DNA of 63,576 bases, filler included, from Stramenopiles sp. TOSAG23-3 (Eukaryota), in the NCBI GenBank assembly GCA_900128585.1. It is 12 parts of 12 records of this genome, joined end to end, with 100 filler letters (N's around TTAATTAATTAA, not from the genome) between each part and the next. Parts side by side here need not be neighbours in the genome. Positions count along the whole stretch, not along the records: positions 49,130 to 57,176 come from LT643072.1; positions 57,277 to 58,456 come from LT646312.1; 10 more parts are not named here. One strand, given 5' to 3'. The translations under genes were made by a program, and so were the position numbers. The first letter of the stretch is position 1, and each line of letters opens with the position of its first letter. Under the pieces are notes generated by a model. It saw only the letters and a list, made by a program, of their open reading frames with translations. It had not been told where the DNA came from and did no database searches. Shown piece by piece: positions 1-63,576 of this stretch.

Positions 1-1315
1 AGTATGCACTCCAACACGTATATCCCAAACCCTGGCCTACAAGTGTAGCAAGAGAAATAGGTGTTAGAGACATTTCAGTGAGAAAGGGTTAAGGGGAAAT
101 AAAGGTATACTTACCAAGTGTAAAATAAAGCATTGTCACGATGACTTGGGCGGAGGAAGTAATGCCCGGTGGTGAAGCAGCCTGGAACACATCCGTTCCG
201 GCACTCCAATTCATAGAAAAACAGACGCCATGCAGCAGCTGCAAAGGAATGATCCAGTTCGCAGTTTCTGCCGTGATTAGCGACATGAGGAAGAACCGGA
301 AGCACGTAAGTACCTGGGCACATCGAAACATAAAGGCCGCCCCGCGAGCGTTCAACAGGGACTCACTGAAATAGTATGACGGCATTGCCGAAAGGACGCT
401 GATGAGCGTGGTTAGCCCATTGAACCTTCGGGTAAGCTTGAACTCCCTCTCGATTTGAAGGTACATTATTGAATCGGCAAGCACCATCGTGAACCCAAAA
501 AGAAAAATTTGGAACGCAATGGTCAGAATTCCTTTCATGCGCAAGAGTTGGTAAATACTTCGAAAAATTTGCCATGGTGTCTGGCGAGACGTTAACTTTT
601 TTGTACCGGCGGTGGAAGGAGTTTTCTCGCCGCACTCAAGTTCAGCATGCGCTGTTTTCTTCCCCTCCCTTTTGTGCCTCTTGTGGTAAATTGCCGCAGT
701 CAAAATCATGCAAAGGCCGCACAGGAAATAGGTCAAAACAAAAATGTTGGCCAGCCCAAAATGATCGACAAACCAGCCAAAAAAGAACGCCCCAACCCCC
801 CAAGCCAAGGACGCGAACATTTTTTGTCGACCGTACCCTTGCCTTTCGCCCTGAGGCAGCCCGCTTTCACTGTACTCTACTTCTTCCAATATTATGGCGT
901 CGACGAGGGGGCTGATACTATTGCACCCCGCCCGTGCGATCCGAATGCCACAAAAAATGGCGAACGGCCATTGTCTGATTAGGGCCTGTCGAACAATTTC
1001 TAGACTGAGTACAGAAAAACCAAACGATACCAAGAGGGAGCCAAACAACGAACAGGAGTCTGCCAACACCCCCCAGAGAGGTTGTGCCACTAATTTGACA
1101 AAAAATCCTAAGGTTTTCATAAACCCAACTTGGGACGGTGTAAAGCCCGCGTCTAGCAATAAAAAGACGCCGAAGCGGTTCCAACCAACTCCAGAAAACG
1201 CAGTAAAAAATGCCAAAAGTTTTGGAACCAACAAGTTCCCCCGTTGTACCCCTCCCCCCCCCTCTTTCTGTTGGCAGCTCGACACCTCTGTTGCACGCGT
1301 ATGGCGCTGCGACAT
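1..1315 (-). CDS. MFS transporter (MFSD6/MFS_1-like); exons 1315-115 and 36-1, 3' end truncated by window edge
   Basis: Multiple hydrophobic TM segments with QPLWGVLAD, YGRQKMFASLAWG and LQLLHG motifs. Removing intron 37-114 restores ...YFTLG-QGLGYTCWSAY. Confidence 0.85.
37..114 (-). other. 78-nt spliceosomal GT-AG intron
   Basis: Minus strand reads GTAAGT...CTCTAAC (branch point)...TTGTAG. It contains the in-frame stop that ends the ORF, and splicing restores the frame. Confidence 0.85.
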
Positions 1316-1647
1316 GTTGACTTGGGCAAACAAAGAACCAACAAACCAACCGCACCTATTCCAACTGGTAAAAAAATCTATGCTTCAAAATTAACGGTTG
1401 AGAACATTTTTACCGTGTATGTTACCGTGATTTCTTTTGCTTTTTCTGTGCCTAACCCTAACCAGATACTACACCGATTATTAAAATAAAATACTAGAAA
1501 AGAAGACGACAAACTCTCTTCAGATGATTATTATAAAATATTATTAATATAGGTAGGTACCTACCGTACCGGTACTTCTCTCTCCTACCTCTACCTCTCT
1601 TCTCTTCTTCAACATCCAGGACGGAGGACAGAAGAGTAGGAGGAGGA

Positions 1648-1742
1648 ATGAAAAAAAAGGAGAGAAGAAGAAGAAAGAAGAAGAAGATCTTCTTCTTTTC
1701 TTCTCCTCTCTCTTCTTTCTTCTTCTTCTTCTTCTTCTTCTA
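1648..1742. repeat. (AAG)n tract followed by (CTT)n tract, quasi-palindromic around AGATCT
   Basis: Read directly from the sequence; lies in a divergent-promoter spacer. Confidence 0.8.
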
Positions 1743-1885
1743 CGGGAAGAGGATTTACTCGATTTACAATATATTAAACCATTATTCGTTTGAACTTCGT
1801 TTTAATGGTTGTATGATTCAGGTATTTTTCGCCTGGATGCCAGTGTTGTAACATTTTTTTCACTTGAGGAGAACGCCACGAGATC

Positions 1886-3373
1886 ATGGCCGCCTTTGTC
1901 GACGTAGTCTCTTCTATAGAGGATGTCGTGGGGCGTGCCCTTAAGCAAGTGTGCCCAGCCCAAGCAGTGCTCTCGAAAGGTTCCGTGCAGCGAATTTCTC
2001 AAACAAATGGGGCAGAGTACTCGTCTTCGGCGGCAGCGAGGGTGTTTTGGGCACTGTTTAGGCAGCAAGACAAAGTCGAGAAAAAAGTTGTCATCTGCTC
2101 GGACTTTGGGACGGAGAAACGTGTCGACTTGGTAACGTTAAACAGGCTCATTTTGGACGCATTGCCTAACGCCAAGGTGCAGAAAGTATTTTCCTACGTT
2201 GGGATTCCTCACCCTTCCAGTGCAATCCTATGCTTTAATTCGAAACAGCACGCGGCGAGGCAGGCGGAGCGCGGCATGGTTGGGTGTCCAAAGTGCGGGA
2301 AATTTCTCAAGCTGGAGAACTCTGGGTTGGAGTGGCATGCAAAAAATGTACATAAAATAGAAAAACACTCGTCTGCGTACGACGCGGTCGCTTCTGCAAA
2401 AAATGCGTTAGTCTTGTACAGGAGCCTGCCCTTCACCGCCTTAGCAAATGAATCGTCGCAGAATTCTGAACAAACGGAGCACAATTACGACGACAATCTG
2501 GCGCTGACGAAATTGGAGCGGTACGCGGACATGACCAGCGCGCAGAACAGCCCGGCTGAGTTAGAGCTAATGATAAAGCAGGGAAAAGTGAAGAGGCTGT
2601 GCCACCCTGCGCTGGACGCGTGCAGGAGCGGGGACATGGCGGCCCTGAAACATTTTGTGAAGGTGGAAAAGTGGGACCCCGCGGCCTGCCACGATCGCAA
2701 CGGGTCCAGCGGTCTTCTGTGGGCGGCCGGGGGCGGGCATTTGGAATGCGTCAAGTTCCTTGTCGGTTCCAGCAACGTGGACCCGGTGGTGGAATTGCAA
2801 AAGGGGCGGCGGGGTTATGCCGGCAGGAACGCGTTGCACTGGTCGGCACGGAATGGCCACTTGGAGTGCTGCCAATACTTTATTGAAGCTTGCGGCCTGG
2901 AGATCGATGCCCAGACCGAGGATGGAACGACCCCTTTCCACCTTGCCGTTTGGCAGAATAGAATTCCGGTATGCTCGTACCTTGTGGAACAAGGGTGCAA
3001 CCCGCACCTGCTGAACAGCTATGGCTGCAACGCCATGCTGTGGGCTGGCCAAGGGCCGTTTGCTGAAATGGAGATGTTTCGATTTTTAGAGGACCTCAAC
3101 GTCGACTTTAACGCCTTCAACGACAATGGCCAAGGGGTTTTGCACAAGGCCGCACAGCGCGGAAAACTAAAGGTATGCCAGTGGCTGGTGAATTCACGAA
3201 AGATTGGTGGGGGGGAAGACGACCCAGGCTTTGAGCTCCTGAAAAAGCATTTCCAGCGCACGAAGACAGAAAAGTCGACCCCCACCGAACTCGCAGAGTA
3301 CGCCGGCAACGCAGAGTTGAAGGTATGGCTGAGTGACCTTCAGAAAGAATTTACCGTGAAGCTCGCTGTGTAG
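1886..3373 (+). CDS. Ankyrin-repeat protein with N-terminal C2H2-type zinc finger
   Basis: CPKCG...HAKNVH; ankyrin repeats GLLWAAGGGHLECVKFL, ALHWSARNGHLECCQYF, TPFHLAVWQN, VLHKAAQRG. Confidence 0.85.
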   Translation: MAAFVDVVSSIEDVVGRALKQVCPAQAVLSKGSVQRISQTNGAEYSSSAAARVFWALFRQQDKVEKKVVICSDFGTEKRVDLVTLNRLILDALPNAKVQKVFSYVGIPHPSSAILCFNSKQHAARQAERGMVGCPKCGKFLKLENSGLEWHAKNVHKIEKHSSAYDAVASAKNALVLYRSLPFTALANESSQNSEQTEHNYDDNLALTKLERYADMTSAQNSPAELELMIKQGKVKRLCHPALDACRSGDMAALKHFVKVEKWDPAACHDRNGSSGLLWAAGGGHLECVKFLVGSSNVDPVVELQKGRRGYAGRNALHWSARNGHLECCQYFIEACGLEIDAQTEDGTTPFHLAVWQNRIPVCSYLVEQGCNPHLLNSYGCNAMLWAGQGPFAEMEMFRFLEDLNVDFNAFNDNGQGVLHKAAQRGKLKVCQWLVNSRKIGGGEDDPGFELLKKHFQRTKTEKSTPTELAEYAGNAELKVWLSDLQKEFTVKLAV

Positions 3374-3588
3374 CTCTGTAGGCACTTTACAAAAATGATA
3401 ATTTGCACATTTTAAGAAATTAGTGTTACCTACCTACGAAAATTTTGTGATATTACGGTAATAATTTGGTTTGGCATATAGCATGAAAAAAAAAAACCAT
3501 GATATACTCTTTAGTTAAGATATGTTAATTAAATAGGGTAGAATCCATTTTTTCTTTACAAACGCGTGGTTGCCAGTCAGCAAGCCAG

Positions 3589-4860
3589 TCAACCCCGGCC
3601 TCGTCCTCGTCCTCGTCCTCGTCCACGGTGACCGCCACGATGACCGCCGCGTTGACCACTGCGGTTGCCAGGCTGGCCCATGTTGGGAGGGTAGATCGGC
3701 TGACCGTTTGGCCCGTACTGTATTTGAAACGGTGGTGCCACCATCCTGGGCTGGCCTTGGCCATACTGCATCATCATCTGTGGGTTCATCATCGGTGGGT
3801 ACCCAGGCATCGGCATTCCTGGGATCATGGGCATCCCGCCCGGGCCCGGAATCATCATCCCCGGGTGCGGCATCATTTGCTGCGGGTGATATGCCATCTG
3901 CTGCGGTACTACTGCCGGCGGGGCGGCCGGTTTCCACTCCGTTGCATTCGGGTTCCACTCCGCGGCGTCTGCGTTCATCTTGGAACCCTTCTGTGCAGCG
4001 TCTTTTTTCCCGCCTTTGGAGGACTTGTCACCATCGTCTTTCGATGTTTTCTTCCCTTTCACATGGGTTTCGTGGAACTTTTTTAATTCCTTCGTCACTT
4101 GCGCGCGGTCGCCGGAGCTCTCAGCTTCGTTCACGCGCGCCGCCTCACTTTTGCCCTTGCTGGCAGGGGCACTTTTCAGCGAAGCATTCTTGACGACAGC
4201 GCCGTAGAGCGCTTCCTCGTCCAGGTCGTCCCCCTTCAGCTGGTTGCGGTCCTCCATGACGTGGACGTTGCTGCTCTTCTTTCGCATAATGTCACGGGTC
4301 ACTTTGTCCGCCTTTTTCTTCTGTGCAGCCGAGAGCTTGGATCGGTCTAACTTTGTAGTGTACTGTTCCTCTTCGTACGAGTACTTTACGCCAAATTTTC
4401 GCTCGTTGACTTCGAACTGGTCGAAGGTCCCAACACTCCCTTGGCTCTCGAGGCCGCCGGCAGCGACAGAGTCGTCGCCCGCCCACGCGACCAGTTCCCG
4501 CTCCCGTAGGTTTTGGTTGCCGCTGATGTCCGTGTCCGTCATGAACTTCAAATCCTTCTTTGCAACGTTTCTCGTATCCACATCGGCGGCAATGAGCTGG
4601 CAGATGTCAGCACCGAGAACAACCTTTTCCTTCGTGGCCTTTTCCCGCACGCCCGTCGCCGTCGCCATTTTCAGGGTTACGTTAAAATTGCTGTCATCGA
4701 TGTGGTCAAGAATCCCAGTGAACCACTGCCCATCTGCGAGCTGAAGGGAAACACGGTAACCAATCAGCTGCAACGTAGTCCACACGAACCTTTGGTTCAT
4801 CTTGTTCACCGGCTTCCCCATCCCTGGAGGGGGGCCGCGGCGAGTTTTGGCCGCACTCAT
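3589..4860 (-). CDS. ATXN2: Ataxin-2/PBP1 homologue
   Basis: LSm domain; LSmAD (FMTDTDIS...FDQFEVNERKFGVKYSYEEEQYTTKL); PAM2 (KMNADAAEWNP); Pro/Met/Gln-rich region and RG tail. Confidence 0.92.
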   Translation of the reverse strand: MSAAKTRRGPPPGMGKPVNKMNQRFVWTTLQLIGYRVSLQLADGQWFTGILDHIDDSNFNVTLKMATATGVREKATKEKVVLGADICQLIAADVDTRNVAKKDLKFMTDTDISGNQNLRERELVAWAGDDSVAAGGLESQGSVGTFDQFEVNERKFGVKYSYEEEQYTTKLDRSKLSAAQKKKADKVTRDIMRKKSSNVHVMEDRNQLKGDDLDEEALYGAVVKNASLKSAPASKGKSEAARVNEAESSGDRAQVTKELKKFHETHVKGKKTSKDDGDKSSKGGKKDAAQKGSKMNADAAEWNPNATEWKPAAPPAVVPQQMAYHPQQMMPHPGMMIPGPGGMPMIPGMPMPGYPPMMNPQMMMQYGQGQPRMVAPPFQIQYGPNGQPIYPPNMGQPGNRSGQRGGHRGGHRGRGRGRGRGRG

Positions 4861-5756
4861 CAGGTCCGATTCGCAGTCAATACGTTCAGCAACAGTCAAG
4901 TCGACAAACAAACACAAACGCTTGGATTGTTGCTGAAGTCTAGGAAATCAAATTAAAACGAACGAAATGAAACGCAATCTCACGTGAAGGACTACTGTTC
5001 AAAATATATATATAATATGAACAATACGTATATAGATATGAAATAAAATATCAAAGACCATATTTTAATACATACATCTATCTCATTACATATACATACA
5101 TTCAATTGTTGTGACCAATAATATTAATTATTATTATTATAATCTAAATTGTGTTGGAAGAAGTATTATAGTCGTCTAGTATTTAGATGATGATTTTGAT
5201 GACAAAACTTTTTATATATAATGTCCGTCGGTATCCATGATTAAGGATATGTATTTATGTATATTATATATATGCTGTGTATATATAAAGATGTATATTT
5301 TATCACTTTGTTTAATTCTATTTAGTTATGATTAATATTGAAAAATAATTTCATCGAAATACCTATATCTACAATAGAAAACCTTACCATTCCAAAGTGT
5401 CTCATATAGTTATCTTTTATACACATATCCTTAATTGTAGGTGACTTTTCTTGTCTCTCTCCAGTTTCCAGTCCTCCTATTTTATTATAAGGGTTGCCAT
5501 GTGATATAATTAAATATATTGATAGGATTTATATACTTAGACTATAGTTTGCTTTACATATAGTGTCTAATAATTAAATTGGAGGCATATTCAATATTCA
5601 GCCGCCATATTATTATATATAAAAATAATATATTATAATATACAACCAACACAGCATTAAGAAATATCGAAAACATCATCCAAGTCGTCTATTATTGCTT
5701 GGAGTTTACATTACATTTATCATCACCTATTGCCTCTATCGAAATGGATCCAAATT

Positions 5757-6804
5757 TTAATCGTCCTCTATAATCATTTCGTCCGAATCGCTGCCAGCAT
5801 CGGATTCGATGCCATACTCCTCCTCCTCTGTCCCAGGATCTTCGACGTTATCATCAGCCTGCTCGGCCTCTTCCTCCGGTTTTGGGGAATCGTTATTTCC
5901 CGCTGGACTTGTTTCTGTATTCGCAAGCTATTATATACCCCACCAGCAGAAATTCTATGATTTGCTCGACCGTTAGAACATTTTCAAGCTCTTTTGCGCC
6001 TTGAATAATGTGTCCTGATGAAGTCTTATAACTCGTTGTTACTTTCTTTTTCATTTTACTCCGGCACATGGTCTGAAGTTGATACCACAGCTTGTCTTCG
6101 TCCCCCCAGTTCATTTTTTCCCCTTCAAGTTGGCCGGCCAGAACTATCTTAAGAAAGCCATTTTTGGCCATTTTGCCCTGGGCCCCAAATAACATTGCAA
6201 TTGCAGCGCAGACAGTGCCCACCCTTGCAATCAAAGCGTTTAAAAAATCTGTCATAAGTTTTTGCCCTTGCCCTTTGCCAGCAAACCTTTGGCGTTCTTC
6301 CTCCGATTTTTTCTCACCGGCCTCGATCCATTCAATAAATTCCATTTCGTCTATGCTATTTGATTTGTCCTGGTCAATGAACGATAGAATGATTTCTGCA
6401 TCGTGTTTTGACTGCATGTCCGTAGCCGACGATGAGCTCTCTAGTGTGTGCTCGTTCAAAATGGTCTGTATCATTTTTGCAAACTCCCCTTTACTCATTG
6501 CACCACTATCATCCTTATCGAATTCACGAAAAATTAAATGCAAGGCCAACCTTCTTTGGCGAAACTCTTCCGTCCACTCTGCTATTTTTGCCCGTGCGTT
6601 GTCATCGTCGATTTCCGCCTGTTTCTTGGGACCAGCGGATCCACCACCTGAACCCAACGCCGGGGTGGATTTGGCAGCCAATGACGGCGTCGTCTTTGAG
6701 GTCGGGGCTTCAGTCATGTCGCTTGCAGAAGGTGATCTTTCTGGCACTCGCCCCGGATCATTCTGCTGCAACACATCTTTCGTTGAGCTTGCGCCAGCAC
6801 CCAT
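5757..6804 (-). CDS. N-myristoylated EF-hand protein; ORF stops at 5893 but an acidic tail continues in the +1 frame to 5757
   Basis: MGAGASS start; EF-hand loops DKDDSGAMSKGE and DQDKSNSIDEME; +1 frame reads NDSPKPEEEAEQADD...MIIEDD*. Confidence 0.75.
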
Positions 6805-7428
6805 TTTTTGAATTATCGCAGATATACTCCCTCTGCCGAAGTGCCTCTGATTTTGTTCGAAAAAGGAAGGTATTTTTTTTTCTGACAGAAAGGATTTTGA
6901 CCATCATTTTAACGTGAGTGAATGTTTATATATAATTCACGAAAAATAAATCTACTAGCAACAAATCGTTTCGATTTTTTATTTACTTTGTTGTTGTGGT
7001 AATTATATATATTACTATTTTGTATATTTTAATAGAAGACGTCTTCTATTCCCATTTTATTTCTATTATTAATTTATACGAAGTATAATATTTTTATAGT
7101 CCGAACAGTTAATTCCAAATTCTTCATTTTGTGAATTTACAATGCTCTGTGGTGTTGTTTTTCTCTTTCGGCGGTTTCTCCATTCCCCCCGAAAAAAAAA
7201 TATTTATTAGTAGACGACTAAGAACAAAATATACACGTATGTGCTATAACAACTTAAAAAGTAATGAATGTTCCAGGTTCTGCCTTTGGCCATTTTGCTT
7301 TTTAGGAAAGTGTATAATTTCGAATCGTAAATTTCTCTCTTTATCAGTCTCTTCTCTGTGCAACATTTTTATAAAAATCTAGTTGAAACGGCATACCACA
7401 GAGCAAGCTCTATTCCCCCCCATTGCCT

Positions 7429-8106
7429 CTAATAACCTTTCTTTACCAGATCATATCGGCAGAGAGCACAGCGAGTGTCATAGTTCAGCAATTCTTTGGC
7501 GCAATCTACATGAAATACGTGGGAGCATGGGAATTTTTTGATGCACTCGTGGTGTTCAAACGGAGACAGACAGATCGCGCACTCGTCTTCTTCCCCGCCG
7601 TCTTTCTTAGTCCTGTAAAAACCATTTCGTAGCATTTTGAAAAGCTCCGTTTTATTTTTTCCCTTCTTCGCCGCAACAGCCAGTTGCCGACTGGCAACAT
7701 TGTCATCCAAAGCTAAGAGTCGCTCGTATGTCATCTCTGAATCTGTCATGAAGTCACTACTACCAGTACTTGCGGCGGCCTGTCTTGAATTGCTTCTACT
7801 GTTCGATGATCCGCTCCTTCGAACGCTTGCCCCAGCCGAGACTTGGGCATCTTGTCGCTGCCTTTGCTGCTGCTGTTGACTGTACCCTCCCCGAGAAGGG
7901 ACAATTTGGTCCAACGATTGACCTCCCCATACGTCCTCGACTGTCGTGGAGCCAGTGGAATCAACCGTTCTAATTTGCGCGCGAAGCCGTCTATTTGTCT
8001 CCTGAACGGCATTGTAAGCGTTGCTGATGTCTTCTTCTACTGGACGAGCGTTGCTGCTGGTTTGTTCGTTCGCCGTATTGCGTCGGCGGCGGTTGGGTTG
8101 CGACAT
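7429..8106 (-). CDS. RING-H2 E3 ubiquitin ligase
   Basis: MTYERLLALD motif followed by CAICLSPF...FPCSHVFHVDC...CALC. Confidence 0.9.
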   Translation of the reverse strand: MSQPNRRRRNTANEQTSSNARPVEEDISNAYNAVQETNRRLRAQIRTVDSTGSTTVEDVWGGQSLDQIVPSRGGYSQQQQQRQRQDAQVSAGASVRRSGSSNSRSNSRQAAASTGSSDFMTDSEMTYERLLALDDNVASRQLAVAAKKGKNKTELFKMLRNGFYRTKKDGGEEDECAICLSPFEHHECIKKFPCSHVFHVDCAKELLNYDTRCALCRYDLVKKGY

Positions 8107-8112
8107 AATGTC

Positions 8113-8212
8113 NNNNNNNNNNNNNNNNNNNNNNNNNNNNNNNNNNNNNNNNNNNNTTAATTAATTAANNNNNNNNNNNNNNNNNNNNNNNNNNNNNNNN
8201 NNNNNNNNNNNN
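8113..8212. other. Artificial contig linker; identical linkers at 16320, 24522, 32702, 40871, 49030, 57177, 58457, 59737, 61017 and 62297
   Basis: 100-nt N-run with a central TTAATTAATTAA (stops in all six frames). Contig lengths are 8107, 8102, 8080, 8069, 8059, 8047, then 5 x 1180. Confidence 0.98.
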
Positions 8213-8284
8213 TTTGGTTGCGAGCTGCTTGCGTGGGGCTTTACCACCGGTGGATTTGCGTGCGGTTTGCTTTGTGCGGGCCAT
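8213..8284 (-). CDS. H3: Histone H3, N-terminal 24 codons (truncated by contig end; absent from ORF track)
   Basis: Reverse complement translates to MARTKQTARKSTGGKAPRKQLATK. Confidence 0.97.
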
Positions 8285-9349
8285 TTTGTTTGTTTGTTTT
8301 TATAATTATTATTATATTATGTTTTGGTTGAGTTATTTCTTTCTTCCTCTATTCCTCTTTCATTCCTTTTTCATTTCTTCATATGGGAGCCCGATCGATC
8401 GTTCCGTTCCTTGTCGTTCCCCATCGGGTCAGTAGAGTGAAGTAAGAACTAAGAAGTAAGAACAAAGAAAGAAAAAGAAATTTCAGAAAAAGAAAAAAAA
8501 AAGAAAAAATGAATTTACATTATTAGTATGGAAATAGCATAGAAAATGAAGTTAAGAACCTTGATTTTCATTCTTCCATCCTGTGTTTATGTAATCATTA
8601 GTGAACTTTCCTAATTTTGAATTAGTTTCGCGGGTGAATATGAATCCCTATCAAGAATAAAAATAAATTCTATTGTATTGTATTTATATGTATATAAAAT
8701 GTTTAAAATGGCCTCGTTTTTGTACTTTTAGAATCATTGAGATTCTATATATAATAGAAATACAATAGAGATGTATCCCTTTTGAGTAAATAATTTATGT
8801 TTTTCTTTATTTTGTACTTCTTAGTATACAAAATATAAGAAAATATTTCTTATTGGATTTTTAAATGATAAGCGCAAAGAGGAAGTGATCAAAAGAGATG
8901 AACTTATCCAATTAAGGAATAATATTTATTATTAATTTTTATGCTCTAATTATTAACTATTTACTAGATAAATTTTATCGTTATTAATATTTCTATATTA
9001 TTACCCTTAATATTTGAGAAAAACTCCATTTTTTGGTTCGCCATGATTCAATTTTGAATAGCAGGTACACAACATTGAAATATACCCTTTTTTTTTCCCT
9101 CCTAGATTCAATTTTGAATAACATATACATAGCATTGAACTAATTCCTTCTTTTTTTTTTTCTTCTTCTTCTTTTTTTTCGTCGTACTACAAACTACCCC
9201 CGCCACAGGCAACACAAGACCCTCGCTCCAGTTCGGGTGGTGTTGCACGACGGGAAGGGGGCTGAGTTGCAAATAAGAAAGAGAAAGAAAGAATGTGGAA
9301 CCGTTTGAAAGAAAGAAAACAACCAAAAAAATATAATAAACTTTTTTAA

Positions 9350-9619
<270 letters not shown>

Positions 9620-9647
9620 TAGGAACGCAACGAAGCCCCAAAAAAAT

Positions 9648-9663
9648 GGCTTTCATCAAAGCC
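9648..9663 (+). promoter_or_regulatory. Histone mRNA 3' stem-loop
   Basis: GGCTTT-CATC-AAAGCC, preceded by an A-run and followed by ACACAC, ~70 nt after the H4 stop. Confidence 0.75.
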
Positions 9664-10073
9664 ACACACAAAGATCAAAATGAAAAGAGATGCATTGCTC
9701 CCAAAAAGTCTATATCTACACGTATTCCTCCAAAAAGTCCTACACATACGCTTCCAATCGAATCTCATTCTTCTTTTTAAAACCAACAATCCTCCTTGTT
9801 ATTTATCTGTTCATTAAGTACAGAACTTCCTATGTTTGAGTCTACAAGTAAATGTCGTACAATGTTTTCTAGAGTTGTGTCATTTTGAAATGTCGTTTGA
9901 ATACATAAGAATAGCATAGGGTAAATTCTACGAATGCACATTTCTATCCTGTAGCCATGTATATAACTTTATCTTACAGAATATATTCTCATAGTATAGA
10001 AATGGATTAAGAAGCTGTATTATAATTTCAACTCCAACCCCACCCACCACTGCCAACGAACGACAGACGACAG

Positions 10074-12966
10074 CTAGATGTTGACACCCATTTTTGCCAA
10101 GAACGCCTTCATCGCGCCCTGCATTGCTTCTGACAGCTGAGAGTACGCGGCCGACACCTGGGCGTTCCCGGCCATCTGCGGCCACGCGCCGGCCACGACC
10201 CCCCGAAGCGTCTCTTCGGCGTTCGACACGTCCGCGAACGCGTCGTAGGCGTCGGCGCCAAAGTGAAGCTTGACATGCGCCGCGGAGTAGGAGCTCAGGC
10301 CGTCCGTGTCGCTCGCGGCCTTGCCCACGGTGGCGGTAGTGGTGGTGGCGGTGGCGGCCAAAAATTTTACCCACAGGGGCACGTTTCCGACCAGCTCGGG
10401 GGCGGCCAGGATCCTCGCCGCGGCGAGGAGGGAGGCCTTTTTCCCTTCCTTGCTGGTAATGTCCGCCATGTTGGGGACCCACACCTGCTCCGCTAGCTGC
10501 CAGAACAAATTCGGCTGCATCGCGCCCATGATCGCGGCGATCTGCCCGTGGCCGTGCTTTCCCACGATGTTCGAAAGGAACGACAGGAACCCTTGCGTGA
10601 ACCTCCGCGTGCGCTTCTTCTTGTCCATCAGGCTGGTGAGGAGAAGGCGGACGACGTGGGCCAGCTGCGCCTGGATGCTCTCGAGCGGGATGCACGTGAC
10701 GATGACGCTGAGCAGGTCGAACGAGTGGCCCGACGTGGACGGGGTGGCAAAGGCGCTCTGCCAGCAACCCAGCAACGGGCTCATGTTTGCGACGCAGATC
10801 TCCGGGCCCACTTTCAGGTACGCTACCAGCAGGCGGACCAGCGAGGGCACGTTCCCCCTCGTCATCCACAGGGCGGGAGTGAGCACCGGCTTGAACAGGG
10901 AGCGGTAGGCGTCGGACAGGCCGGTGCCCTGGCGGAGCTCCAAGAGCTGGGCCAAAATTTGAAAAATGTAAGGGATGAACTCGTCGATCTCTTTCTGAAG
11001 AATTTCCAGGAAGGGCGGAAAGAGGAGCTCCTCGAACGTCGCGACGATCTGCGGCGTCCGGTTCTTCCCGCCGACGAACTTCACCAGGGCCGAGAGGGCC
11101 TCGAACAGAAAGTGGTTGAACTGGGGGTTCGTCGGGTTCGCGCACACCCGCCGGAGCACGTCGGAGAGGGCGGAGATACAGTTCTGGGCGACGGGGGTCA
11201 GGTCCCCCTGGCCCCCGGCGACGATCACGCGCATGATCGCCTTCATCAGGTACTCGTTCTCCGGGTATCCGGGCTTGTTGATGATCCCGAACAGGGACGT
11301 GAGCATGGGTTGTATGTACGGTTGCAGCACTTGGTGCGATATGCGGGGCGAGGCCGGCTGCGCGGGGTCCTTCATCGCGAGGACGCGCTCCAGCCACGCG
11401 GCCGCGTACGTGTGAACGACGTACGAGCTGGCGCCCAGGTGGCTGGCCATCAGGGGGAGGATCACGGTCAGCCCCCCCCCCCGGGAGCTGCTGCCGGAAC
11501 ATGGTGCAAAATTTGATGGCGTCCGCTTTAAGGATGGCGGGGCCGTCGTTGGGCCCGCTCCGCAGCTCGGGGACGATCTGCTTCTCGATGAAGTCGACGA
11601 CGTTTATCAGCTCGTTCGTGGACGTCGCCCCGTGGGCCCGGGTCGCCCCCTTCGCGCTGAGCGCCAGGACCAGGGTGATCGCGGCGTCCTTCTTCTTCCA
11701 CTCTTGCCCCGGATTGGCCCGGTACTGCTCCAGCAGGGTGTTCACGTAGTTCCCGCAGATGGACGTGACGCTCTGCTGGTAGTGGACGCAGAGGCCCTGG
11801 ACCAGGTCGCAGGCCCCCCGCCGCCGCGTGTCGGAGTCGGACCCCTCGATGTCCCGGCGGAGGTACTCGATCGGGTTGTCCTCGAAGTCCTCCTCGTCCG
11901 TGTCCCGGAGCATAATGTTCTGGACGACGATCTTCTCGCAGATGGCGACCTGGGTCCCCTGGTCGGCGAACAGGTCCTTGTGCCACGGCTTTTTCACGAC
12001 GCTGGTCAGGAACTTCATGGCGCTGTTAATCACCACGTCGAAGCGCGGGATGGGCCGGAGGGTGGTGAGCAGCCCCCAGATCCCATTGGTGAAGGTCTGC
12101 ATGTGGGGTTGGAACTCCTCCTCGTACTTTTCCGCGTACAGCGCGACGTTCTCGATGAGGGCGGACTGCAGCCTCTCTACCGCGCTCGCCTCCTCGTCGA
12201 TGGCGTTCCGGTCGATGGCGGGGCAGGTGAACCCGAGAAAATCGCTGTGGAACTTCATCCATTCGGCCAGGTGGTCCTCGAAGTACTCGGGCAGGTCCTG
12301 CCAGTTCAGCGAAAAAAATATCCTGGCCAGCGTGCGAAGGGCGGACAAAAACGGTTCCACGGCGCCCGCCGCGGCGTTGGCCTGGACGGCCTGGCTGGCC
12401 TGCGCGACGAGGTGGGTGAAGAGCTGGAGCATCGGCTCGGCGAAGCCCTCGAGCACGTACTTTAGGTCCAGGAACAGGGCGTCGCTCTTCTGCACGTACC
12501 GAAAGCGCTTGAAGATGGAGTTGGCGGTCTCGAGGACCCCGTTCACGACGTTCATGTCGTTCATGTTCGCCTTCAGCTTTTGGATCAGCTCGGGCAGAAG
12601 CTCCTGCCACTTCTTCGGGAAGTCCACCTCCGCCATGATCCTCAGGCCCTCGCTGAGCTGCCGCATGATCTGCGGGGGGGTACTGCACATGAGGGTAAGG
12701 ATGTGCTGCTTGACCGTGGCCTTGTCCCCGTCCGGGATGAGGGTCCCGTCCCAGGACTTTTTGATAAAGTTCTTGAACGCGATCGACCCCGCCTGCCGCG
12801 TCGGCAAATCTACGTTGTTCATCGAAACCAGCTGGAGGATCTTCACCGCGAAACCGCTCTGTCCCTGAAAGGTCTTCAGCTGCGCCTCCGACTGTTGGCG
12901 GGCGCCCTGGTCCGCGGATTGGGTCCCCCGCAGGACGTTCGCAAACGCCGTCACCGCCGGGTCCAT
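10074..12966 (-). CDS. CSE1: Exportin-2/CSE1, split by a +1 frameshift in a G11 run at 11472-11482
   Basis: IBN_N domain, DFPKKWQELLP, LNWQDLPEYFED and FEDNPIEYLRRDIEGSDSDTRRR. The second frame supplies ENEYLMKAIMR, NPQFNHFLFE and EFIPYIFQILAQLLE. Confidence 0.95.
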
Positions 12967-13588
12967 CAGAAACGAAGAGAGAACAGAAAAACCAAAATTC
13001 AGGAAATGTTGTAGGGAGAAATAAGGTAGGGTGATTCAAATGAAGTCATGGTCGGTGTGGGGTTGACTCTACGACTAAATTGGATATGTTTGGTTCTTTG
13101 AATGTTAGGAAAGGAAAAGGGAAGTTGGTTGGGAAATTGAAATTGAAATTGAAATTGAAAATTCAAAAAAAAAAAACAAAAACAACAAAAAACAACAAAA
13201 CTCTTTAATACCCTAATCTTAACTCTTATATTTCAGATTGGACGGACGATCTCCTATTGTAACTATCTATACTATCTATTTGTATAGTTATAATATAAAA
13301 TATTGTCCTATTTAAACATATATACTAATTGTTTAAATAAGTATACTATAAAAAATGGATTGTTTTTTGTTTTAAACTTCCTTAACCTTAACTCTAACTC
13401 TAACTCTAACTTTTAGTGTTTAGTCTGGATTTCAAGAATAGAAGGAGAGTCCTCGAAACCAACCCACAATAAATTATCACACCCTTGAACAGATAGATTC
13501 TGAAGCTGTTTCCTATCAAATTGGAATGTTCGATACGAACGGTGCAATCAACGAATGCCTCTTGCCCAAAATATAATCACTACTGACG

Positions 13589-14515
13589 ATGAACGTAAAG
13601 ACGAACGCTTTACTCTTCCTCTGTTTGTTCTGCTTGTATTCGTACGCTCACGGCAGCCCACTTTTTGATCGCCGCCTGTCCTGGTCAAAGAACTTCCTGA
13701 AAAGTACGAGAGACAATCCGAAGCCGAGTACCGGTACATCGTGGTCAAAGAATTTCCTGAAAAGTACGAGAGACAATCCGAAGCCGAGTACCGGTACATC
13801 GTGGTCAAAGAATTTCCTGGCAAGTACAAAACCCGCGTCAACAAATTGGCTTAGTAACTCAAAGGGTTCGTCCTTCTCGAGCTTTAAACCGTTCACACCG
13901 CTTAGTACGACAAAAAATGCATGGTCCTATAAACCACCGTCGTTGACGACAACAAAGAATTGGCTCGGCAATTATAAGCCGTACCTGAGCACGTTTAAAG
14001 GCACGCCAAGGACCAGAAATTCCTATGCGTATCTTCCTAAGACTTCCTACGCATCGTTCGCTAGGAATTCGGCTCCAGCTGCTGCAGTGAGATCTCCCTC
14101 AAACAGCTTCCTCCGAATGTACCAGAAGAAGCAACTCGGGACTAGTTATGCGCCAATCGCTAGCTCGCGGCCATACGTTAGACGTTCAAGATATTCGCAA
14201 GGCACGTCAAGGACCAGAAATGCCCAACCTTTTAGGCCAGTAAGAGATGCTTATGGTAGGCTTTCACGGTGGACAGATAAGCAATATGCATCTCTGGAAA
14301 AGGGGCACAATGATGGGCCGCAGTACATGCCTCCCACTCCAGGAAAGGGTTGGCAAATGGTTGCTTCCGAGGCGCTCAGTACAGGTATCAACCACGGCGT
14401 GAACTGGGCTGTGGATAAATATGTGCCAAAAAACAATTTTCAAAGGACGTATCCTCATTACAGGAAATTTACAAATAAACCATTTTGGTGGCGGAAGCAA
14501 GGACCCGGATTTTAA
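13589..14515 (+). CDS. Secreted basic Ser/Thr/Tyr-rich protein with 20-aa tandem repeats
   Basis: Signal-peptide-like N-terminus (ALLFLCLFCLYSYAHG); repeat unit WSKNFLKSTRDNPKPSTGTS. Confidence 0.7.
   Translation: MNVKTNALLFLCLFCLYSYAHGSPLFDRRLSWSKNFLKSTRDNPKPSTGTSWSKNFLKSTRDNPKPSTGTSWSKNFLASTKPASTNWLSNSKGSSFSSFKPFTPLSTTKNAWSYKPPSLTTTKNWLGNYKPYLSTFKGTPRTRNSYAYLPKTSYASFARNSAPAAAVRSPSNSFLRMYQKKQLGTSYAPIASSRPYVRRSRYSQGTSRTRNAQPFRPVRDAYGRLSRWTDKQYASLEKGHNDGPQYMPPTPGKGWQMVASEALSTGINHGVNWAVDKYVPKNNFQRTYPHYRKFTNKPFWWRKQGPGF
13682..13820 (+). repeat. 60-bp coding tandem repeat (~2.3 copies)
   Basis: TGGTCAAAGAA... starts at 13682, 13742 and 13802. Confidence 0.95.
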
Positions 14516-14834
14516 AAAAACAAAATATAAAAAAAATATAATATTTGAAACTCTAGAAAAGATTTTTTTTTTTGTATAAAAAATATGAAAAAAACAAATT
14601 ATATACAGTATGCTTTAACACTCTCATTTTAATTATAAATATATAATTTGTCTTTATTTTTTTTGTAAAATTAACAGCCGCCGATTAAAATAACAGCCAA
14701 TTTTTTTATTTTTAAAAGTAGCAATTTGACAATTTACTAAAAAAACTCGTTAATTACACGGGGGAGTAATTTGTTTTAAAGCCCCATCACGTTCACCGTT
14801 AGATGTAAGAGTACACTTTCTCTCTCTCTCTCTC

Positions 14835-16040
14835 TCAAGGCAACCACTGCTTGTACTTACTTTTAATGATCCCCATTACTTTGGCCTCGGACGCGTCCGT
14901 TTTTACAACGTGGTCCTGAAACACACGAACATTGTTCATGTTGATGGCGTTCTTAACGTGGGGGTAATACAAAATCAACGGGGCGCACATCTCGTCCCCG
15001 TGGCTGACTCCATACTCAATCTGGTTTTCCACGGCGCTGGTGTCAAACAGACACGTGAAGGACAGGGAGTCCCCGGGGCGCAACGGGGGGGCACCTTTCG
15101 GGATCGGGATGAATGTTTGATCGGGGCCGTACCCGTGAAAAGGCTCGATGGAGGCGTACTCTCCGATTTTCTTCCCGCTCCTGTAGTGATCCAACCACAC
15201 CGCTTTCGCGTGGTCGTGCGCGTGCAAATGCGCAGCAAAAGGCTGCACCTCCCCGAAGCGAGCGAAGTCGGGGCCGATCGTGTTTGCGAGGTCTGCAGAG
15301 CTCAAGTGCGCCGTAAAGTGGTACCTTGATTTGTGGGGAGGGAGGACCAGCCCCATGTCCAAAAACCCAAGCAGGTGGGAATCAAGAAGCTTCCCCCCGC
15401 CTACAATTAAATCAAAGCCAGACGAGTCCAATATACCCTGCCCCTGCCCGACGGGGAAATGGACGGGCATCAAGTAGTGGATCTGCAGCATCAAATGGGT
15501 GTACCCAGTGGACGGTCCCAGGCGGATGCCAACGTCGGGGGGGAAGGTGTAGGTCAAAGCCCCGCGGTCGTACGCCCATATCATCTGAGAACACACTTTC
15601 TGCTCTTCAATAAACCGCTCCTCAGAGCACCAACTGTTCCGCTCCTCGGGGCTGGCCGGGAACGACCGCTCCACGGCCTCTTGGCAAACGAATATATCCA
15701 TATGGTGAACTATCTCCTTCGAGCCGGCCTGCGAGACGTGCGGGACAATTTTGTGGATGTGCGTGTCTTGTGTGATCGCCGCTCGCAGGTCGTACGCGTG
15801 GCACCGAAATCCAGCGTCCAGCTCGCCACTCTGCCCCTTCAAGTCAATGATTTTATCGCCAGCGCCGCCGATCGCTTTGAGGGGGGCGCGCAAGGTCAGT
15901 GTGCTCCCTTTAAGCTCCGAAACGGTCACCGTCGACTCCTTTCCGGAACCGTCCGCTTCGAGCGTGCAGGCGTGCAAGAACAAAACCATAAGCAATGGCA
16001 CACTTCGGGAGAAAAATCCGTCTAATCTGGACGTACCCAT
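14835..16040 (-). CDS. Copper type II ascorbate-dependent monooxygenase (DBH/PHM-like)
   Basis: Signal peptide; Cu ligands in VHHM, LQIHY, HLHAH and DEMC. Confidence 0.9.
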   Translation of the reverse strand: MGTSRLDGFFSRSVPLLMVLFLHACTLEADGSGKESTVTVSELKGSTLTLRAPLKAIGGAGDKIIDLKGQSGELDAGFRCHAYDLRAAITQDTHIHKIVPHVSQAGSKEIVHHMDIFVCQEAVERSFPASPEERNSWCSEERFIEEQKVCSQMIWAYDRGALTYTFPPDVGIRLGPSTGYTHLMLQIHYLMPVHFPVGQGQGILDSSGFDLIVGGGKLLDSHLLGFLDMGLVLPPHKSRYHFTAHLSSADLANTIGPDFARFGEVQPFAAHLHAHDHAKAVWLDHYRSGKKIGEYASIEPFHGYGPDQTFIPIPKGAPPLRPGDSLSFTCLFDTSAVENQIEYGVSHGDEMCAPLILYYPHVKNAINMNNVRVFQDHVVKTDASEAKVMGIIKSKYKQWLP

Positions 16041-16143
16041 GGTAAGAATAATCCCAACGCCACCCCTTCTTCCCTACCTTTTGCGTTCGCCGCCGGTGAA
16101 GTCACTCAGACGACAAAAAACTACTCCGCCGCCGTGAGTGAAC

Positions 16144-16174
16144 GGATCGGATCGGATCGGATCGGATCGGATCG
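16144..16174. repeat. (GGATC)6 microsatellite upstream of the monooxygenase
   Basis: Read directly from the sequence. Confidence 0.9.
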
Positions 16175-16419
16175 TTCGTTCAACGCCGCTTAATAATAAA
16201 TTGGTGTTTGATGTTTAGTAACTTCAGCCTTAAACCAAAGAGGAAGAAATAGTGTATAAATCAAAACAAACAAGAGAAAGAGCTGAATCACTCGTTATTA
16301 TCTGTGCTTATTCAACTTGNNNNNNNNNNNNNNNNNNNNNNNNNNNNNNNNNNNNNNNNNNNNTTAATTAATTAANNNNNNNNNNNNNNNNNNNNNNNNN
16401 NNNNNNNNNNNNNNNNNNN

Positions 16420-16969
16420 CCAAATCAATCTCTGTCAACGAAGTATTCACTTTCAACGCCTCTGCAACATATTTTGCCCCTTCATCACCAATGTTGTTCA
16501 ACTTCAAATCAATCTCTGTCAACGAAGTATTCGCTTTCAACGCCTCTGCAACATATTTTGCCCCTTCAGCACCAATGTTGTTCCAGCCCAAATGAATCTC
16601 TGTCAACGAAATATTCACTTTCAACGCCTCTGCAACATATTTTGCCCCTTCAGCATCAACGTTTTCACCTTGCAAATTAATCGTGGTATAAAAATAAGAG
16701 TTATACAGTGCTCTTTTGCCTCTGTCCGAACACTCAATATTTTGTGCCTTTTCCCACAACATTTTCAGGTTTACCAAGTTATCGACATAACGGTTGAGAA
16801 CACATTTACACGTTCCCAAAAGACTCGCCCAGGACATAAAGTCCCCACGAAGAAAGTCCATCATAAATACAAGTAACGAGTTTGGAAGCTTTAGCAGTTG
16901 GCTGATGCGAGATTCCTCTGCTCCTGTCTTCCCCCTTTTCTCATCACTGACAACTAGTAAACTTGCCAT
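16420..16969 (-). CDS. RNI-like/NLRC3-type LRR protein with possible F-box-like N-terminus; 3' truncated
   Basis: 28-aa (84-bp) repeats NNIGAEGAKYVAEALKVNTSLTEIDL; LLKLPNSLLVFMMDFL resembles an F-box. Confidence 0.85.
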
Positions 16970-17349
16970 ATTTAAGAAGAGAGAAAAGTTCAAATGTAAA
17001 GAGTCTGTTTACTTATGCTTTCTCATGAAAAGGTAGTTTCACTTTCAATCTTTTACATTTCATAATTAGCTTTTGTTCTAACTAAAGAAAGAAGAAAAAG
17101 AAGAATCATCTTCTCAATAAAAAAAAAAAAAAAAGCGGAAGAACGACCGAAGAAAGAAGAAAAAAATAAAACAATTTAGCCCAGTACTTTGCCTATCTAA
17201 ATATGCAAATATATATACTTATAAATTACATACAATACTAATATATCAAAGTGTTTCCTTGAAAATGCTACTTTATTATATATCTAAAATACAATACAAG
17301 TATAGATTTCCTATATAAACTTTTTACTTTTTTCAATTGAACTACAACT

Positions 17350-17525
17350 AAAAAAGAAGAAGAAGAAGAAAGAAGAAGAAGAAGAAGAAAGAAGAAGAAG
17401 AAGAAGAAGAAAGAAGAAGAAGAAGAAGAAGAAGAAGAAAGAAGAAGAAGAAGAAGAAGAAGAAAGAAAAAAAGAAGAAGAAGAAAGAAGAAGAAAGAAG
17501 AAGAAGAAAGAAGAAGAGAAAAAAA
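17350..17525. repeat. (AAG)n-rich purine tract
   Basis: Read directly from the sequence. Confidence 0.95.
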
Positions 17526-17729
17526 GTAAAAAAAAAAGTAAAAAATTAATTAGACACTGTATATAAAAACCAACAAAAGTTGAATGAAACAAACAAAGAA
17601 ATAAAAATCATTTCTTACACACATTTGAAGAAAGAGTGAGTGAAGACAAGGTTTTTGTCCATGATTGTACGGACTAAGTTTACGTGATTGTTGTATGTAA
17701 ATATATAATAATTATTTCTGTTTTGTCCA

Positions 17730-19217
17730 ATGAAGCGGCGGTTGGAACGCGGTAATGGGCAAGGGTCAGAAAGGGACGGGGTAGGAAAGTCGCTTAAACT
17801 GTACACGCAAACCCTTGCATCCGGGAACATCGGCGAAAGCATTCGTTTGCTGAAAGAATCCATCGCTCCGAATGTATGCAGTAGCGAGTTAAAAAAGTTG
17901 GCTGCAAGTCTGGCGTCCCCTCCCGTTTTGCTGGAGGGCCGAGAGGCGGTTCTCAAGACTAAGAAAATGGGTAACGGTTTGCGGGAAAAGAAGCAGAGAG
18001 AACGCTTAGGAAACTCTCTTAAGTTGTACAAAAGTGCGCTTGCAGCTGGAGACACCAGAAAAAGCCTCGAGTTGCTAAAGACCTCGATAGCTCCAAGTGT
18101 GAGGCCCAGCGAGCTGCGAGAGTTGGCCGCAAACCTGGCCTTCTCCCCGTTTTTAAGGCGACAGCCTCGTGAATCAACGAACGTGGGGATTGCAGATTGT
18201 ACAGAAGACGATAGAGAAAACGATAGAAAAGTTGCGGCCCGCTGCAGCACAGATGGTGGAACTAGCTTTTTCCTTTCTGAGTTGTACGTTTTGGAGCTTT
18301 CGCCTAATGGCGAGCACTTGGCCTGCGGAAGCTTGTCAGGGAAGCTTACAATGTTGCAGACGGTAAATGGGTCGAAAATTGTGTCTGCGAACACGGCCCA
18401 TAGCGACTGCGTTGTCGCTATAGCATGGTCGACGGAGAAGGCTTTTTTACTTTCTGCGGGAAGAGACTTTCAAATCGTGCTTTGGGATGTGAACACGCTG
18501 GGCAGTAATAGGCAGAATTTCGAGCCACTCAGAACTTTTCACTTGGACAATGTCGTGATGACCCAAATAGTGTGGTTCCCAGGGTCTGCGTCAAAATTTG
18601 CACTCGGAACTAACGCCGGGGTGATCGTGTATAGCACCGAGCCCCTGGCGCAAACAACGACAGGGGCGCATGGGTTGACGACCGTCCAGAGCTGGGTAGG
18701 GTCATACGTTCACGAAATGGCGGTCTCGTCCCGTGAAAATTGCATCGTTGCTTTAACGTCGCGGAGTGTGGTGAACTTAATCCCACTGAACGGTGGGAAT
18801 ACCGTATCCGTCAGTATCCAAGTCGGAAATTCGCCTTTGTGCTCCATGTCGCAATCGTTGTGCGGCCGATACTTTCTGTTCAATGCAATCGGGAACATGG
18901 ACTCTCACAAAGATTTGTCCCAATTCACAGTTTATTGTTGGAACATCAGGACAAAGAAAGTTTCGAAACAATACACGGCAGCCGGACGCCACCATGGAAG
19001 GTGCAAAACCCGATCAGTCTTTGGGGGAAGGAACGAAGAGTACGTTGTTGCAGGAGACGAGTATGGGTATGTTTCGGTATGGGATCGTTCGACGGGAAAC
19101 CTTCTTTCGAATTACAAGGCACACTTTGGGCCAATTAACTGTTTAGTGTCTGGCAAAGGGTTCCTGGGAGGCGCAGGGAACAGGGGGCTTTTTTTCTATG
19201 AGATGTTCAAAATATAA
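17730..19217 (+). CDS. WD40-repeat protein (WDR26-like C-terminal propeller) with duplicated N-terminal helical unit
   Basis: AHSDCVVAIAW...IVLWD, RSVFGGRNEEYVVAGDEYGYVSVWD and AHFGPINC. The N-terminal unit GKSLKLY...ELKKLAASLA / GNSLKLY...ELRELAANLA occurs twice. Confidence 0.85.
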   Translation: MKRRLERGNGQGSERDGVGKSLKLYTQTLASGNIGESIRLLKESIAPNVCSSELKKLAASLASPPVLLEGREAVLKTKKMGNGLREKKQRERLGNSLKLYKSALAAGDTRKSLELLKTSIAPSVRPSELRELAANLAFSPFLRRQPRESTNVGIADCTEDDRENDRKVAARCSTDGGTSFFLSELYVLELSPNGEHLACGSLSGKLTMLQTVNGSKIVSANTAHSDCVVAIAWSTEKAFLLSAGRDFQIVLWDVNTLGSNRQNFEPLRTFHLDNVVMTQIVWFPGSASKFALGTNAGVIVYSTEPLAQTTTGAHGLTTVQSWVGSYVHEMAVSSRENCIVALTSRSVVNLIPLNGGNTVSVSIQVGNSPLCSMSQSLCGRYFLFNAIGNMDSHKDLSQFTVYCWNIRTKKVSKQYTAAGRHHGRCKTRSVFGGRNEEYVVAGDEYGYVSVWDRSTGNLLSNYKAHFGPINCLVSGKGFLGGAGNRGLFFYEMFKI

Positions 19218-19298
19218 AAAAAAACAAAATCTATTATAGAATGTTTTAAGACTCTCATTTTCAAATCAATTACTACTTCAAATCCAACCCTAATCCTA
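19216..19298 (+). repeat. Dispersed 3'-flank repeat, family B
   Basis: 19241-19298 matches 56714-56770 with one indel and one substitution. Confidence 0.85.
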
Positions 19299-19596
19299 TC
19301 TTGATTTTTAGTTTCGTTTCGTCGTGGATGATTGTCAGACAGAGGAATTATTTTTATTCCAATGAGAAGAATTATTACCACCAGGTGGTGATAATATTTC
19401 TTTTTTTGTGAAATATAATAATACTAATGTTCAGTTATCTAAATTTATGTTGCTTAATCTGTGTTGTTACTTCCTTTGTTTATATTGCAAACGAATAATT
19501 TGCTACTTCGGAACGTTGTTGCCTGGTACGGTACAGGTACCAGGTACTTGGGTCTCGCGCTTTATCATCTTCTCGTGCGCGCGAGACTGGGCTTTG

Positions 19597-20964
19597 ATGC
19601 TAATGGCAACCATTAGTTCCAGTTCCGCCCCGCCCCGTGGCCAAGATGATGACCTCTCTCACCTTCAACATCTCCAACTCTGCCCCACCATTATCGAAGC
19701 TCCCGCTGTTGAACTCTGTGCCCTCCTCCGCTCTCTGGAAACCAGGGTCGATCATCGCCAACGTTGCGAGTGGCGGTCAACGGTCTTCGCCAACGCACAC
19801 GATCAGTCCGCCTTGAAGCGGTTTCGTTGCGCGGCGGATCTCGCCCCACACTTCAACAAAGTGCGATGCCGCGGGAACGACGTGGTAGAAGATGGCGACG
19901 ATGCGAGAGTGCGCCGCCTCGCCGCCGAGGTCGTATGCACCGCGTGGGAGCTGCTCGAAGAGCGCCTGCACGCTGTTCTCAAGAACGCCGAGAGATCGAC
20001 GACGCTACGCGGCAGAGTCCGCGTAGGCGCGGACTTCACGGTGCGAAGAACGGCCAGGGCACAGCACGGAAGCCCGGCTTCCTACGAAAAACACAACCCA
20101 TCGGCGCCTCACTCGGACAGTTTTGACGGCACCGTGTTGGGGTTTGCGCTGGTCTCGACCAAACTGGGCACTCCAGTCTACCCTCGCGCAAAGTTCCCGT
20201 GTCCTCTGGATATGTTTCTGTCGCAATCACGCACTGGCCGGAACGACGCCCACCAGCTTGACAGCACTACCCTGGGCCCGCTGCGTGCCTGGAAACCCAA
20301 CACGCTGGTTGTGATGCCGGCGTGCACGGCCCATTCAAAGCCATCCACGCAACAGATCGAGTCCGACACGACACCCGAGGAGCCGCGCTGGTTTTGTCGC
20401 GCTACGCTTAGAGTTGCTGTTGCCGGTGGCTTCCAGAGAGGGCGAACGGAGGCGGCGCGACGAGATCGCCTTGCGCTATCGATGCTGGTCGCTGAACATG
20501 TCTGGGGCGATGCTGATTTTGTGGCGGGTGCTCGGGCGTTGTCGGTGGTGCCTTACGAGAAGTGGGGGTGGAACAGTGTGGGCAAAGGCAAAGGGGACGT
20601 AAGCGAGGAGGTTACACCGATGACGCGTGCCGAGCGCAAAGCCCAAGTGGCTGCGAATTCCGGCTTTTACGAGGGAGAGACGAACGCGGAGGGAGTCCGC
20701 CACGGGAGAGGAAAGTGTACTTACGCAAACGGGGATGCGTACGACGGTGAGTGGTGCTTGGGAAGGTTTCATGGCATTGGGGTGTACGAGTGGACAACGA
20801 GCGGACGGCGATACGAAGGCGAGTGGAAAGACGGAAACAAAGATGGGGAGGGCACGTACGTGTTTCACAACGGGAGAAGATACACTGGAATGTTTGCAAA
20901 GAATGTGCCTGTCGACCAGGCTGCGTTGGACGCGGCCAGGGACGGGAGGCACAGAAAGAATTAA
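19597..20964 (+). CDS. MORN-repeat protein with putative N-terminal 2OG-Fe(II) oxygenase-like domain
   Basis: C-terminal YEGE...HGRG MORN repeats; upstream PHSDS...AHSKP...RWFCR fits an HxD..H..R pattern. Confidence 0.75.
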   Translation: MLMATISSSSAPPRGQDDDLSHLQHLQLCPTIIEAPAVELCALLRSLETRVDHRQRCEWRSTVFANAHDQSALKRFRCAADLAPHFNKVRCRGNDVVEDGDDARVRRLAAEVVCTAWELLEERLHAVLKNAERSTTLRGRVRVGADFTVRRTARAQHGSPASYEKHNPSAPHSDSFDGTVLGFALVSTKLGTPVYPRAKFPCPLDMFLSQSRTGRNDAHQLDSTTLGPLRAWKPNTLVVMPACTAHSKPSTQQIESDTTPEEPRWFCRATLRVAVAGGFQRGRTEAARRDRLALSMLVAEHVWGDADFVAGARALSVVPYEKWGWNSVGKGKGDVSEEVTPMTRAERKAQVAANSGFYEGETNAEGVRHGRGKCTYANGDAYDGEWCLGRFHGIGVYEWTTSGRRYEGEWKDGNKDGEGTYVFHNGRRYTGMFAKNVPVDQAALDAARDGRHRKN

Positions 20965-21157
20965 TTTTTTAAGAATTTAATTCTTTTTATCAATATCATA
21001 TCATAACAATGAGAGTGACCATAAGCACTTAAACTTTTTCGAATTCACTAAATGAAAAAAAACCAAAATATATAGTATGTTTTAATGATACGTAAGAAAT
21101 AAAACACACCATACGACGATAACATACCGTTTGTTATGTGATACGAACATTAAATAT

Positions 21158-23638
21158 TCAATCGTCATCTTCACTATCTTCCAGCACAAATCTCTTTGGC
21201 GCAGGGCTTACCCGCTTGCTTTGCCCGGCAGGTTCCCCGCTGCCCTCCTCCTCTGAATCTTCATCGTCATCATCGTCGTCTTCGTCGAGGAATATTCTGC
21301 GCTTCTTAGCAGATTGTGTCGTGCTCGGCGGCGAAATTGCTGCCGGCCCCGAGGAGAAGCTCTTCCCCCCAACGCACACATAAAACCCTTTGCCTACTTC
21401 GTTGCCCGAATCACCGGCAGGGTTGAACGTTCTTCTCGCCCCACGCATAGTCTTGTCTCCACTTTTATTTTTCACGTTGGCAGGGCGGGCAGCAGACCTG
21501 TTCGTTTTCGAAGAAGAAAGTTTCGGCATCTCCCTTCTTCTGACTCTGGTCTCTAGCTGAGATTGTTTTATTAGTTCTATTGTGCCGTCCGTTTTGTACA
21601 ATACAGTGATGCCCTTGGGCGTCTTTCGAACAAGTTTTGCGTCGTACCACCCCCCATTTTGTTTTGATGAACGGTAGAACACACTCAGGCGATCCCCAAT
21701 TGAAAACCGCCCCCGAGACGGCGTCGTCCTTCGTACTTGACTGCTTTGCACTCCTTCTTCATCGCCCGACTCGTCCGTCTCTAGCAACACTACTCTGTCT
21801 TCCCCCTCGCTAGATTCAACAAGCCCCGGGCTTTGTCTTCGTTTTTTCCCCTGGCTACGTTCGGTCCTCCTCTTCTCGAACTCCTCTGCACTTTCTTCCT
21901 CATCGCTGGACTCGAAGAGCCCCGCCCCCTGCCTTCGCTTTTGCGCACTCTTTCGATTTAGTTCTTCCCTTATTTCTTCAAGCTCGTCAACGTCTTTCTG
22001 CAGCCGCTCTTTCATAAACAGCGCCATTGTGCCCCCGCCCGTGCTCGCATCGGAATCCTCGTCTTCTTCGCCCTCTTCACTAGAGGAGGAGTTTTTGATG
22101 AAGCTTTCATCGTCAGCATTCTCTCGATGGCTCCATTTGGACAGGAGAACTTCCCGAAAATACTTTAGGTTTTCTTCCTTCGAGTACCCAGAGTTTATGG
22201 ACAGGAGAGCCTCGTTCGTGTTTTCCCAGACGGGTTTTTTGGCAAACAGTTCTGGGACCAGGTACTCTGCACGATTTATAACATGCCCTTGGAGTAGGTT
22301 GTAAGTGCCGCGGTTGAACCAGGCGTTTGCAGACCAGTACGTTTTCTGGTGCATGTTTTCCATTTGGTGGCAATACGACTGTATCAGCCCGTCGGCCTCT
22401 CGGAGACGGAACCGTTTGAGCACGTCCATGCACCCCGACACTTTTGTCAAATCCTTGGCTTTTGCACCGTGGGCTTCCTTCAAATGGCTTTTCATTTCTG
22501 CAATGGTCCTGGTGCAGGCGGACGCGCCGACATCGCAGCCAAGGTGAGAGAGGACGCTCAGCGGGTCTGGGATCCCACAGTCTTCCTCCTCATCGCTTGA
22601 ACTGCTGCTACCGTCGTCACTGCTGCCGCCCGCATTTTCCTGTTTTTCATAATTTAAACTTAAAAATTTGATGCAGATGGGGCAAACGTACAGGTTTCCT
22701 ACCAGCCACGTCCCGGAAAAGGCCTCTACACTTTCTCTGTACCGGGAAAAATAGCCGTTCAGGACGTTGTCGGACATGGGCGTTCGGAAGTGAAACTGGT
22801 AGTCGTCGTCGTCGTACACGTAGTAGTCTTCCATCCTGCTCTGAGATCCTCCTCCCGCCTCCTCCTCCTCATTGTCACCGCCCTGCGCTCCCTCAATTTT
22901 TTGAACGACCCCCGGGAACTTGTTCTCGATCTGCATTTTCATTTTTTGATCCATGGGGCATCTGAAGTGCGGCGGTTGCTTCAGGGTTCGGAGCCCAGTT
23001 GATTTGCAAGCAATCTGTATCAGGGTGGACATGTTGTAGCACTGCTTCATTCTCCCATCGGGCGATACCCACTCGATGTGCTTCTTGTCCAACTTTTCAA
23101 ACGTAATTACATCGCACATCGCCTCCTTCTGATCATACGGGACGTCCTTGCACTCGTTGCACCGCAGGCCGGACGCAAGGACATCGCACAGTTCTTCCAT
23201 TTCTGCCTCGCTCTCTGACGCCGAACCGTTTGCGCTACTGGATTCTGCGGACTCGGGCCCATCGCTATTCACCCATTCCTCGTCTGATCCAGTCGTCCGC
23301 TTCTTCCGCCTTGTCCGACGTTTGAGTCGCGCTCGGCGCGATTCCACCCGTTGAGAAACCCGCCTGCTCGACCGACGACTGGAGCGGGATGTCCCCGCCG
23401 CAGCCGCCTCCCCGCCACCGCTCCCTGCCCCGCATTCCGCGCTCTTTAGTCTTTCCCAAAACTTACCCAACCGTATTTCCTCAATGGAGTTGTCCACATC
23501 GTACTGAACAAAGACAACTTGCGATCGTCGAATGGATTGAATCGTTGCTTTAAAGTCACTGTCCCCATAGTCGATGACAATCTTTGTACCCACCGTCAAA
23601 CCTTCAAACCCTTTCCTGGCGTTTGAAATTGTCGCCAT
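21158..23638 (-). CDS. Putative chromatin protein with two Tudor/Agenet-like domains, a split C2H2 finger and acidic tracts
   Basis: LTVGTKIVIDY...VQYDVDNSIEEI; FSIGDRLSVFY...WYDAKL...LYKTDGTIE; CPIC...HLKEAH. Confidence 0.7.
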   Translation of the reverse strand: MATISNARKGFEGLTVGTKIVIDYGDSDFKATIQSIRRSQVVFVQYDVDNSIEEIRLGKFWERLKSAECGAGSGGGEAAAAGTSRSSRRSSRRVSQRVESRRARLKRRTRRKKRTTGSDEEWVNSDGPESAESSSANGSASESEAEMEELCDVLASGLRCNECKDVPYDQKEAMCDVITFEKLDKKHIEWVSPDGRMKQCYNMSTLIQIACKSTGLRTLKQPPHFRCPMDQKMKMQIENKFPGVVQKIEGAQGGDNEEEEAGGGSQSRMEDYYVYDDDDYQFHFRTPMSDNVLNGYFSRYRESVEAFSGTWLVGNLYVCPICIKFLSLNYEKQENAGGSSDDGSSSSSDEEEDCGIPDPLSVLSHLGCDVGASACTRTIAEMKSHLKEAHGAKAKDLTKVSGCMDVLKRFRLREADGLIQSYCHQMENMHQKTYWSANAWFNRGTYNLLQGHVINRAEYLVPELFAKKPVWENTNEALLSINSGYSKEENLKYFREVLLSKWSHRENADDESFIKNSSSSEEGEEDEDSDASTGGGTMALFMKERLQKDVDELEEIREELNRKSAQKRRQGAGLFESSDEEESAEEFEKRRTERSQGKKRRQSPGLVESSEGEDRVVLLETDESGDEEGVQSSQVRRTTPSRGRFSIGDRLSVFYRSSKQNGGWYDAKLVRKTPKGITVLYKTDGTIELIKQSQLETRVRRREMPKLSSSKTNRSAARPANVKNKSGDKTMRGARRTFNPAGDSGNEVGKGFYVCVGGKSFSSGPAAISPPSTTQSAKKRRIFLDEDDDDDDEDSEEEGSGEPAGQSKRVSPAPKRFVLEDSEDDD

Positions 23639-23969
23639 GGATGGAGGAGGGATGGGAAATCAAAAGTGGGGAAACACAAAACAAACAAAGCGAAGAACAA
23701 GAAGAATATATATATATATTATGTATACACATATATTTTATTCACGAACTAACTAACAAACAATTGAATTCAATTTCAAAACAGTCTTCTTGATTCAATT
23801 ATTTTTTCAAAGAAGAAAGAAAGAAAAAAGAAGAAGAAAGATTCTTCTTCTAAAAAAAAGAGTTAGTTATTTATAATAATTAATTAAAAAAAAGGATTAT
23901 TATAATATTAATAGCTTAATAGGGTCTAGTTTCAATGATGATATCTCTATATTAATATTAATTATCTGA

Positions 23970-24230
23970 AAAAGAAGAAGAAGAAGAGAAGCCCCCTTCC
24001 CCCTTCCTTCTTATTCTTCTTTCTTCTTCTTTCTTCTTCTTCTTCTTTTAATTCTTCTTTCTTCTTTCTTCTTTCTTCTTTCTTCTTCTTCTTTCTTCTT
24101 CTTCTTTCTTCTTCTTCTTCTTTTAATTCTTCTTTCTTCTTCTTCTTTCTTCTTCTTCTTTCTTCTTCTTCTTCTTCTTCTTCTCTTCTTCTTCTTTCTT
24201 CTTTTCTTCTTCTTCTTTCTTCTTCTTTTT
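23970..24230. repeat. (CTT)n-rich pyrimidine tract preceded by a short (AAG)n run
   Basis: Read directly from the sequence. Confidence 0.95.
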
Positions 24231-24621
24231 GATTACAAAAAATGTGTGCAAACACAATCATTTCATTTAGAGATATATACCAGTTAATTGATTGATTTAT
24301 TCTTTTCTTTACGACATTTGATTGTAAAATGTGTGTTCACAATCATCTCATTTACAGACGATTGTACTAGTTAATTGATTGATTCGTTCTTTTCTTAACG
24401 ACATTAACAGCAACAAAAGCACAACGGCATTTAGATAGATACCTTTCCTGCGGCTTTTTGTATTTAAGGGCGTTCCTTCCTTCCTTCTTTCCTTCCTTCT
24501 TTCCTTCCTTCTCCCTTCTTCNNNNNNNNNNNNNNNNNNNNNNNNNNNNNNNNNNNNNNNNNNNNTTAATTAATTAANNNNNNNNNNNNNNNNNNNNNNN
24601 NNNNNNNNNNNNNNNNNNNNN

Positions 24622-24685
24622 CCAGAATCGAACTAGTGACCAATTGATCTACAGTCAATCGCTCTACCAACTGAGCTATAATCGG
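24622..24685 (-). tRNA. trnY: tRNA-Tyr(GTA), intronless, 3' end cut by contig end
   Basis: CCGATTA TAGCTCAGTTGGTAGAGC G ATTGA CTGTAGA TCAAT TGGTC ACTAG TTCGATT CTGG. Confidence 0.93.
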
Positions 24686-25020
24686 TTACAACGTAATAGT
24701 AGTAAGAAGAAGGAGGAGACAAGAATTTTTTCTAATACGACGGTATATAAAAAAATAATATTATAAATACTATACTGTATAATAAAAAAAAATAATAATT
24801 TATTTAAATAATACTCCTCTACATTATACTCGTACACAATTCAATATTAATATTATTACTTGCCAAAACCAACATTTGAAAACCAGCCACCTAGTAGAAC
24901 GGGTTTGTCGTATGTACGACCGGATCGTTTAGAAAGTGAATGTTAAACTGTGGTACCTACCTGGCTAGGACGAACCGTGGTAAAGGAGGAGGGCAGCATA
25001 GTAAGTGTCTTGCGTTCACT

Positions 25021-26715
25021 ATGGAGGCATTTCCCTCAAGGCGTTTACTCGGCATGGCCGTTGTTCTTCTTGCTACTCTGGCCGTGGTTTGTGCTCTGGA
25101 CGATGGACTAAGATCCGGGGGGGGGCATGCGATTGACGAAGGGGATGAGGACAAGATCAAGTTTGTAGAAAGTAATGCGGCGGTTGATATGAAGAAAACA
25201 ATAGCAGTGGAGGGTAGCGCTGACGCAAACGTTGCCGTTTCCGCAAGTGAAGGTGTAGTGCTGGGTGACAGGGCTTCTGTGTTTGTACAGGTTGGGGACG
25301 GTGGGGACAGCCGTTCAGTAGAGGGTGGGGACGGCACTGCAATAAAACCAGTTTCAAACGAAGACAAATTGGAGAAGGAGGAACTAGACGAAGATTTAGA
25401 ACCCGCGGAGAGCCCCGGGGAAGGAGGAGACGAACCGGAAGCAGTTGCTACTGACAAGCCCAGTGCCGAAGGGGCAACGATTTCAGTAAACGAAGGTAGC
25501 CATGCTGATGAGGGTGATGCAGCGAATACTGACCACTCGGTGGCGGGAGAACTAATAGACGACGCAGCGGGCAGCGCAGAAAGCCTTCTGGGGGGCGAAG
25601 AGTACGTTGCTGGAACGGAAGGGGCAGTGGGGTCTGTTAAAATATCATTACTAGGCTCGTCGGCGGAAGCATCGTCGGAGCCTCCGAGTGACGATCCTGC
25701 TGAGGCCCATGTACATAATATTGACAATACAGCATCTGGAGAGGAGAGTGGCCCGGTACCTTCTGCACCGGACGCTGGCGAGGACCCCCAAGGCGCGACA
25801 GGAGATCAAGATGGACATGAACCGATTCCACCCCAGGACGAGTTCGCCGACAGCAGTGAACATGGCGATGAAATAGACAAAGGGGGTGCAACGGGCCGAA
25901 AGGACACGCCCCCGACGACGACCGACAGCGTGGAGCCCATTTTGATTCCTGATGATGAAGAGCACATTGACGATACTGCCCGGTTGCATGTCGGTACTTC
26001 TAGCCACCACCATGCTAATGCGAAGGTGAAGGTCCATAATTACAAGGCAGGCGATGCGAACGAAGCCCACGCTGGAAAACTAAAATCAGTCGTATCGACG
26101 AGACTGCCAGCCGATTTGGATATCTCGGAGGCATTGTCTTCGACTGCCACTGGCACAAGTGCCATGCAGGGCTTGCTGGGCATTTTCCCGATAATCCAAA
26201 GTCTTCTTCTAGTTTTCTTCTCTCTGGTTTCTATGATATTGATTTTGTGGTTTCGTTTTAAAGATGTCATCAGTGCCGTGCACGGCAGTAAAGGCCGACT
26301 GTTTTTTGAAACGCCAAAATCAATAATAGACGACTGGAGCGGCATGCCCGGTGCGCACTGTAAGCCGGGCAAAAAAAACAAAGGCAAACTGGCGCAAAAA
26401 CTAAAATCGATAGAAAAAATGTCGGAACTCAAGCCCCCTCTGTTTGGCCCATCGTTTGGGGCAGGAGGGGGCCATAGCGCGAGCCAGACTTCCCAGAAGG
26501 CAAAGATGCCACCATCACCTAGAAACAAGGAGGAAAGCCAGAGTGAACCCCCAAGCAGCGGAGGAAAGGCCACAAAGAAAAAATCGAAGCGAAAGAAGAA
26601 GAAGAAAGGGAAAGAAAATGGTGATTTGCGAGGTACCATTCCTTTTCTTGTTGGCAGGCTGCCGGTTTCTGGGAAAGACGATTTATCGCAGGTATATTCC
26701 CCTTCTACGTATTGA
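25021..26715 (+). CDS. Type I membrane protein with long acidic low-complexity ectodomain and basic cytosolic tail
   Basis: Signal peptide (MAVVLLATLAVVCA), a single TM segment (IFPIIQSLLLVFFSLVSMILILWF) and a Lys-rich tail. Confidence 0.75.
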   Translation: MEAFPSRRLLGMAVVLLATLAVVCALDDGLRSGGGHAIDEGDEDKIKFVESNAAVDMKKTIAVEGSADANVAVSASEGVVLGDRASVFVQVGDGGDSRSVEGGDGTAIKPVSNEDKLEKEELDEDLEPAESPGEGGDEPEAVATDKPSAEGATISVNEGSHADEGDAANTDHSVAGELIDDAAGSAESLLGGEEYVAGTEGAVGSVKISLLGSSAEASSEPPSDDPAEAHVHNIDNTASGEESGPVPSAPDAGEDPQGATGDQDGHEPIPPQDEFADSSEHGDEIDKGGATGRKDTPPTTTDSVEPILIPDDEEHIDDTARLHVGTSSHHHANAKVKVHNYKAGDANEAHAGKLKSVVSTRLPADLDISEALSSTATGTSAMQGLLGIFPIIQSLLLVFFSLVSMILILWFRFKDVISAVHGSKGRLFFETPKSIIDDWSGMPGAHCKPGKKNKGKLAQKLKSIEKMSELKPPLFGPSFGAGGGHSASQTSQKAKMPPSPRNKEESQSEPPSSGGKATKKKSKRKKKKKGKENGDLRGTIPFLVGRLPVSGKDDLSQVYSPSTY

Positions 26716-26900
26716 TTCGAGAAGCGGCGACAAAATGTTTCTAGACGCGCGTTTTTATACTTATCTTGTAACGCACGGACGAAATAAAACTACACAAAGC
26801 GTACAGTGTGCGACGAATTTAACTCGTGCGTGTACCTGGAAACAACATATATGTTTTGTCGTAAATAACTCGACGCGTATCTAAAGGCGTTTAAGCGTTA

Positions 26901-26993
26901 AACAAGAGAAAATTGGCTGTTATTTTAAATAAGTATAATTAAAATTAAAATGTATTGCGAACTGAACTCTACTAAACATTCGAGGTTTACATT
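26901..26993 (-). repeat. Dispersed 3'-flank repeat, family A (partial copy)
   Basis: Aligns with 39751-39840 and 41116-41220. Confidence 0.75.
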
Positions 26994-27110
26994 AAACGCT
27001 TAACTCAATACATTGTATTTTATAGACGTTTAAAAAATCTCACTCTCACTCCGACAACACGTTTCTCATTTAATTGTTCTTAGCCAATCGGCAAGATTGC
27101 ACAAATATTT

Positions 27111-28433
27111 TTAGAAGTTTATGCATTTCTTCGGCAAATTACGGTTTCTTCCCAGGGCGTAATGCAACACCATGTCCACGGTAGCGCCTGCCAGCACGCT
27201 GGCCAACGGGGACCATTTGTGCTGCCTTTTGCTTTCTGTTGTCAAGCTTCCTCCACTGCTTCTGTTTTTATTAACCTCCTCCGCAGTCATGGCGGTTCTA
27301 ACTTTCGATGAATTCACGAGGGAGATGTCTTTTGGGGGATTATATTGCACCCGCCCCCCCAAAGCGCTTTCATCCATGTGCACCACAATGCTGGGAATTT
27401 TTAAGTCTTTGCAAATAGTTAGAACCTTCGCACGCAAAGTTTCAGCGTCCAATGTCAAAATCAACAATGAATTAGAGGAGCTGGTTTCCGTGCCGCCGGG
27501 AGTGGGGGCAGCACCATCGCCGTTCCCTCCAATCAGTAGCGTCAAAAATTGTAGCATTCCATTTTTCATTTCTAGGTCGATGTTTTCCGATCGGATGTTG
27601 GTGGTCGGATTAACCATACGCAGGCTTGCGGCAATCGATTGGGCCCGATTTTGACCAATAAACTTTGGACGGAAGAGATGATGGCACAGGTCGGAAAGCT
27701 GCACACAATTCCAATCGACAAGAACAATCTCTTTGAAGCCGTATCGTGCCAAGGCATCACTAATCTGTGCCCCTGTTGACCCTATTCCAACGATTACGAC
27801 CTTGCAACCTCTCATTTTTACTATATTGTTCGGGTTCATTGTTTTCAAAAACGGTTCCCAAGCATTTTTCCTTGGCAAAGCCCTCTCGTGTGCACTGTTC
27901 TGATTTCTTTCCCAGTCAACAGGCGCACCGGTCGAAACCATAGAAGCTACTTCGTGCAACCGTTTGTACCGCAAGGACTGGGAACCCTCGCCAACCCCCG
28001 GCCCGTTTTCTGGTTGCCTAGTAGCCACGTCCGTGCTTTCGGCCCCACCTTCTGCTAAGAATACCTTGTTCTGACTTTCATACACAGCTAGTTTTTCCAC
28101 TGCAAACGTATACGCGTCGGCAACATCGTGGCTCCATAAATGGGCGTGGTCACTTTCTTGAATTCTGAGCGCAACGTTTTGAAGCTGGTTGCTAGCCATG
28201 GATGTAGAATCTACCAAATTTTCATAAGCATATTCCCCTAGTTCTTGAATGGAGCTTGCCAGTTCAGTCTCACTTCTAATAAATAACAGTTTCGTAAACT
28301 GGCCCCGCCGCAGCTCTAAATCAATGTTAATTTCGTTTTGGTAGATAGCATGTTGCCGAATGTTGTCTTCTATGGTTGCCTCCAAAGTTTCGACACAGTT
28401 CTTTAGTTCTGCAATATCAGAGGCGATGGACAT
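27111..28433 (-). CDS. Divergent UBA5/ThiF-family E1-like protein with N-terminal coiled coil
   Basis: VVIVGIGSTGAQISDALARYG...LVD...LFRP..IG, and MDESALGGRVQY (UBA5 has VSENAVSGHIQ). Confidence 0.8.
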   Translation of the reverse strand: MSIASDIAELKNCVETLEATIEDNIRQHAIYQNEINIDLELRRGQFTKLLFIRSETELASSIQELGEYAYENLVDSTSMASNQLQNVALRIQESDHAHLWSHDVADAYTFAVEKLAVYESQNKVFLAEGGAESTDVATRQPENGPGVGEGSQSLRYKRLHEVASMVSTGAPVDWERNQNSAHERALPRKNAWEPFLKTMNPNNIVKMRGCKVVIVGIGSTGAQISDALARYGFKEIVLVDWNCVQLSDLCHHLFRPKFIGQNRAQSIAASLRMVNPTTNIRSENIDLEMKNGMLQFLTLLIGGNGDGAAPTPGGTETSSSNSLLILTLDAETLRAKVLTICKDLKIPSIVVHMDESALGGRVQYNPPKDISLVNSSKVRTAMTAEEVNKNRSSGGSLTTESKRQHKWSPLASVLAGATVDMVLHYALGRNRNLPKKCINF

Positions 28434-28855
28434 TTTACTTTCTACGAACTTGGCTCAAAATAGGGCACCTGCTAAGAATACCGTGCGCAATTTACTTTTG
28501 CACCAAGTTTGCCAAACTGGTGATTTTCTCTTCTGGCATGTTGATTTCAGACCAGCAGTAGCAGTAGCAGTTCGTTGTTCGTGATCAATTCATTATTTAT
28601 TAATTGTTTTGTTGTTGTTGTTGTTGTTGTTATATAATAGAAGACGACGACTACGTATTACACAGAGGAGTAAATAAAAAAAAATTCATCATGTGACTGA
28701 AAGTACCGTAGTAGTGAGTATAATAATTGGTATAAAATGTAATTAAATTAATAGTACGTAGTACGTACTATTGTCTTTTTCATATACGTAGAGTATGTTT
28801 CTATATATATATTAATAATATATAGAAAGCTATACACTTATCGTTGTTTATTATT

Positions 28856-31738
28856 TTAACTTTTCCCAATCATGCTGTCGACGGTTTCTTTCCCAATCTT
28901 ACCATTCTTCATTTCTTTCAAGAACCGAGACAGACGAACAGTGTAGGGAGTGTATGGGGAAGGAAACTCGTAATGGACCAGGGCAAGGACGCCTTCTTCA
29001 AATTCTCCATAGAGCATTTCCTGTTCCTCCTCTTCGTCGTCAGAGCCATCGTTCTCTTGGACGCGCATGAACAGGGCTTCCACGTCCGTCATGGACAGCC
29101 TGCCCCTCATCAAATTCATAGCCTTGGCAAAGATGCCAAACTCCTTTGGGCTCATGGAGTCCATTGCGTTGGACGACTGCTGCGAATCATCTGCATCGGA
29201 AAATTTTTTAAAGTTATTTCTTAAAAAGCCCCTGTACGGTCGAACAATGGCCTTAATCTTGTTGTTGTTGATTTCCGCTTTGAACGTATCCAAATCAATT
29301 TTATCCGCATGTGGCCGTATGCAGTCCTCGAACAAGAGGGTGACGCAAGTGGCCAAATGTTCCTCTCCCTTGTACTTCAAGCCCGCAAGGTGCAGCAAGG
29401 ATTCCACAAACTCGCCCGAGTCCATCTCTCTGTCGACGCCATCCGCATCGTCGCTGTTTAAATTGATGGCAGTAAACAGGCGCCCGACATCGTTCACTTT
29501 GACGCCCTTTTTGCCACAAATTTTGCAGTCTTTGCAGAACTTTACAAACTCGCCAGATGAAAGGCCGCTGTCCGTGCCCGTATAAATCTTGAACGCATCT
29601 TTGGTATCGTAGACAAACCGTTTCAACACATCTACGACGGCCTCTAGTTCCCCGTCCACGTCTTCCATAAGGTATTTTCGCTGCTGGGCCCTTTTCCGCA
29701 TGAATTCCTTGACGCGCACGCCGTTCAACTTGGCGAAACGGCCCTCCGCAATTTTTCTCACGTTCCTTGATTCCTCCGTCTCCACCGCGTCCTTCTCCTC
29801 TTCGGCCTTTTTCCGCGCCGCCTTGGCCGTTTCCCGCGCTTCCGCGACTCGTTCTCCCATTTTCTCCCACACGTCCCTTTCGACGCCCCTTTGCAGGTTT
29901 TTCAACGCCACCCATTTTGCATCGATGCTGTCCGCCAGGGAAGATTCCTCTCCACACCTGGAACGTAACGCTGTGTCACACTGCGCCACGTACTGCCATT
30001 GGTCCAGTGGCTTTTCCTTGCCTTTGCCCGCCGCATCCTGCGCAGTTATGTACAGGGGAAATGCACCCTCGCCGAAAACCACCTTTTCCACCATATCGAG
30101 GGCTTCCCTGACGGGGCGAACTTCCCACGCATCTTCGACGACTGGGGGCAGGCCCGGGAAAGCTCGCATGAGGTCTGCCATTTCCAGCTGGTCGGGGGCC
30201 ACGGTGGAGGCCCGGCCCTTCAGCCAACCCCGGCCCTTCTCCCCCTTTAGAACGTCTATGCACAGCTCACTCTTTGTCAACGTTTCCCGTACACAGTCCG
30301 TTAGGCCCACCCGTTCCTCGATCGGCCGGATGACGCCCGCATAGTCGGCTTCGGACGGCGGGGAGAGAAGCTCAATTCCCAGCGTGGTCCCCCTCAAAAA
30401 CACGGACTGAAAGTGCCCCTCAACCACGCCGCCGATTGCCTGCCTCACCGCTGCTGCCCAAACGGTAGCGTGGCCTTCCCAAAACGTTTCTCGGGCAACC
30501 ATTGCATCGTGGTCTTCAGTCAGTTGCCGTAGCTTGATGTTGGCCTGCACTATGTTTTCACGGACTTTCCCTAGCTTTTTCTCCAACGATTGGGCCTCCA
30601 CCTTTAGGTGATGCACGTGCTCGTTCAGCTGAACGTTGTCCTTGATGCCCTGGCGAAACGTTTCCCAGGCATCCGTCGCGCTGTGCTCTAACCTCCCTTT
30701 CACGCGGTGGGTAACGCACCGTGTCCATTGGTTAAAGTAGTACCATACCCGGTCCAAGTGCCTGTCGTGGCTGTCCAAAGACAAAATGCACATCAATCGT
30801 TTCAGGTGTTTCTTGTGGATCATGTTCCATTTGCTCCAGTTGGTAAACGCCACCCCGAGCATCCCCCGGTGCCATACTTTTACAACGCCTTTGAAACGGT
30901 TTTCAAACCTTACTCGTTCTTGCCTCGCCTGCTCTTTCCATATTTCGTTTTCCGCGCACTCGATTTTCAGTTTTTCGATGCACTTCATCAGGTATTGCAT
31001 GTACTCCGGGTTGGTCATCCCCGTAAAAAAGGTTTCTGGCACGGGCGTGCTGATCTGGGAGTAATTTGCCAGGCTGCACTCTGCCAGTTTGTCCAAGAGC
31101 AGGCCCATGACGCCCTTGTACTTTCCGAACCCGTCCAGCGACATGGACAGGAAGAAAAACGCGGTCTGGGAAAGGAAAAAGTTCGGGCGGCCCAGGGCCG
31201 CCGTGGCCACAATCGCTTCGCGCCACTTCACCTGCCCGTAGACGGAGAACGAGGAGTAGTGGACGATTTCTGTGGTCAGCGCCCTCGCCCAGTCTTGCAT
31301 TATCAGCCTGGTAAGGTACGTCCCTTCGTCCGTGAACTCGGCGCTGTTGTTGACGGCGAGCGCGACCGTTGGGACACTGGGAAGTGAGTGCCCGCCCCGA
31401 GGCCGCCTAGGGCTTCTTCCGCCAGAAGCAGCGCCGTCGCCGTGCGACGTGTGCACCTCCGCGGCCCGCATGCGCCCCCCGAGCCTCTTCTTTATGACTT
31501 GCCGAGGTTGGCGCCACTTTACTTTATTCGTTTGCCACGTTGATTTCATGATCACTCTTTGCCGTGGCTGGTGGCGACCCCCGTTTGCTGCGACCAGCTT
31601 TGAGCCCCCCGGGCGGCTGGCCGAACCGACGTAGTCTGTGATGATATTTCGTTTTCGAGGGGACGGGTAACCCGGAGAGGACCGTTGCTTTGGCCCTTCC
31701 CTTGGGCGCGAGGGACCATAGTCTTGTGAGCTCTTCAT
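28856..31738 (-). CDS. Large coiled-coil protein with C-terminal EF-hand-like region
   Basis: Long uninterrupted ORF; SSGEFVKFCKDC, MDSGEFVESL, MSPKEF and MLYGEFEE. Start codon uncertain. Confidence 0.75.
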   Translation of the reverse strand: MKSSQDYGPSRPREGPKQRSSPGYPSPRKRNIITDYVGSASRPGGSKLVAANGGRHQPRQRVIMKSTWQTNKVKWRQPRQVIKKRLGGRMRAAEVHTSHGDGAASGGRSPRRPRGGHSLPSVPTVALAVNNSAEFTDEGTYLTRLIMQDWARALTTEIVHYSSFSVYGQVKWREAIVATAALGRPNFFLSQTAFFFLSMSLDGFGKYKGVMGLLLDKLAECSLANYSQISTPVPETFFTGMTNPEYMQYLMKCIEKLKIECAENEIWKEQARQERVRFENRFKGVVKVWHRGMLGVAFTNWSKWNMIHKKHLKRLMCILSLDSHDRHLDRVWYYFNQWTRCVTHRVKGRLEHSATDAWETFRQGIKDNVQLNEHVHHLKVEAQSLEKKLGKVRENIVQANIKLRQLTEDHDAMVARETFWEGHATVWAAAVRQAIGGVVEGHFQSVFLRGTTLGIELLSPPSEADYAGVIRPIEERVGLTDCVRETLTKSELCIDVLKGEKGRGWLKGRASTVAPDQLEMADLMRAFPGLPPVVEDAWEVRPVREALDMVEKVVFGEGAFPLYITAQDAAGKGKEKPLDQWQYVAQCDTALRSRCGEESSLADSIDAKWVALKNLQRGVERDVWEKMGERVAEARETAKAARKKAEEEKDAVETEESRNVRKIAEGRFAKLNGVRVKEFMRKRAQQRKYLMEDVDGELEAVVDVLKRFVYDTKDAFKIYTGTDSGLSSGEFVKFCKDCKICGKKGVKVNDVGRLFTAINLNSDDADGVDREMDSGEFVESLLHLAGLKYKGEEHLATCVTLLFEDCIRPHADKIDLDTFKAEINNNKIKAIVRPYRGFLRNNFKKFSDADDSQQSSNAMDSMSPKEFGIFAKAMNLMRGRLSMTDVEALFMRVQENDGSDDEEEEQEMLYGEFEEGVLALVHYEFPSPYTPYTVRLSRFLKEMKNGKIGKETVDSMIGKS

Positions 31739-32174
31739 TCCCGAGGGGGTGGGGGGAGGGGGGCGGGGCGGCAGAATAGGCAAAACCCCCAAGCGTATCG
31801 ACGGGGTGGTGTACTACTGGCTTGCTCAACGTAACGAAAGGGCAACAAAAAGGCACAAGCTTGGCGCGACTGGAGAGAGAGGGAGAAAGACGGCGGGCGT
31901 AAGACGCGTTTAAAGCCCGTAAAATAAAAACAAATTATGTAGTAAAGCCCGTAATACATACGATTAGAGCCCGTTAGAATTAATTGCAACTGCAACAACA
32001 ACAACAACAACAACAACAAGACAACAACACCATCATGGTGATTGTTTCTGTCACCACCGTTTCGCTTTTTGTTCTTTCTTCTTCTTCAAGTTGATAGCAT
32101 TATAATACATGTAATAACATCTGTCATACATGTTTTTTTATAGAGTTAAAATCAGGGTATTGTTATTAGTGGAG

Positions 32175-32394
32175 TAATTCCGAATTAGCCAAGAACGTAC
32201 TTTTTAGTCGGCTTTGAATACTATAAGTCGTTCCTATGAAGGTGTTACATCGTAATAGCCAGGAAGATTGGCTAATTCGAATTAAGCGGACTAATTCCAA
32301 ATTAGCCAAGAACGTACTTTTTAGTCGGCTTTGAATACTATAAGTCGTTCCTATGAATATGTTATATAGTAATAGCAGCAAGATTGGCTAATTC
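32175..32394. repeat. Two tandem ~117-bp units, each bounded by short inverted repeats (MITE-like)
   Basis: CGAATTAGCCAA (32181-32192) / TTGGCTAATTCG (32268-32279); AATTAGCCAA (32300) / TTGGCTAATT (32384). Confidence 0.8.
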
Positions 32395-32637
32395 TAAAAA
32401 AACTTGATTTTGATGATTGTCATTTACATTTACACTTCTCGCTATGCCATGTATGGTATAATACAAAAGCACCCCAATAAGACAAAAAAAGCTTCCCAAA
32501 TAGGGAAAGCTCAATATTTCTATAAACAATACTAAACAAAAAGAACACAGCACTGCAGGTGCATTACATTGAATCCTCCATTGTCTCTTCATATATATAG
32601 TCAAAATTCTATTCACTTCCTAACTATTACGTTGTAA

Positions 32638-32701
32638 CCGATTATAGCTCAGTTGGTAGAGCGATTGACTGTAGATCAATTGGTCACTAGTTCGATTCTG
32701 G
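32638..32701 (+). tRNA. trnY: tRNA-Tyr(GTA), intronless, 3' end cut by contig end
   Basis: Identical to the copy at 24622-24685. Confidence 0.93.
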
Positions 32702-32892
32702 NNNNNNNNNNNNNNNNNNNNNNNNNNNNNNNNNNNNNNNNNNNNTTAATTAATTAANNNNNNNNNNNNNNNNNNNNNNNNNNNNNNNNNNNNNNNNNNN
32801 NGCGATTTTTCAGTATTTAGTACAAAAGGCATGAGACAGTTCGAGCTTACTCCAGCTCTGTCACCGCACCATCATTCTTAGCGACAGAGGTT

Positions 32893-33714
32893 TTACTTTT
32901 GTTTCAGAAACTGTAAAACTACATTCGACATAAACTCCACTGCCTCCTCTTCTTGCTTTATCTTTTCGAGATCATCGTCATGGCCCTCTCTTAATTGATC
33001 ACGAAGCAGATCTATTTCTTTGTTTAATGTTGCAACAGTTCTTTCATGTCTATCGCGCAACAAAAGGGCCTCTGCACTACTTTCCTTTTTCTTGCTACTT
33101 TCTGGCGACGGGGTCTTCTTCTTGGTGAACTCAACTTTAAGTTTCCTCAACTCTTGGTCATGTTGTCGGCGCGTCTGCTGTATCTCTTTTCTTAGTTTTG
33201 CTGCAGAATGAACGTGGCGAACTATGGCCGCACGTGATTCTTCCAGTTCAGCTTTCATGTTAAAAAATTTAATTTTTCTCATTGCGCCATTATTGCTTTC
33301 TTCGCTATCGGAATTGCTCTGCAGTTCAATCTCAGGCGGATCGCTAAACTCTCTAATACGGTTCTGGATTTCGCCTGGCAGACTCTGCCCAGAAGGGCTA
33401 AGAATAAGAACACGCTCGTTTTTGTTGCCATCGGTGTTATCATCTTCGACGTTACCACTTTCCACGATTTCTTCAGATTCAGATGGGCCACAATGTGCGT
33501 CCAGCAGAGCATTCAGTGATTTTACAGCACTACTGAGTTCATGAGATTCCGTGGTGGCCTTGCTCATCATATACGACCGCCGCCGCTCTTTTGTTCTTGG
33601 GGGAGTTTTTAATGCATCCGAGACAATAGCATGAAGCGCTCTTCTAGAGTCACTAAAGGAGACCAGGTTAACAATCGATTCTTCCGAATTAACCGTTCGG
33701 GGGGAGTCCGCCAT
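32893..33714 (-). CDS. Coiled-coil hypothetical protein
   Basis: Coding-like ORF from MADSPRTV with a heptad-rich C-terminal half. Confidence 0.7.
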   Translation of the reverse strand: MADSPRTVNSEESIVNLVSFSDSRRALHAIVSDALKTPPRTKERRRSYMMSKATTESHELSSAVKSLNALLDAHCGPSESEEIVESGNVEDDNTDGNKNERVLILSPSGQSLPGEIQNRIREFSDPPEIELQSNSDSEESNNGAMRKIKFFNMKAELEESRAAIVRHVHSAAKLRKEIQQTRRQHDQELRKLKVEFTKKKTPSPESSKKKESSAEALLLRDRHERTVATLNKEIDLLRDQLREGHDDDLEKIKQEEEAVEFMSNVVLQFLKQK

Positions 33715-34258
33715 AGTTGAACGATATAAAATAAACGCGCCGAAGAAAAAACCAGTGTCGTTTCCGTCAGCAGGTTTCAAGTCACTGAAAATAGCAAAAG
33801 CCCCCTCTTTTTCTCTGCTGTTTATTAACTTTTTCTTTTCCAATCATGCATTTCATGATCATGATTGATGGTATACGTGCATTAAAAACAAAAAATTGGC
33901 TGTATATATACATGCATTTTCATTCGTTATTAAAGAAATTCTAACTTATTATGCATCGTGATGATATATCGGTAAGATAATGTCAATAATTATTTAGACG
34001 ACACACACATAAGATATAAAAAAAAGAGGGAAGGAGCAGGAAAATACAAGTAAAAAAGAAGAAGAAAAGTATGGGACGTGTTAAAAAATAATTTAATACT
34101 TAAATAACAGCCAATTTTCTTGTTTTTATATTAAGAGAAGTAACCACCCTTTTATTCACTTATACGCGTACACTGTTTTTTCAGAATAAGGTTTTTGGTC
34201 TCAAAATGTTTGCCGTTTTAACTAGATTTCAAGAAAACAATGCATGCTGACAAAGAAT

Positions 34259-36154
34259 TTATTTTCTTAAGCTGCTGATGTACGCATTTATGATGTTCCT
34301 AGAAGTTTGGTCCAAAGAGTTTTTTGATCCCAAGGCTTTTGCGATGTTTTCCACGGTCTCCATTTTCAAAAAATTAGGCATGCAAAAGAGGAAATGAAAG
34401 TCGGAAATTCTGCGCTCCAAAGGCTCTGCTCTATAGCGAGACAAGAACTCATGGGCGGAGGTATCACTTTGCACTTCACCGTACTCTGCTCTATTTTCGA
34501 CTTGAAACTCTGTGTGGAAAAATAGTTGACGACTTTGGTACTTTTTCGCCGCAGTCTGCGCCAGCTCTGCAGGGTGCACGCGCACTGGGCCGCATTCAAC
34601 ATCGACCAACAAAGCTTTAGGTTCAATCGATTGCGTCGGTTGTTGCATGCTATCGACTCCATAATTTGCACTGTTCTTTGCGAGCGTCACAGCAGGCAAT
34701 ATGGAACCAGGCCGTTCCCTCACAATATTGCACTGAAAAGCATTGTCTCCACGAGCCCATATCCCAGAACTGTCTAGCACCATGCCTTGGTCACTCACCA
34801 TGAACCCCCTTGGCACTACTTCCCCCGCGATGTTTCTGGTAATGGTGACGGCCGCATAGCGGGATCTTCTGAGCCCAGTCAAAGGGTCTTTGGTCATGTG
34901 AGCATTTTGAAATTTAGCCATAAGATGGGCTTCCATGGACGTGATCGGTTGATCTCTAGGCGGGTGGGTGAAAATCCAGCCTATGTTCTCCAACCTGGCC
35001 GCCTTGGCCGTTTTCGTGATGTCTTTTTCACGCGGGTCGTGCAAAAGCCGCACTCCCCCATTCTTATCAATTCGCTGCGGAGGCTCGTATATCCCATGAA
35101 TGACCAGTTTTGTACCACCCTCCGTAACCTCATCGTCCTCGTACTTTCCATACATGAGCCCAACGCGCTGCACGAGCATTCCATTGTTCAGCCAAAAGCC
35201 AACGAAACGATTGACCTCATCTTGGTTGAAAAATTCGATGTAGTCGACGTGGCGATAATGTTGTTGGTTGATCACGAACGGGTCAGGGATAACGTTGGGC
35301 GCCCCACCTCGATTTATCACATGCGGCCTTGGTTTGCGCTCTAAATCAAACATGCCACGGCCAGTCGCGCGGAGCGCCCCACTCCTGCTCCCACTAGAAC
35401 TGCTACCAAAGCTGTTGCTGCCCGATACGGACGATCCCGCAATCCCTCGCGCCTCTAAATACTTGCCCCAGCTGACGTACCTGGGCTTTCCTGAAGCATC
35501 CATCATAGACGGTACGGCAGGATCAACAAACCCGAGGGGGTGCGCCCGATGGTTTCTTTTTCTTCTAAGTCTAGAGGCTTCTTTGGCATTTCTTCTGCGC
35601 TGCTGCTCCAAGCGGGTAGCCTTTGTTGCCGCCACAGCCTGGATGCGCCCACCGACAACGTGCACAGGCGACGTGCCCCCAAGGAGGGAGGTGCTGTGAA
35701 GCCCCTCGTTCCCAACGGCTGCGCGTATGGTGTAGTCTCCAAAGTTGGACGTCCCGTACGATTTGACGAGCCTGGAATTTGCAGTCCCAGAGGATGGGCC
35801 CGGCGTTCCGCCATCATTTCCCTCATTAGTTTGGCCCGAAGAGTTCTCTACGGACAGGTGCACTGTTTCATTTACCGGCTGTGCGTAGATCTTGTCCCCA
35901 CTCCGAAGGTTGAGCCTGGACAACGAAAGAGAGTCCTGTTCACTGTTTTCTGAACCCCCGCCAAGGAGGTTCGAGCAGTTCTTGTCTAAAAACAATGCGA
36001 TCGAGGAGGAAGATTCCGGCAGACCATCCACCCTTCTACTAAGATCACGCTTTAAATCAGCCAATGAGCAATGCTTATCAATAAACACCCGACTGATGCC
36101 CCACGGACCCTGAACCCGCACAATCAGCGTCGTGTCTTCGTACCCTTCATTCAT
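34259..36154 (-). CDS. NPL4: NPL4-family protein (UBL + MPN/NPL4 domains)
   Basis: IVRVQGPWGISRV (UBL), QHYRHVDYIEF, QRVGLMYGKY, IYEPPQ, IGWIFT, FMVSDQG, FQVENR and ISDFHFL. Confidence 0.92.
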   Translation of the reverse strand: MNEGYEDTTLIVRVQGPWGISRVFIDKHCSLADLKRDLSRRVDGLPESSSSIALFLDKNCSNLLGGGSENSEQDSLSLSRLNLRSGDKIYAQPVNETVHLSVENSSGQTNEGNDGGTPGPSSGTANSRLVKSYGTSNFGDYTIRAAVGNEGLHSTSLLGGTSPVHVVGGRIQAVAATKATRLEQQRRRNAKEASRLRRKRNHRAHPLGFVDPAVPSMMDASGKPRYVSWGKYLEARGIAGSSVSGSNSFGSSSSGSRSGALRATGRGMFDLERKPRPHVINRGGAPNVIPDPFVINQQHYRHVDYIEFFNQDEVNRFVGFWLNNGMLVQRVGLMYGKYEDDEVTEGGTKLVIHGIYEPPQRIDKNGGVRLLHDPREKDITKTAKAARLENIGWIFTHPPRDQPITSMEAHLMAKFQNAHMTKDPLTGLRRSRYAAVTITRNIAGEVVPRGFMVSDQGMVLDSSGIWARGDNAFQCNIVRERPGSILPAVTLAKNSANYGVDSMQQPTQSIEPKALLVDVECGPVRVHPAELAQTAAKKYQSRQLFFHTEFQVENRAEYGEVQSDTSAHEFLSRYRAEPLERRISDFHFLFCMPNFLKMETVENIAKALGSKNSLDQTSRNIINAYISSLRK

Positions 36155-36936
36155 TCTGTCTTCCACGAAGAAAACAATACAGCCCCGTAAACTTCTATTT
36201 AAATTAAATTACGAAACGATGAAACGGTTATCATTGCGAATGTATCTACTGTAAAACGAATGCACATACTTTAAAAACAAATATTTCGTACGGTTAAATG
36301 TACTATATAATTATTTGAACTCTCTCTCTCTCTCTCTCTCTCCTCTCAACAAACACCAAAATCAATCAATCATTCTACTTTGAGAAGATGATGATGAACG
36401 AACAAAACAATGCCAACAACAAAAAACAACCGTCATAAAAAAAAGAAGGAATTCGAGTCGAAATAATACAAAATTAATTAATTAGCTATTAATTACCTTA
36501 GTCTAGTGTATTAATAAGTACGGGTACCGCCCTGGTACGAAGAAGAATACATTATACTTTCGCAAGAAAAAAAGAAGAGGAGGACGGAGGAGGAGGAGGT
36601 AGGAGGTGGTTCAAATTATACATATTTTCAAATTTCAACAAAAAAATAATAATAAAATTTAGTCGTCGTCTATAAATAATAAATAGTCCCACAGGTTTGG
36701 GTAGTTAGTAGCTGTAGGAAAGGTTATCAATAAAATTATCAAAGAAGAAGAATGTTTAGTGTTTTTAATTGATCAAACAGATAATGCAGGTATTCTGAAC
36801 AATTACCCCTTATATTTCATTGTTGTAGCCAATTTCGAATACTAGGGTTGTTTCAAAAAACAAAAGTGAAGATTTGTTCTGGGACTGCTGTTGTCCGTTT
36901 TAAGGGGGTTTCGATCCTGTGAATTCACATTCCGAG

Positions 36937-37909
36937 ATGTTATTGCAACGCACGTTTTGTAATACTCGCAGGGCTTTTGCAAGGGCAAAAGTCGAAAAGA
37001 GGCACAAGTCAGCGGCAGAAACTACAGCAGCTGCAAAGAAGAGGCTTGGATTGGCTCTCCCTGTTCTAAATAGTCTTGTACGCGGCGCTGGTAGTGCAAA
37101 ACGGGAGTCCAAAGCAGTGTCCGAGGTCGACGCAGACGACGTAGAGCACAAATTAATTCAACTCGTCAAAGGCTGCCGGGAGGAGAAAATACTTTTTTTG
37201 GGATTAGACATTAGCTCTAGAGTAAGTGGGTACGGGATGTTGGATTCTAAAGGGCAAGGGGTAAGTTGCTCAGCTATTAAGACAGTCTCAACGGATGTGA
37301 TAGATATCGGGAATGAAATTAATTCCTTTTTAAGCTCGAACATTGATCCAATTATTTATGGGTACAAAAAGATGGGGCGTGCAGCTCAGGATTTTAAGGA
37401 CTATGAATTGAATATCATATTTGAGGATTGCATGACTAGCTTTAGCCCCGGAAAATTCAATGCACGTGGTTTGATGAAGTTGGCGCAAGTAAACGGTGTT
37501 GCACGCTACTCTACATGGCGTCATTTTGGGATTCGGCCAGCGCTAATACACCCTACCGCGGCGCGTGGATTTTTTCAACTTTTGAGAGCAAAAAAAGGCG
37601 AAGAGAAGAAAGTCAAGAAGCGCGTTTTTAACTATGTAACTCAGTACGCGCCCGATTTGCCGTGGTTGGGTTGCAATGTATGCCCGGGCAATGCATGTGA
37701 AGCATTGCATCGTCTCCGACGTTGACCTGTGGACCGACCTTGGTGTGCACCCTTCCATACTAAAAGGAGATGGTGGACGGGCTGCCTACGGCAAACCGGC
37801 AATGGAACTATTAGACAAGGCCGTTCAAGAATGGCTGAAGAGCAGGCGTGGCGATTTAGGTTTAGGTTTATCAGACGAAGAGCACAGTGCTGCAGTTCAA
37901 GAAGTTTAA
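36937..37909 (+). CDS. RuvC-like Holliday junction resolvase with probable mitochondrial presequence; frameshift or deletion near 37665
   Basis: ILFLGLDISSRVSGYG, IIFED, LMKLAQVNGV and IHPTAAR. The +1 frame continues WVAMYARAMH...EV*. Confidence 0.75.
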
Positions 37910-38007
37910 AAAAGATCAGCCCAAAAATGATACTAAGTACTTAAGAAATTAAAGAAGATTGATGAAAATTAGCAATAAGTTAAGATGATGTGAGTAATAC
38001 AATGCGT

Positions 38008-39231
38008 TCAAACACATTTTTCATAAAACAGCATGTATGCTTCGCATCGTGAAACTTCCGTATCCCAGTCTACTTCGACCACGATGCTGTCATTCGCTAG
38101 CAGCCAAACCTCACTGTCACCTTCTCCGTTCTTACTAGGAGATTTTCTATACGTAGTGTAATGCCCCACGGTTGGGGTGAGTTGAGAATGCACAATAATA
38201 GACTTGAGATCATACTTCAGTGGAGGCGCATATGCATTGCCCTCACCTTTCCGTTCGTCAAAAATCCACTCAGAATTTATGTAAATATGCTTTTCAATTG
38301 GGAACCGCGAGCTGTCTTTTTGGACACCCTTTGCTCCAAAATACTGCAGACGTTGTATGTGCAAGCAGAGCACTTGTGGACAGGACGCTAACAACAGTTG
38401 CTTTGAAGAGTTTGGTTTTGGAAACCCAAAACTCTCTAAAAAGTCGCATGCTACTGAAGTGCATTCCACTCCCTCCAACATCTCTTCGCGGAAATATTCA
38501 GACAGGTAAGCATTAATATCATTTGTCGGGGGAGAAAAAGAACTATGATATAAAAAATTCTCCCCCATTTTTCTTTCCGTGGAAGGGTACAGCGACAGGT
38601 GGCACGATTTACCCACAGATTTCAAGTCAATGTTGGCCCGTGTTTGACAGCGCTGGCAGACACGTTTGTCTATCAATTTAAAAGATATAGGAATATTTTC
38701 TTTGGACAATTTTTTCTGCACTTCCGCCAAAGTCGTACCTTTTTTAATCGGCTGCCTGGCTTTGCTAAGCCCGCTGTAGTTCTCGTATCGGAGTCTTAGC
38801 TCCAACATATCATAAAACAGATGAAGAAGCTCTAGTGAGTCCTGCTGCTCATTCACCAAAAAACTAGATTTCTTAGACTGTAAATTTTTCTTGATGTTCT
38901 GTAGAAATTTTGAAATTTTTGTAACTACTGCCACGTTCTTTACGTTGGGCACCGACAGCTGTCGAAGAAGATCGGAAAATAGATTGATAAAATCCGTGTT
39001 TAGATCTTTTGTGCAATTATCGGATCGGAAAAATGGGTCATCACCGTGCCCAGCATCGAAAGGTTTCAGCTCTTCATTTATTTTTCTGCTTTTACTTTTT
39101 TTTCCGTGCACACGCATAAATCTAACAAAGGTAGGACACGCCGCCAAAGCCTGCAAGAGTGCATTGAGGTAGCACGTGTTCCCTAAGTTCGGTATTCCTG
39201 GCACTACAGGCACAGATGAAACGAGCCCCAT
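38008..39231 (-). CDS. Ubiquitin-specific protease (C19, USP30-like)
   Basis: Cys box GIPNLGNTCYLNALLQAL, QQDSLE, LCLHIQR, His box GHYTTYR, and LANDS. Confidence 0.92.
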   Translation of the reverse strand: MGLVSSVPVVPGIPNLGNTCYLNALLQALAACPTFVRFMRVHGKKSKSRKINEELKPFDAGHGDDPFFRSDNCTKDLNTDFINLFSDLLRQLSVPNVKNVAVVTKISKFLQNIKKNLQSKKSSFLVNEQQDSLELLHLFYDMLELRLRYENYSGLSKARQPIKKGTTLAEVQKKLSKENIPISFKLIDKRVCQRCQTRANIDLKSVGKSCHLSLYPSTERKMGENFLYHSSFSPPTNDINAYLSEYFREEMLEGVECTSVACDFLESFGFPKPNSSKQLLLASCPQVLCLHIQRLQYFGAKGVQKDSSRFPIEKHIYINSEWIFDERKGEGNAYAPPLKYDLKSIIVHSQLTPTVGHYTTYRKSPSKNGEGDSEVWLLANDSIVVEVDWDTEVSRCEAYMLFYEKCV

Positions 39232-39750
39232 CTCAGCTTGCTTTTTTTCAAAAATGTGTTCACCGTGTACCCGAAAACAAACTCCCCAAATAAATTTAAT
39301 CAATTTGATTTCAAAACGCGTAGAATTCGGTGCCTTACTTCTTCAATCATTCTTTCAGTCAGTCGTTGAATGTTAATTTTTATTATTATTAGAGTAGTGG
39401 TAGTAGAATACATTAAAAAGATGATCTTTTTTTGTTGAAAAAAAAAAAAAACGACGATGATTTTTACGTTTCAATGCTAATCTTATGTTAATATTTTTCT
39501 CTCATTATTACCTGTAAATCGGCCCAGCGGGCCGACGAAAAAACAAAAAATATTATTATTATTATTTACTCGTATGGCATGCAATTCGTCACACACACAG
39601 CACAGCACAACGTATGCTGTGTTCATTCGCCTGATCATACCCACATTGTTAGACGACTAATCAATTAATCCATTTTTGCTACTCTGTTGTATTGAATTGG
39701 ATGAATGATGAAGAATAAAAAAACAGATGGATTATTATTTCAAATAATAA

Positions 39751-39911
39751 AAACAAGAAAATTGGCTGTTATTTAAGTAATTAAAATTAATGTACTGCGA
39801 GCTGAAATCTAGATTTGGACATTCTAGGTTTGCATTCCTTCATGAACTGCGAACTAATGTTTGCTTTTTTGGTTTTACTAATCGATATACCCTTGTCACT
39901 TAGTCTTGACT
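39751..39911 (-). repeat. Dispersed 3'-flank repeat, family A
   Basis: Colinear homology with 41116-41291. Confidence 0.85.
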
Positions 39912-39956
39912 CCTAATAAATTGATCAAAACTACACAGAGTAAATAGAAACTAGTT

Positions 39957-40870
39957 TCACACTTGGTTGCTCGCACTTGTCTGGTTGGCGTTTTCATTTG
40001 TATTTCTACTGCTTCGAATGTTTCTGATAGCTTTTGTAATCTTTGATTTCAGCAGTATGAGCACTTTTCCAAGACCGCGACAGCACGCGATGCTCTTGAC
40101 TTTTGTCCAGCAACAACACGCGATTAACTTACCTTTCGCCCAGCCACCACAAATAAAACATTTTTTTTTCCCTTTCTGTAATCCACGACCTGTCGCTACT
40201 TTTCCTTTCCGAAGACTATGGCTTGTGTGCGTTCTCGCTAGTTTGCCACCTCGGGCAACACGGTGACAGGCACCCTTTACGCACAAAAACGACTTTGTTC
40301 CTACATATTTTGTTTTACGCTTCATTGCTCCACCAATTTCTTTCCCTTTAATAGCCCCACTTGACGACGTCTTTCTCACACCGTAAGAAGCCCGTAGAAC
40401 GACAGTTTTCCCGAAAGAAAGTCCCTTTTTCACGCCCCATTTTAGACGCCCGGAAACCCCCGGGTTTTGCTGATAATAAATGTTCAGATTTTGCTTTTCT
40501 TTTAAAATTTTGGAGTCCAAAGCTTCCTTCTCTGCAGCGTACTTGTTTGCATTTTCTTGCCTTTCCTCGCGCAGGCTGGCGCGTGCTTCCTTTTCCGCTT
40601 TGGTATTTTCTTTTACAATTTTGTCAAGTTGGGCAGCTGCCTCCTTTTGATCCTTTTTATATTCTCGCTCATTTTCATTTTTTACTTTTTTTAAGGCTGC
40701 ATCATATTCTTCTTCCAGCCGCTTGTCCTCTTCTTTTTCGCGTTTCAGGCGCGCTTCATCGTTGCTAAGCTTTTCCTCAACATCGTCTTGCCTGTCTTGC
40801 TCCCGAGCTTCTAATCCATCCAGAATCGTCTGGTTGCGAAGAGCTTCGGCGGCCAAGCGCGCAGCTTCTG
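39957..40870 (-). CDS. Coiled-coil / basic hypothetical protein, 5' truncated
   Basis: Frame open from the contig edge; E/K-rich, then Lys/Gly/Cys-rich. Confidence 0.65.
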
Positions 40871-41115
40871 NNNNNNNNNNNNNNNNNNNNNNNNNNNNNN
40901 NNNNNNNNNNNNNNTTAATTAATTAANNNNNNNNNNNNNNNNNNNNNNNNNNNNNNNNNNNNNNNNNNNNATGGTTGCAGTAGATTTAAAAGTAGGTAGT
41001 TATGACGCAACATTCTGGATCAAGAAAGGAACTGCTATGTTGTTGAGTACTGCCGATTAAAAGTCAAACTTAGTTTTGTGCGTGAATAGAATTTCTTAAA
41101 AGTTTAAAGAAAATT

Positions 41116-41291
41116 AAAAACAAAAAATTGGCTGTTATTTAAGTAAAATTAAAATTTAGCTTTCTCATGTACCGCGAAAATGAATCTGCTCCTTTTGTCC
41201 ATTAGAGGTTTACGTTCCTTCATGTACTGCGAACTTTTCTCTGCTCTTGTGGTTTTACTAATCAATAAACCCTTGTCACTTAGTGTTGACT
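41116..41291 (-). repeat. Dispersed 3'-flank repeat, family A
   Basis: Colinear homology with 39751-39911. Confidence 0.85.
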
Positions 41292-41650
41292 ATCATTCTC
41301 ACATGTACTCCATGCATGATCCGAATCGGTATGTGGATTAGCAATGCTTTCAAATGATCCGTAATCAACTTCCTCATCCGATATCTCACTCATAGATGAC
41401 TCATTCCTTGTGTGATTTTCCAAGCAGCGGCGTAAATGTGGTTCGTTGGCGTGCCAGTTGGAGTCTCGTCCTGCTGGCAATGATATGGTTCCCTTCTTCT
41501 GATAATTGTGTCGAGGATTGTATCTCTGTGTCTTCATCCGAGGGTGGAACTACTAGGGTCAGGACGCTGCTGGATTGTATTGAGGATTGAACTACCCGAG
41601 GATTGCGGTTCTACTTCAGACTCCGAGTCCGAGCTGTCCAGAGCAGAGCT
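41280..41650 (-). pseudogene. Degenerate 3' gene fragment attached to repeat A
   Basis: Acidic Ser-rich coding-like pieces in three frames (DSSDSESEVEPQSS / PPSDEDTEIQSS / SEISDEEVDYGSF...SQH*). Confidence 0.45.
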
Positions 41651-41807
41651 TAATTAAAACTGTGAGCTTTTTTGAGTAAGATTTCATTGAATGAAGAATT
41701 CTTAAATATATTTTTATATTCGTAATTCTTAACTTCGTAAACGAAAAACTTACGACAGTACATATTTTTCTAAAGGTGCCTTCGGCGAGAGGTGATTTGT
41801 GGTGGAT

Positions 41808-43454
41808 TTACATCTTACCCATGGTACCGTTGGGGATGACCCTCAACATCATTTTGTGCGCCTGAGGTGGACCTCCAATTTCTCTTGCCCATTTTGCATA
41901 TACAGGGTCTGTATACACGGGTTTTACCTTCAATAGATCGGAGCCATCGGGAACTTCCAAGTGAAAATGTCTTAAAATGCGTGGAAGTAATATTCGCATT
42001 TCAGTCAAAGCAAAATTTTTCCCCATGCAATCGCGGGTAGGAACACTAAACGGATGAAAGCGCTCGGTGCAGGGAGTCATCGCAATTCCTTGGGTAATTG
42101 CAGCTGGGTTCGTTGAAAGTTGCAGTTCCTCCTTTCTCCATTCGCGATCGGGGTTAAAGTCCATGGCATCGTCACCCCACAGTTGCTTTGAGTGATGTTG
42201 GCCATAATACCAAAAGGAAAATTTCGATCCCTGAGCGAGCTTTGTTGTGCTAGCATGCCGTCCGGGCAATTCGTCATCATAGGCAAAGACGCGAGGAAAT
42301 ACTAGAGAGGCTACATTCCAGAACCTCAACGTTTCACATATACATTTAGTCAAAAATTCAAACTTAGGAATGTCTGATAGTTCCATACTGCGCCCTTCTT
42401 CTTCTATGGCGTCTAATATGCGGCAGCATTCCTCCCTTGCCCGATGCTGAAAACGAGGGTTCCTTGATAGTTCGAAGAGGCAAAACTGCATGGTATACGC
42501 CGTCGTGTCGTGTCCAGCAATCAAAGTGGCAGCCATGTTTTGAAATTTTTCTTCGTCGTCTTTCAGCTCTAATATTCTCTCAAACAACGGCCCGACGCGC
42601 TCGTTCCTCTTTAGTTTCTTGACGCCGCGGTCAATGAATTTGAAAATGTACAAGCCCATTTTTTCCACGCGGGCTTCCCGTCGCTTATTCGTCTGTGGGC
42701 CTATTGACTCCAAGTTGAAGAGGCTCCTTGGTATTGACGAATGTTCGGGTGTAGACTCTCCAAACTTCAAATCATCTTCGTACTTTACCATAATTTGAAC
42801 TTTTTTGCCGGGAGCTATGTCTGGAAGTCTACTATACGCGCGATCGTCGCCTATCATGCAACGTATAAACATCGCTAACGCCGTATGATGCATCCACGCA
42901 CGAACATCTAGAAGCACTGGTCGGCGCTGTGCGAAGCCGTTCCACTTGTCACACATCGTGCACGCCATTTCGTCAAGAGTCGGTACAAACGATTGGATGG
43001 GTCCCAGCGGCAGGAAAGCGTCCATCATGTGTCGACGCTGCCGTCTCCAATCATCTTTGTTCGGGTGGTTTACGACGTGCTTGGACTCAAATAAACTTAG
43101 TTCTCTATCTTTTGATACGTGCGTTCGTCCCAAACGAAGAACTTCTGCAGGAGAGCTTACATAAAGGCACGGCTTAAACGTCGGCACTTCGTCCACGTAA
43201 TAAAGATTCGGAATAACCATTATGCCTAGGCCATCGTCAAGGTATTTTGCAGCATACCGCTGTAAGTTTAAAATAAACGCGTCATGCATATAATCTTTCA
43301 TCACCTCCGCAATAGGCAAGTCATTTAGCGGACTGTGGAAGTTCTCAACCCATTTGGGAACACCGTTACTTTCGTACTCTCGAATGAATCTTGTCGCAGC
43401 TTCCTTCACAATCGGGAGCGGCTCCCAGAGAGAGGCAGGTTTCGTACACGCCAT
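41808..43454 (-). CDS. Cytochrome P450
   Basis: WRRQR C-helix, AGHDTT I-helix, ETLR K-helix and heme motif FSVPTRDCMG. Confidence 0.95.
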   Translation of the reverse strand: MACTKPASLWEPLPIVKEAATRFIREYESNGVPKWVENFHSPLNDLPIAEVMKDYMHDAFILNLQRYAAKYLDDGLGIMVIPNLYYVDEVPTFKPCLYVSSPAEVLRLGRTHVSKDRELSLFESKHVVNHPNKDDWRRQRRHMMDAFLPLGPIQSFVPTLDEMACTMCDKWNGFAQRRPVLLDVRAWMHHTALAMFIRCMIGDDRAYSRLPDIAPGKKVQIMVKYEDDLKFGESTPEHSSIPRSLFNLESIGPQTNKRREARVEKMGLYIFKFIDRGVKKLKRNERVGPLFERILELKDDEEKFQNMAATLIAGHDTTAYTMQFCLFELSRNPRFQHRAREECCRILDAIEEEGRSMELSDIPKFEFLTKCICETLRFWNVASLVFPRVFAYDDELPGRHASTTKLAQGSKFSFWYYGQHHSKQLWGDDAMDFNPDREWRKEELQLSTNPAAITQGIAMTPCTERFHPFSVPTRDCMGKNFALTEMRILLPRILRHFHLEVPDGSDLLKVKPVYTDPVYAKWAREIGGPPQAHKMMLRVIPNGTMGKM

Positions 43455-44730
43455 TTAATCCTGCAAGATTTCATGCGAAACTTCTGCAGAATTTCGTATA
43501 TATCTCGTTCATAAAACTACAACTGTGAACGTTATTTACAAAACACATATTTATTGAACCGAAAATATGCCTGAGTTCCACCTACCCGATCCCCTCGGCA
43601 CTCTGCTACGTTGAAGAAGTCATTTAAAAAAAAATATTATTATAAAAAAAATGGGTTATTACAACACAGTGTTGCTTCTTCCTTCTACTACTATTCTTTT
43701 TGGTATGAAATTATACTTAATAAATAGGATTTAGTATTCTCTCCCCTATAATAGTGAAAATAGAGAAGAATAGGGTAGAAAAGTAGAGTTACGGGGGAGT
43801 CTGCTGCAAAAACCTGAGCAACCAGCTACTAAGTAAGTAGTAATGCAAATTGAAACAAATACTTGTTAAGTATATTATTTTGTCTCTTCTTAGATAGGCA
43901 TAAATGAACGAAAGCAACATCCGGAAGAAACTCCTACCTATTGACGACCTAATGTTTAACTACAGGGAACAGAGCAAGGAAACGAATTGTAGTAACCCAG
44001 AGTCGGAATACTGCAACTTTATAGCAGCAGCTCTCTCTCTCTATGATATTTCCTGCTAGCAGCTTTTCTTGGTTTCTTCTTCGTTTGGTCTTCTTCGTAT
44101 TTATAATAGCTTAAGGGAACCGCAACGCTCATGTAGGAAAACAAAAACAATCTAATCTATGTGGTTTGTATTTTATCCACTGCATCAATGGTAAACAAAT
44201 TATTACCACTCCTTAATACAATTAAAAAATGCGTCAACCATGGTCAACTGATGAAAAGTTTGCCCGGGAAGTATTTATGACCAATGAGTTCGTAGTAGAG
44301 TTCTAGGTACACAGCGGGAGGGGGGGGGGTGGATCAAAATAAAGGGATCAAAATAAATGGATAATAAAGAAGAAGGGATCAAATTTCATTTTTTTTTCTT
44401 TTTTCTTCTCTCTCTCTCTCTCTCTCTCAGTAGTACGGTATTATTTTAAATTGTGCACTATTATTATATAATACTAATCGTGCAATCAGCAATGGGGACA
44501 CTGTACTAGGTCATAGTAGTAGCGGCCAACAAAAAAATATTATTATTATTATGTATAGTAAACAAACAACGACTCTTCTCTAAATCGAGCAATTGAGTTA
44601 TCGCCTTAGTAAGGCTGGTTGCAATCATCGAAACGCGAAGGCTTGTAGTGTGCTACAAAGGCAAGCCATACACATAAAACTGGTACATATCCACAAATTT
44701 GACATAGTTGCCCATACATACATACGCGTT

Positions 44731-46659
44731 ATGGAAACTCGGAGCAGTCCAAGTACTAGTCGCCCGTCTGCGTTTGCGCCCCCGGGCAATCTCGGGAAAG
44801 CACCCTGGCACAAACGAGATTTGCAGGATTCAAAGACTCGGGCGGACGATGATATTGTTTTGAAGAAGTCCCACGTGGTTACTTTGAAATGTGGTGCAAA
44901 GAAGCAAATTCGTCTCCCAGAAGGACTCCCTTCCTGGCACTGGCGTTGGCTGGAGACTACGTTAGCTAATGTAGGCTGTACTTCCAATGAGAGAGGGTAT
45001 GGCCTCATTTTTCACAATATTACTGTAGAACCAAGCTGCCAAAGTAAGGTGTTTGATGTAATAGGATTTGAGCACGCCGCCAAGTTCTGTTTATTGCAGT
45101 ATTTGCATTCTACTGGGGCGTGTGCAGCGATAGGCGAGTGGTTATTTTTTAAGGACTACTTTTTCACGAAGCGCCCCGGTGTAAGCATCGACAGTAGCGC
45201 GGAGACACGCCGAAAAAAGTTTAGCTTGTTGAAAGGACCAAAATACACTACAGTGTCTTTGACGAAAGAATTGACGCCATATTATCGAGCGTCGTTGCAA
45301 AAGTACAACCTAGTTAAGTACGACAATTCTAGCAAAGCGGGGCCAATATCTTTGGCAACACTGGAGTTTCCCAGTGACCCACTCGTTGAGCAGGCAAGGT
45401 TGAATTTTCTAAAAAGGCTAGACTGCGAAGACCAAGTGAAGTTCTCCACCGAGCAAATTTGGGGCACCGGTGTTAGTTTGATGGACTATTTCGAAGAATC
45501 AAGAATGCTGCATGAAGTAATAAAAGGGGTTTTTGATGCCGTACTTGATTCTGTCGTCAACAATCACGCGGGTACAAAAACACAGCAGGCGGGGAAGCGT
45601 GCCTTGAGGACTGAGTTTGCGAATGACAGTATTGAGAAAGAAGTATGCCAAAATTTACTTGAGTTACACGAGACAAGGGAAAAGAAAAGAACGCGAACCA
45701 CAATTTCCCAGGGGGCCGAGAAGAAGGAAGCAACGAAGGTGGAAGAAGTGCTCGACGTGAAAAGTATGGCAGCCACGTCCGCCAGCGCTTCTGTGCCTGG
45801 AATCTTGCACAACGACGTAAATCCCCAAATTGACAATTCGTCAGAAGACTCAACAAGGGTAGTTCCAACCGAACCAGAAAGGTTGCAGAATTCCCATCTA
45901 ACTGAGCATAGTTCGGACAAAGAAACCTCTGCTTTTCTACACAGTAACCAATCGGAGCATTCTATTGTAGTTGATGCAGAGATGCACACGTCTTCCGCAG
46001 AACCCACCACAATCGTGGCGCCTAAAATGCCGGACAATGGAAGATTCCAAGGCAAATGGTTAAAGCATGAATATAAATTGTCGTTCCAGCGCCACAAACG
46101 AGGGGAACGGGTCATTGAAAGCCCCAAGACTTGGGTAGGGGTAATGATTGTTGCCATAATTCTCCAGTGTATCCAAGCGTGGGTATCCTATGAAGTGGCC
46201 GAGGAGGTGCTGTGGGTTTTGTGCGTCGTAACCGGTTTTGCTTTTGTCTATCTTTTGACCCATTTTAGGGCTGGCACAACAGGTGTTGATCTGCTGCTGG
46301 TAACTTTATTTTTGCCCTTTGGTTACGCGATCGACAAAAACTATAGTTTTATGATTGAACCGGTCCTGATGATTGCAAGTGCTGCTCAGATAATTGTGTG
46401 CAGATGGTGGTGGGCAAATCTCATGTTTACTGTTGTTTTGCTAACATTTACAGTGCTCGCAACGCTGGGCGTATGGGTTTTGCCTGGACTCGGAAATTTC
46501 TCCGTAATTCACTATTTGGTTTTGTTGATTGTTTTTACCAACCGACGCTTGCAAAATGAAACCAACGTAAGTGCTGCATCGCTCTCGGGTTACAGAGATG
46601 GTTTCACTTGGATCCTATTAGTGTCTGGGACGGTTGCGATGTGTTGCCACAAATTTTGA
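44731..46659 (+). CDS. Hypothetical protein with C-terminal multi-pass membrane region
   Basis: Long ORF from METRSSP with several hydrophobic segments at the C-terminus. Confidence 0.7.
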   Translation: METRSSPSTSRPSAFAPPGNLGKAPWHKRDLQDSKTRADDDIVLKKSHVVTLKCGAKKQIRLPEGLPSWHWRWLETTLANVGCTSNERGYGLIFHNITVEPSCQSKVFDVIGFEHAAKFCLLQYLHSTGACAAIGEWLFFKDYFFTKRPGVSIDSSAETRRKKFSLLKGPKYTTVSLTKELTPYYRASLQKYNLVKYDNSSKAGPISLATLEFPSDPLVEQARLNFLKRLDCEDQVKFSTEQIWGTGVSLMDYFEESRMLHEVIKGVFDAVLDSVVNNHAGTKTQQAGKRALRTEFANDSIEKEVCQNLLELHETREKKRTRTTISQGAEKKEATKVEEVLDVKSMAATSASASVPGILHNDVNPQIDNSSEDSTRVVPTEPERLQNSHLTEHSSDKETSAFLHSNQSEHSIVVDAEMHTSSAEPTTIVAPKMPDNGRFQGKWLKHEYKLSFQRHKRGERVIESPKTWVGVMIVAIILQCIQAWVSYEVAEEVLWVLCVVTGFAFVYLLTHFRAGTTGVDLLLVTLFLPFGYAIDKNYSFMIEPVLMIASAAQIIVCRWWWANLMFTVVLLTFTVLATLGVWVLPGLGNFSVIHYLVLLIVFTNRRLQNETNVSAASLSGYRDGFTWILLVSGTVAMCCHKF

Positions 46660-47991
46660 AACAGCTTTTGATACCAAAAAGCGGCGTGTCAAAGGAATGA
46701 CGGAACGTCTGCCAGAGCAAGAAATATTGAACGAAAAGTGCAACGATTTGGCCCGAAAGTTAAAGCGGGCGCAGGATGAGCTGCAAGAGGCCCACAAACG
46801 ATCGGCACGAACGGAGTACGTGCAAAGCCTCCAGGACGACTGGGATGCTATGTTCAACACCATCGTTGCCGATGAGGCCGACGAGGGTGAGGGCAGCACG
46901 AGGGACAAAAAGGAAGAGGCGACGCCTACGAAGACATTATTGCTTCTCAGAAAAATACAAAACGAACGCAACCTAGCTGTTAACTCGAAGAAATTACTGC
47001 AAGAGCGTTTGGAGGAGCTGGATTTGAAGTGCTCCAACTTGAAAGAGGAACTTGCATCCCTGAAGAAGCTGGCGGGCAAAGGCTCGGACAAATTGGCAAA
47101 GGTGGAGGAGAAATTTAGACGGATGCAAAGCCAATGCGTATACTTGCAGAAACAAAACTTGTCCCTGAAAAACGTCATCCAATCCTATGAGGACGAGTAC
47201 GGCCAAGATACCGACGTAAAGAAGGATGAAGGGAACGACTCAGAAACCCCGAAGAAAAAGCGCCATGGGCTCCTGCAAGAAGCGCTGTCAGCATCAAATG
47301 CCCAGTTGCAGTCGGTCATGAAAGAGATGTCGGCGAAATTGCATTGAGGGAAAGAGAGGAAGAAAACGCCAAATTAAAGAAGGAGCGACTACGGTTGGAT
47401 GAGTTAGTTGGCCGACTGGAATCCAAAGTTGGCCGTGGGGAATTCAATGCTAAAACTACGAAAGTGCTTCACTTGTCTATGAATCCCGACCAAATGAGAC
47501 GAAAAGCGCAGGCCGAAGAAAGGAAAACGTTGAAAGAGGAAGTTGCTCGCTTACGCGACATCATACAAACGAATGGGATAGATGAAACATCTTCCGAAAG
47601 CAGGGACCAATCTTCGAAGGCAAGCATTGTAACGAGCGCTGAAGTTGCAAACCTGAAGAAGAAAAATATTCGATTGAAGGAGGTGTTTCGGAATTTGACC
47701 ACTAACTTCAAGACCGCAGTGTATCAACTGACTGGTTGGAAAATTGACATGGACATGCGGAATGACAAGCCTATTGTCCTGCGTTCTATATTTGCTGCCA
47801 ATGAATCCGATAAACTAGAGTTCAATATGGCAGAGGGGGACGTCCAGCTGTTGGAGACGCCCTTTGCAAAACAATTGGACGAGAAAACATTTTTCTACTT
47901 GACAACATGTAGGTCACCTCCTGCATTCCTGAGCCAGGTGACTATGCAACTTTTTGAGCAAACGACGATGACCGGCACGGGTACAATATAG
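46660..47991 (+). CDS. MAD1: Spindle checkpoint protein MAD1 (apparently lacking N-terminus; frameshift at ~47336-47347)
   Basis: GEFNAKTTKVLHLSMNP (Mad2-binding), RLKEVF, FKTAVYQLTGWKID and PAFLSQVTMQLFE. Confidence 0.88.
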
Positions 47992-48184
47992 CAAAGTACA
48001 GATGAACCAAGATTCAGTTATCTAAAAATAGTAATTTAAACTGTAATTGATAAAACGTTTATTGTTTTCATTTGATTGGTAACCAGTTTTAGTGTACTTA
48101 AAAATAAAACAACACAGCCCATTTATTTTGTTTTATTGATATTTTTTAAATTGTTTTTTTATTATTTTTGTGTTTCTTGTAAAA

Positions 48185-48553
48185 TCAATACCCGTCATCA
48201 CTATACGATATGTCCCATTCGGGGAACTGTTCCTGTGCGAGACTGACAGTAACTTTGTGGTCTGCTTTTCCAAAATCAACGGAGTAACCGTAAACAAGCA
48301 GTGTTTTTAAAGCCGAGTTTACTTCTATTCGTCCCCCGCCCATCATCGACGCATGGATGTTTTTTGTCCGGGCTTGTTGCTGGAATGGCTCGTACACATC
48401 CCGATGATACGCTGCACCTCGTTTTGCACGCGCAACTATTTTTGAGTCGCCTTCAGGGGTCGAAATTTCAACGAGAACATACTTCGCACGATAGCTTTCG
48501 GGCGCCTCGTAGTTATCAAATTCAACATTTACGATACTTGAAAGCACTGACAT
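48185..48553 (-). CDS. PHPT1: Janus/Ocnus-family phosphohistidine phosphatase
   Basis: KYVLV, YHRDVY, GGGRI, VYGYSVDFGKADH and SDDGY*. Confidence 0.92.
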   Translation of the reverse strand: MSVLSSIVNVEFDNYEAPESYRAKYVLVEISTPEGDSKIVARAKRGAAYHRDVYEPFQQQARTKNIHASMMGGGRIEVNSALKTLLVYGYSVDFGKADHKVTVSLAQEQFPEWDISYSDDGY

Positions 48554-49129
48554 TTTATTTTCTCCAACCCGCACAGACAAATACCGCCTAAGCCCTCGTC
48601 CCAAACAAGAAGTCCTGTACTGAAAGGTGATTCGCAACGTTGCAAACTTCTCTTCCCGTTCATGCGCCGAACCTGCATTCCTAAATTATTTCCGGTACAT
48701 TTATAGCTTTAAAATAACAAGGAAGAAGCAAATTATGTACGTTGTATAATTATTATTGAACATAAATATATACCGGTATATGGTACCGTACCGCCGTAGA
48801 GGGTATTTTATTTGCCCCCCTTCCCTACTACCGGTACCGGTAGTGAGCTATTAAAAAATTGTGTAATTTAATAGATGACTATTCTGTAAACCATTTAATG
48901 TTATAAATAGGGTATTACAGTTCGACTTTTGTCCTTCTATTAATTATGCTTAGAGTAGAATACATTAAAGTTGGCATTATTTTTTAAATTAAAGAATTAA
49001 AGAAAACGATGAAAAATCGAAATCGATTANNNNNNNNNNNNNNNNNNNNNNNNNNNNNNNNNNNNNNNNNNNNTTAATTAATTAANNNNNNNNNNNNNNN
49101 NNNNNNNNNNNNNNNNNNNNNNNNNNNNN

Positions 49130-50965
49130 GACCCGGGACTCCACAATCTTGGCAAGATTGGACGAAGCGCGCTCTTTCAACGCGCCCATCACTTCCTTCA
49201 GCGTGGCTGTGACGAATGTTTTGTTTTCTTGAAACTCCTCTTCTGAAAATTCAGCAATCAGCTTGACTTTTACGTTCTGGTAACTTATCTGCTTCTTTTT
49301 CACCCGAAGCTCAACATCTATGAGTTCGTCCAATCGGGTCAACAGGCCATTGGCGGCCCTGTCTTTCTTCTTGAACAACCGGCCCGAAGCTTCCTCCCCG
49401 TCGGGTGGCCCCGCTTGAGGTTTGGTGCTGACACGAAAGGCTTCGAATGCTGGGCTCAGGCGAAAGACAAACGCGTCCGTTCCTTCACACAGGCTGTGGT
49501 ATCCTTGCAGGGCAGGCAGCCACGAGTCGGGGGTAAACGCGCCAAAGACAACCCCAGCGTCGGGCGATTTTTCCGAGACCAAAGGTTTAACAAGGAGCAA
49601 TGCTGGGCCTTTATTTTGTTTGTAGGCATGTACCACCTTGCCCAGACCGTACCCGTCGCATGCAGAGCTATACAAAAGCTTCAAGTTTTTCTGGGAAAGC
49701 GTGTGCGGCAAAATACCGTAGAGGTCCATGAGCGTGCCCTTGTCCACCCTCCTCTCGCTGCTGGTAGCAGATTCTGCCGACACGTTCCCGCCAAAAACTA
49801 ACAGGCCGCACTGCCCACCTTTCACCTTTTTGTTCTGCAAGTCCACCTTTGGCTCGAAATAGGAAGAAAAGCCCCGGTGGTTCGTTGCACTCGGAGCTTC
49901 AAACTCGTTGTCCACCTTCGAGCGGTGCTGATCCATCAGGCCGGCAATGTCCTTTCGCTTTAGAGGCAGCCTGAACGCAGCGTTGTGTATAGATTGGAAC
50001 GCGCTGGCGGGGAGGCGCCCGGCCGGAAGTCCTAATTCTGGGGTGGCCTGGTAATAAAGTAGAAGACTCGTCGAGAACCGGTAAATCGCCTTTCTTCCCT
50101 CCAACAAGTAGATGTCAATGATACGCAGGACGCTGTCGTACGACAGGGCGGTCACAAAAAAACGGTGCACCCAGGCCGTCAGCATTCTGAAAGAGCTCTG
50201 CTGGAGCTCGTCGCTGGTCCCAACAAACAGCATGTCTCCAGTTGCCTTGCGTTTATGATTGTTCCCCAAGTCGATGCAGGTTCGGACGACGACTTGTTCG
50301 CGCTCTTGGGGCCCCATAAAGAAATAGTGAGAGGAACGCTTCATCATCGCGCTGACTGCGGCAAGGACGAACGGTTCAGGCAGGTAGTACAACAGGATCG
50401 CAACAATGTCGGGTAGCATGGGGCAGGATTTCACTGGGAACAGGTTTGAAATGACGCACAAGAGGCGTTTCACGGCTTGGAGCCCCGCCTCGGTCAGCTG
50501 GTGCTCGTCCAACGCTTGCGAGGGTGCACCAAACCACGGCGTGTGTCTGCTTGCCAGTGTGATGCCCTCTTGTCGGCTCGTGCCGAAGAGGGACCGGAGA
50601 GTAGCATTGTACTGGGAGCGGTACTTTGTCAGGCTCGTTTCAAGGTCCTCCAAGTCGATCCCGACGGACAGCAACCATATGAACGGTCTAGTATACGGGG
50701 CAACCCCCTTTCGAACGGACTTCTTTTTAAAGTACGTTTCTCCCACTACAGTGTTTCTGCACGATTTTTTCTCGTAATCACCGACAACCTTCAGCAACTG
50801 CTCTTTCCCCGTTACCCCTAGACTGGCTTCTCTTTTACTGTATTTTCTGTTCTCCGATTCCAAATTCTCTAGCACATATTTACAGACTGCGCTAACAACC
50901 TCTGTCCTGGAACCCCTCGAGCTCCTTTGACCTTTTCTTGCCGCACCACCACCATACGCCGCCAT
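49130..50965 (-). CDS. TBC (Rab-GAP) + TLDc protein, TBC1D24-like; 3' truncated
   Basis: VRKGV..YTRPFIW, CPMLPDIVAILL and LRIIDIYLLEGRKAIYRF; TLDc LLYSSACDGYGL...VFGAF...FVFRLSP. Confidence 0.88.
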
Positions 50966-51731
50966 GCCCCTGTAACTGAAACGTATGCGCGCGTATATAC
51001 CGTATACACACAACCAAAGACGCCCACCAAACCTTCTCCCAAATTTGTAGTCGTCTATATATATACCCACCGTACCACCACGAACACCACACCGTCCAGC
51101 TAACCGAAAGACAACCAAACCAAAGGAACTGAGCAACGTAATATACCCTAACTTATCATTTTCCAAATAAAAAATCAAACCACCCCGCCACTTTTCTTGT
51201 TATGATAAACGAAAACATTTATATGAAATTCGTTAATCTCTCTCTTTCTCTAATCGTTCCGTTGCAAAAATATAATAAATACTATGGGGACCACCTGGAT
51301 GATTTGATGTTTTTTTTTCTTCTGATCGATGTTTCTTCTTCTTCTGCTGATGTTTGTTGGTTGTTTGTTGTTTGTGATGTAATGGTTCTGGTGAATTTAT
51401 TAACTACATATTTTGTATTCTTATTTTCCAGTTTATTGATTTTAAGGCCGGTATCTACGAGTATATAACCCCCCGCCTTTTTTGTCCATATGATGATGAT
51501 GATGACGACCTTTTTTTGCAAAATACCACACTTAAATCTATAAGAGCTATTTACGAGCTATTTACATAATATGGTCCGCTTTTGGGGTCATGATAAAAAT
51601 AGCTTGTAATAAATTAAAGCGATACATAGATACATATCACAAAAGTCACATCCGGTAACTACTGCTTATATTATTGAAGAAAAAAGTTAGTTACCGCCGT
51701 TCGTTGTCCACCTACAGAACAAAATTGGAAA

Positions 51732-52988
51732 ATGGGGTGCTGCATGTCGAAGGAGTTTATATACGTCGGAAAGAGCGGTATGGCTACCTACAATGCCAAC
51801 AAGCTGTGGGGGATGATGGGAAATTACAGCAAACAGCACCTGGAACGTTCGCAATGGCCTAACCCTACGATAGAGCACATTGAGGAGGGGTTTGATGTTC
51901 TGGTGGAAAAGTTCAAACCGCTGAACGAGGAGATGTGCAACTCTTTGGCAGAAGACCCAGCCAAAGCTCGCTGCCTTGCCCTGGAGTACTTTCACGTCGT
52001 GGCCCACGTTCCAATACTTTCCCACCTGGAAAAGTACGGGGTGGAAAACGGGGAGGAGCGCTTGACCGCAATAATCCGGGCGTACGATTCTTCCATAGAT
52101 GCGGGCGTTTTCAAAACGACGTGTGGGAAACAAAACTGGATGCACAGTGGGCTGTTCCTGTACCAGCTCTGTTTTCAATACGGGTCCATGGGAGATTTGG
52201 ACACCTGGCACGAGAAAGTCGTCCGGGGATACAAGCCCCTCAGTTTGCAAACGTCTCACAACTACAAAGATAAGGCCGGCACCCTTTGCGCGGAAGTCGG
52301 TGACGCCACGATCACGGCACTCCCGGTGCTTGTAATGCTTGGAGAAAAGGAGAAGGCCGCCGAATTGCTCGCCTCGCTGGGCTTCGCGCTTGATGACATT
52401 GGGTTCATCGCATGGTACGACATTGTGAAGAAGCACTCGGAGCCGCTTGGTGACAATATCTTTAGCCGGGAAACTTGGTACACGCTGTGCAAACTCTTGC
52501 TTTTTCTTTCGCTCCCTGAAGCCGAGGTGGAGAAATGTTCTGGGGACATTAAAAACTGGATCCCCGAACCAACAAAGTTGGCGGAATGCAACAAAGCGTG
52601 GATGACGCAAGGGTTCGGCCAGGCCTCGGTGCTGAACCTGGGGGCCCGCGCGTACGAAGTGTTGGGAGACCACGAAAAGGCGATGGAGACGGCGAAACTG
52701 GGCCTTATCGAGTCTTGCAATCAGAAGAAAAAGTCGGTTGCCTCGGACTGCCACGTTGTAATGGGGCGTGTCGCTGCAAAATTGGGCGACACGGAGGTTG
52801 CAAAGGGATCGTTTGGCAGTGCCTGCAGCGTGGCGAAAGAGGCACGCTGCTATCTCCTGCAACTCATGGCAGCCAGGGAATGGAAAAAGGCAATTCCAGA
52901 CGCTACCGAACCGGAGTCCATAATTGACGAAGCATGCAAATCGATGAAAAAAGGTCGAGAAAATTTTGCCTCCCTGCTAGAAAGATAG
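51732..52988 (+). CDS. Dually acylated (MGCC) helical/TPR-like protein
   Basis: MGCCMSK N-terminus; C-terminal helical repeats (ARAYEVLGDHEKA, MGRVAAKLGDTEVA). Confidence 0.7.
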   Translation: MGCCMSKEFIYVGKSGMATYNANKLWGMMGNYSKQHLERSQWPNPTIEHIEEGFDVLVEKFKPLNEEMCNSLAEDPAKARCLALEYFHVVAHVPILSHLEKYGVENGEERLTAIIRAYDSSIDAGVFKTTCGKQNWMHSGLFLYQLCFQYGSMGDLDTWHEKVVRGYKPLSLQTSHNYKDKAGTLCAEVGDATITALPVLVMLGEKEKAAELLASLGFALDDIGFIAWYDIVKKHSEPLGDNIFSRETWYTLCKLLLFLSLPEAEVEKCSGDIKNWIPEPTKLAECNKAWMTQGFGQASVLNLGARAYEVLGDHEKAMETAKLGLIESCNQKKKSVASDCHVVMGRVAAKLGDTEVAKGSFGSACSVAKEARCYLLQLMAAREWKKAIPDATEPESIIDEACKSMKKGRENFASLLER

Positions 52989-53675
52989 ATATAAAACAGT
53001 GGCAGTTTTGATTGTTTTTTCAGTTTTTTCGTAAAAAATAAGTTCTTAATGTAGGATTCTTACTTTAGTTACTGTAGTATTTGTAAGTTTTACCCATCAT
53101 ATAAACGACGTATTTGTTTTTAAAACATTTTGACTATCATATGGAACAAGGAGGAGTTTGGGTTCTTGAACGGTTTTTTCCTTCCTTTTTTTTTTTTTGA
53201 GCGTCTTAAAACTTAAAACATATATAATTTGTTTTTCATATGATACACCTATCCCTCTCTCTCTATTGCAACATTCCACAAAGAGTTCCATCTCGTACTG
53301 ACGTATCCGTGTATGTACCGGTACGATTGGCCGTCCATCAAAAATGTGCTGGTATGGTACACGGTACCTGTACCTGGTTTTATACCTGGTACCTGTGGTA
53401 GTATACATAAAAATACCTCCTGTACTCCTGTACGTACTTGTTGTTATTTTTTATTTTTTATTTCAATTCTTCTTCTTCTTCTGCGCGAAAACAACAAAAC
53501 AACAAACCCACGAAGAACTGAACAAAAAAACTAATTAAATTTCAATTGTCAGAAATTTTAAAGAAAAGACAAAAATTTGGTTTTAATTCTATCCGTCATT
53601 CTTTTTTAAGATTCAACCCTGTTTGGACTGGCTGTTGGGTTGTTGGTGTTTCCCCCCTATGCTCTTTCGAGAACA

Positions 53676-55235
53676 ATGAACCTGAGGCATTTGGACCAGA
53701 TCCAAAACTCGCTACCGCCGGATACAAACTGTGGGGATATCTTGGGTTCCTATCGAGAACGAGTTGCCGGGAATCGTCGAAGAAAACTCAACAAGCGTAA
53801 ACACAGCCACTTTGATGAGCCAGAGATTACTCCATTTTCATGTTCATACAACCACGACGGCCAGTTCTTGGCGATTACCTCGTTGGAGCAAACGTGTATG
53901 CTCTACGACTGTTTGACGCGGTCTGTCGCCCAGTCCTTCTCCTGCAGCGCGCGTTCCCGAGGAGGTGGTGCTCTCGTCGGCAGGCCGACAGAAGTGGGGA
54001 CGGTGTCCGGTTGCGCTAAGCCTTGCCATCGGGCAAACGAGACCTTTTTTCCAACAGTGGTGTGGCTTCATCGGTCGCAAGGGTTGCTCGTTGCGAGTGG
54101 CACTGTGCTGTTTCTTCGCCGCCCGAGAACTGGCACGGACGTTCCCGTACTGCGGTGGCATAACCCTATTCTGGGGCTAAGCGCCCACCCCACCCTTCCC
54201 GCCATCGCAATGCTCTGGGACCAGTTCGGGGTGTACCTAATAGACCTTCGTCCTGCTTTGCGCGAAAAGCGGGACCGGGATTGCACTGTATTTACCGTTT
54301 TTGAAGAAGAGGGCAGCAAGCGGCCGTTTTGTGCTGGGTTCGGCGAGGGCGGGACTTTCATTTTCGTGTCGTTGGATTGCACCATTTTTGCATTGTCGTT
54401 TGACTACAAGGACCTGGACTGCCCATCGTTCTCGCTTTCCCTCCAAAAGCCTTTGTTCACGGGAACTAAAAAGCGCGATTACATAGAGTCCCTTCGTTGC
54501 CACCCGTCCCGTCCTTACCTGATAGCGAGCCGTTCGGGGCGAACCTTGCACCTGTTCAAAATGGTGACGCCGTCGACGACTGCGCGGCTGGGCCCCGCCG
54601 CCGCCCGCCCCCCACCAGCCCTGGACCTGATCGATGTCATGTCGTTCGAGGATATGGTGAACCGTTCGAAATTTTCTTCCTATGGGTTTGCGGGGGACAC
54701 GGACTACGTGTACGCGTCTTCGTGGAAGCACAACCATATATTTGTGTGGGACCCTAGCGTCGGCGGCAAGCTAGTGTCGACGCTGGTCGGGGAGTGCCAC
54801 GGGGACCGGAACGTGTGCATTGCCTGGCACCCCCACCGCTCGGAGCTTGTTTCCATATCGGAGAGCGGGGAGACCGTCCTGTGGAGGCGGAAAATTTCAG
54901 ACAAAATTTTGGCGTTCGAGGAGTTGGAGGAGAACGTCTTGTACGTAGAAGGCGAGAACGAGTTCGACATGATCGTCGACGAGCGTACTGGGAAGCAGAT
55001 CCCGGCGCGATACTGTAAGCAGCTTGCGGGGGCGCAGGTTTCCGTGGAGGCCCAGGCGCGGATCGACGTGATCTCGACCTTAGGGGCCGGCGATGTGGAC
55101 CCGTCTCGGGCCCCCGGGTCTCCCCTCACGTTCGAGGAGTTGAGGAGGCTCGTGGTAGTACCGGCGCGCCCGGCGGCGGGGAAAGGGGAGCCGCGACTGA
55201 CGAGTATGGTGGGGTGCGGGGGGGCAACGGTGTAA
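53676..55235 (+). CDS. RBBP5: RBBP5/Swd1 (COMPASS WD40 subunit)
   Basis: MNLRHLD start, FEDMVNR, LVSTLVG..IAWHPHR and the signature FEELEENVLYVEGENEFD. The extreme C-terminus may be frameshifted. Confidence 0.85.
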   Translation: MNLRHLDQIQNSLPPDTNCGDILGSYRERVAGNRRRKLNKRKHSHFDEPEITPFSCSYNHDGQFLAITSLEQTCMLYDCLTRSVAQSFSCSARSRGGGALVGRPTEVGTVSGCAKPCHRANETFFPTVVWLHRSQGLLVASGTVLFLRRPRTGTDVPVLRWHNPILGLSAHPTLPAIAMLWDQFGVYLIDLRPALREKRDRDCTVFTVFEEEGSKRPFCAGFGEGGTFIFVSLDCTIFALSFDYKDLDCPSFSLSLQKPLFTGTKKRDYIESLRCHPSRPYLIASRSGRTLHLFKMVTPSTTARLGPAAARPPPALDLIDVMSFEDMVNRSKFSSYGFAGDTDYVYASSWKHNHIFVWDPSVGGKLVSTLVGECHGDRNVCIAWHPHRSELVSISESGETVLWRRKISDKILAFEELEENVLYVEGENEFDMIVDERTGKQIPARYCKQLAGAQVSVEAQARIDVISTLGAGDVDPSRAPGSPLTFEELRRLVVVPARPAAGKGEPRLTSMVGCGGATV

Positions 55236-55792
55236 GGGTAGTTGCGGACGTGACGGGCGGACAAGCCATCTTCCGAGTGCCGAAACCATGTCGCGCCCAC
55301 CACCACGCAAATGGAATGCGCACCTCCTAGCTTCCAAAGATACTTAGTGTTACTTTTTGTACGATCGTACTTCGTAGTATATGGGGGGATCTTGGTCATT
55401 TTCTAAATTTCAACCGTTGATCAACTTTAACAGCAAATCACCATCACAGTCACAAATTACTACTAACACCAAATAAGAGCATAATAGGTAAGAAAATTTT
55501 CAACAACTAAAAAGATTTGTTAGCATAAGCACTAAAAAAATTTCGCACCATACAGCGTCACAAAACCATCAACAACTAAAAAGTTTTGAGACGGTAAAGT
55601 TGAACTCAAAATAGTTCCAAACTCCCATTCGAAACTCGCACCAATTACGCTCACAATGAAGAAATTATTTATGTGGAATTTACACCATAAATAATTAAAA
55701 AACGTTCAAAAAAAAGTCCCCTTTCATATTTTTAAGAAACTAAACTAATAGTTTCACTTCCAAAATCTAACCCTTCACTTACTCCCCCCAAA

Positions 55793-56560
55793 ATGGCATC
55801 CTTCCCGTCGACACTTGCCCGCTCGACCCTCACCGGCACCCGCACCGCCATCTTCGGCGGCAGCGCTGGCATGGGAAAGGCCACCGCGGCGGCCGTGCTA
55901 GCGCTGGGTGGGCGTGTCACGTTGATCTCGCGCACCCAGTCCAAGCTTGACGCCGCCGCCGCAGAACTTGGTGGCGGCGACAATATCGAGGTCGCCGCAA
56001 TCGACGCCATGAACACCGCGGCCGTCGCGAAATTCTTTGCCGACGTGGAGCCAGGCTACTTCAACCACATCGTCGTGACGCTGGGCCCTGCTGTGCACGG
56101 TGCAGACGACATCTTTGGGGAGGCGACGCTGGACAAGGTGCAGCAGCAGTTCTTCAAGTTCAACGTGCCGTGGACGGTGTCCAAGTACGGCGCGTCCAAG
56201 GTGGCAGATGGCGGAAGCCTGACGTTTTTCTCGGGCACACTGTCGCGAGCCATCACCAAAGGCTCCAGCTGCCTCGGCCCGGTAAACGCAGCCGTAGAGT
56301 GCCTGGCCAAGTGCCTGGCCAAGGATCTCGGGCCTCGCCTACGTGTGAACTGTGTCAGCCCGACGCTTACGCGCACCTCCGCGGTGACAGGCGGGATGAC
56401 GGCCGAACAGGCGGAGGGAATGTTCGTTGGTTTTGGAAAAACGATACCCGCCGGACGCTCTGGGGAGGCTATGGACTTGGGTCACGCCGTGGCCTTTTTG
56501 ATCACCAACAACTTTATGACCGGCCACGTGCTGGATGTGGACGGTGGGAAGACGCTGTAG
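55793..56560 (+). CDS. Atypical short-chain dehydrogenase/reductase (PRK07041-like, lacks YxxxK)
   Basis: FGGSAGMG, GGSLTFFSG, LGPVNAAVECLAK, RVNCVSP and FMTGHVLDVDGG. Confidence 0.92.
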   Translation: MASFPSTLARSTLTGTRTAIFGGSAGMGKATAAAVLALGGRVTLISRTQSKLDAAAAELGGGDNIEVAAIDAMNTAAVAKFFADVEPGYFNHIVVTLGPAVHGADDIFGEATLDKVQQQFFKFNVPWTVSKYGASKVADGGSLTFFSGTLSRAITKGSSCLGPVNAAVECLAKCLAKDLGPRLRVNCVSPTLTRTSAVTGGMTAEQAEGMFVGFGKTIPAGRSGEAMDLGHAVAFLITNNFMTGHVLDVDGGKTL

Positions 56561-56691
56561 GCACTAGGCGGTTAGGGGTAGAGTGTCCCAAACCAAGCGA
56601 CTCTGTTGTTATGAAACATAGTATCGTGTAAATGACTCTCGCACATTAATTATTCCTTTTTAGACGACGACGCGCGAATATATAGTATAGT

Positions 56692-56770
56692 AAAAAAAAC
56701 CAAAATATATAGTATGTTTTAAGACTCTCATTTTAAATCAAATACTACTTCAAATCCAACCCTAATCCTA
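56692..56770 (+). repeat. Dispersed 3'-flank repeat, family B
   Basis: Matches 19241-19298 and 21056-21085. Confidence 0.85.
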
Positions 56771-57295
56771 CGTCATGGTGAATGGTTATTAGTCATCACG
56801 GATGAATAATATAGTATAGTAATATTATTGATTGTGCTTGCATCCATGTGGCCGACAAAAAGACTCTTTGTGGTGAATGCATAGGGCTGGACATCCACGT
56901 CTGCCCTAGTGATTTTCCAGCGTATTCAACAACCAAATAGCAAAACTAAGTTCAGCTGTTAATACTCTTCAGTCGGACACAAAACTAACCATTCGAGCGT
57001 TCAACGGTTAAAATTTAGAAAATGACCAAGATCCCCCCATATACAAAACAAATTATATATAGTATGTTCTAAGTCAAAAAAGAAAAGAAAAAAGAAGGTA
57101 AAACCGTTCAAGAACCCAAACTCCTCCTTGTTCCAGAATAAGACTTCTATTATTCATCATTCAAACTAACATAAAANNNNNNNNNNNNNNNNNNNNNNNN
57201 NNNNNNNNNNNNNNNNNNNNTTAATTAATTAANNNNNNNNNNNNNNNNNNNNNNNNNNNNNNNNNNNNNNNNNNNNATCTTTAAAAAGTGGTCGA

Positions 57296-58135
57296 ATGAA
57301 GAGGTCGATTGCTTCGTTTGCTATTTTGGTCGGTGCATTTCAGGGCATGGTGAACCCCATTGATTCCGTAAGTTTGAGGGTCGATGGCAGCGCTATGATA
57401 AAACGTATCGAGGCTGAAAACGCCCGACTGATTAGAGAGAACATGGCCCTGCAGGAAGCCTTGATAGAGCTGGGCATGCCAAAGAGGAGCGAAAAGGTCT
57501 CGGGAGGAAAGTATGCCAAGTACATTCTGCCTCCTTCAGAATGTACAAAACAAGGCATGTGCATAGAGAAACAGTTCGACCCGAACCATTATACCCCGTG
57601 CGAAGATACGTATTACCTGCCTGCATGCCTGACCATGTGCAAGAACGATTTCATAGAATGCACGAAACGGGTGCAAGGGGTGAAGAACGCGCTGCCAGAC
57701 TTTACTGTACCACTGTACGAACGAAAACAAATCATGTTGAATTTAGAGAAAGACATCGTTGTTTCCAAAGTTGTAAACCCGTACACGCCGGGAGCAGCAC
57801 CGAAACCTAGACCACAGAACGCAAGCAAAGCCTCAAATATTTCGGCGGTTCGAGAGGCCGTGGAAGAGTCAGACCGGAAAGAGTTGAATGCAACCTTGAA
57901 CAACATGTTTAGTGCATCCCTAAAACCCGGCGGTGGTGCCGCCATGGCCAAGATGATGCAAGACAAAGTGGAAAAAAGTCAATCGAAACAGAAAGACCTT
58001 GAAGATATAGACAAGAAGGCAAAGAAGAAAGCGAAGAAATTAGATAAGAGGGTTAACTCCGACGCCCCACCGCCAAAAGGGAAACCAGAAGTAGAAAGCG
58101 AGCGGCCGGAGGAAGCCAGCAGCAAGTCGAATTAA
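57296..58135 (+). CDS. Secreted hypothetical protein with Cys cluster; coding-like sequence continues in the +1 frame to the contig end
   Basis: Signal-peptide-like start, coiled coil and six-Cys cluster. The downstream frame RIKGHHKCLFGG...TPVHT is open to 58456. Confidence 0.65.
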   Translation: MKRSIASFAILVGAFQGMVNPIDSVSLRVDGSAMIKRIEAENARLIRENMALQEALIELGMPKRSEKVSGGKYAKYILPPSECTKQGMCIEKQFDPNHYTPCEDTYYLPACLTMCKNDFIECTKRVQGVKNALPDFTVPLYERKQIMLNLEKDIVVSKVVNPYTPGAAPKPRPQNASKASNISAVREAVEESDRKELNATLNNMFSASLKPGGGAAMAKMMQDKVEKSQSKQKDLEDIDKKAKKKAKKLDKRVNSDAPPPKGKPEVESERPEEASSKSN

Positions 58136-58556
58136 AGGCCACCACAAATGCCTCTTCGGAGGGTCCACGGGGGAAGAGATCTACGATACGATGGAAGGAT
58201 CCGTGAAAATTCATTCAAAGATGAAACGGTCGCAACTGCAGGCTTACGTGAGGCAGTACAACGACGATTTGCTGGTGGGGGATGTGTCGTCGAGAGCAAC
58301 GTGCCTCTGGCTCCAAAACGCGTTCTTTTTGGCGTTGAACATTTCCGAGAACGACTCGAAACTGGTCCTAGACAGTTCTACTACCCTGAAACAACTGTGT
58401 TGCCTCGCCAAAACGGACTTAAAGTACTTATTCGAAAGAACACCGGTTCATACTAANNNNNNNNNNNNNNNNNNNNNNNNNNNNNNNNNNNNNNNNNNNN
58501 TTAATTAATTAANNNNNNNNNNNNNNNNNNNNNNNNNNNNNNNNNNNNNNNNNNNN

Positions 58557-59147
58557 CGGTGGAAGCAAAGTCAGCGCGGAATCTTCTCCACGATGATCCA
58601 TTTTGGACGACGACGCCATTTTTTTTGGATCGGACGACGCGTCGACAACGACTGTCGATGATACCGCGAATACGTCTCCTGGTGCGACGTTTGGTGTCAG
58701 CCTCCCGAACATGCCAATGTTGAGGTAGACAAACGGATATTCGGCCGATTCAAAGTCGAAATAGTCAGTAGTTCGATAGCCTGTTTTGAGAATGACATTC
58801 ACTTTGCTCGGCGTGTCGGACAAGCACCGGTCAAGAACCGGCTTCACGACCTCCGCCCAAAACGGCAACGCCGATCTTCCACGAGCGATCTGTACGACGA
58901 GTGTTCCCTTCTTTTCTTCCATAGAAGTGACTGCGTTCTGCAACACTGGAGCAAGCTGCTCTGCAATTTGCTCGTCCGACGCACCAAGCCGTGTCTCTGT
59001 GCGCCCTTTCTGTCGTACCTCCTCCGGAGCATCTTTTCCCTCCTCAAACGGAGCGTCCATTTGCGATCTGACAGTTGAACGCCGCGACGCATTTGGGCGA
59101 CGCGCAGGCCGCGCGGATGGCCTTTCCGCCTTCGTAGTTGATGCCAA
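58557..59147 (-). CDS. Possible nucleoside-phosphorylase-fold protein, 3' truncated
   Basis: YLNIGMFGRL...PGDVF resembles the PNP/MTAN motif; start uncertain. Confidence 0.45.
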
Positions 59148-60675
59148 GCACTCGCTCGCTCATCGATGCACGGCTTGCGAGAATGAGGCCTTACTCTCAT
59201 ACTTCGTGAACAATGTTTTCTTTCTTTTTTTATATTATCGGGTATAATCAAATACAGTACCTATTATTCATTTTTCTTCTTCTCTTCTTCTTCTCTTCTT
59301 TTTTTTTCTTCTTTTGTTTGTTGGTTGTTGTTGTGATGTGTTTTGTTTTCTATTAATAATGTATTATACGTATTAAAAAATAATAAAATACGACGCAATT
59401 TCGTATTTTATTATTTTTTAAAATTATTAATTACAGAAAGTGCCAGTAAAATACGAGTAAAATACGAGTAAAAAATAAAATACCGCATTTAATAGAAATA
59501 AAAAAAAGATATTTTAAAATAATAATAAATAAAAATAAAAGTGGGTACGGTAACACGTACCGGTACAGGTACCTGGTACCTGGTACCGGTACGAACAATA
59601 GGTACTACGGTACGGGTGGATTATCTACGGGGAGTATTATGTGAGTAAGTGAGTGAGTGAGTGAGCGAATAGTAAAACGAAAGAAAGCAACAAAAAAATG
59701 AATGATAAAAAAGATAATTCTTCATTTAGTATAGGCNNNNNNNNNNNNNNNNNNNNNNNNNNNNNNNNNNNNNNNNNNNNTTAATTAATTAANNNNNNNN
59801 NNNNNNNNNNNNNNNNNNNNNNNNNNNNNNNNNNNNAATGATCTCTAAAAAATAAAGAAGGGAAAATAGCATGTGAGGAAAGCAGTTATTTTTTTTTTTG
59901 GAAGAATGAATGTACATAAATAATAATAATTTAAAAAAAAAAGCATTATTTCAATATACATCTAATAACATTAATGGTATTAGATGTATTATTTAGGGTT
60001 ATGATTAGGTCAATATCCTAACCCCTAACAAAATTATAAGTACGAGTCATGAATTGACGAAAATAGGAAAAACCTGTGATATGGATAATACTTAAATGTA
60101 ATATTAGTTATATCCAATAGATACACCCATCCATGTTTTTTATTATCCCATGAAGCATGTAGAAGGGGCTCTTGTAACGGGCAAGAAGAAAATAGTATTG
60201 CACAGCATTGCTATTGCTAGCAGTAACGTTGCCGATTACGTTTAGTGCTATGACGGGTTGTGGGTTTCTTCTTTTACCTCAGGAGGTTTGAACCTGTAAT
60301 CTTCGTCTTTCTGTTGTAAGTCTAGATGAAGAGTCGTCTAACTATACAGTAACATGGCAATACAGTGGCATTAAAGAATTAGTTCGCAGAATTTCCATAG
60401 TGTTGTTGACTCGCTGTTGATTTTTATTTTTTGCAACAACAATAATAATAATAAAAAATATAAAACAATCCGCGGGAAGAACGGTAGTAAATATTTTGAT
60501 ACTGGTAAACATTCGCGACAACGTTTAGATAATTTGGACGGTGTGTTTCGTCCTAACCGAATTTTCCGTTCATAAAAATATTTCTTAATTCTTCGAGCAT
60601 TTTCCTGGGCGAGAGAAAAAAGGCTGGCGTTCTGATTTAGAAGGTATTCGACAGAGTAATACAAGCCGTTCGAAA

Positions 60676-61016
60676 ATGTCGGACTGGGTGGCGCACTTGG
60701 ACGAGTCTTCAGGTCACGTGTACTACCAGAACGTTAACACTGGGGATACTTCCTGGGATAAACCGGAAGGTTTCGATGATTCTAAAGATGTCACGGCTGG
60801 AGACATTCCTGAATGGTCTGAGGTTATCGATCCAGGCAGTGGCCATCCGTACTACTACAATAACATTACTGGGGAGAGCGCCTGGGAGAAACCTCCGAAT
60901 TTCGACGCGAAGAAATCCCACGAAATGGAAGAGAAGTTGGAAAAGGCACAACGTTACTATTTGTCATTTTTAGCAACAAAAGGGTTGCACGCCTATATCA
61001 AGGAAAATATGGCAAC
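60676..61016 (+). CDS. Tandem WW-domain protein, 3' truncated
   Basis: WVAHLDESSGHVYYQNVNTGDTSWDKP and WSEVIDPGSGHPYYYNNITGESAWEKP. Confidence 0.92.
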
Positions 61017-61116
61017 NNNNNNNNNNNNNNNNNNNNNNNNNNNNNNNNNNNNNNNNNNNNTTAATTAATTAANNNNNNNNNNNNNNNNNNNNNNNNNNNN
61101 NNNNNNNNNNNNNNNN

Positions 61117-61927
61117 CGTCGTCGTGGCCCATGTAGAAGCGCTGCGTGTTCGTCTGCGTGTTCATAACGATGCCGACGGCGGAGCTGTAGTAGACCACCT
61201 CCCCGGACTTTAGAACGAACGCGTTGTTGTTCGTGCAGTTCGTGTACGGGCCGGTGTTGTGGTACCCATGGCAGTGCTCCAAGACCAACTCCGACCCCGG
61301 CGACGTTTTGAGCCGCAGGGCATCCGGACCTTCCGGGTCCCACTCGCTCGGGGCGAAGACCGTCGACCGGCACTCGTCGTACTTCAGCGACAAGCGCTGG
61401 CGCTCGTTCCGCTCGTCGATCAAGTCTTGCGCCCGGTTCGCAACGGCCCCCTTGGACCGATCGACCTTCAGTTCGGCCACGCGGGGAAGGGACGACCAAA
61501 GGGTCGCGTACTTCTCCTTAACTTTCGCAAGTCGCTTGTTGGCCGGGCTCACCCACCCGTCCGTGGACGGCGCGGGGGCGTTGCTGCCTTGGCTCGTCGC
61601 GGGCTGCGCGTCCGCGACGGTGGGGAGGGTGATGTCGCTGGCGCTCTTCAACAGCTTTTGCTTCTGGACTTTCCGTGTGGGGCTTTTGCGGGCGGGCCTG
61701 CGCGGTGGCGATACTCGCCGAGGCCGGGCTCCCGGCCGCCCCCCTTTCATGATCGCTTCGTTCGACGCCGTCAGCTTTTTCATTTCCCCCATCATTGCCG
61801 TCATGTTTTCTTGCATCTTCATCATCTGCTGGTCGCGCACCTCTAGTTTCTGGTCAATCTGCGTGTTTATCAACGTGGCAAGCTGCTGCATGACGGCAGG
61901 GTTTAAGCCACCGTCGCCCGACGACAT
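61117..61927 (-). CDS. EMAP/EML-family microtubule-associated protein (coiled coil + HELP motif), 3' truncated
   Basis: LVLEHCHGY...NNAFVLKSGEVVYYSSAVGIV...QRFYMGHDD. Confidence 0.88.
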
Positions 61928-62396
61928 CGTGGTGGTCTGGTGATGAAAGGAGTAACCTTCGCCGTTCTCGTAAATGTAAGCTGCAACGGACGAACGAACG
62001 AATGAATGAATCGATAGTCAAAATATGAATCGATCCTGTCGATAAATGTAACTATTTAAACTCTTTCCTCCTCTCCGTTAAAAAATTACATAGTTACACT
62101 TATTCTCAACTTATAAAACATATCCTCCCCACACAAACAAACAAGGAAGGTGTTCATCAAAAAACATAAATTAATAAATATACATATTATTAACTATATT
62201 ATATATAATAATATTCCATTGTTGTATTATTATGTATATTGTGCACAGTGTAACGAAATTACCATAAAATAATTATATATGAGAAATATAGAATATNNNN
62301 NNNNNNNNNNNNNNNNNNNNNNNNNNNNNNNNNNNNNNNNTTAATTAATTAANNNNNNNNNNNNNNNNNNNNNNNNNNNNNNNNNNNNNNNNNNNN

Positions 62397-63576
62397 TTTT
62401 CCTCTCTACCATTTGCTCGTACCCATTTTCCCTGTCGCGCTGGCTCGACTCCGTCTGCTGAATCTGCTGTTCCAAGTACCGTTCGCGCCTTCTTCGCTTT
62501 TCCAAAAACCTTTCGGTGCGCAAGACCGAATCTTTCGCTGCGTTTCCGGTAGAAACGAAAGGCGCCTGATCGTCGCTGGACACAATTTCCGGCGCTTTCC
62601 TGTGCGTTCCACTCATCTCGGCATTGTTGAAATCGCGAGTGTTCTCATCGTCGTGCTTTAGCTGTATCTCGGGGCTGTAGTCTTGCAGCGATTGGCCGAA
62701 CGACGCCGCGGAGGTTTTCTCGTGCATTCGATCAAGGTCTCTATCCGCTTCGAGTTGTGTTACAAGGGATTCCCGAAGCTCTCGCATCGCTTTCACTGGG
62801 TCTGTGTTTGCCGACGCACGGAGCAGCGCGTCGGACCCCAGTTCTGCCGTAAACACGTCTTGGCCGTCTTTAGACGGGCTGATTACTATGCCGGACGTCT
62901 TTCCATCTTTCGCGTCCTTTAGCATGCCATTGCCTCGAAGCTCTTCCATGATTTGCTTGCGAAGGTTTGTCTCCAGCTTTGCTCGAGTGTTATGGGCTTT
63001 GTCCAGTTCTTCCGAGAGGGATGAGACTCGCAGGTTGAGCCCGGTAATTTGTCGAGACAACTGCGATGCCTCGTCCGCTGCACCGTCCCTGGCTTCCATG
63101 ACTTGGTGGACCATGCTGGTCTTGTCTCCTCGCGTACGCTCCAATTCGGCAAGCAGCGAATTCCGGCTGGACTCCGTCGAATCCAATTGCCTGCTTTTTT
63201 CGTGAACTTCCGCTGTCATGTGCTTTAACTCCCGTGACAAAGAATCCGTCTGGAGTTTTTTTGCGCGTAATTCTTTTCTCATCGCCTCGACGGCGTCCTC
63301 GGCCTCGTTCGTCTTGAAGCGCAAATCGTCAACGGACCGCTTCATCTCCATCGCCGTCATCCTGCTTCGGTTGTTTGTCTCCTCGAGTTCTTTCCTCAGC
63401 AGCCCTATAGTGTACTCGCTGGTATTTTGCATGTCACGCATTTGCATTTGCTGAGATTCAATCTCGCCTTCTGCGCCTTTGTGTTCTTTGGTTTTGTGGT
63501 CTAAAGCAGCTTTCAACGTAGAAATTTCACGTTCGAGCTGGGCGGTTTTCACCCCACTCTCCCGCTCGCTCCACAG
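62397..63576 (-). CDS. Long coiled-coil protein, internal fragment
   Basis: Frame is open across the whole contig and heptad-rich. Confidence 0.75.

Follow-up and report, generated by a model that had tools for sequence, protein, structure and literature searches.

A complete SDR gene between inverted ends in an uncultured marine protist, probably one copy of a non-autonomous DNA transposon family

How did a complete gene come to lie between two 44-nt inverted repeats in an uncultured marine protist, and did the repeats and the gene arrive together? We examined this question in a window of 63,576 bases (the whole stretch of DNA that was analysed), which is made of 12 separate contigs chained by N/TTAATTAATTAA linkers. 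The segment lies on the contig at 49130-57176, and its right flank amounts to just 132 nt because the contig ends at 57176. The best named relatives of the window's exportin-2, from animals, oomycetes, a xanthophyte and an amoeba, are just 43-46% identical to it. We put the probability at about two in three that 55377-57044 belongs, as one copy, to a non-autonomous family of cut-and-paste DNA transposons with terminal inverted repeats (TIRs) in this protist. It would be a family that carries complete genes, because the same ends and leader recur elsewhere with another gene inside. The repeats and the neighbouring gene are as follows.

55377-55420, + strand: left TIR, 44 nt, identical to the right arm at 43/44 positions and to positions 1995-2038 of a second locus, L001, at 44/44.
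57001-57044, - strand: right TIR, 44 nt, from a repeat search and our own count.
53676-55235, + strand: flanking RBBP5/Swd1-like WD40 gene, its stop codon 141 nt before the left TIR.

The arms are 98% complementary, enclose 1580 nt and span 1,668 bp in all; by count their sole mismatch is at arm position 35, in agreement with the first-pass annotation, which had described 44-bp inverted ends with one mismatch. With up to 3 mismatches allowed, a 29-nt arm core matched only the two arms in the window and none of 100 dinucleotide shuffles. The outer bases read GTAG TATA TGGGGGG ... CCCCCCA TATA CAAAA, in which a direct repeat may be read as TA, as TATA or as ATAT. To that extent the earlier reading of a direct repeat stands; a duplication is not established, as the G run follows GTATAT at each of the known termini, two of them in the window and one in L001. 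These six bases may be part of the element, a preferred target or a duplication. Since every one of the three termini has them, the target-site duplication can be read in more than one way and no superfamily can be assigned, and the first-pass annotation rightly left the superfamily open. Its palindromic empty site GTATAC is not established either, since GTATAT may belong to the element.

Inverted ends might reflect an assembly or amplification artefact, for example an inverted chimera of single-cell or metagenome assembly. The assembly is indeed highly fragmented, with contigs of 1.2-8 kb, and contig 24622-32701 also ends in inverted repeats, 79 nt long and perfect. We rejected the latter as a second TIR element: they are two tRNA gene copies truncated by the contig ends (no tRNA by ARAGORN; an Rfam tRNA at 48.5 bits, cut at its 3' end). 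Independent marine DNA runs, moreover, join both arms to the interior. In run X2 one Logan contig (55384-55604) joins the left arm to the interior and another (56781-57038) covers the right arm and interior with one other letter; in run X5 a contig covers the left junction (55195-55404), reaching just 28 nt inside the TIR, below the 31-nt rule by which we count a junction as bridged. The same terminus also occurs in a JGI contig, and we regard an artefact as extremely improbable. Logan contig cover is absent on 57094-57176, where repeats had been skipped, and this absence is not usable as evidence.

No empty site (a joint of 55376 to 57045) appeared among the matches listed for four runs, in contigs that lose rare variants. 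An apparent skip in X5 from 56735 to 57048 was considered as an excision and rejected, as it is a cross-match of two family-B repeat copies. Viral and prokaryote contig collections, where protist DNA is not expected, gave no match to a 22-nt end core, and likewise none to two leader patterns (viral contigs) and one (prokaryote contigs).

The TIR is not unique: an identical terminus, followed by a homologous leader, occurs at the unrelated site L001, a stretch, read to its own position 4022, of the 41-kb JGI metagenome contig Ga0099797_100176. L001, the one other locus that we actually read, shares another dispersed repeat with four window contigs (81-98%), which suggests that it comes from the same lineage. 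The outer flanks are unrelated, with a Tdp1 gene and a family-A repeat in L001 and the RBBP5-like gene in the window. Comparison of the two loci divides the left side of the segment into modules.

55421-55448, + strand: inner extension of the left end, like L001 and unlike the right end.
55449-55488, + strand: variable spacer, with about 220 other bases at the same place in L001.
55489-55748, + strand: conserved leader module, homologous to L001 2289-2559.
55749-55792, + strand: cargo-specific 5' segment of 44 nt, directly ahead of the SDR start codon and without similarity to L001.
56926-56940, + strand: third copy of TCAACAACTAAAAAG, diverged at 2 positions, 61 nt inward of the right TIR.

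Over 55421-55450 the window is identical to L001 at 24/30 positions and to the right end at 8/30, and the leader has 225 matches and 35 mismatches to L001 (86.5% over about 260 nt). Because the terminus is identical at 44/44 positions while the leader has diverged to this degree, constraint on the ends is suggested; at the leader's divergence rate a 44/44 match has a chance of about 0.002. One X5 contig breaks exactly at 55448/55489, the same module border as in L001, and DNA and RNA contigs begin at 55704-55738, at the border of repeat and unique sequence. The ORF that follows the L001 leader is different, encoding an orphan 289-aa membrane-like protein in the same orientation as the SDR, and the gap between leader and ORF is 44 nt in the window and 97 nt in L001. 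No right TIR was found within the 1,984 nt after the left TIR of L001, and inspection by eye of its leader insert and 3' region in six frames gave nothing recognisable.

The leader module is presumed to be a promoter/5'UTR or a transposase-binding region. The 15-mer TCAACAACTAAAAAG occurs within it twice, both times exactly, at 55500 and 55569, as had been reported at about those positions; the copy at 56926 had been missed. The motif is found nowhere else in the window, and none of 100 shuffles gave three or more matches. In X2 we counted at least six leader variant contigs, and six contigs have the L001-like G at 55644. We rejected a conserved 12-codon uORF (55656-55694, at both loci), as five X2 contigs alter the G of its ATG at 55658. 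The end and leader fold as a single strand with a z of -2.77, a weak signal matched by 1 of 100 shuffles. Scans for bacterial-type promoters and terminators, which are unsuited to a eukaryote, stayed at shuffle level (4 against 2.8 expected and 2 against 2.2), and an Rfam search of 55300-57176 returned just a sub-threshold mir-137 (23 bits against 56.7, E 0.089), which we took as chance. RNA-contig cover is absent on the leader and on the RBBP5-like gene, an absence not usable as evidence.

The second locus also bears on other uses of inverted repeats. A recombinase-invertible segment or a foldback-type rearrangement hotspot would suit a single gene between inverted repeats with no transposase known. 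Among the joints listed, however, there was no interior in the opposite orientation, the sole 'opposite strands' joint lying inside a high-copy repeat, and an inversion switch does not explain the same end at the unrelated L001 locus with other cargo. We hold this explanation to be very unlikely.

If the segment is a transposon copy, its interior should be read as cargo, and it contains the following.

55793-56560, + strand: intact intronless SDR gene, the main cargo, 255 aa, Pfam adh_short_C2.
56691-56770, + strand: high-copy family-B repeat of about 79 nt, a copy that is the SDR gene's own, 131 nt past the SDR stop.
56842-56916, - strand: NOG1/GTPBP4 gene fragment, 25 aa with stop codons on either side, antisense to the SDR.
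57045-57135, + strand: variant family-B repeat outside the element, beginning at about 57044, 82% identical to 53142-53242, inverted.

The intact intronless 255-aa SDR of the first-pass annotation is borne out by its ORF and by a match to adh_short_C2 over residues 25-253 (E 5.1e-25); NCBIfam PRK07041 scored 174 bits, under its 257-bit cutoff. In an alignment of 12 sequences the protein retains all 31 invariant columns, the glycine-rich motif GGSAGMG among the features kept. An ENA cluster contains an identical protein, and relatives stand at 88, 85, 72 and 69%. Expression of the gene had been left to be checked, and contigs of an RNA library match it at 55719-56154 (no other letters) and 56401-56597 (2 other letters). 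The catalytic motif of SDR proteins is Tyr-x-x-x-Lys. At this position all 12 aligned sequences, bacterial ones included, read L..VN, and the closest solved chain, 3uce, has N there too. The missing motif is, judging from this alignment, a feature of the subfamily and not decay of the element's copy. N-terminal extensions in the relatives of both cargo proteins were considered as leader read-through and rejected, since they look like real coding sequence.

The family-B repeat inside the segment, likewise noted before, is 90% identical to 19215-19298; its bin (56664-56749) reaches depths of 15,028, 7,293 and 2,967 in X2, X5 and X10, and loose contig ends cluster in the repeat at 56692-56695 and 56741-56770. 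The NOG1 fragment was found by a PDB sequence search, with 24/25 residues identical to 6lss_4 residues 187-211 (E 7.6e-11); Nog1 chains of four further species match it too, and Pfam gave no match for the 30-aa piece. It appears to be a captured piece of a host gene, a hallmark of Pack-type elements. As had been claimed, the element contains no transposase: apart from the SDR, three ORFs reach 80 aa, all of them lying across the SDR in other frames and without a Pfam match, and no transposase domain turned up in the SDR, in these three or among 28 ORFs taken from the window and L001.

The flanking gene has RBBP5/Swd1 as its best solved relatives (E 6.8e-17), and the variant family-B repeat at 57045 is presumed to be its displaced 3' motif. 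With the element taken out, this repeat (at about 57055) falls about 150 nt past the RBBP5-like stop, and the distance from stop to 3' repeat is 0-154 nt in five other window cases, so the earlier proposal that removal restores the usual arrangement roughly holds. Insertion of the segment as one unit roughly fits this layout, in which the SDR has its own 3' repeat and that of the RBBP5-like gene lies past the element.

Depth per bin was taken from Logan contigs; summed contig depth is not copy number. In X2 the flank stands at 4.3-7.7, the left-end bin at 33.8, the leader at 18-87.5 and the right-end bin at 31; in X5 the corresponding values are 4.7-7.9, 21.2, up to 20.3 and 11.7; in X10 the leader reaches 47.6, and the end bins (3.3 and 3.2) are not above the flank (4.6). 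The leader bins are several-fold above the flanking gene in all three marine runs and the end bins in two of three. The excess at the right end is ambiguous because that bin also includes a high-copy repeat, and the right subterminal stretch 56922-57007 has the depth of single-copy DNA (5.2 in X2). The demonstrably repeated part is the left side only.

This depth profile would suit two independent events, with a module of end plus leader, either the remnant of a MITE or a half-element that bears a promoter, landing upstream of a resident SDR gene, and a solo inverted end downstream, the SDR never having moved. L001, too, has a left end and leader before an ORF with no right end in 1,984 nt, and no empty site turned up among the matches listed for the four runs. 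Pack-type elements are reported, in the available part of PMC8903248, to arise from two neighbouring insertions, and because of this the structure could be a Pack-type precursor state. Two events would, however, leave the RBBP5-like gene without a 3' repeat while the SDR has two (56691 and 57055), and the NOG1 scrap between SDR and right end suggests a patchwork interior, not native intergenic DNA. The arms also differ at just 1/44 positions, and a diverged TCAACAACTAAAAAG copy lies near the right end. We consider two separate events unlikely.

A transposon copy may also be old, fixed and immobile, the family being extinct and the SDR now just a host gene whose flanks and promoter derive from a transposon. 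The same left junction in an independent 2025 run (X5) and the presence of the stretch in runs of 13 studies agree with such a relic, as do the graded SDR relatives, expected for ordinary vertical inheritance, the retention of all subfamily-invariant residues, and the 13.5% divergence between the leaders of the two copies. Ends that match at 43/44 and 44/44 despite this divergence are nevertheless unexpected under neutral decay, and several leader variants coexist in one metagenome. We regard a dead relic as quite improbable.

Under the preferred reading, a non-autonomous transposon family, the family-specific parts would be the ends, each of 44 nt, together with a leader of about 330-370 nt on the left, and the interior would be exchangeable. 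The window copy would carry the SDR as a complete transcription unit, made up of the 44 nt 5' of the ORF, the ORF itself, the 3' region and the host-type 3' repeat, alongside the antisense NOG1 scrap, and the L001 copy the orphan membrane-like ORF at the same position and in the same orientation. A transposase encoded elsewhere would recognise the conserved ends, possibly with the TCAACAACTAAAAAG subterminal repeats, and move the unit, which in this instance would have landed whole between the RBBP5-like ORF and its 3' repeat. Cargo may be gained as in Pack-type elements, in one of two ways: template switching in gap repair, or cargo taking the place of the transposase ORF behind the transposase's own promoter/5'UTR. 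The leader would then be left driving the cargo. That this is a Pack-type element, as the first-pass annotation proposed, is supported by the L001 copy, the leader depth and the NOG1 fragment, which it had missed.

More tentatively, we propose a eukaryotic 'expression-cassette' transposon, in which ends and leader would travel together as a frame that supplies promoter and 5'UTR, and complete host ORFs would be exchanged behind it, the SDR in the window and the orphan membrane protein in L001; this is possible, with the odds against it. If true, functional, transcribed and possibly sole-copy genes ride a transposase substrate, and genes could be duplicated, relocated or exchanged among uncultured marine protist lineages.

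A literature search, with most subscription journals outside its reach, returned no description of such an element in marine protists. To our knowledge, the documented cases in which DNA transposons capture genes are mainly exon fragments in plants, with a few whole genes in fungi. What such capture does in free-living protists has hardly been explored, since complete genomes are missing for most lineages. Two different intact ORFs that follow identical ends and the same leader point to a route for whole-gene movement or duplication, which would bring a ready-made upstream region to genes in the compact genomes, poor in introns, of marine protists. Should the leader prove to be a promoter, the family would be a natural candidate for a vector backbone in genetic work on an uncultured lineage, and a marker of population-level structural variation in metagenomes.

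Several known systems resemble the element in part. MITEs are non-autonomous, TIR-bounded and non-coding, are under about 800 bp and lie in AT-rich intergenic DNA near genes. The window element is likewise non-autonomous, TIR-bounded and in AT-rich intergenic DNA close to genes, but at 1,668 bp with an intact 255-aa ORF it is neither small nor non-coding. Bacterial integron cassettes and MITE-flanked mobilisation units offer a functional analogy, with a common frame and exchangeable single-gene cargo behind a shared upstream sequence; the element has no attC/attI or integrase, the recombination chemistry is entirely different, and we claim no membership. Sola elements make a 4 bp target duplication. 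In the available text of PMC10045372, Tc1/mariner/pogo elements duplicate TA, Harbinger/ISL2EU/Spy 0-4 bp, and Ginger1 and IS481EU 4 bp. The window junctions resemble such TA or 1-4 bp superfamilies in being readable as a TA, TATA or ATAT duplication, or none, whereas piggyBac, for which this source gives 5'-CC..GG-3' ends with TTAA, has termini unlike those in the window (PMC10045372).

Closer in cargo is the capture of a complete histone H3 gene by hAT elements in Dothideomycete fungi, where, from the accessible part of the source, the carrier is a complete hAT in hundreds of copies and the captured H3 copies were inactivated by RIP (PMC6710886). Both are TIR DNA transposons bearing a complete housekeeping-type coding sequence (transduplication), but the window carrier has no transposase, its cargo looks intact and its excess depth is modest (PMC6710886). 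Pack-TYPE transposons (Pack-MULE, Pack-CACTA, Pack-PIF, Pack-Mariner and Pack-hAT) are described, in the available part of PMC8903248, from plants, typically with exon fragments, and are defined by captured host gene fragments. As far as that part goes, the window element is like them a non-autonomous TIR element without transposase, with an interior from more than one host locus (SDR and NOG1) and family members that share ends and differ in interior. It differs in its host, a protist, in its cargo, an entire intact gene together with the 3' region, in keeping a long conserved leader just upstream of the cargo ORF in both copies, and in belonging to a family without a known autonomous relative to anchor its superfamily. 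The element works like a Pack element but, its host being a protist, stands outside the group as described from plants.

The unit at 55377-57044 is bounded by terminal inverted repeats (TIRs) and carries no transposase. As the first-pass annotation had described, the arms at 55377-55420 and 57001-57044 are inverted, with 43 of 44 positions complementary, and the 29-nt arm core, allowing up to 3 mismatches, matched these two sites alone in the window (0 of 100 shuffles). An AT-rich leader of 372 nt separates the left arm from the cargo, which is indeed an intact SDR gene: a 255-aa ORF (55793-56560) with a full-length SDR domain. The repeated leader motif was recovered as two exact copies of the 15-mer TCAACAACTAAAAAG, found elsewhere in the window only as a third, diverged copy (2 mismatches) at 56926 near the right end. 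Also as proposed, the SDR gene has its own copy of family B, a dispersed repeat of ~79 nt, beginning 131 nt past its stop, and the gene upstream resembles RBBP5/Swd1 (E 6.8e-17 against RBBP5 chains of known structure). Every other ORF of 80 aa or more lies across the SDR in another frame and lacks a Pfam match, in agreement with the reported absence of a transposase.

The window is not a single locus. It consists of 12 separate pieces, seven of 8,047-8,112 bp in descending length followed by five of exactly 1,180 bp, all apparently entire contigs from a fragmented assembly; the 11 linkers (8113-8212, 16320-16419 and so on to 62297-62396) are N runs around TTAATTAATTAA. Neighbourhood across a linker carries no meaning. 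The element lies in the piece at 49130-57176, with just 132 nt beyond its right arm. All Pfam-matching ORFs are ordinary eukaryotic cell genes, for example exportin-2, NPL4, MAD1, P450 and RabGAP-TBC/TLDc. The best named relatives of exportin-2 (animals, oomycetes, a xanthophyte and an amoeba) share 43-46 % identity, and unnamed marine metagenome proteins reach up to 66-68 %. This kinship and the eukaryotic gene content indicate that the host is an uncultured marine protist. One further contig, with 79-nt perfect inverted termini (24622-24700, 32623-32701), was considered as a TIR element and rejected: both termini belong to copies of a tRNA gene that the contig ends interrupt (Rfam tRNA, 48.5 bits, with truncation at the 3' end). 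The assembly broke at a repeated tRNA gene. Four contigs also share tandem or satellite-like repeats of a few tens of bases, in both orientations and 80-92 % alike:

17350-17549, tandem/satellite-like repeat
24003-24230, tandem/satellite-like repeat
1630-1741, tandem/satellite-like repeat
59264-59318, tandem/satellite-like repeat

The family-B repeat bears on how the unit arrived. It lies past the stops of five window genes, at 0, 73, 91, 131 and 154 nt and once inverted, and the RBBP5-like gene has none ahead of the element. Its copies (~79-nt unit) are:

56691-56770, family-B copy
19215-19298, family-B copy
21055-21085, family-B copy
14588-14632, family-B copy
57044-57135, family-B copy
53142-53242, family-B copy, inverted

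Removal of the element in silico would place the copy at ~57055 about 150 nt past the RBBP5-like stop, as the first-pass annotation had argued. If instead two independent insertions had occurred around a resident SDR gene, the SDR would own two family-B repeats and its RBBP5-like neighbour none; this moderately favours a single insertion of the whole unit. Family B is very abundant, with summed contig depths of 15,028, 7,293 and 2,967 in three public sequencing runs (X2, X5 and X10, respectively) versus ~5 in the flanking genes. It occurs 0-154 nt past stop codons in either orientation and at the extreme ends of two RNA contigs, and could be a 3'-end or terminator signal or a MITE-like element favouring 3' regions. 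A longer variant, at 53142-53242 and 57038-57135 (82 % identical, inverted), flanks the RBBP5-like gene plus the element over 3.9 kb. Given the abundance of the repeat this bracketing is probably coincidence, and a larger composite unit is less likely.

The interior also holds a piece of another host gene. The minus strand of 56842-56916 encodes 25 residues, 24 of which are identical to residues 187-211 of human NOG1/GTPBP4 (E 7.6e-11); Nog1 chains from four further species match as well, and stop codons lie on both sides. Two RNA contigs (1,789 and 577 nt) touch 56843-56906 at ~85 % because of this fragment. Pack-type elements consist of short host-gene fragments of this kind (PMC8903248). 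The NOG1 scrap, antisense to the SDR, argues that the interior was built by capture and against its being native intergenic DNA.

The TIR is not confined to the window: when JGI metagenome contigs were searched for a 22-nt core of the end, one further locus, L001, was found within a 41,459-bp contig. The window's left arm is identical to L001 1995-2038 at 44 of 44 positions, and the next 30 nt inward at 24 of 30. Further in, the two loci share a 260-nt leader module that includes both 15-mers (86.5 % identical; 225 matches, 35 mismatches), set off from the end by a spacer of 40 nt in the window and ~220 nt in L001. At the leader's rate of 86.5 %, the chance of a 44/44 end is ~0.002; conservation of the end above that of the leader speaks for function, as expected if only intact-ended copies keep being moved. 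The outer flanks are unrelated, that of L001 comprising the 3' portion of a tyrosyl-DNA phosphodiesterase (Tdp1) gene and a dispersed repeat other than family B. In the SDR's place, behind the leader and in the same orientation, L001 carries a 289-aa ORF with hydrophobic stretches (judged by eye), no Pfam or NCBIfam family, and two relatives only (77 % and 46 %) among 5.8 billion proteins. The end and leader are thus found in two insertion contexts with two cargos. No inverted end was found in the 1,984 nt downstream in L001, which reach only 496 nt beyond the ORF stop (441 nt in the window element). The upstream repeat of L001 recurs in four window contigs (81-98 %), which places L001 in the window's own lineage or one close to it. 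This second dispersed repeat, presumed 'family A', occupies L001 1890-1979 between the Tdp1 stop and the element end; its window copies, 81-98 % shared with L001, are:

39748-39789, presumed family-A repeat
34081-34128, presumed family-A repeat
41113-41156, presumed family-A repeat
26890-26946, presumed family-A repeat
14688-14715, presumed family-A repeat

The direct repeat claimed for the outer bases fared less clearly. TA, TATA or ATAT can be read there, yet GTATAT precedes the G run at all three known termini; homology among them starts exactly at GTATAT, and the preceding bases are unrelated. GTATAT may be end sequence, a palindromic site strongly favoured as target, or a duplication. According to PMC10045372, a TA duplication fits Tc1/mariner-type elements, one of 0-4 bp the Harbinger/ISL2EU/Spy group, and one of 4 bp Ginger1 or IS481EU. 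Without a transposase, several superfamilies are candidates, in line with the first-pass annotation.

The element's DNA is real. Of 24 public runs listed, 20, spanning 13 studies, contain part of 54600-57176, and 12 contain at least half of the words sampled from it; an artefact is contradicted by independent data. One X2 contig spans 55384-55604 with 0 other letters and a second spans 56781-57038 with 1, so each arm is seen connected to its interior in a run that may have an origin separate from the source. The left junction is crossed by an X5 contig (55195-55404), which extends only 28 nt into the arm, below a 31-nt bridging rule. The right flank, a high-copy repeat, was skipped in the comparison, and contig evidence for the junctions comes from the left side only.

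Depth of Logan contigs (likeness at least 80 %); summed contig depth does not equal copy number
RBBP5-like flank: X2 4.3-7.7 (one bin 20.8); X5 4.7-7.9; X10 4.6
Left-end bin: X2 33.8; X5 21.2; X10 3.3
Leader bins: X2 28.3, 38.5, 87.5, 18.3; X5 up to 20.3; X10 up to 47.6
Right-end bin (overlaps high-copy repeat): X2 31; X5 11.7; X10 3.2

We take the depth excess as support for the existence of several copies rather than as a count. In X10 the leader alone is raised, and neither end bin is. G at both 55644 and 55659, the L001 state, is found in six X2 contigs, so the window's leader version is a minority variant. The exact module border found in L001, 55448/55489, is also where an X5 contig breaks, and DNA contigs from three runs plus one RNA contig begin at 55704-55738, where repeated leader meets unique cargo. 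The end and leader are family-specific, with several leader variants within one metagenome. In the RNA run X15, a metatranscriptome, a 665-nt contig (contig 9) contains end-like sequence matching 55383-55445 with 7 differences in 63, lying 60 nt from the contig's own end in surroundings unlike the window locus; there, another gene's RNA may include a transcribed copy of the terminus.

The SDR retains 31 of 31 invariant columns in an alignment with 11 relatives (87 % to 38 % identity). The classical SDR catalytic motif is Tyr-x-x-x-Lys. It is missing in the SDR and in every aligned member, bacterial ones included, the position reading L...N; the nearest solved chain, 3uce, annotated just 'Dehydrogenase', aligns likewise without it. 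Judging from the alignment, this absence is a trait of the subfamily. Members occur in marine alphaproteobacteria, diatoms, a green alga and Palpitomonas. Marine metagenome assemblies contain one protein identical to the SDR and relatives at 88, 85 and 72 %. Among the 33 ORFs counted, the SDR has the highest GC3, 0.78 against 0.42 to 0.76 in the others. On the suggested check for expression, RNA-library contigs cover 55719-56154 (0 differences) and 56401-56597 (2 differences), but RNA libraries can hold DNA, and these contigs are compatible with SDR transcription, not proof of it.

We propose that the unit is moved by a transposase whose gene lies elsewhere and which binds the ends, perhaps together with the subterminal 15-mers. 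On this model the leader would be the promoter/5'UTR of an ancestral transposase gene, whose ORF host ORFs would have replaced via template switching during repair, so that the cargo would now be expressed from the element. A fixed relic and an inversion cassette are rival readings. A literature search, largely outside the subscription journals, found no such element described in marine protists. As conceived here, the transposase-less element works like Pack-type elements (PMC8903248) and resembles in this the hAT elements of fungi that captured a whole histone H3 gene (PMC6710886). It differs from both in its host, a marine protist; in its main cargo, a whole gene that looks intact; and in its conserved leader, which stands directly ahead of exchangeable ORFs.
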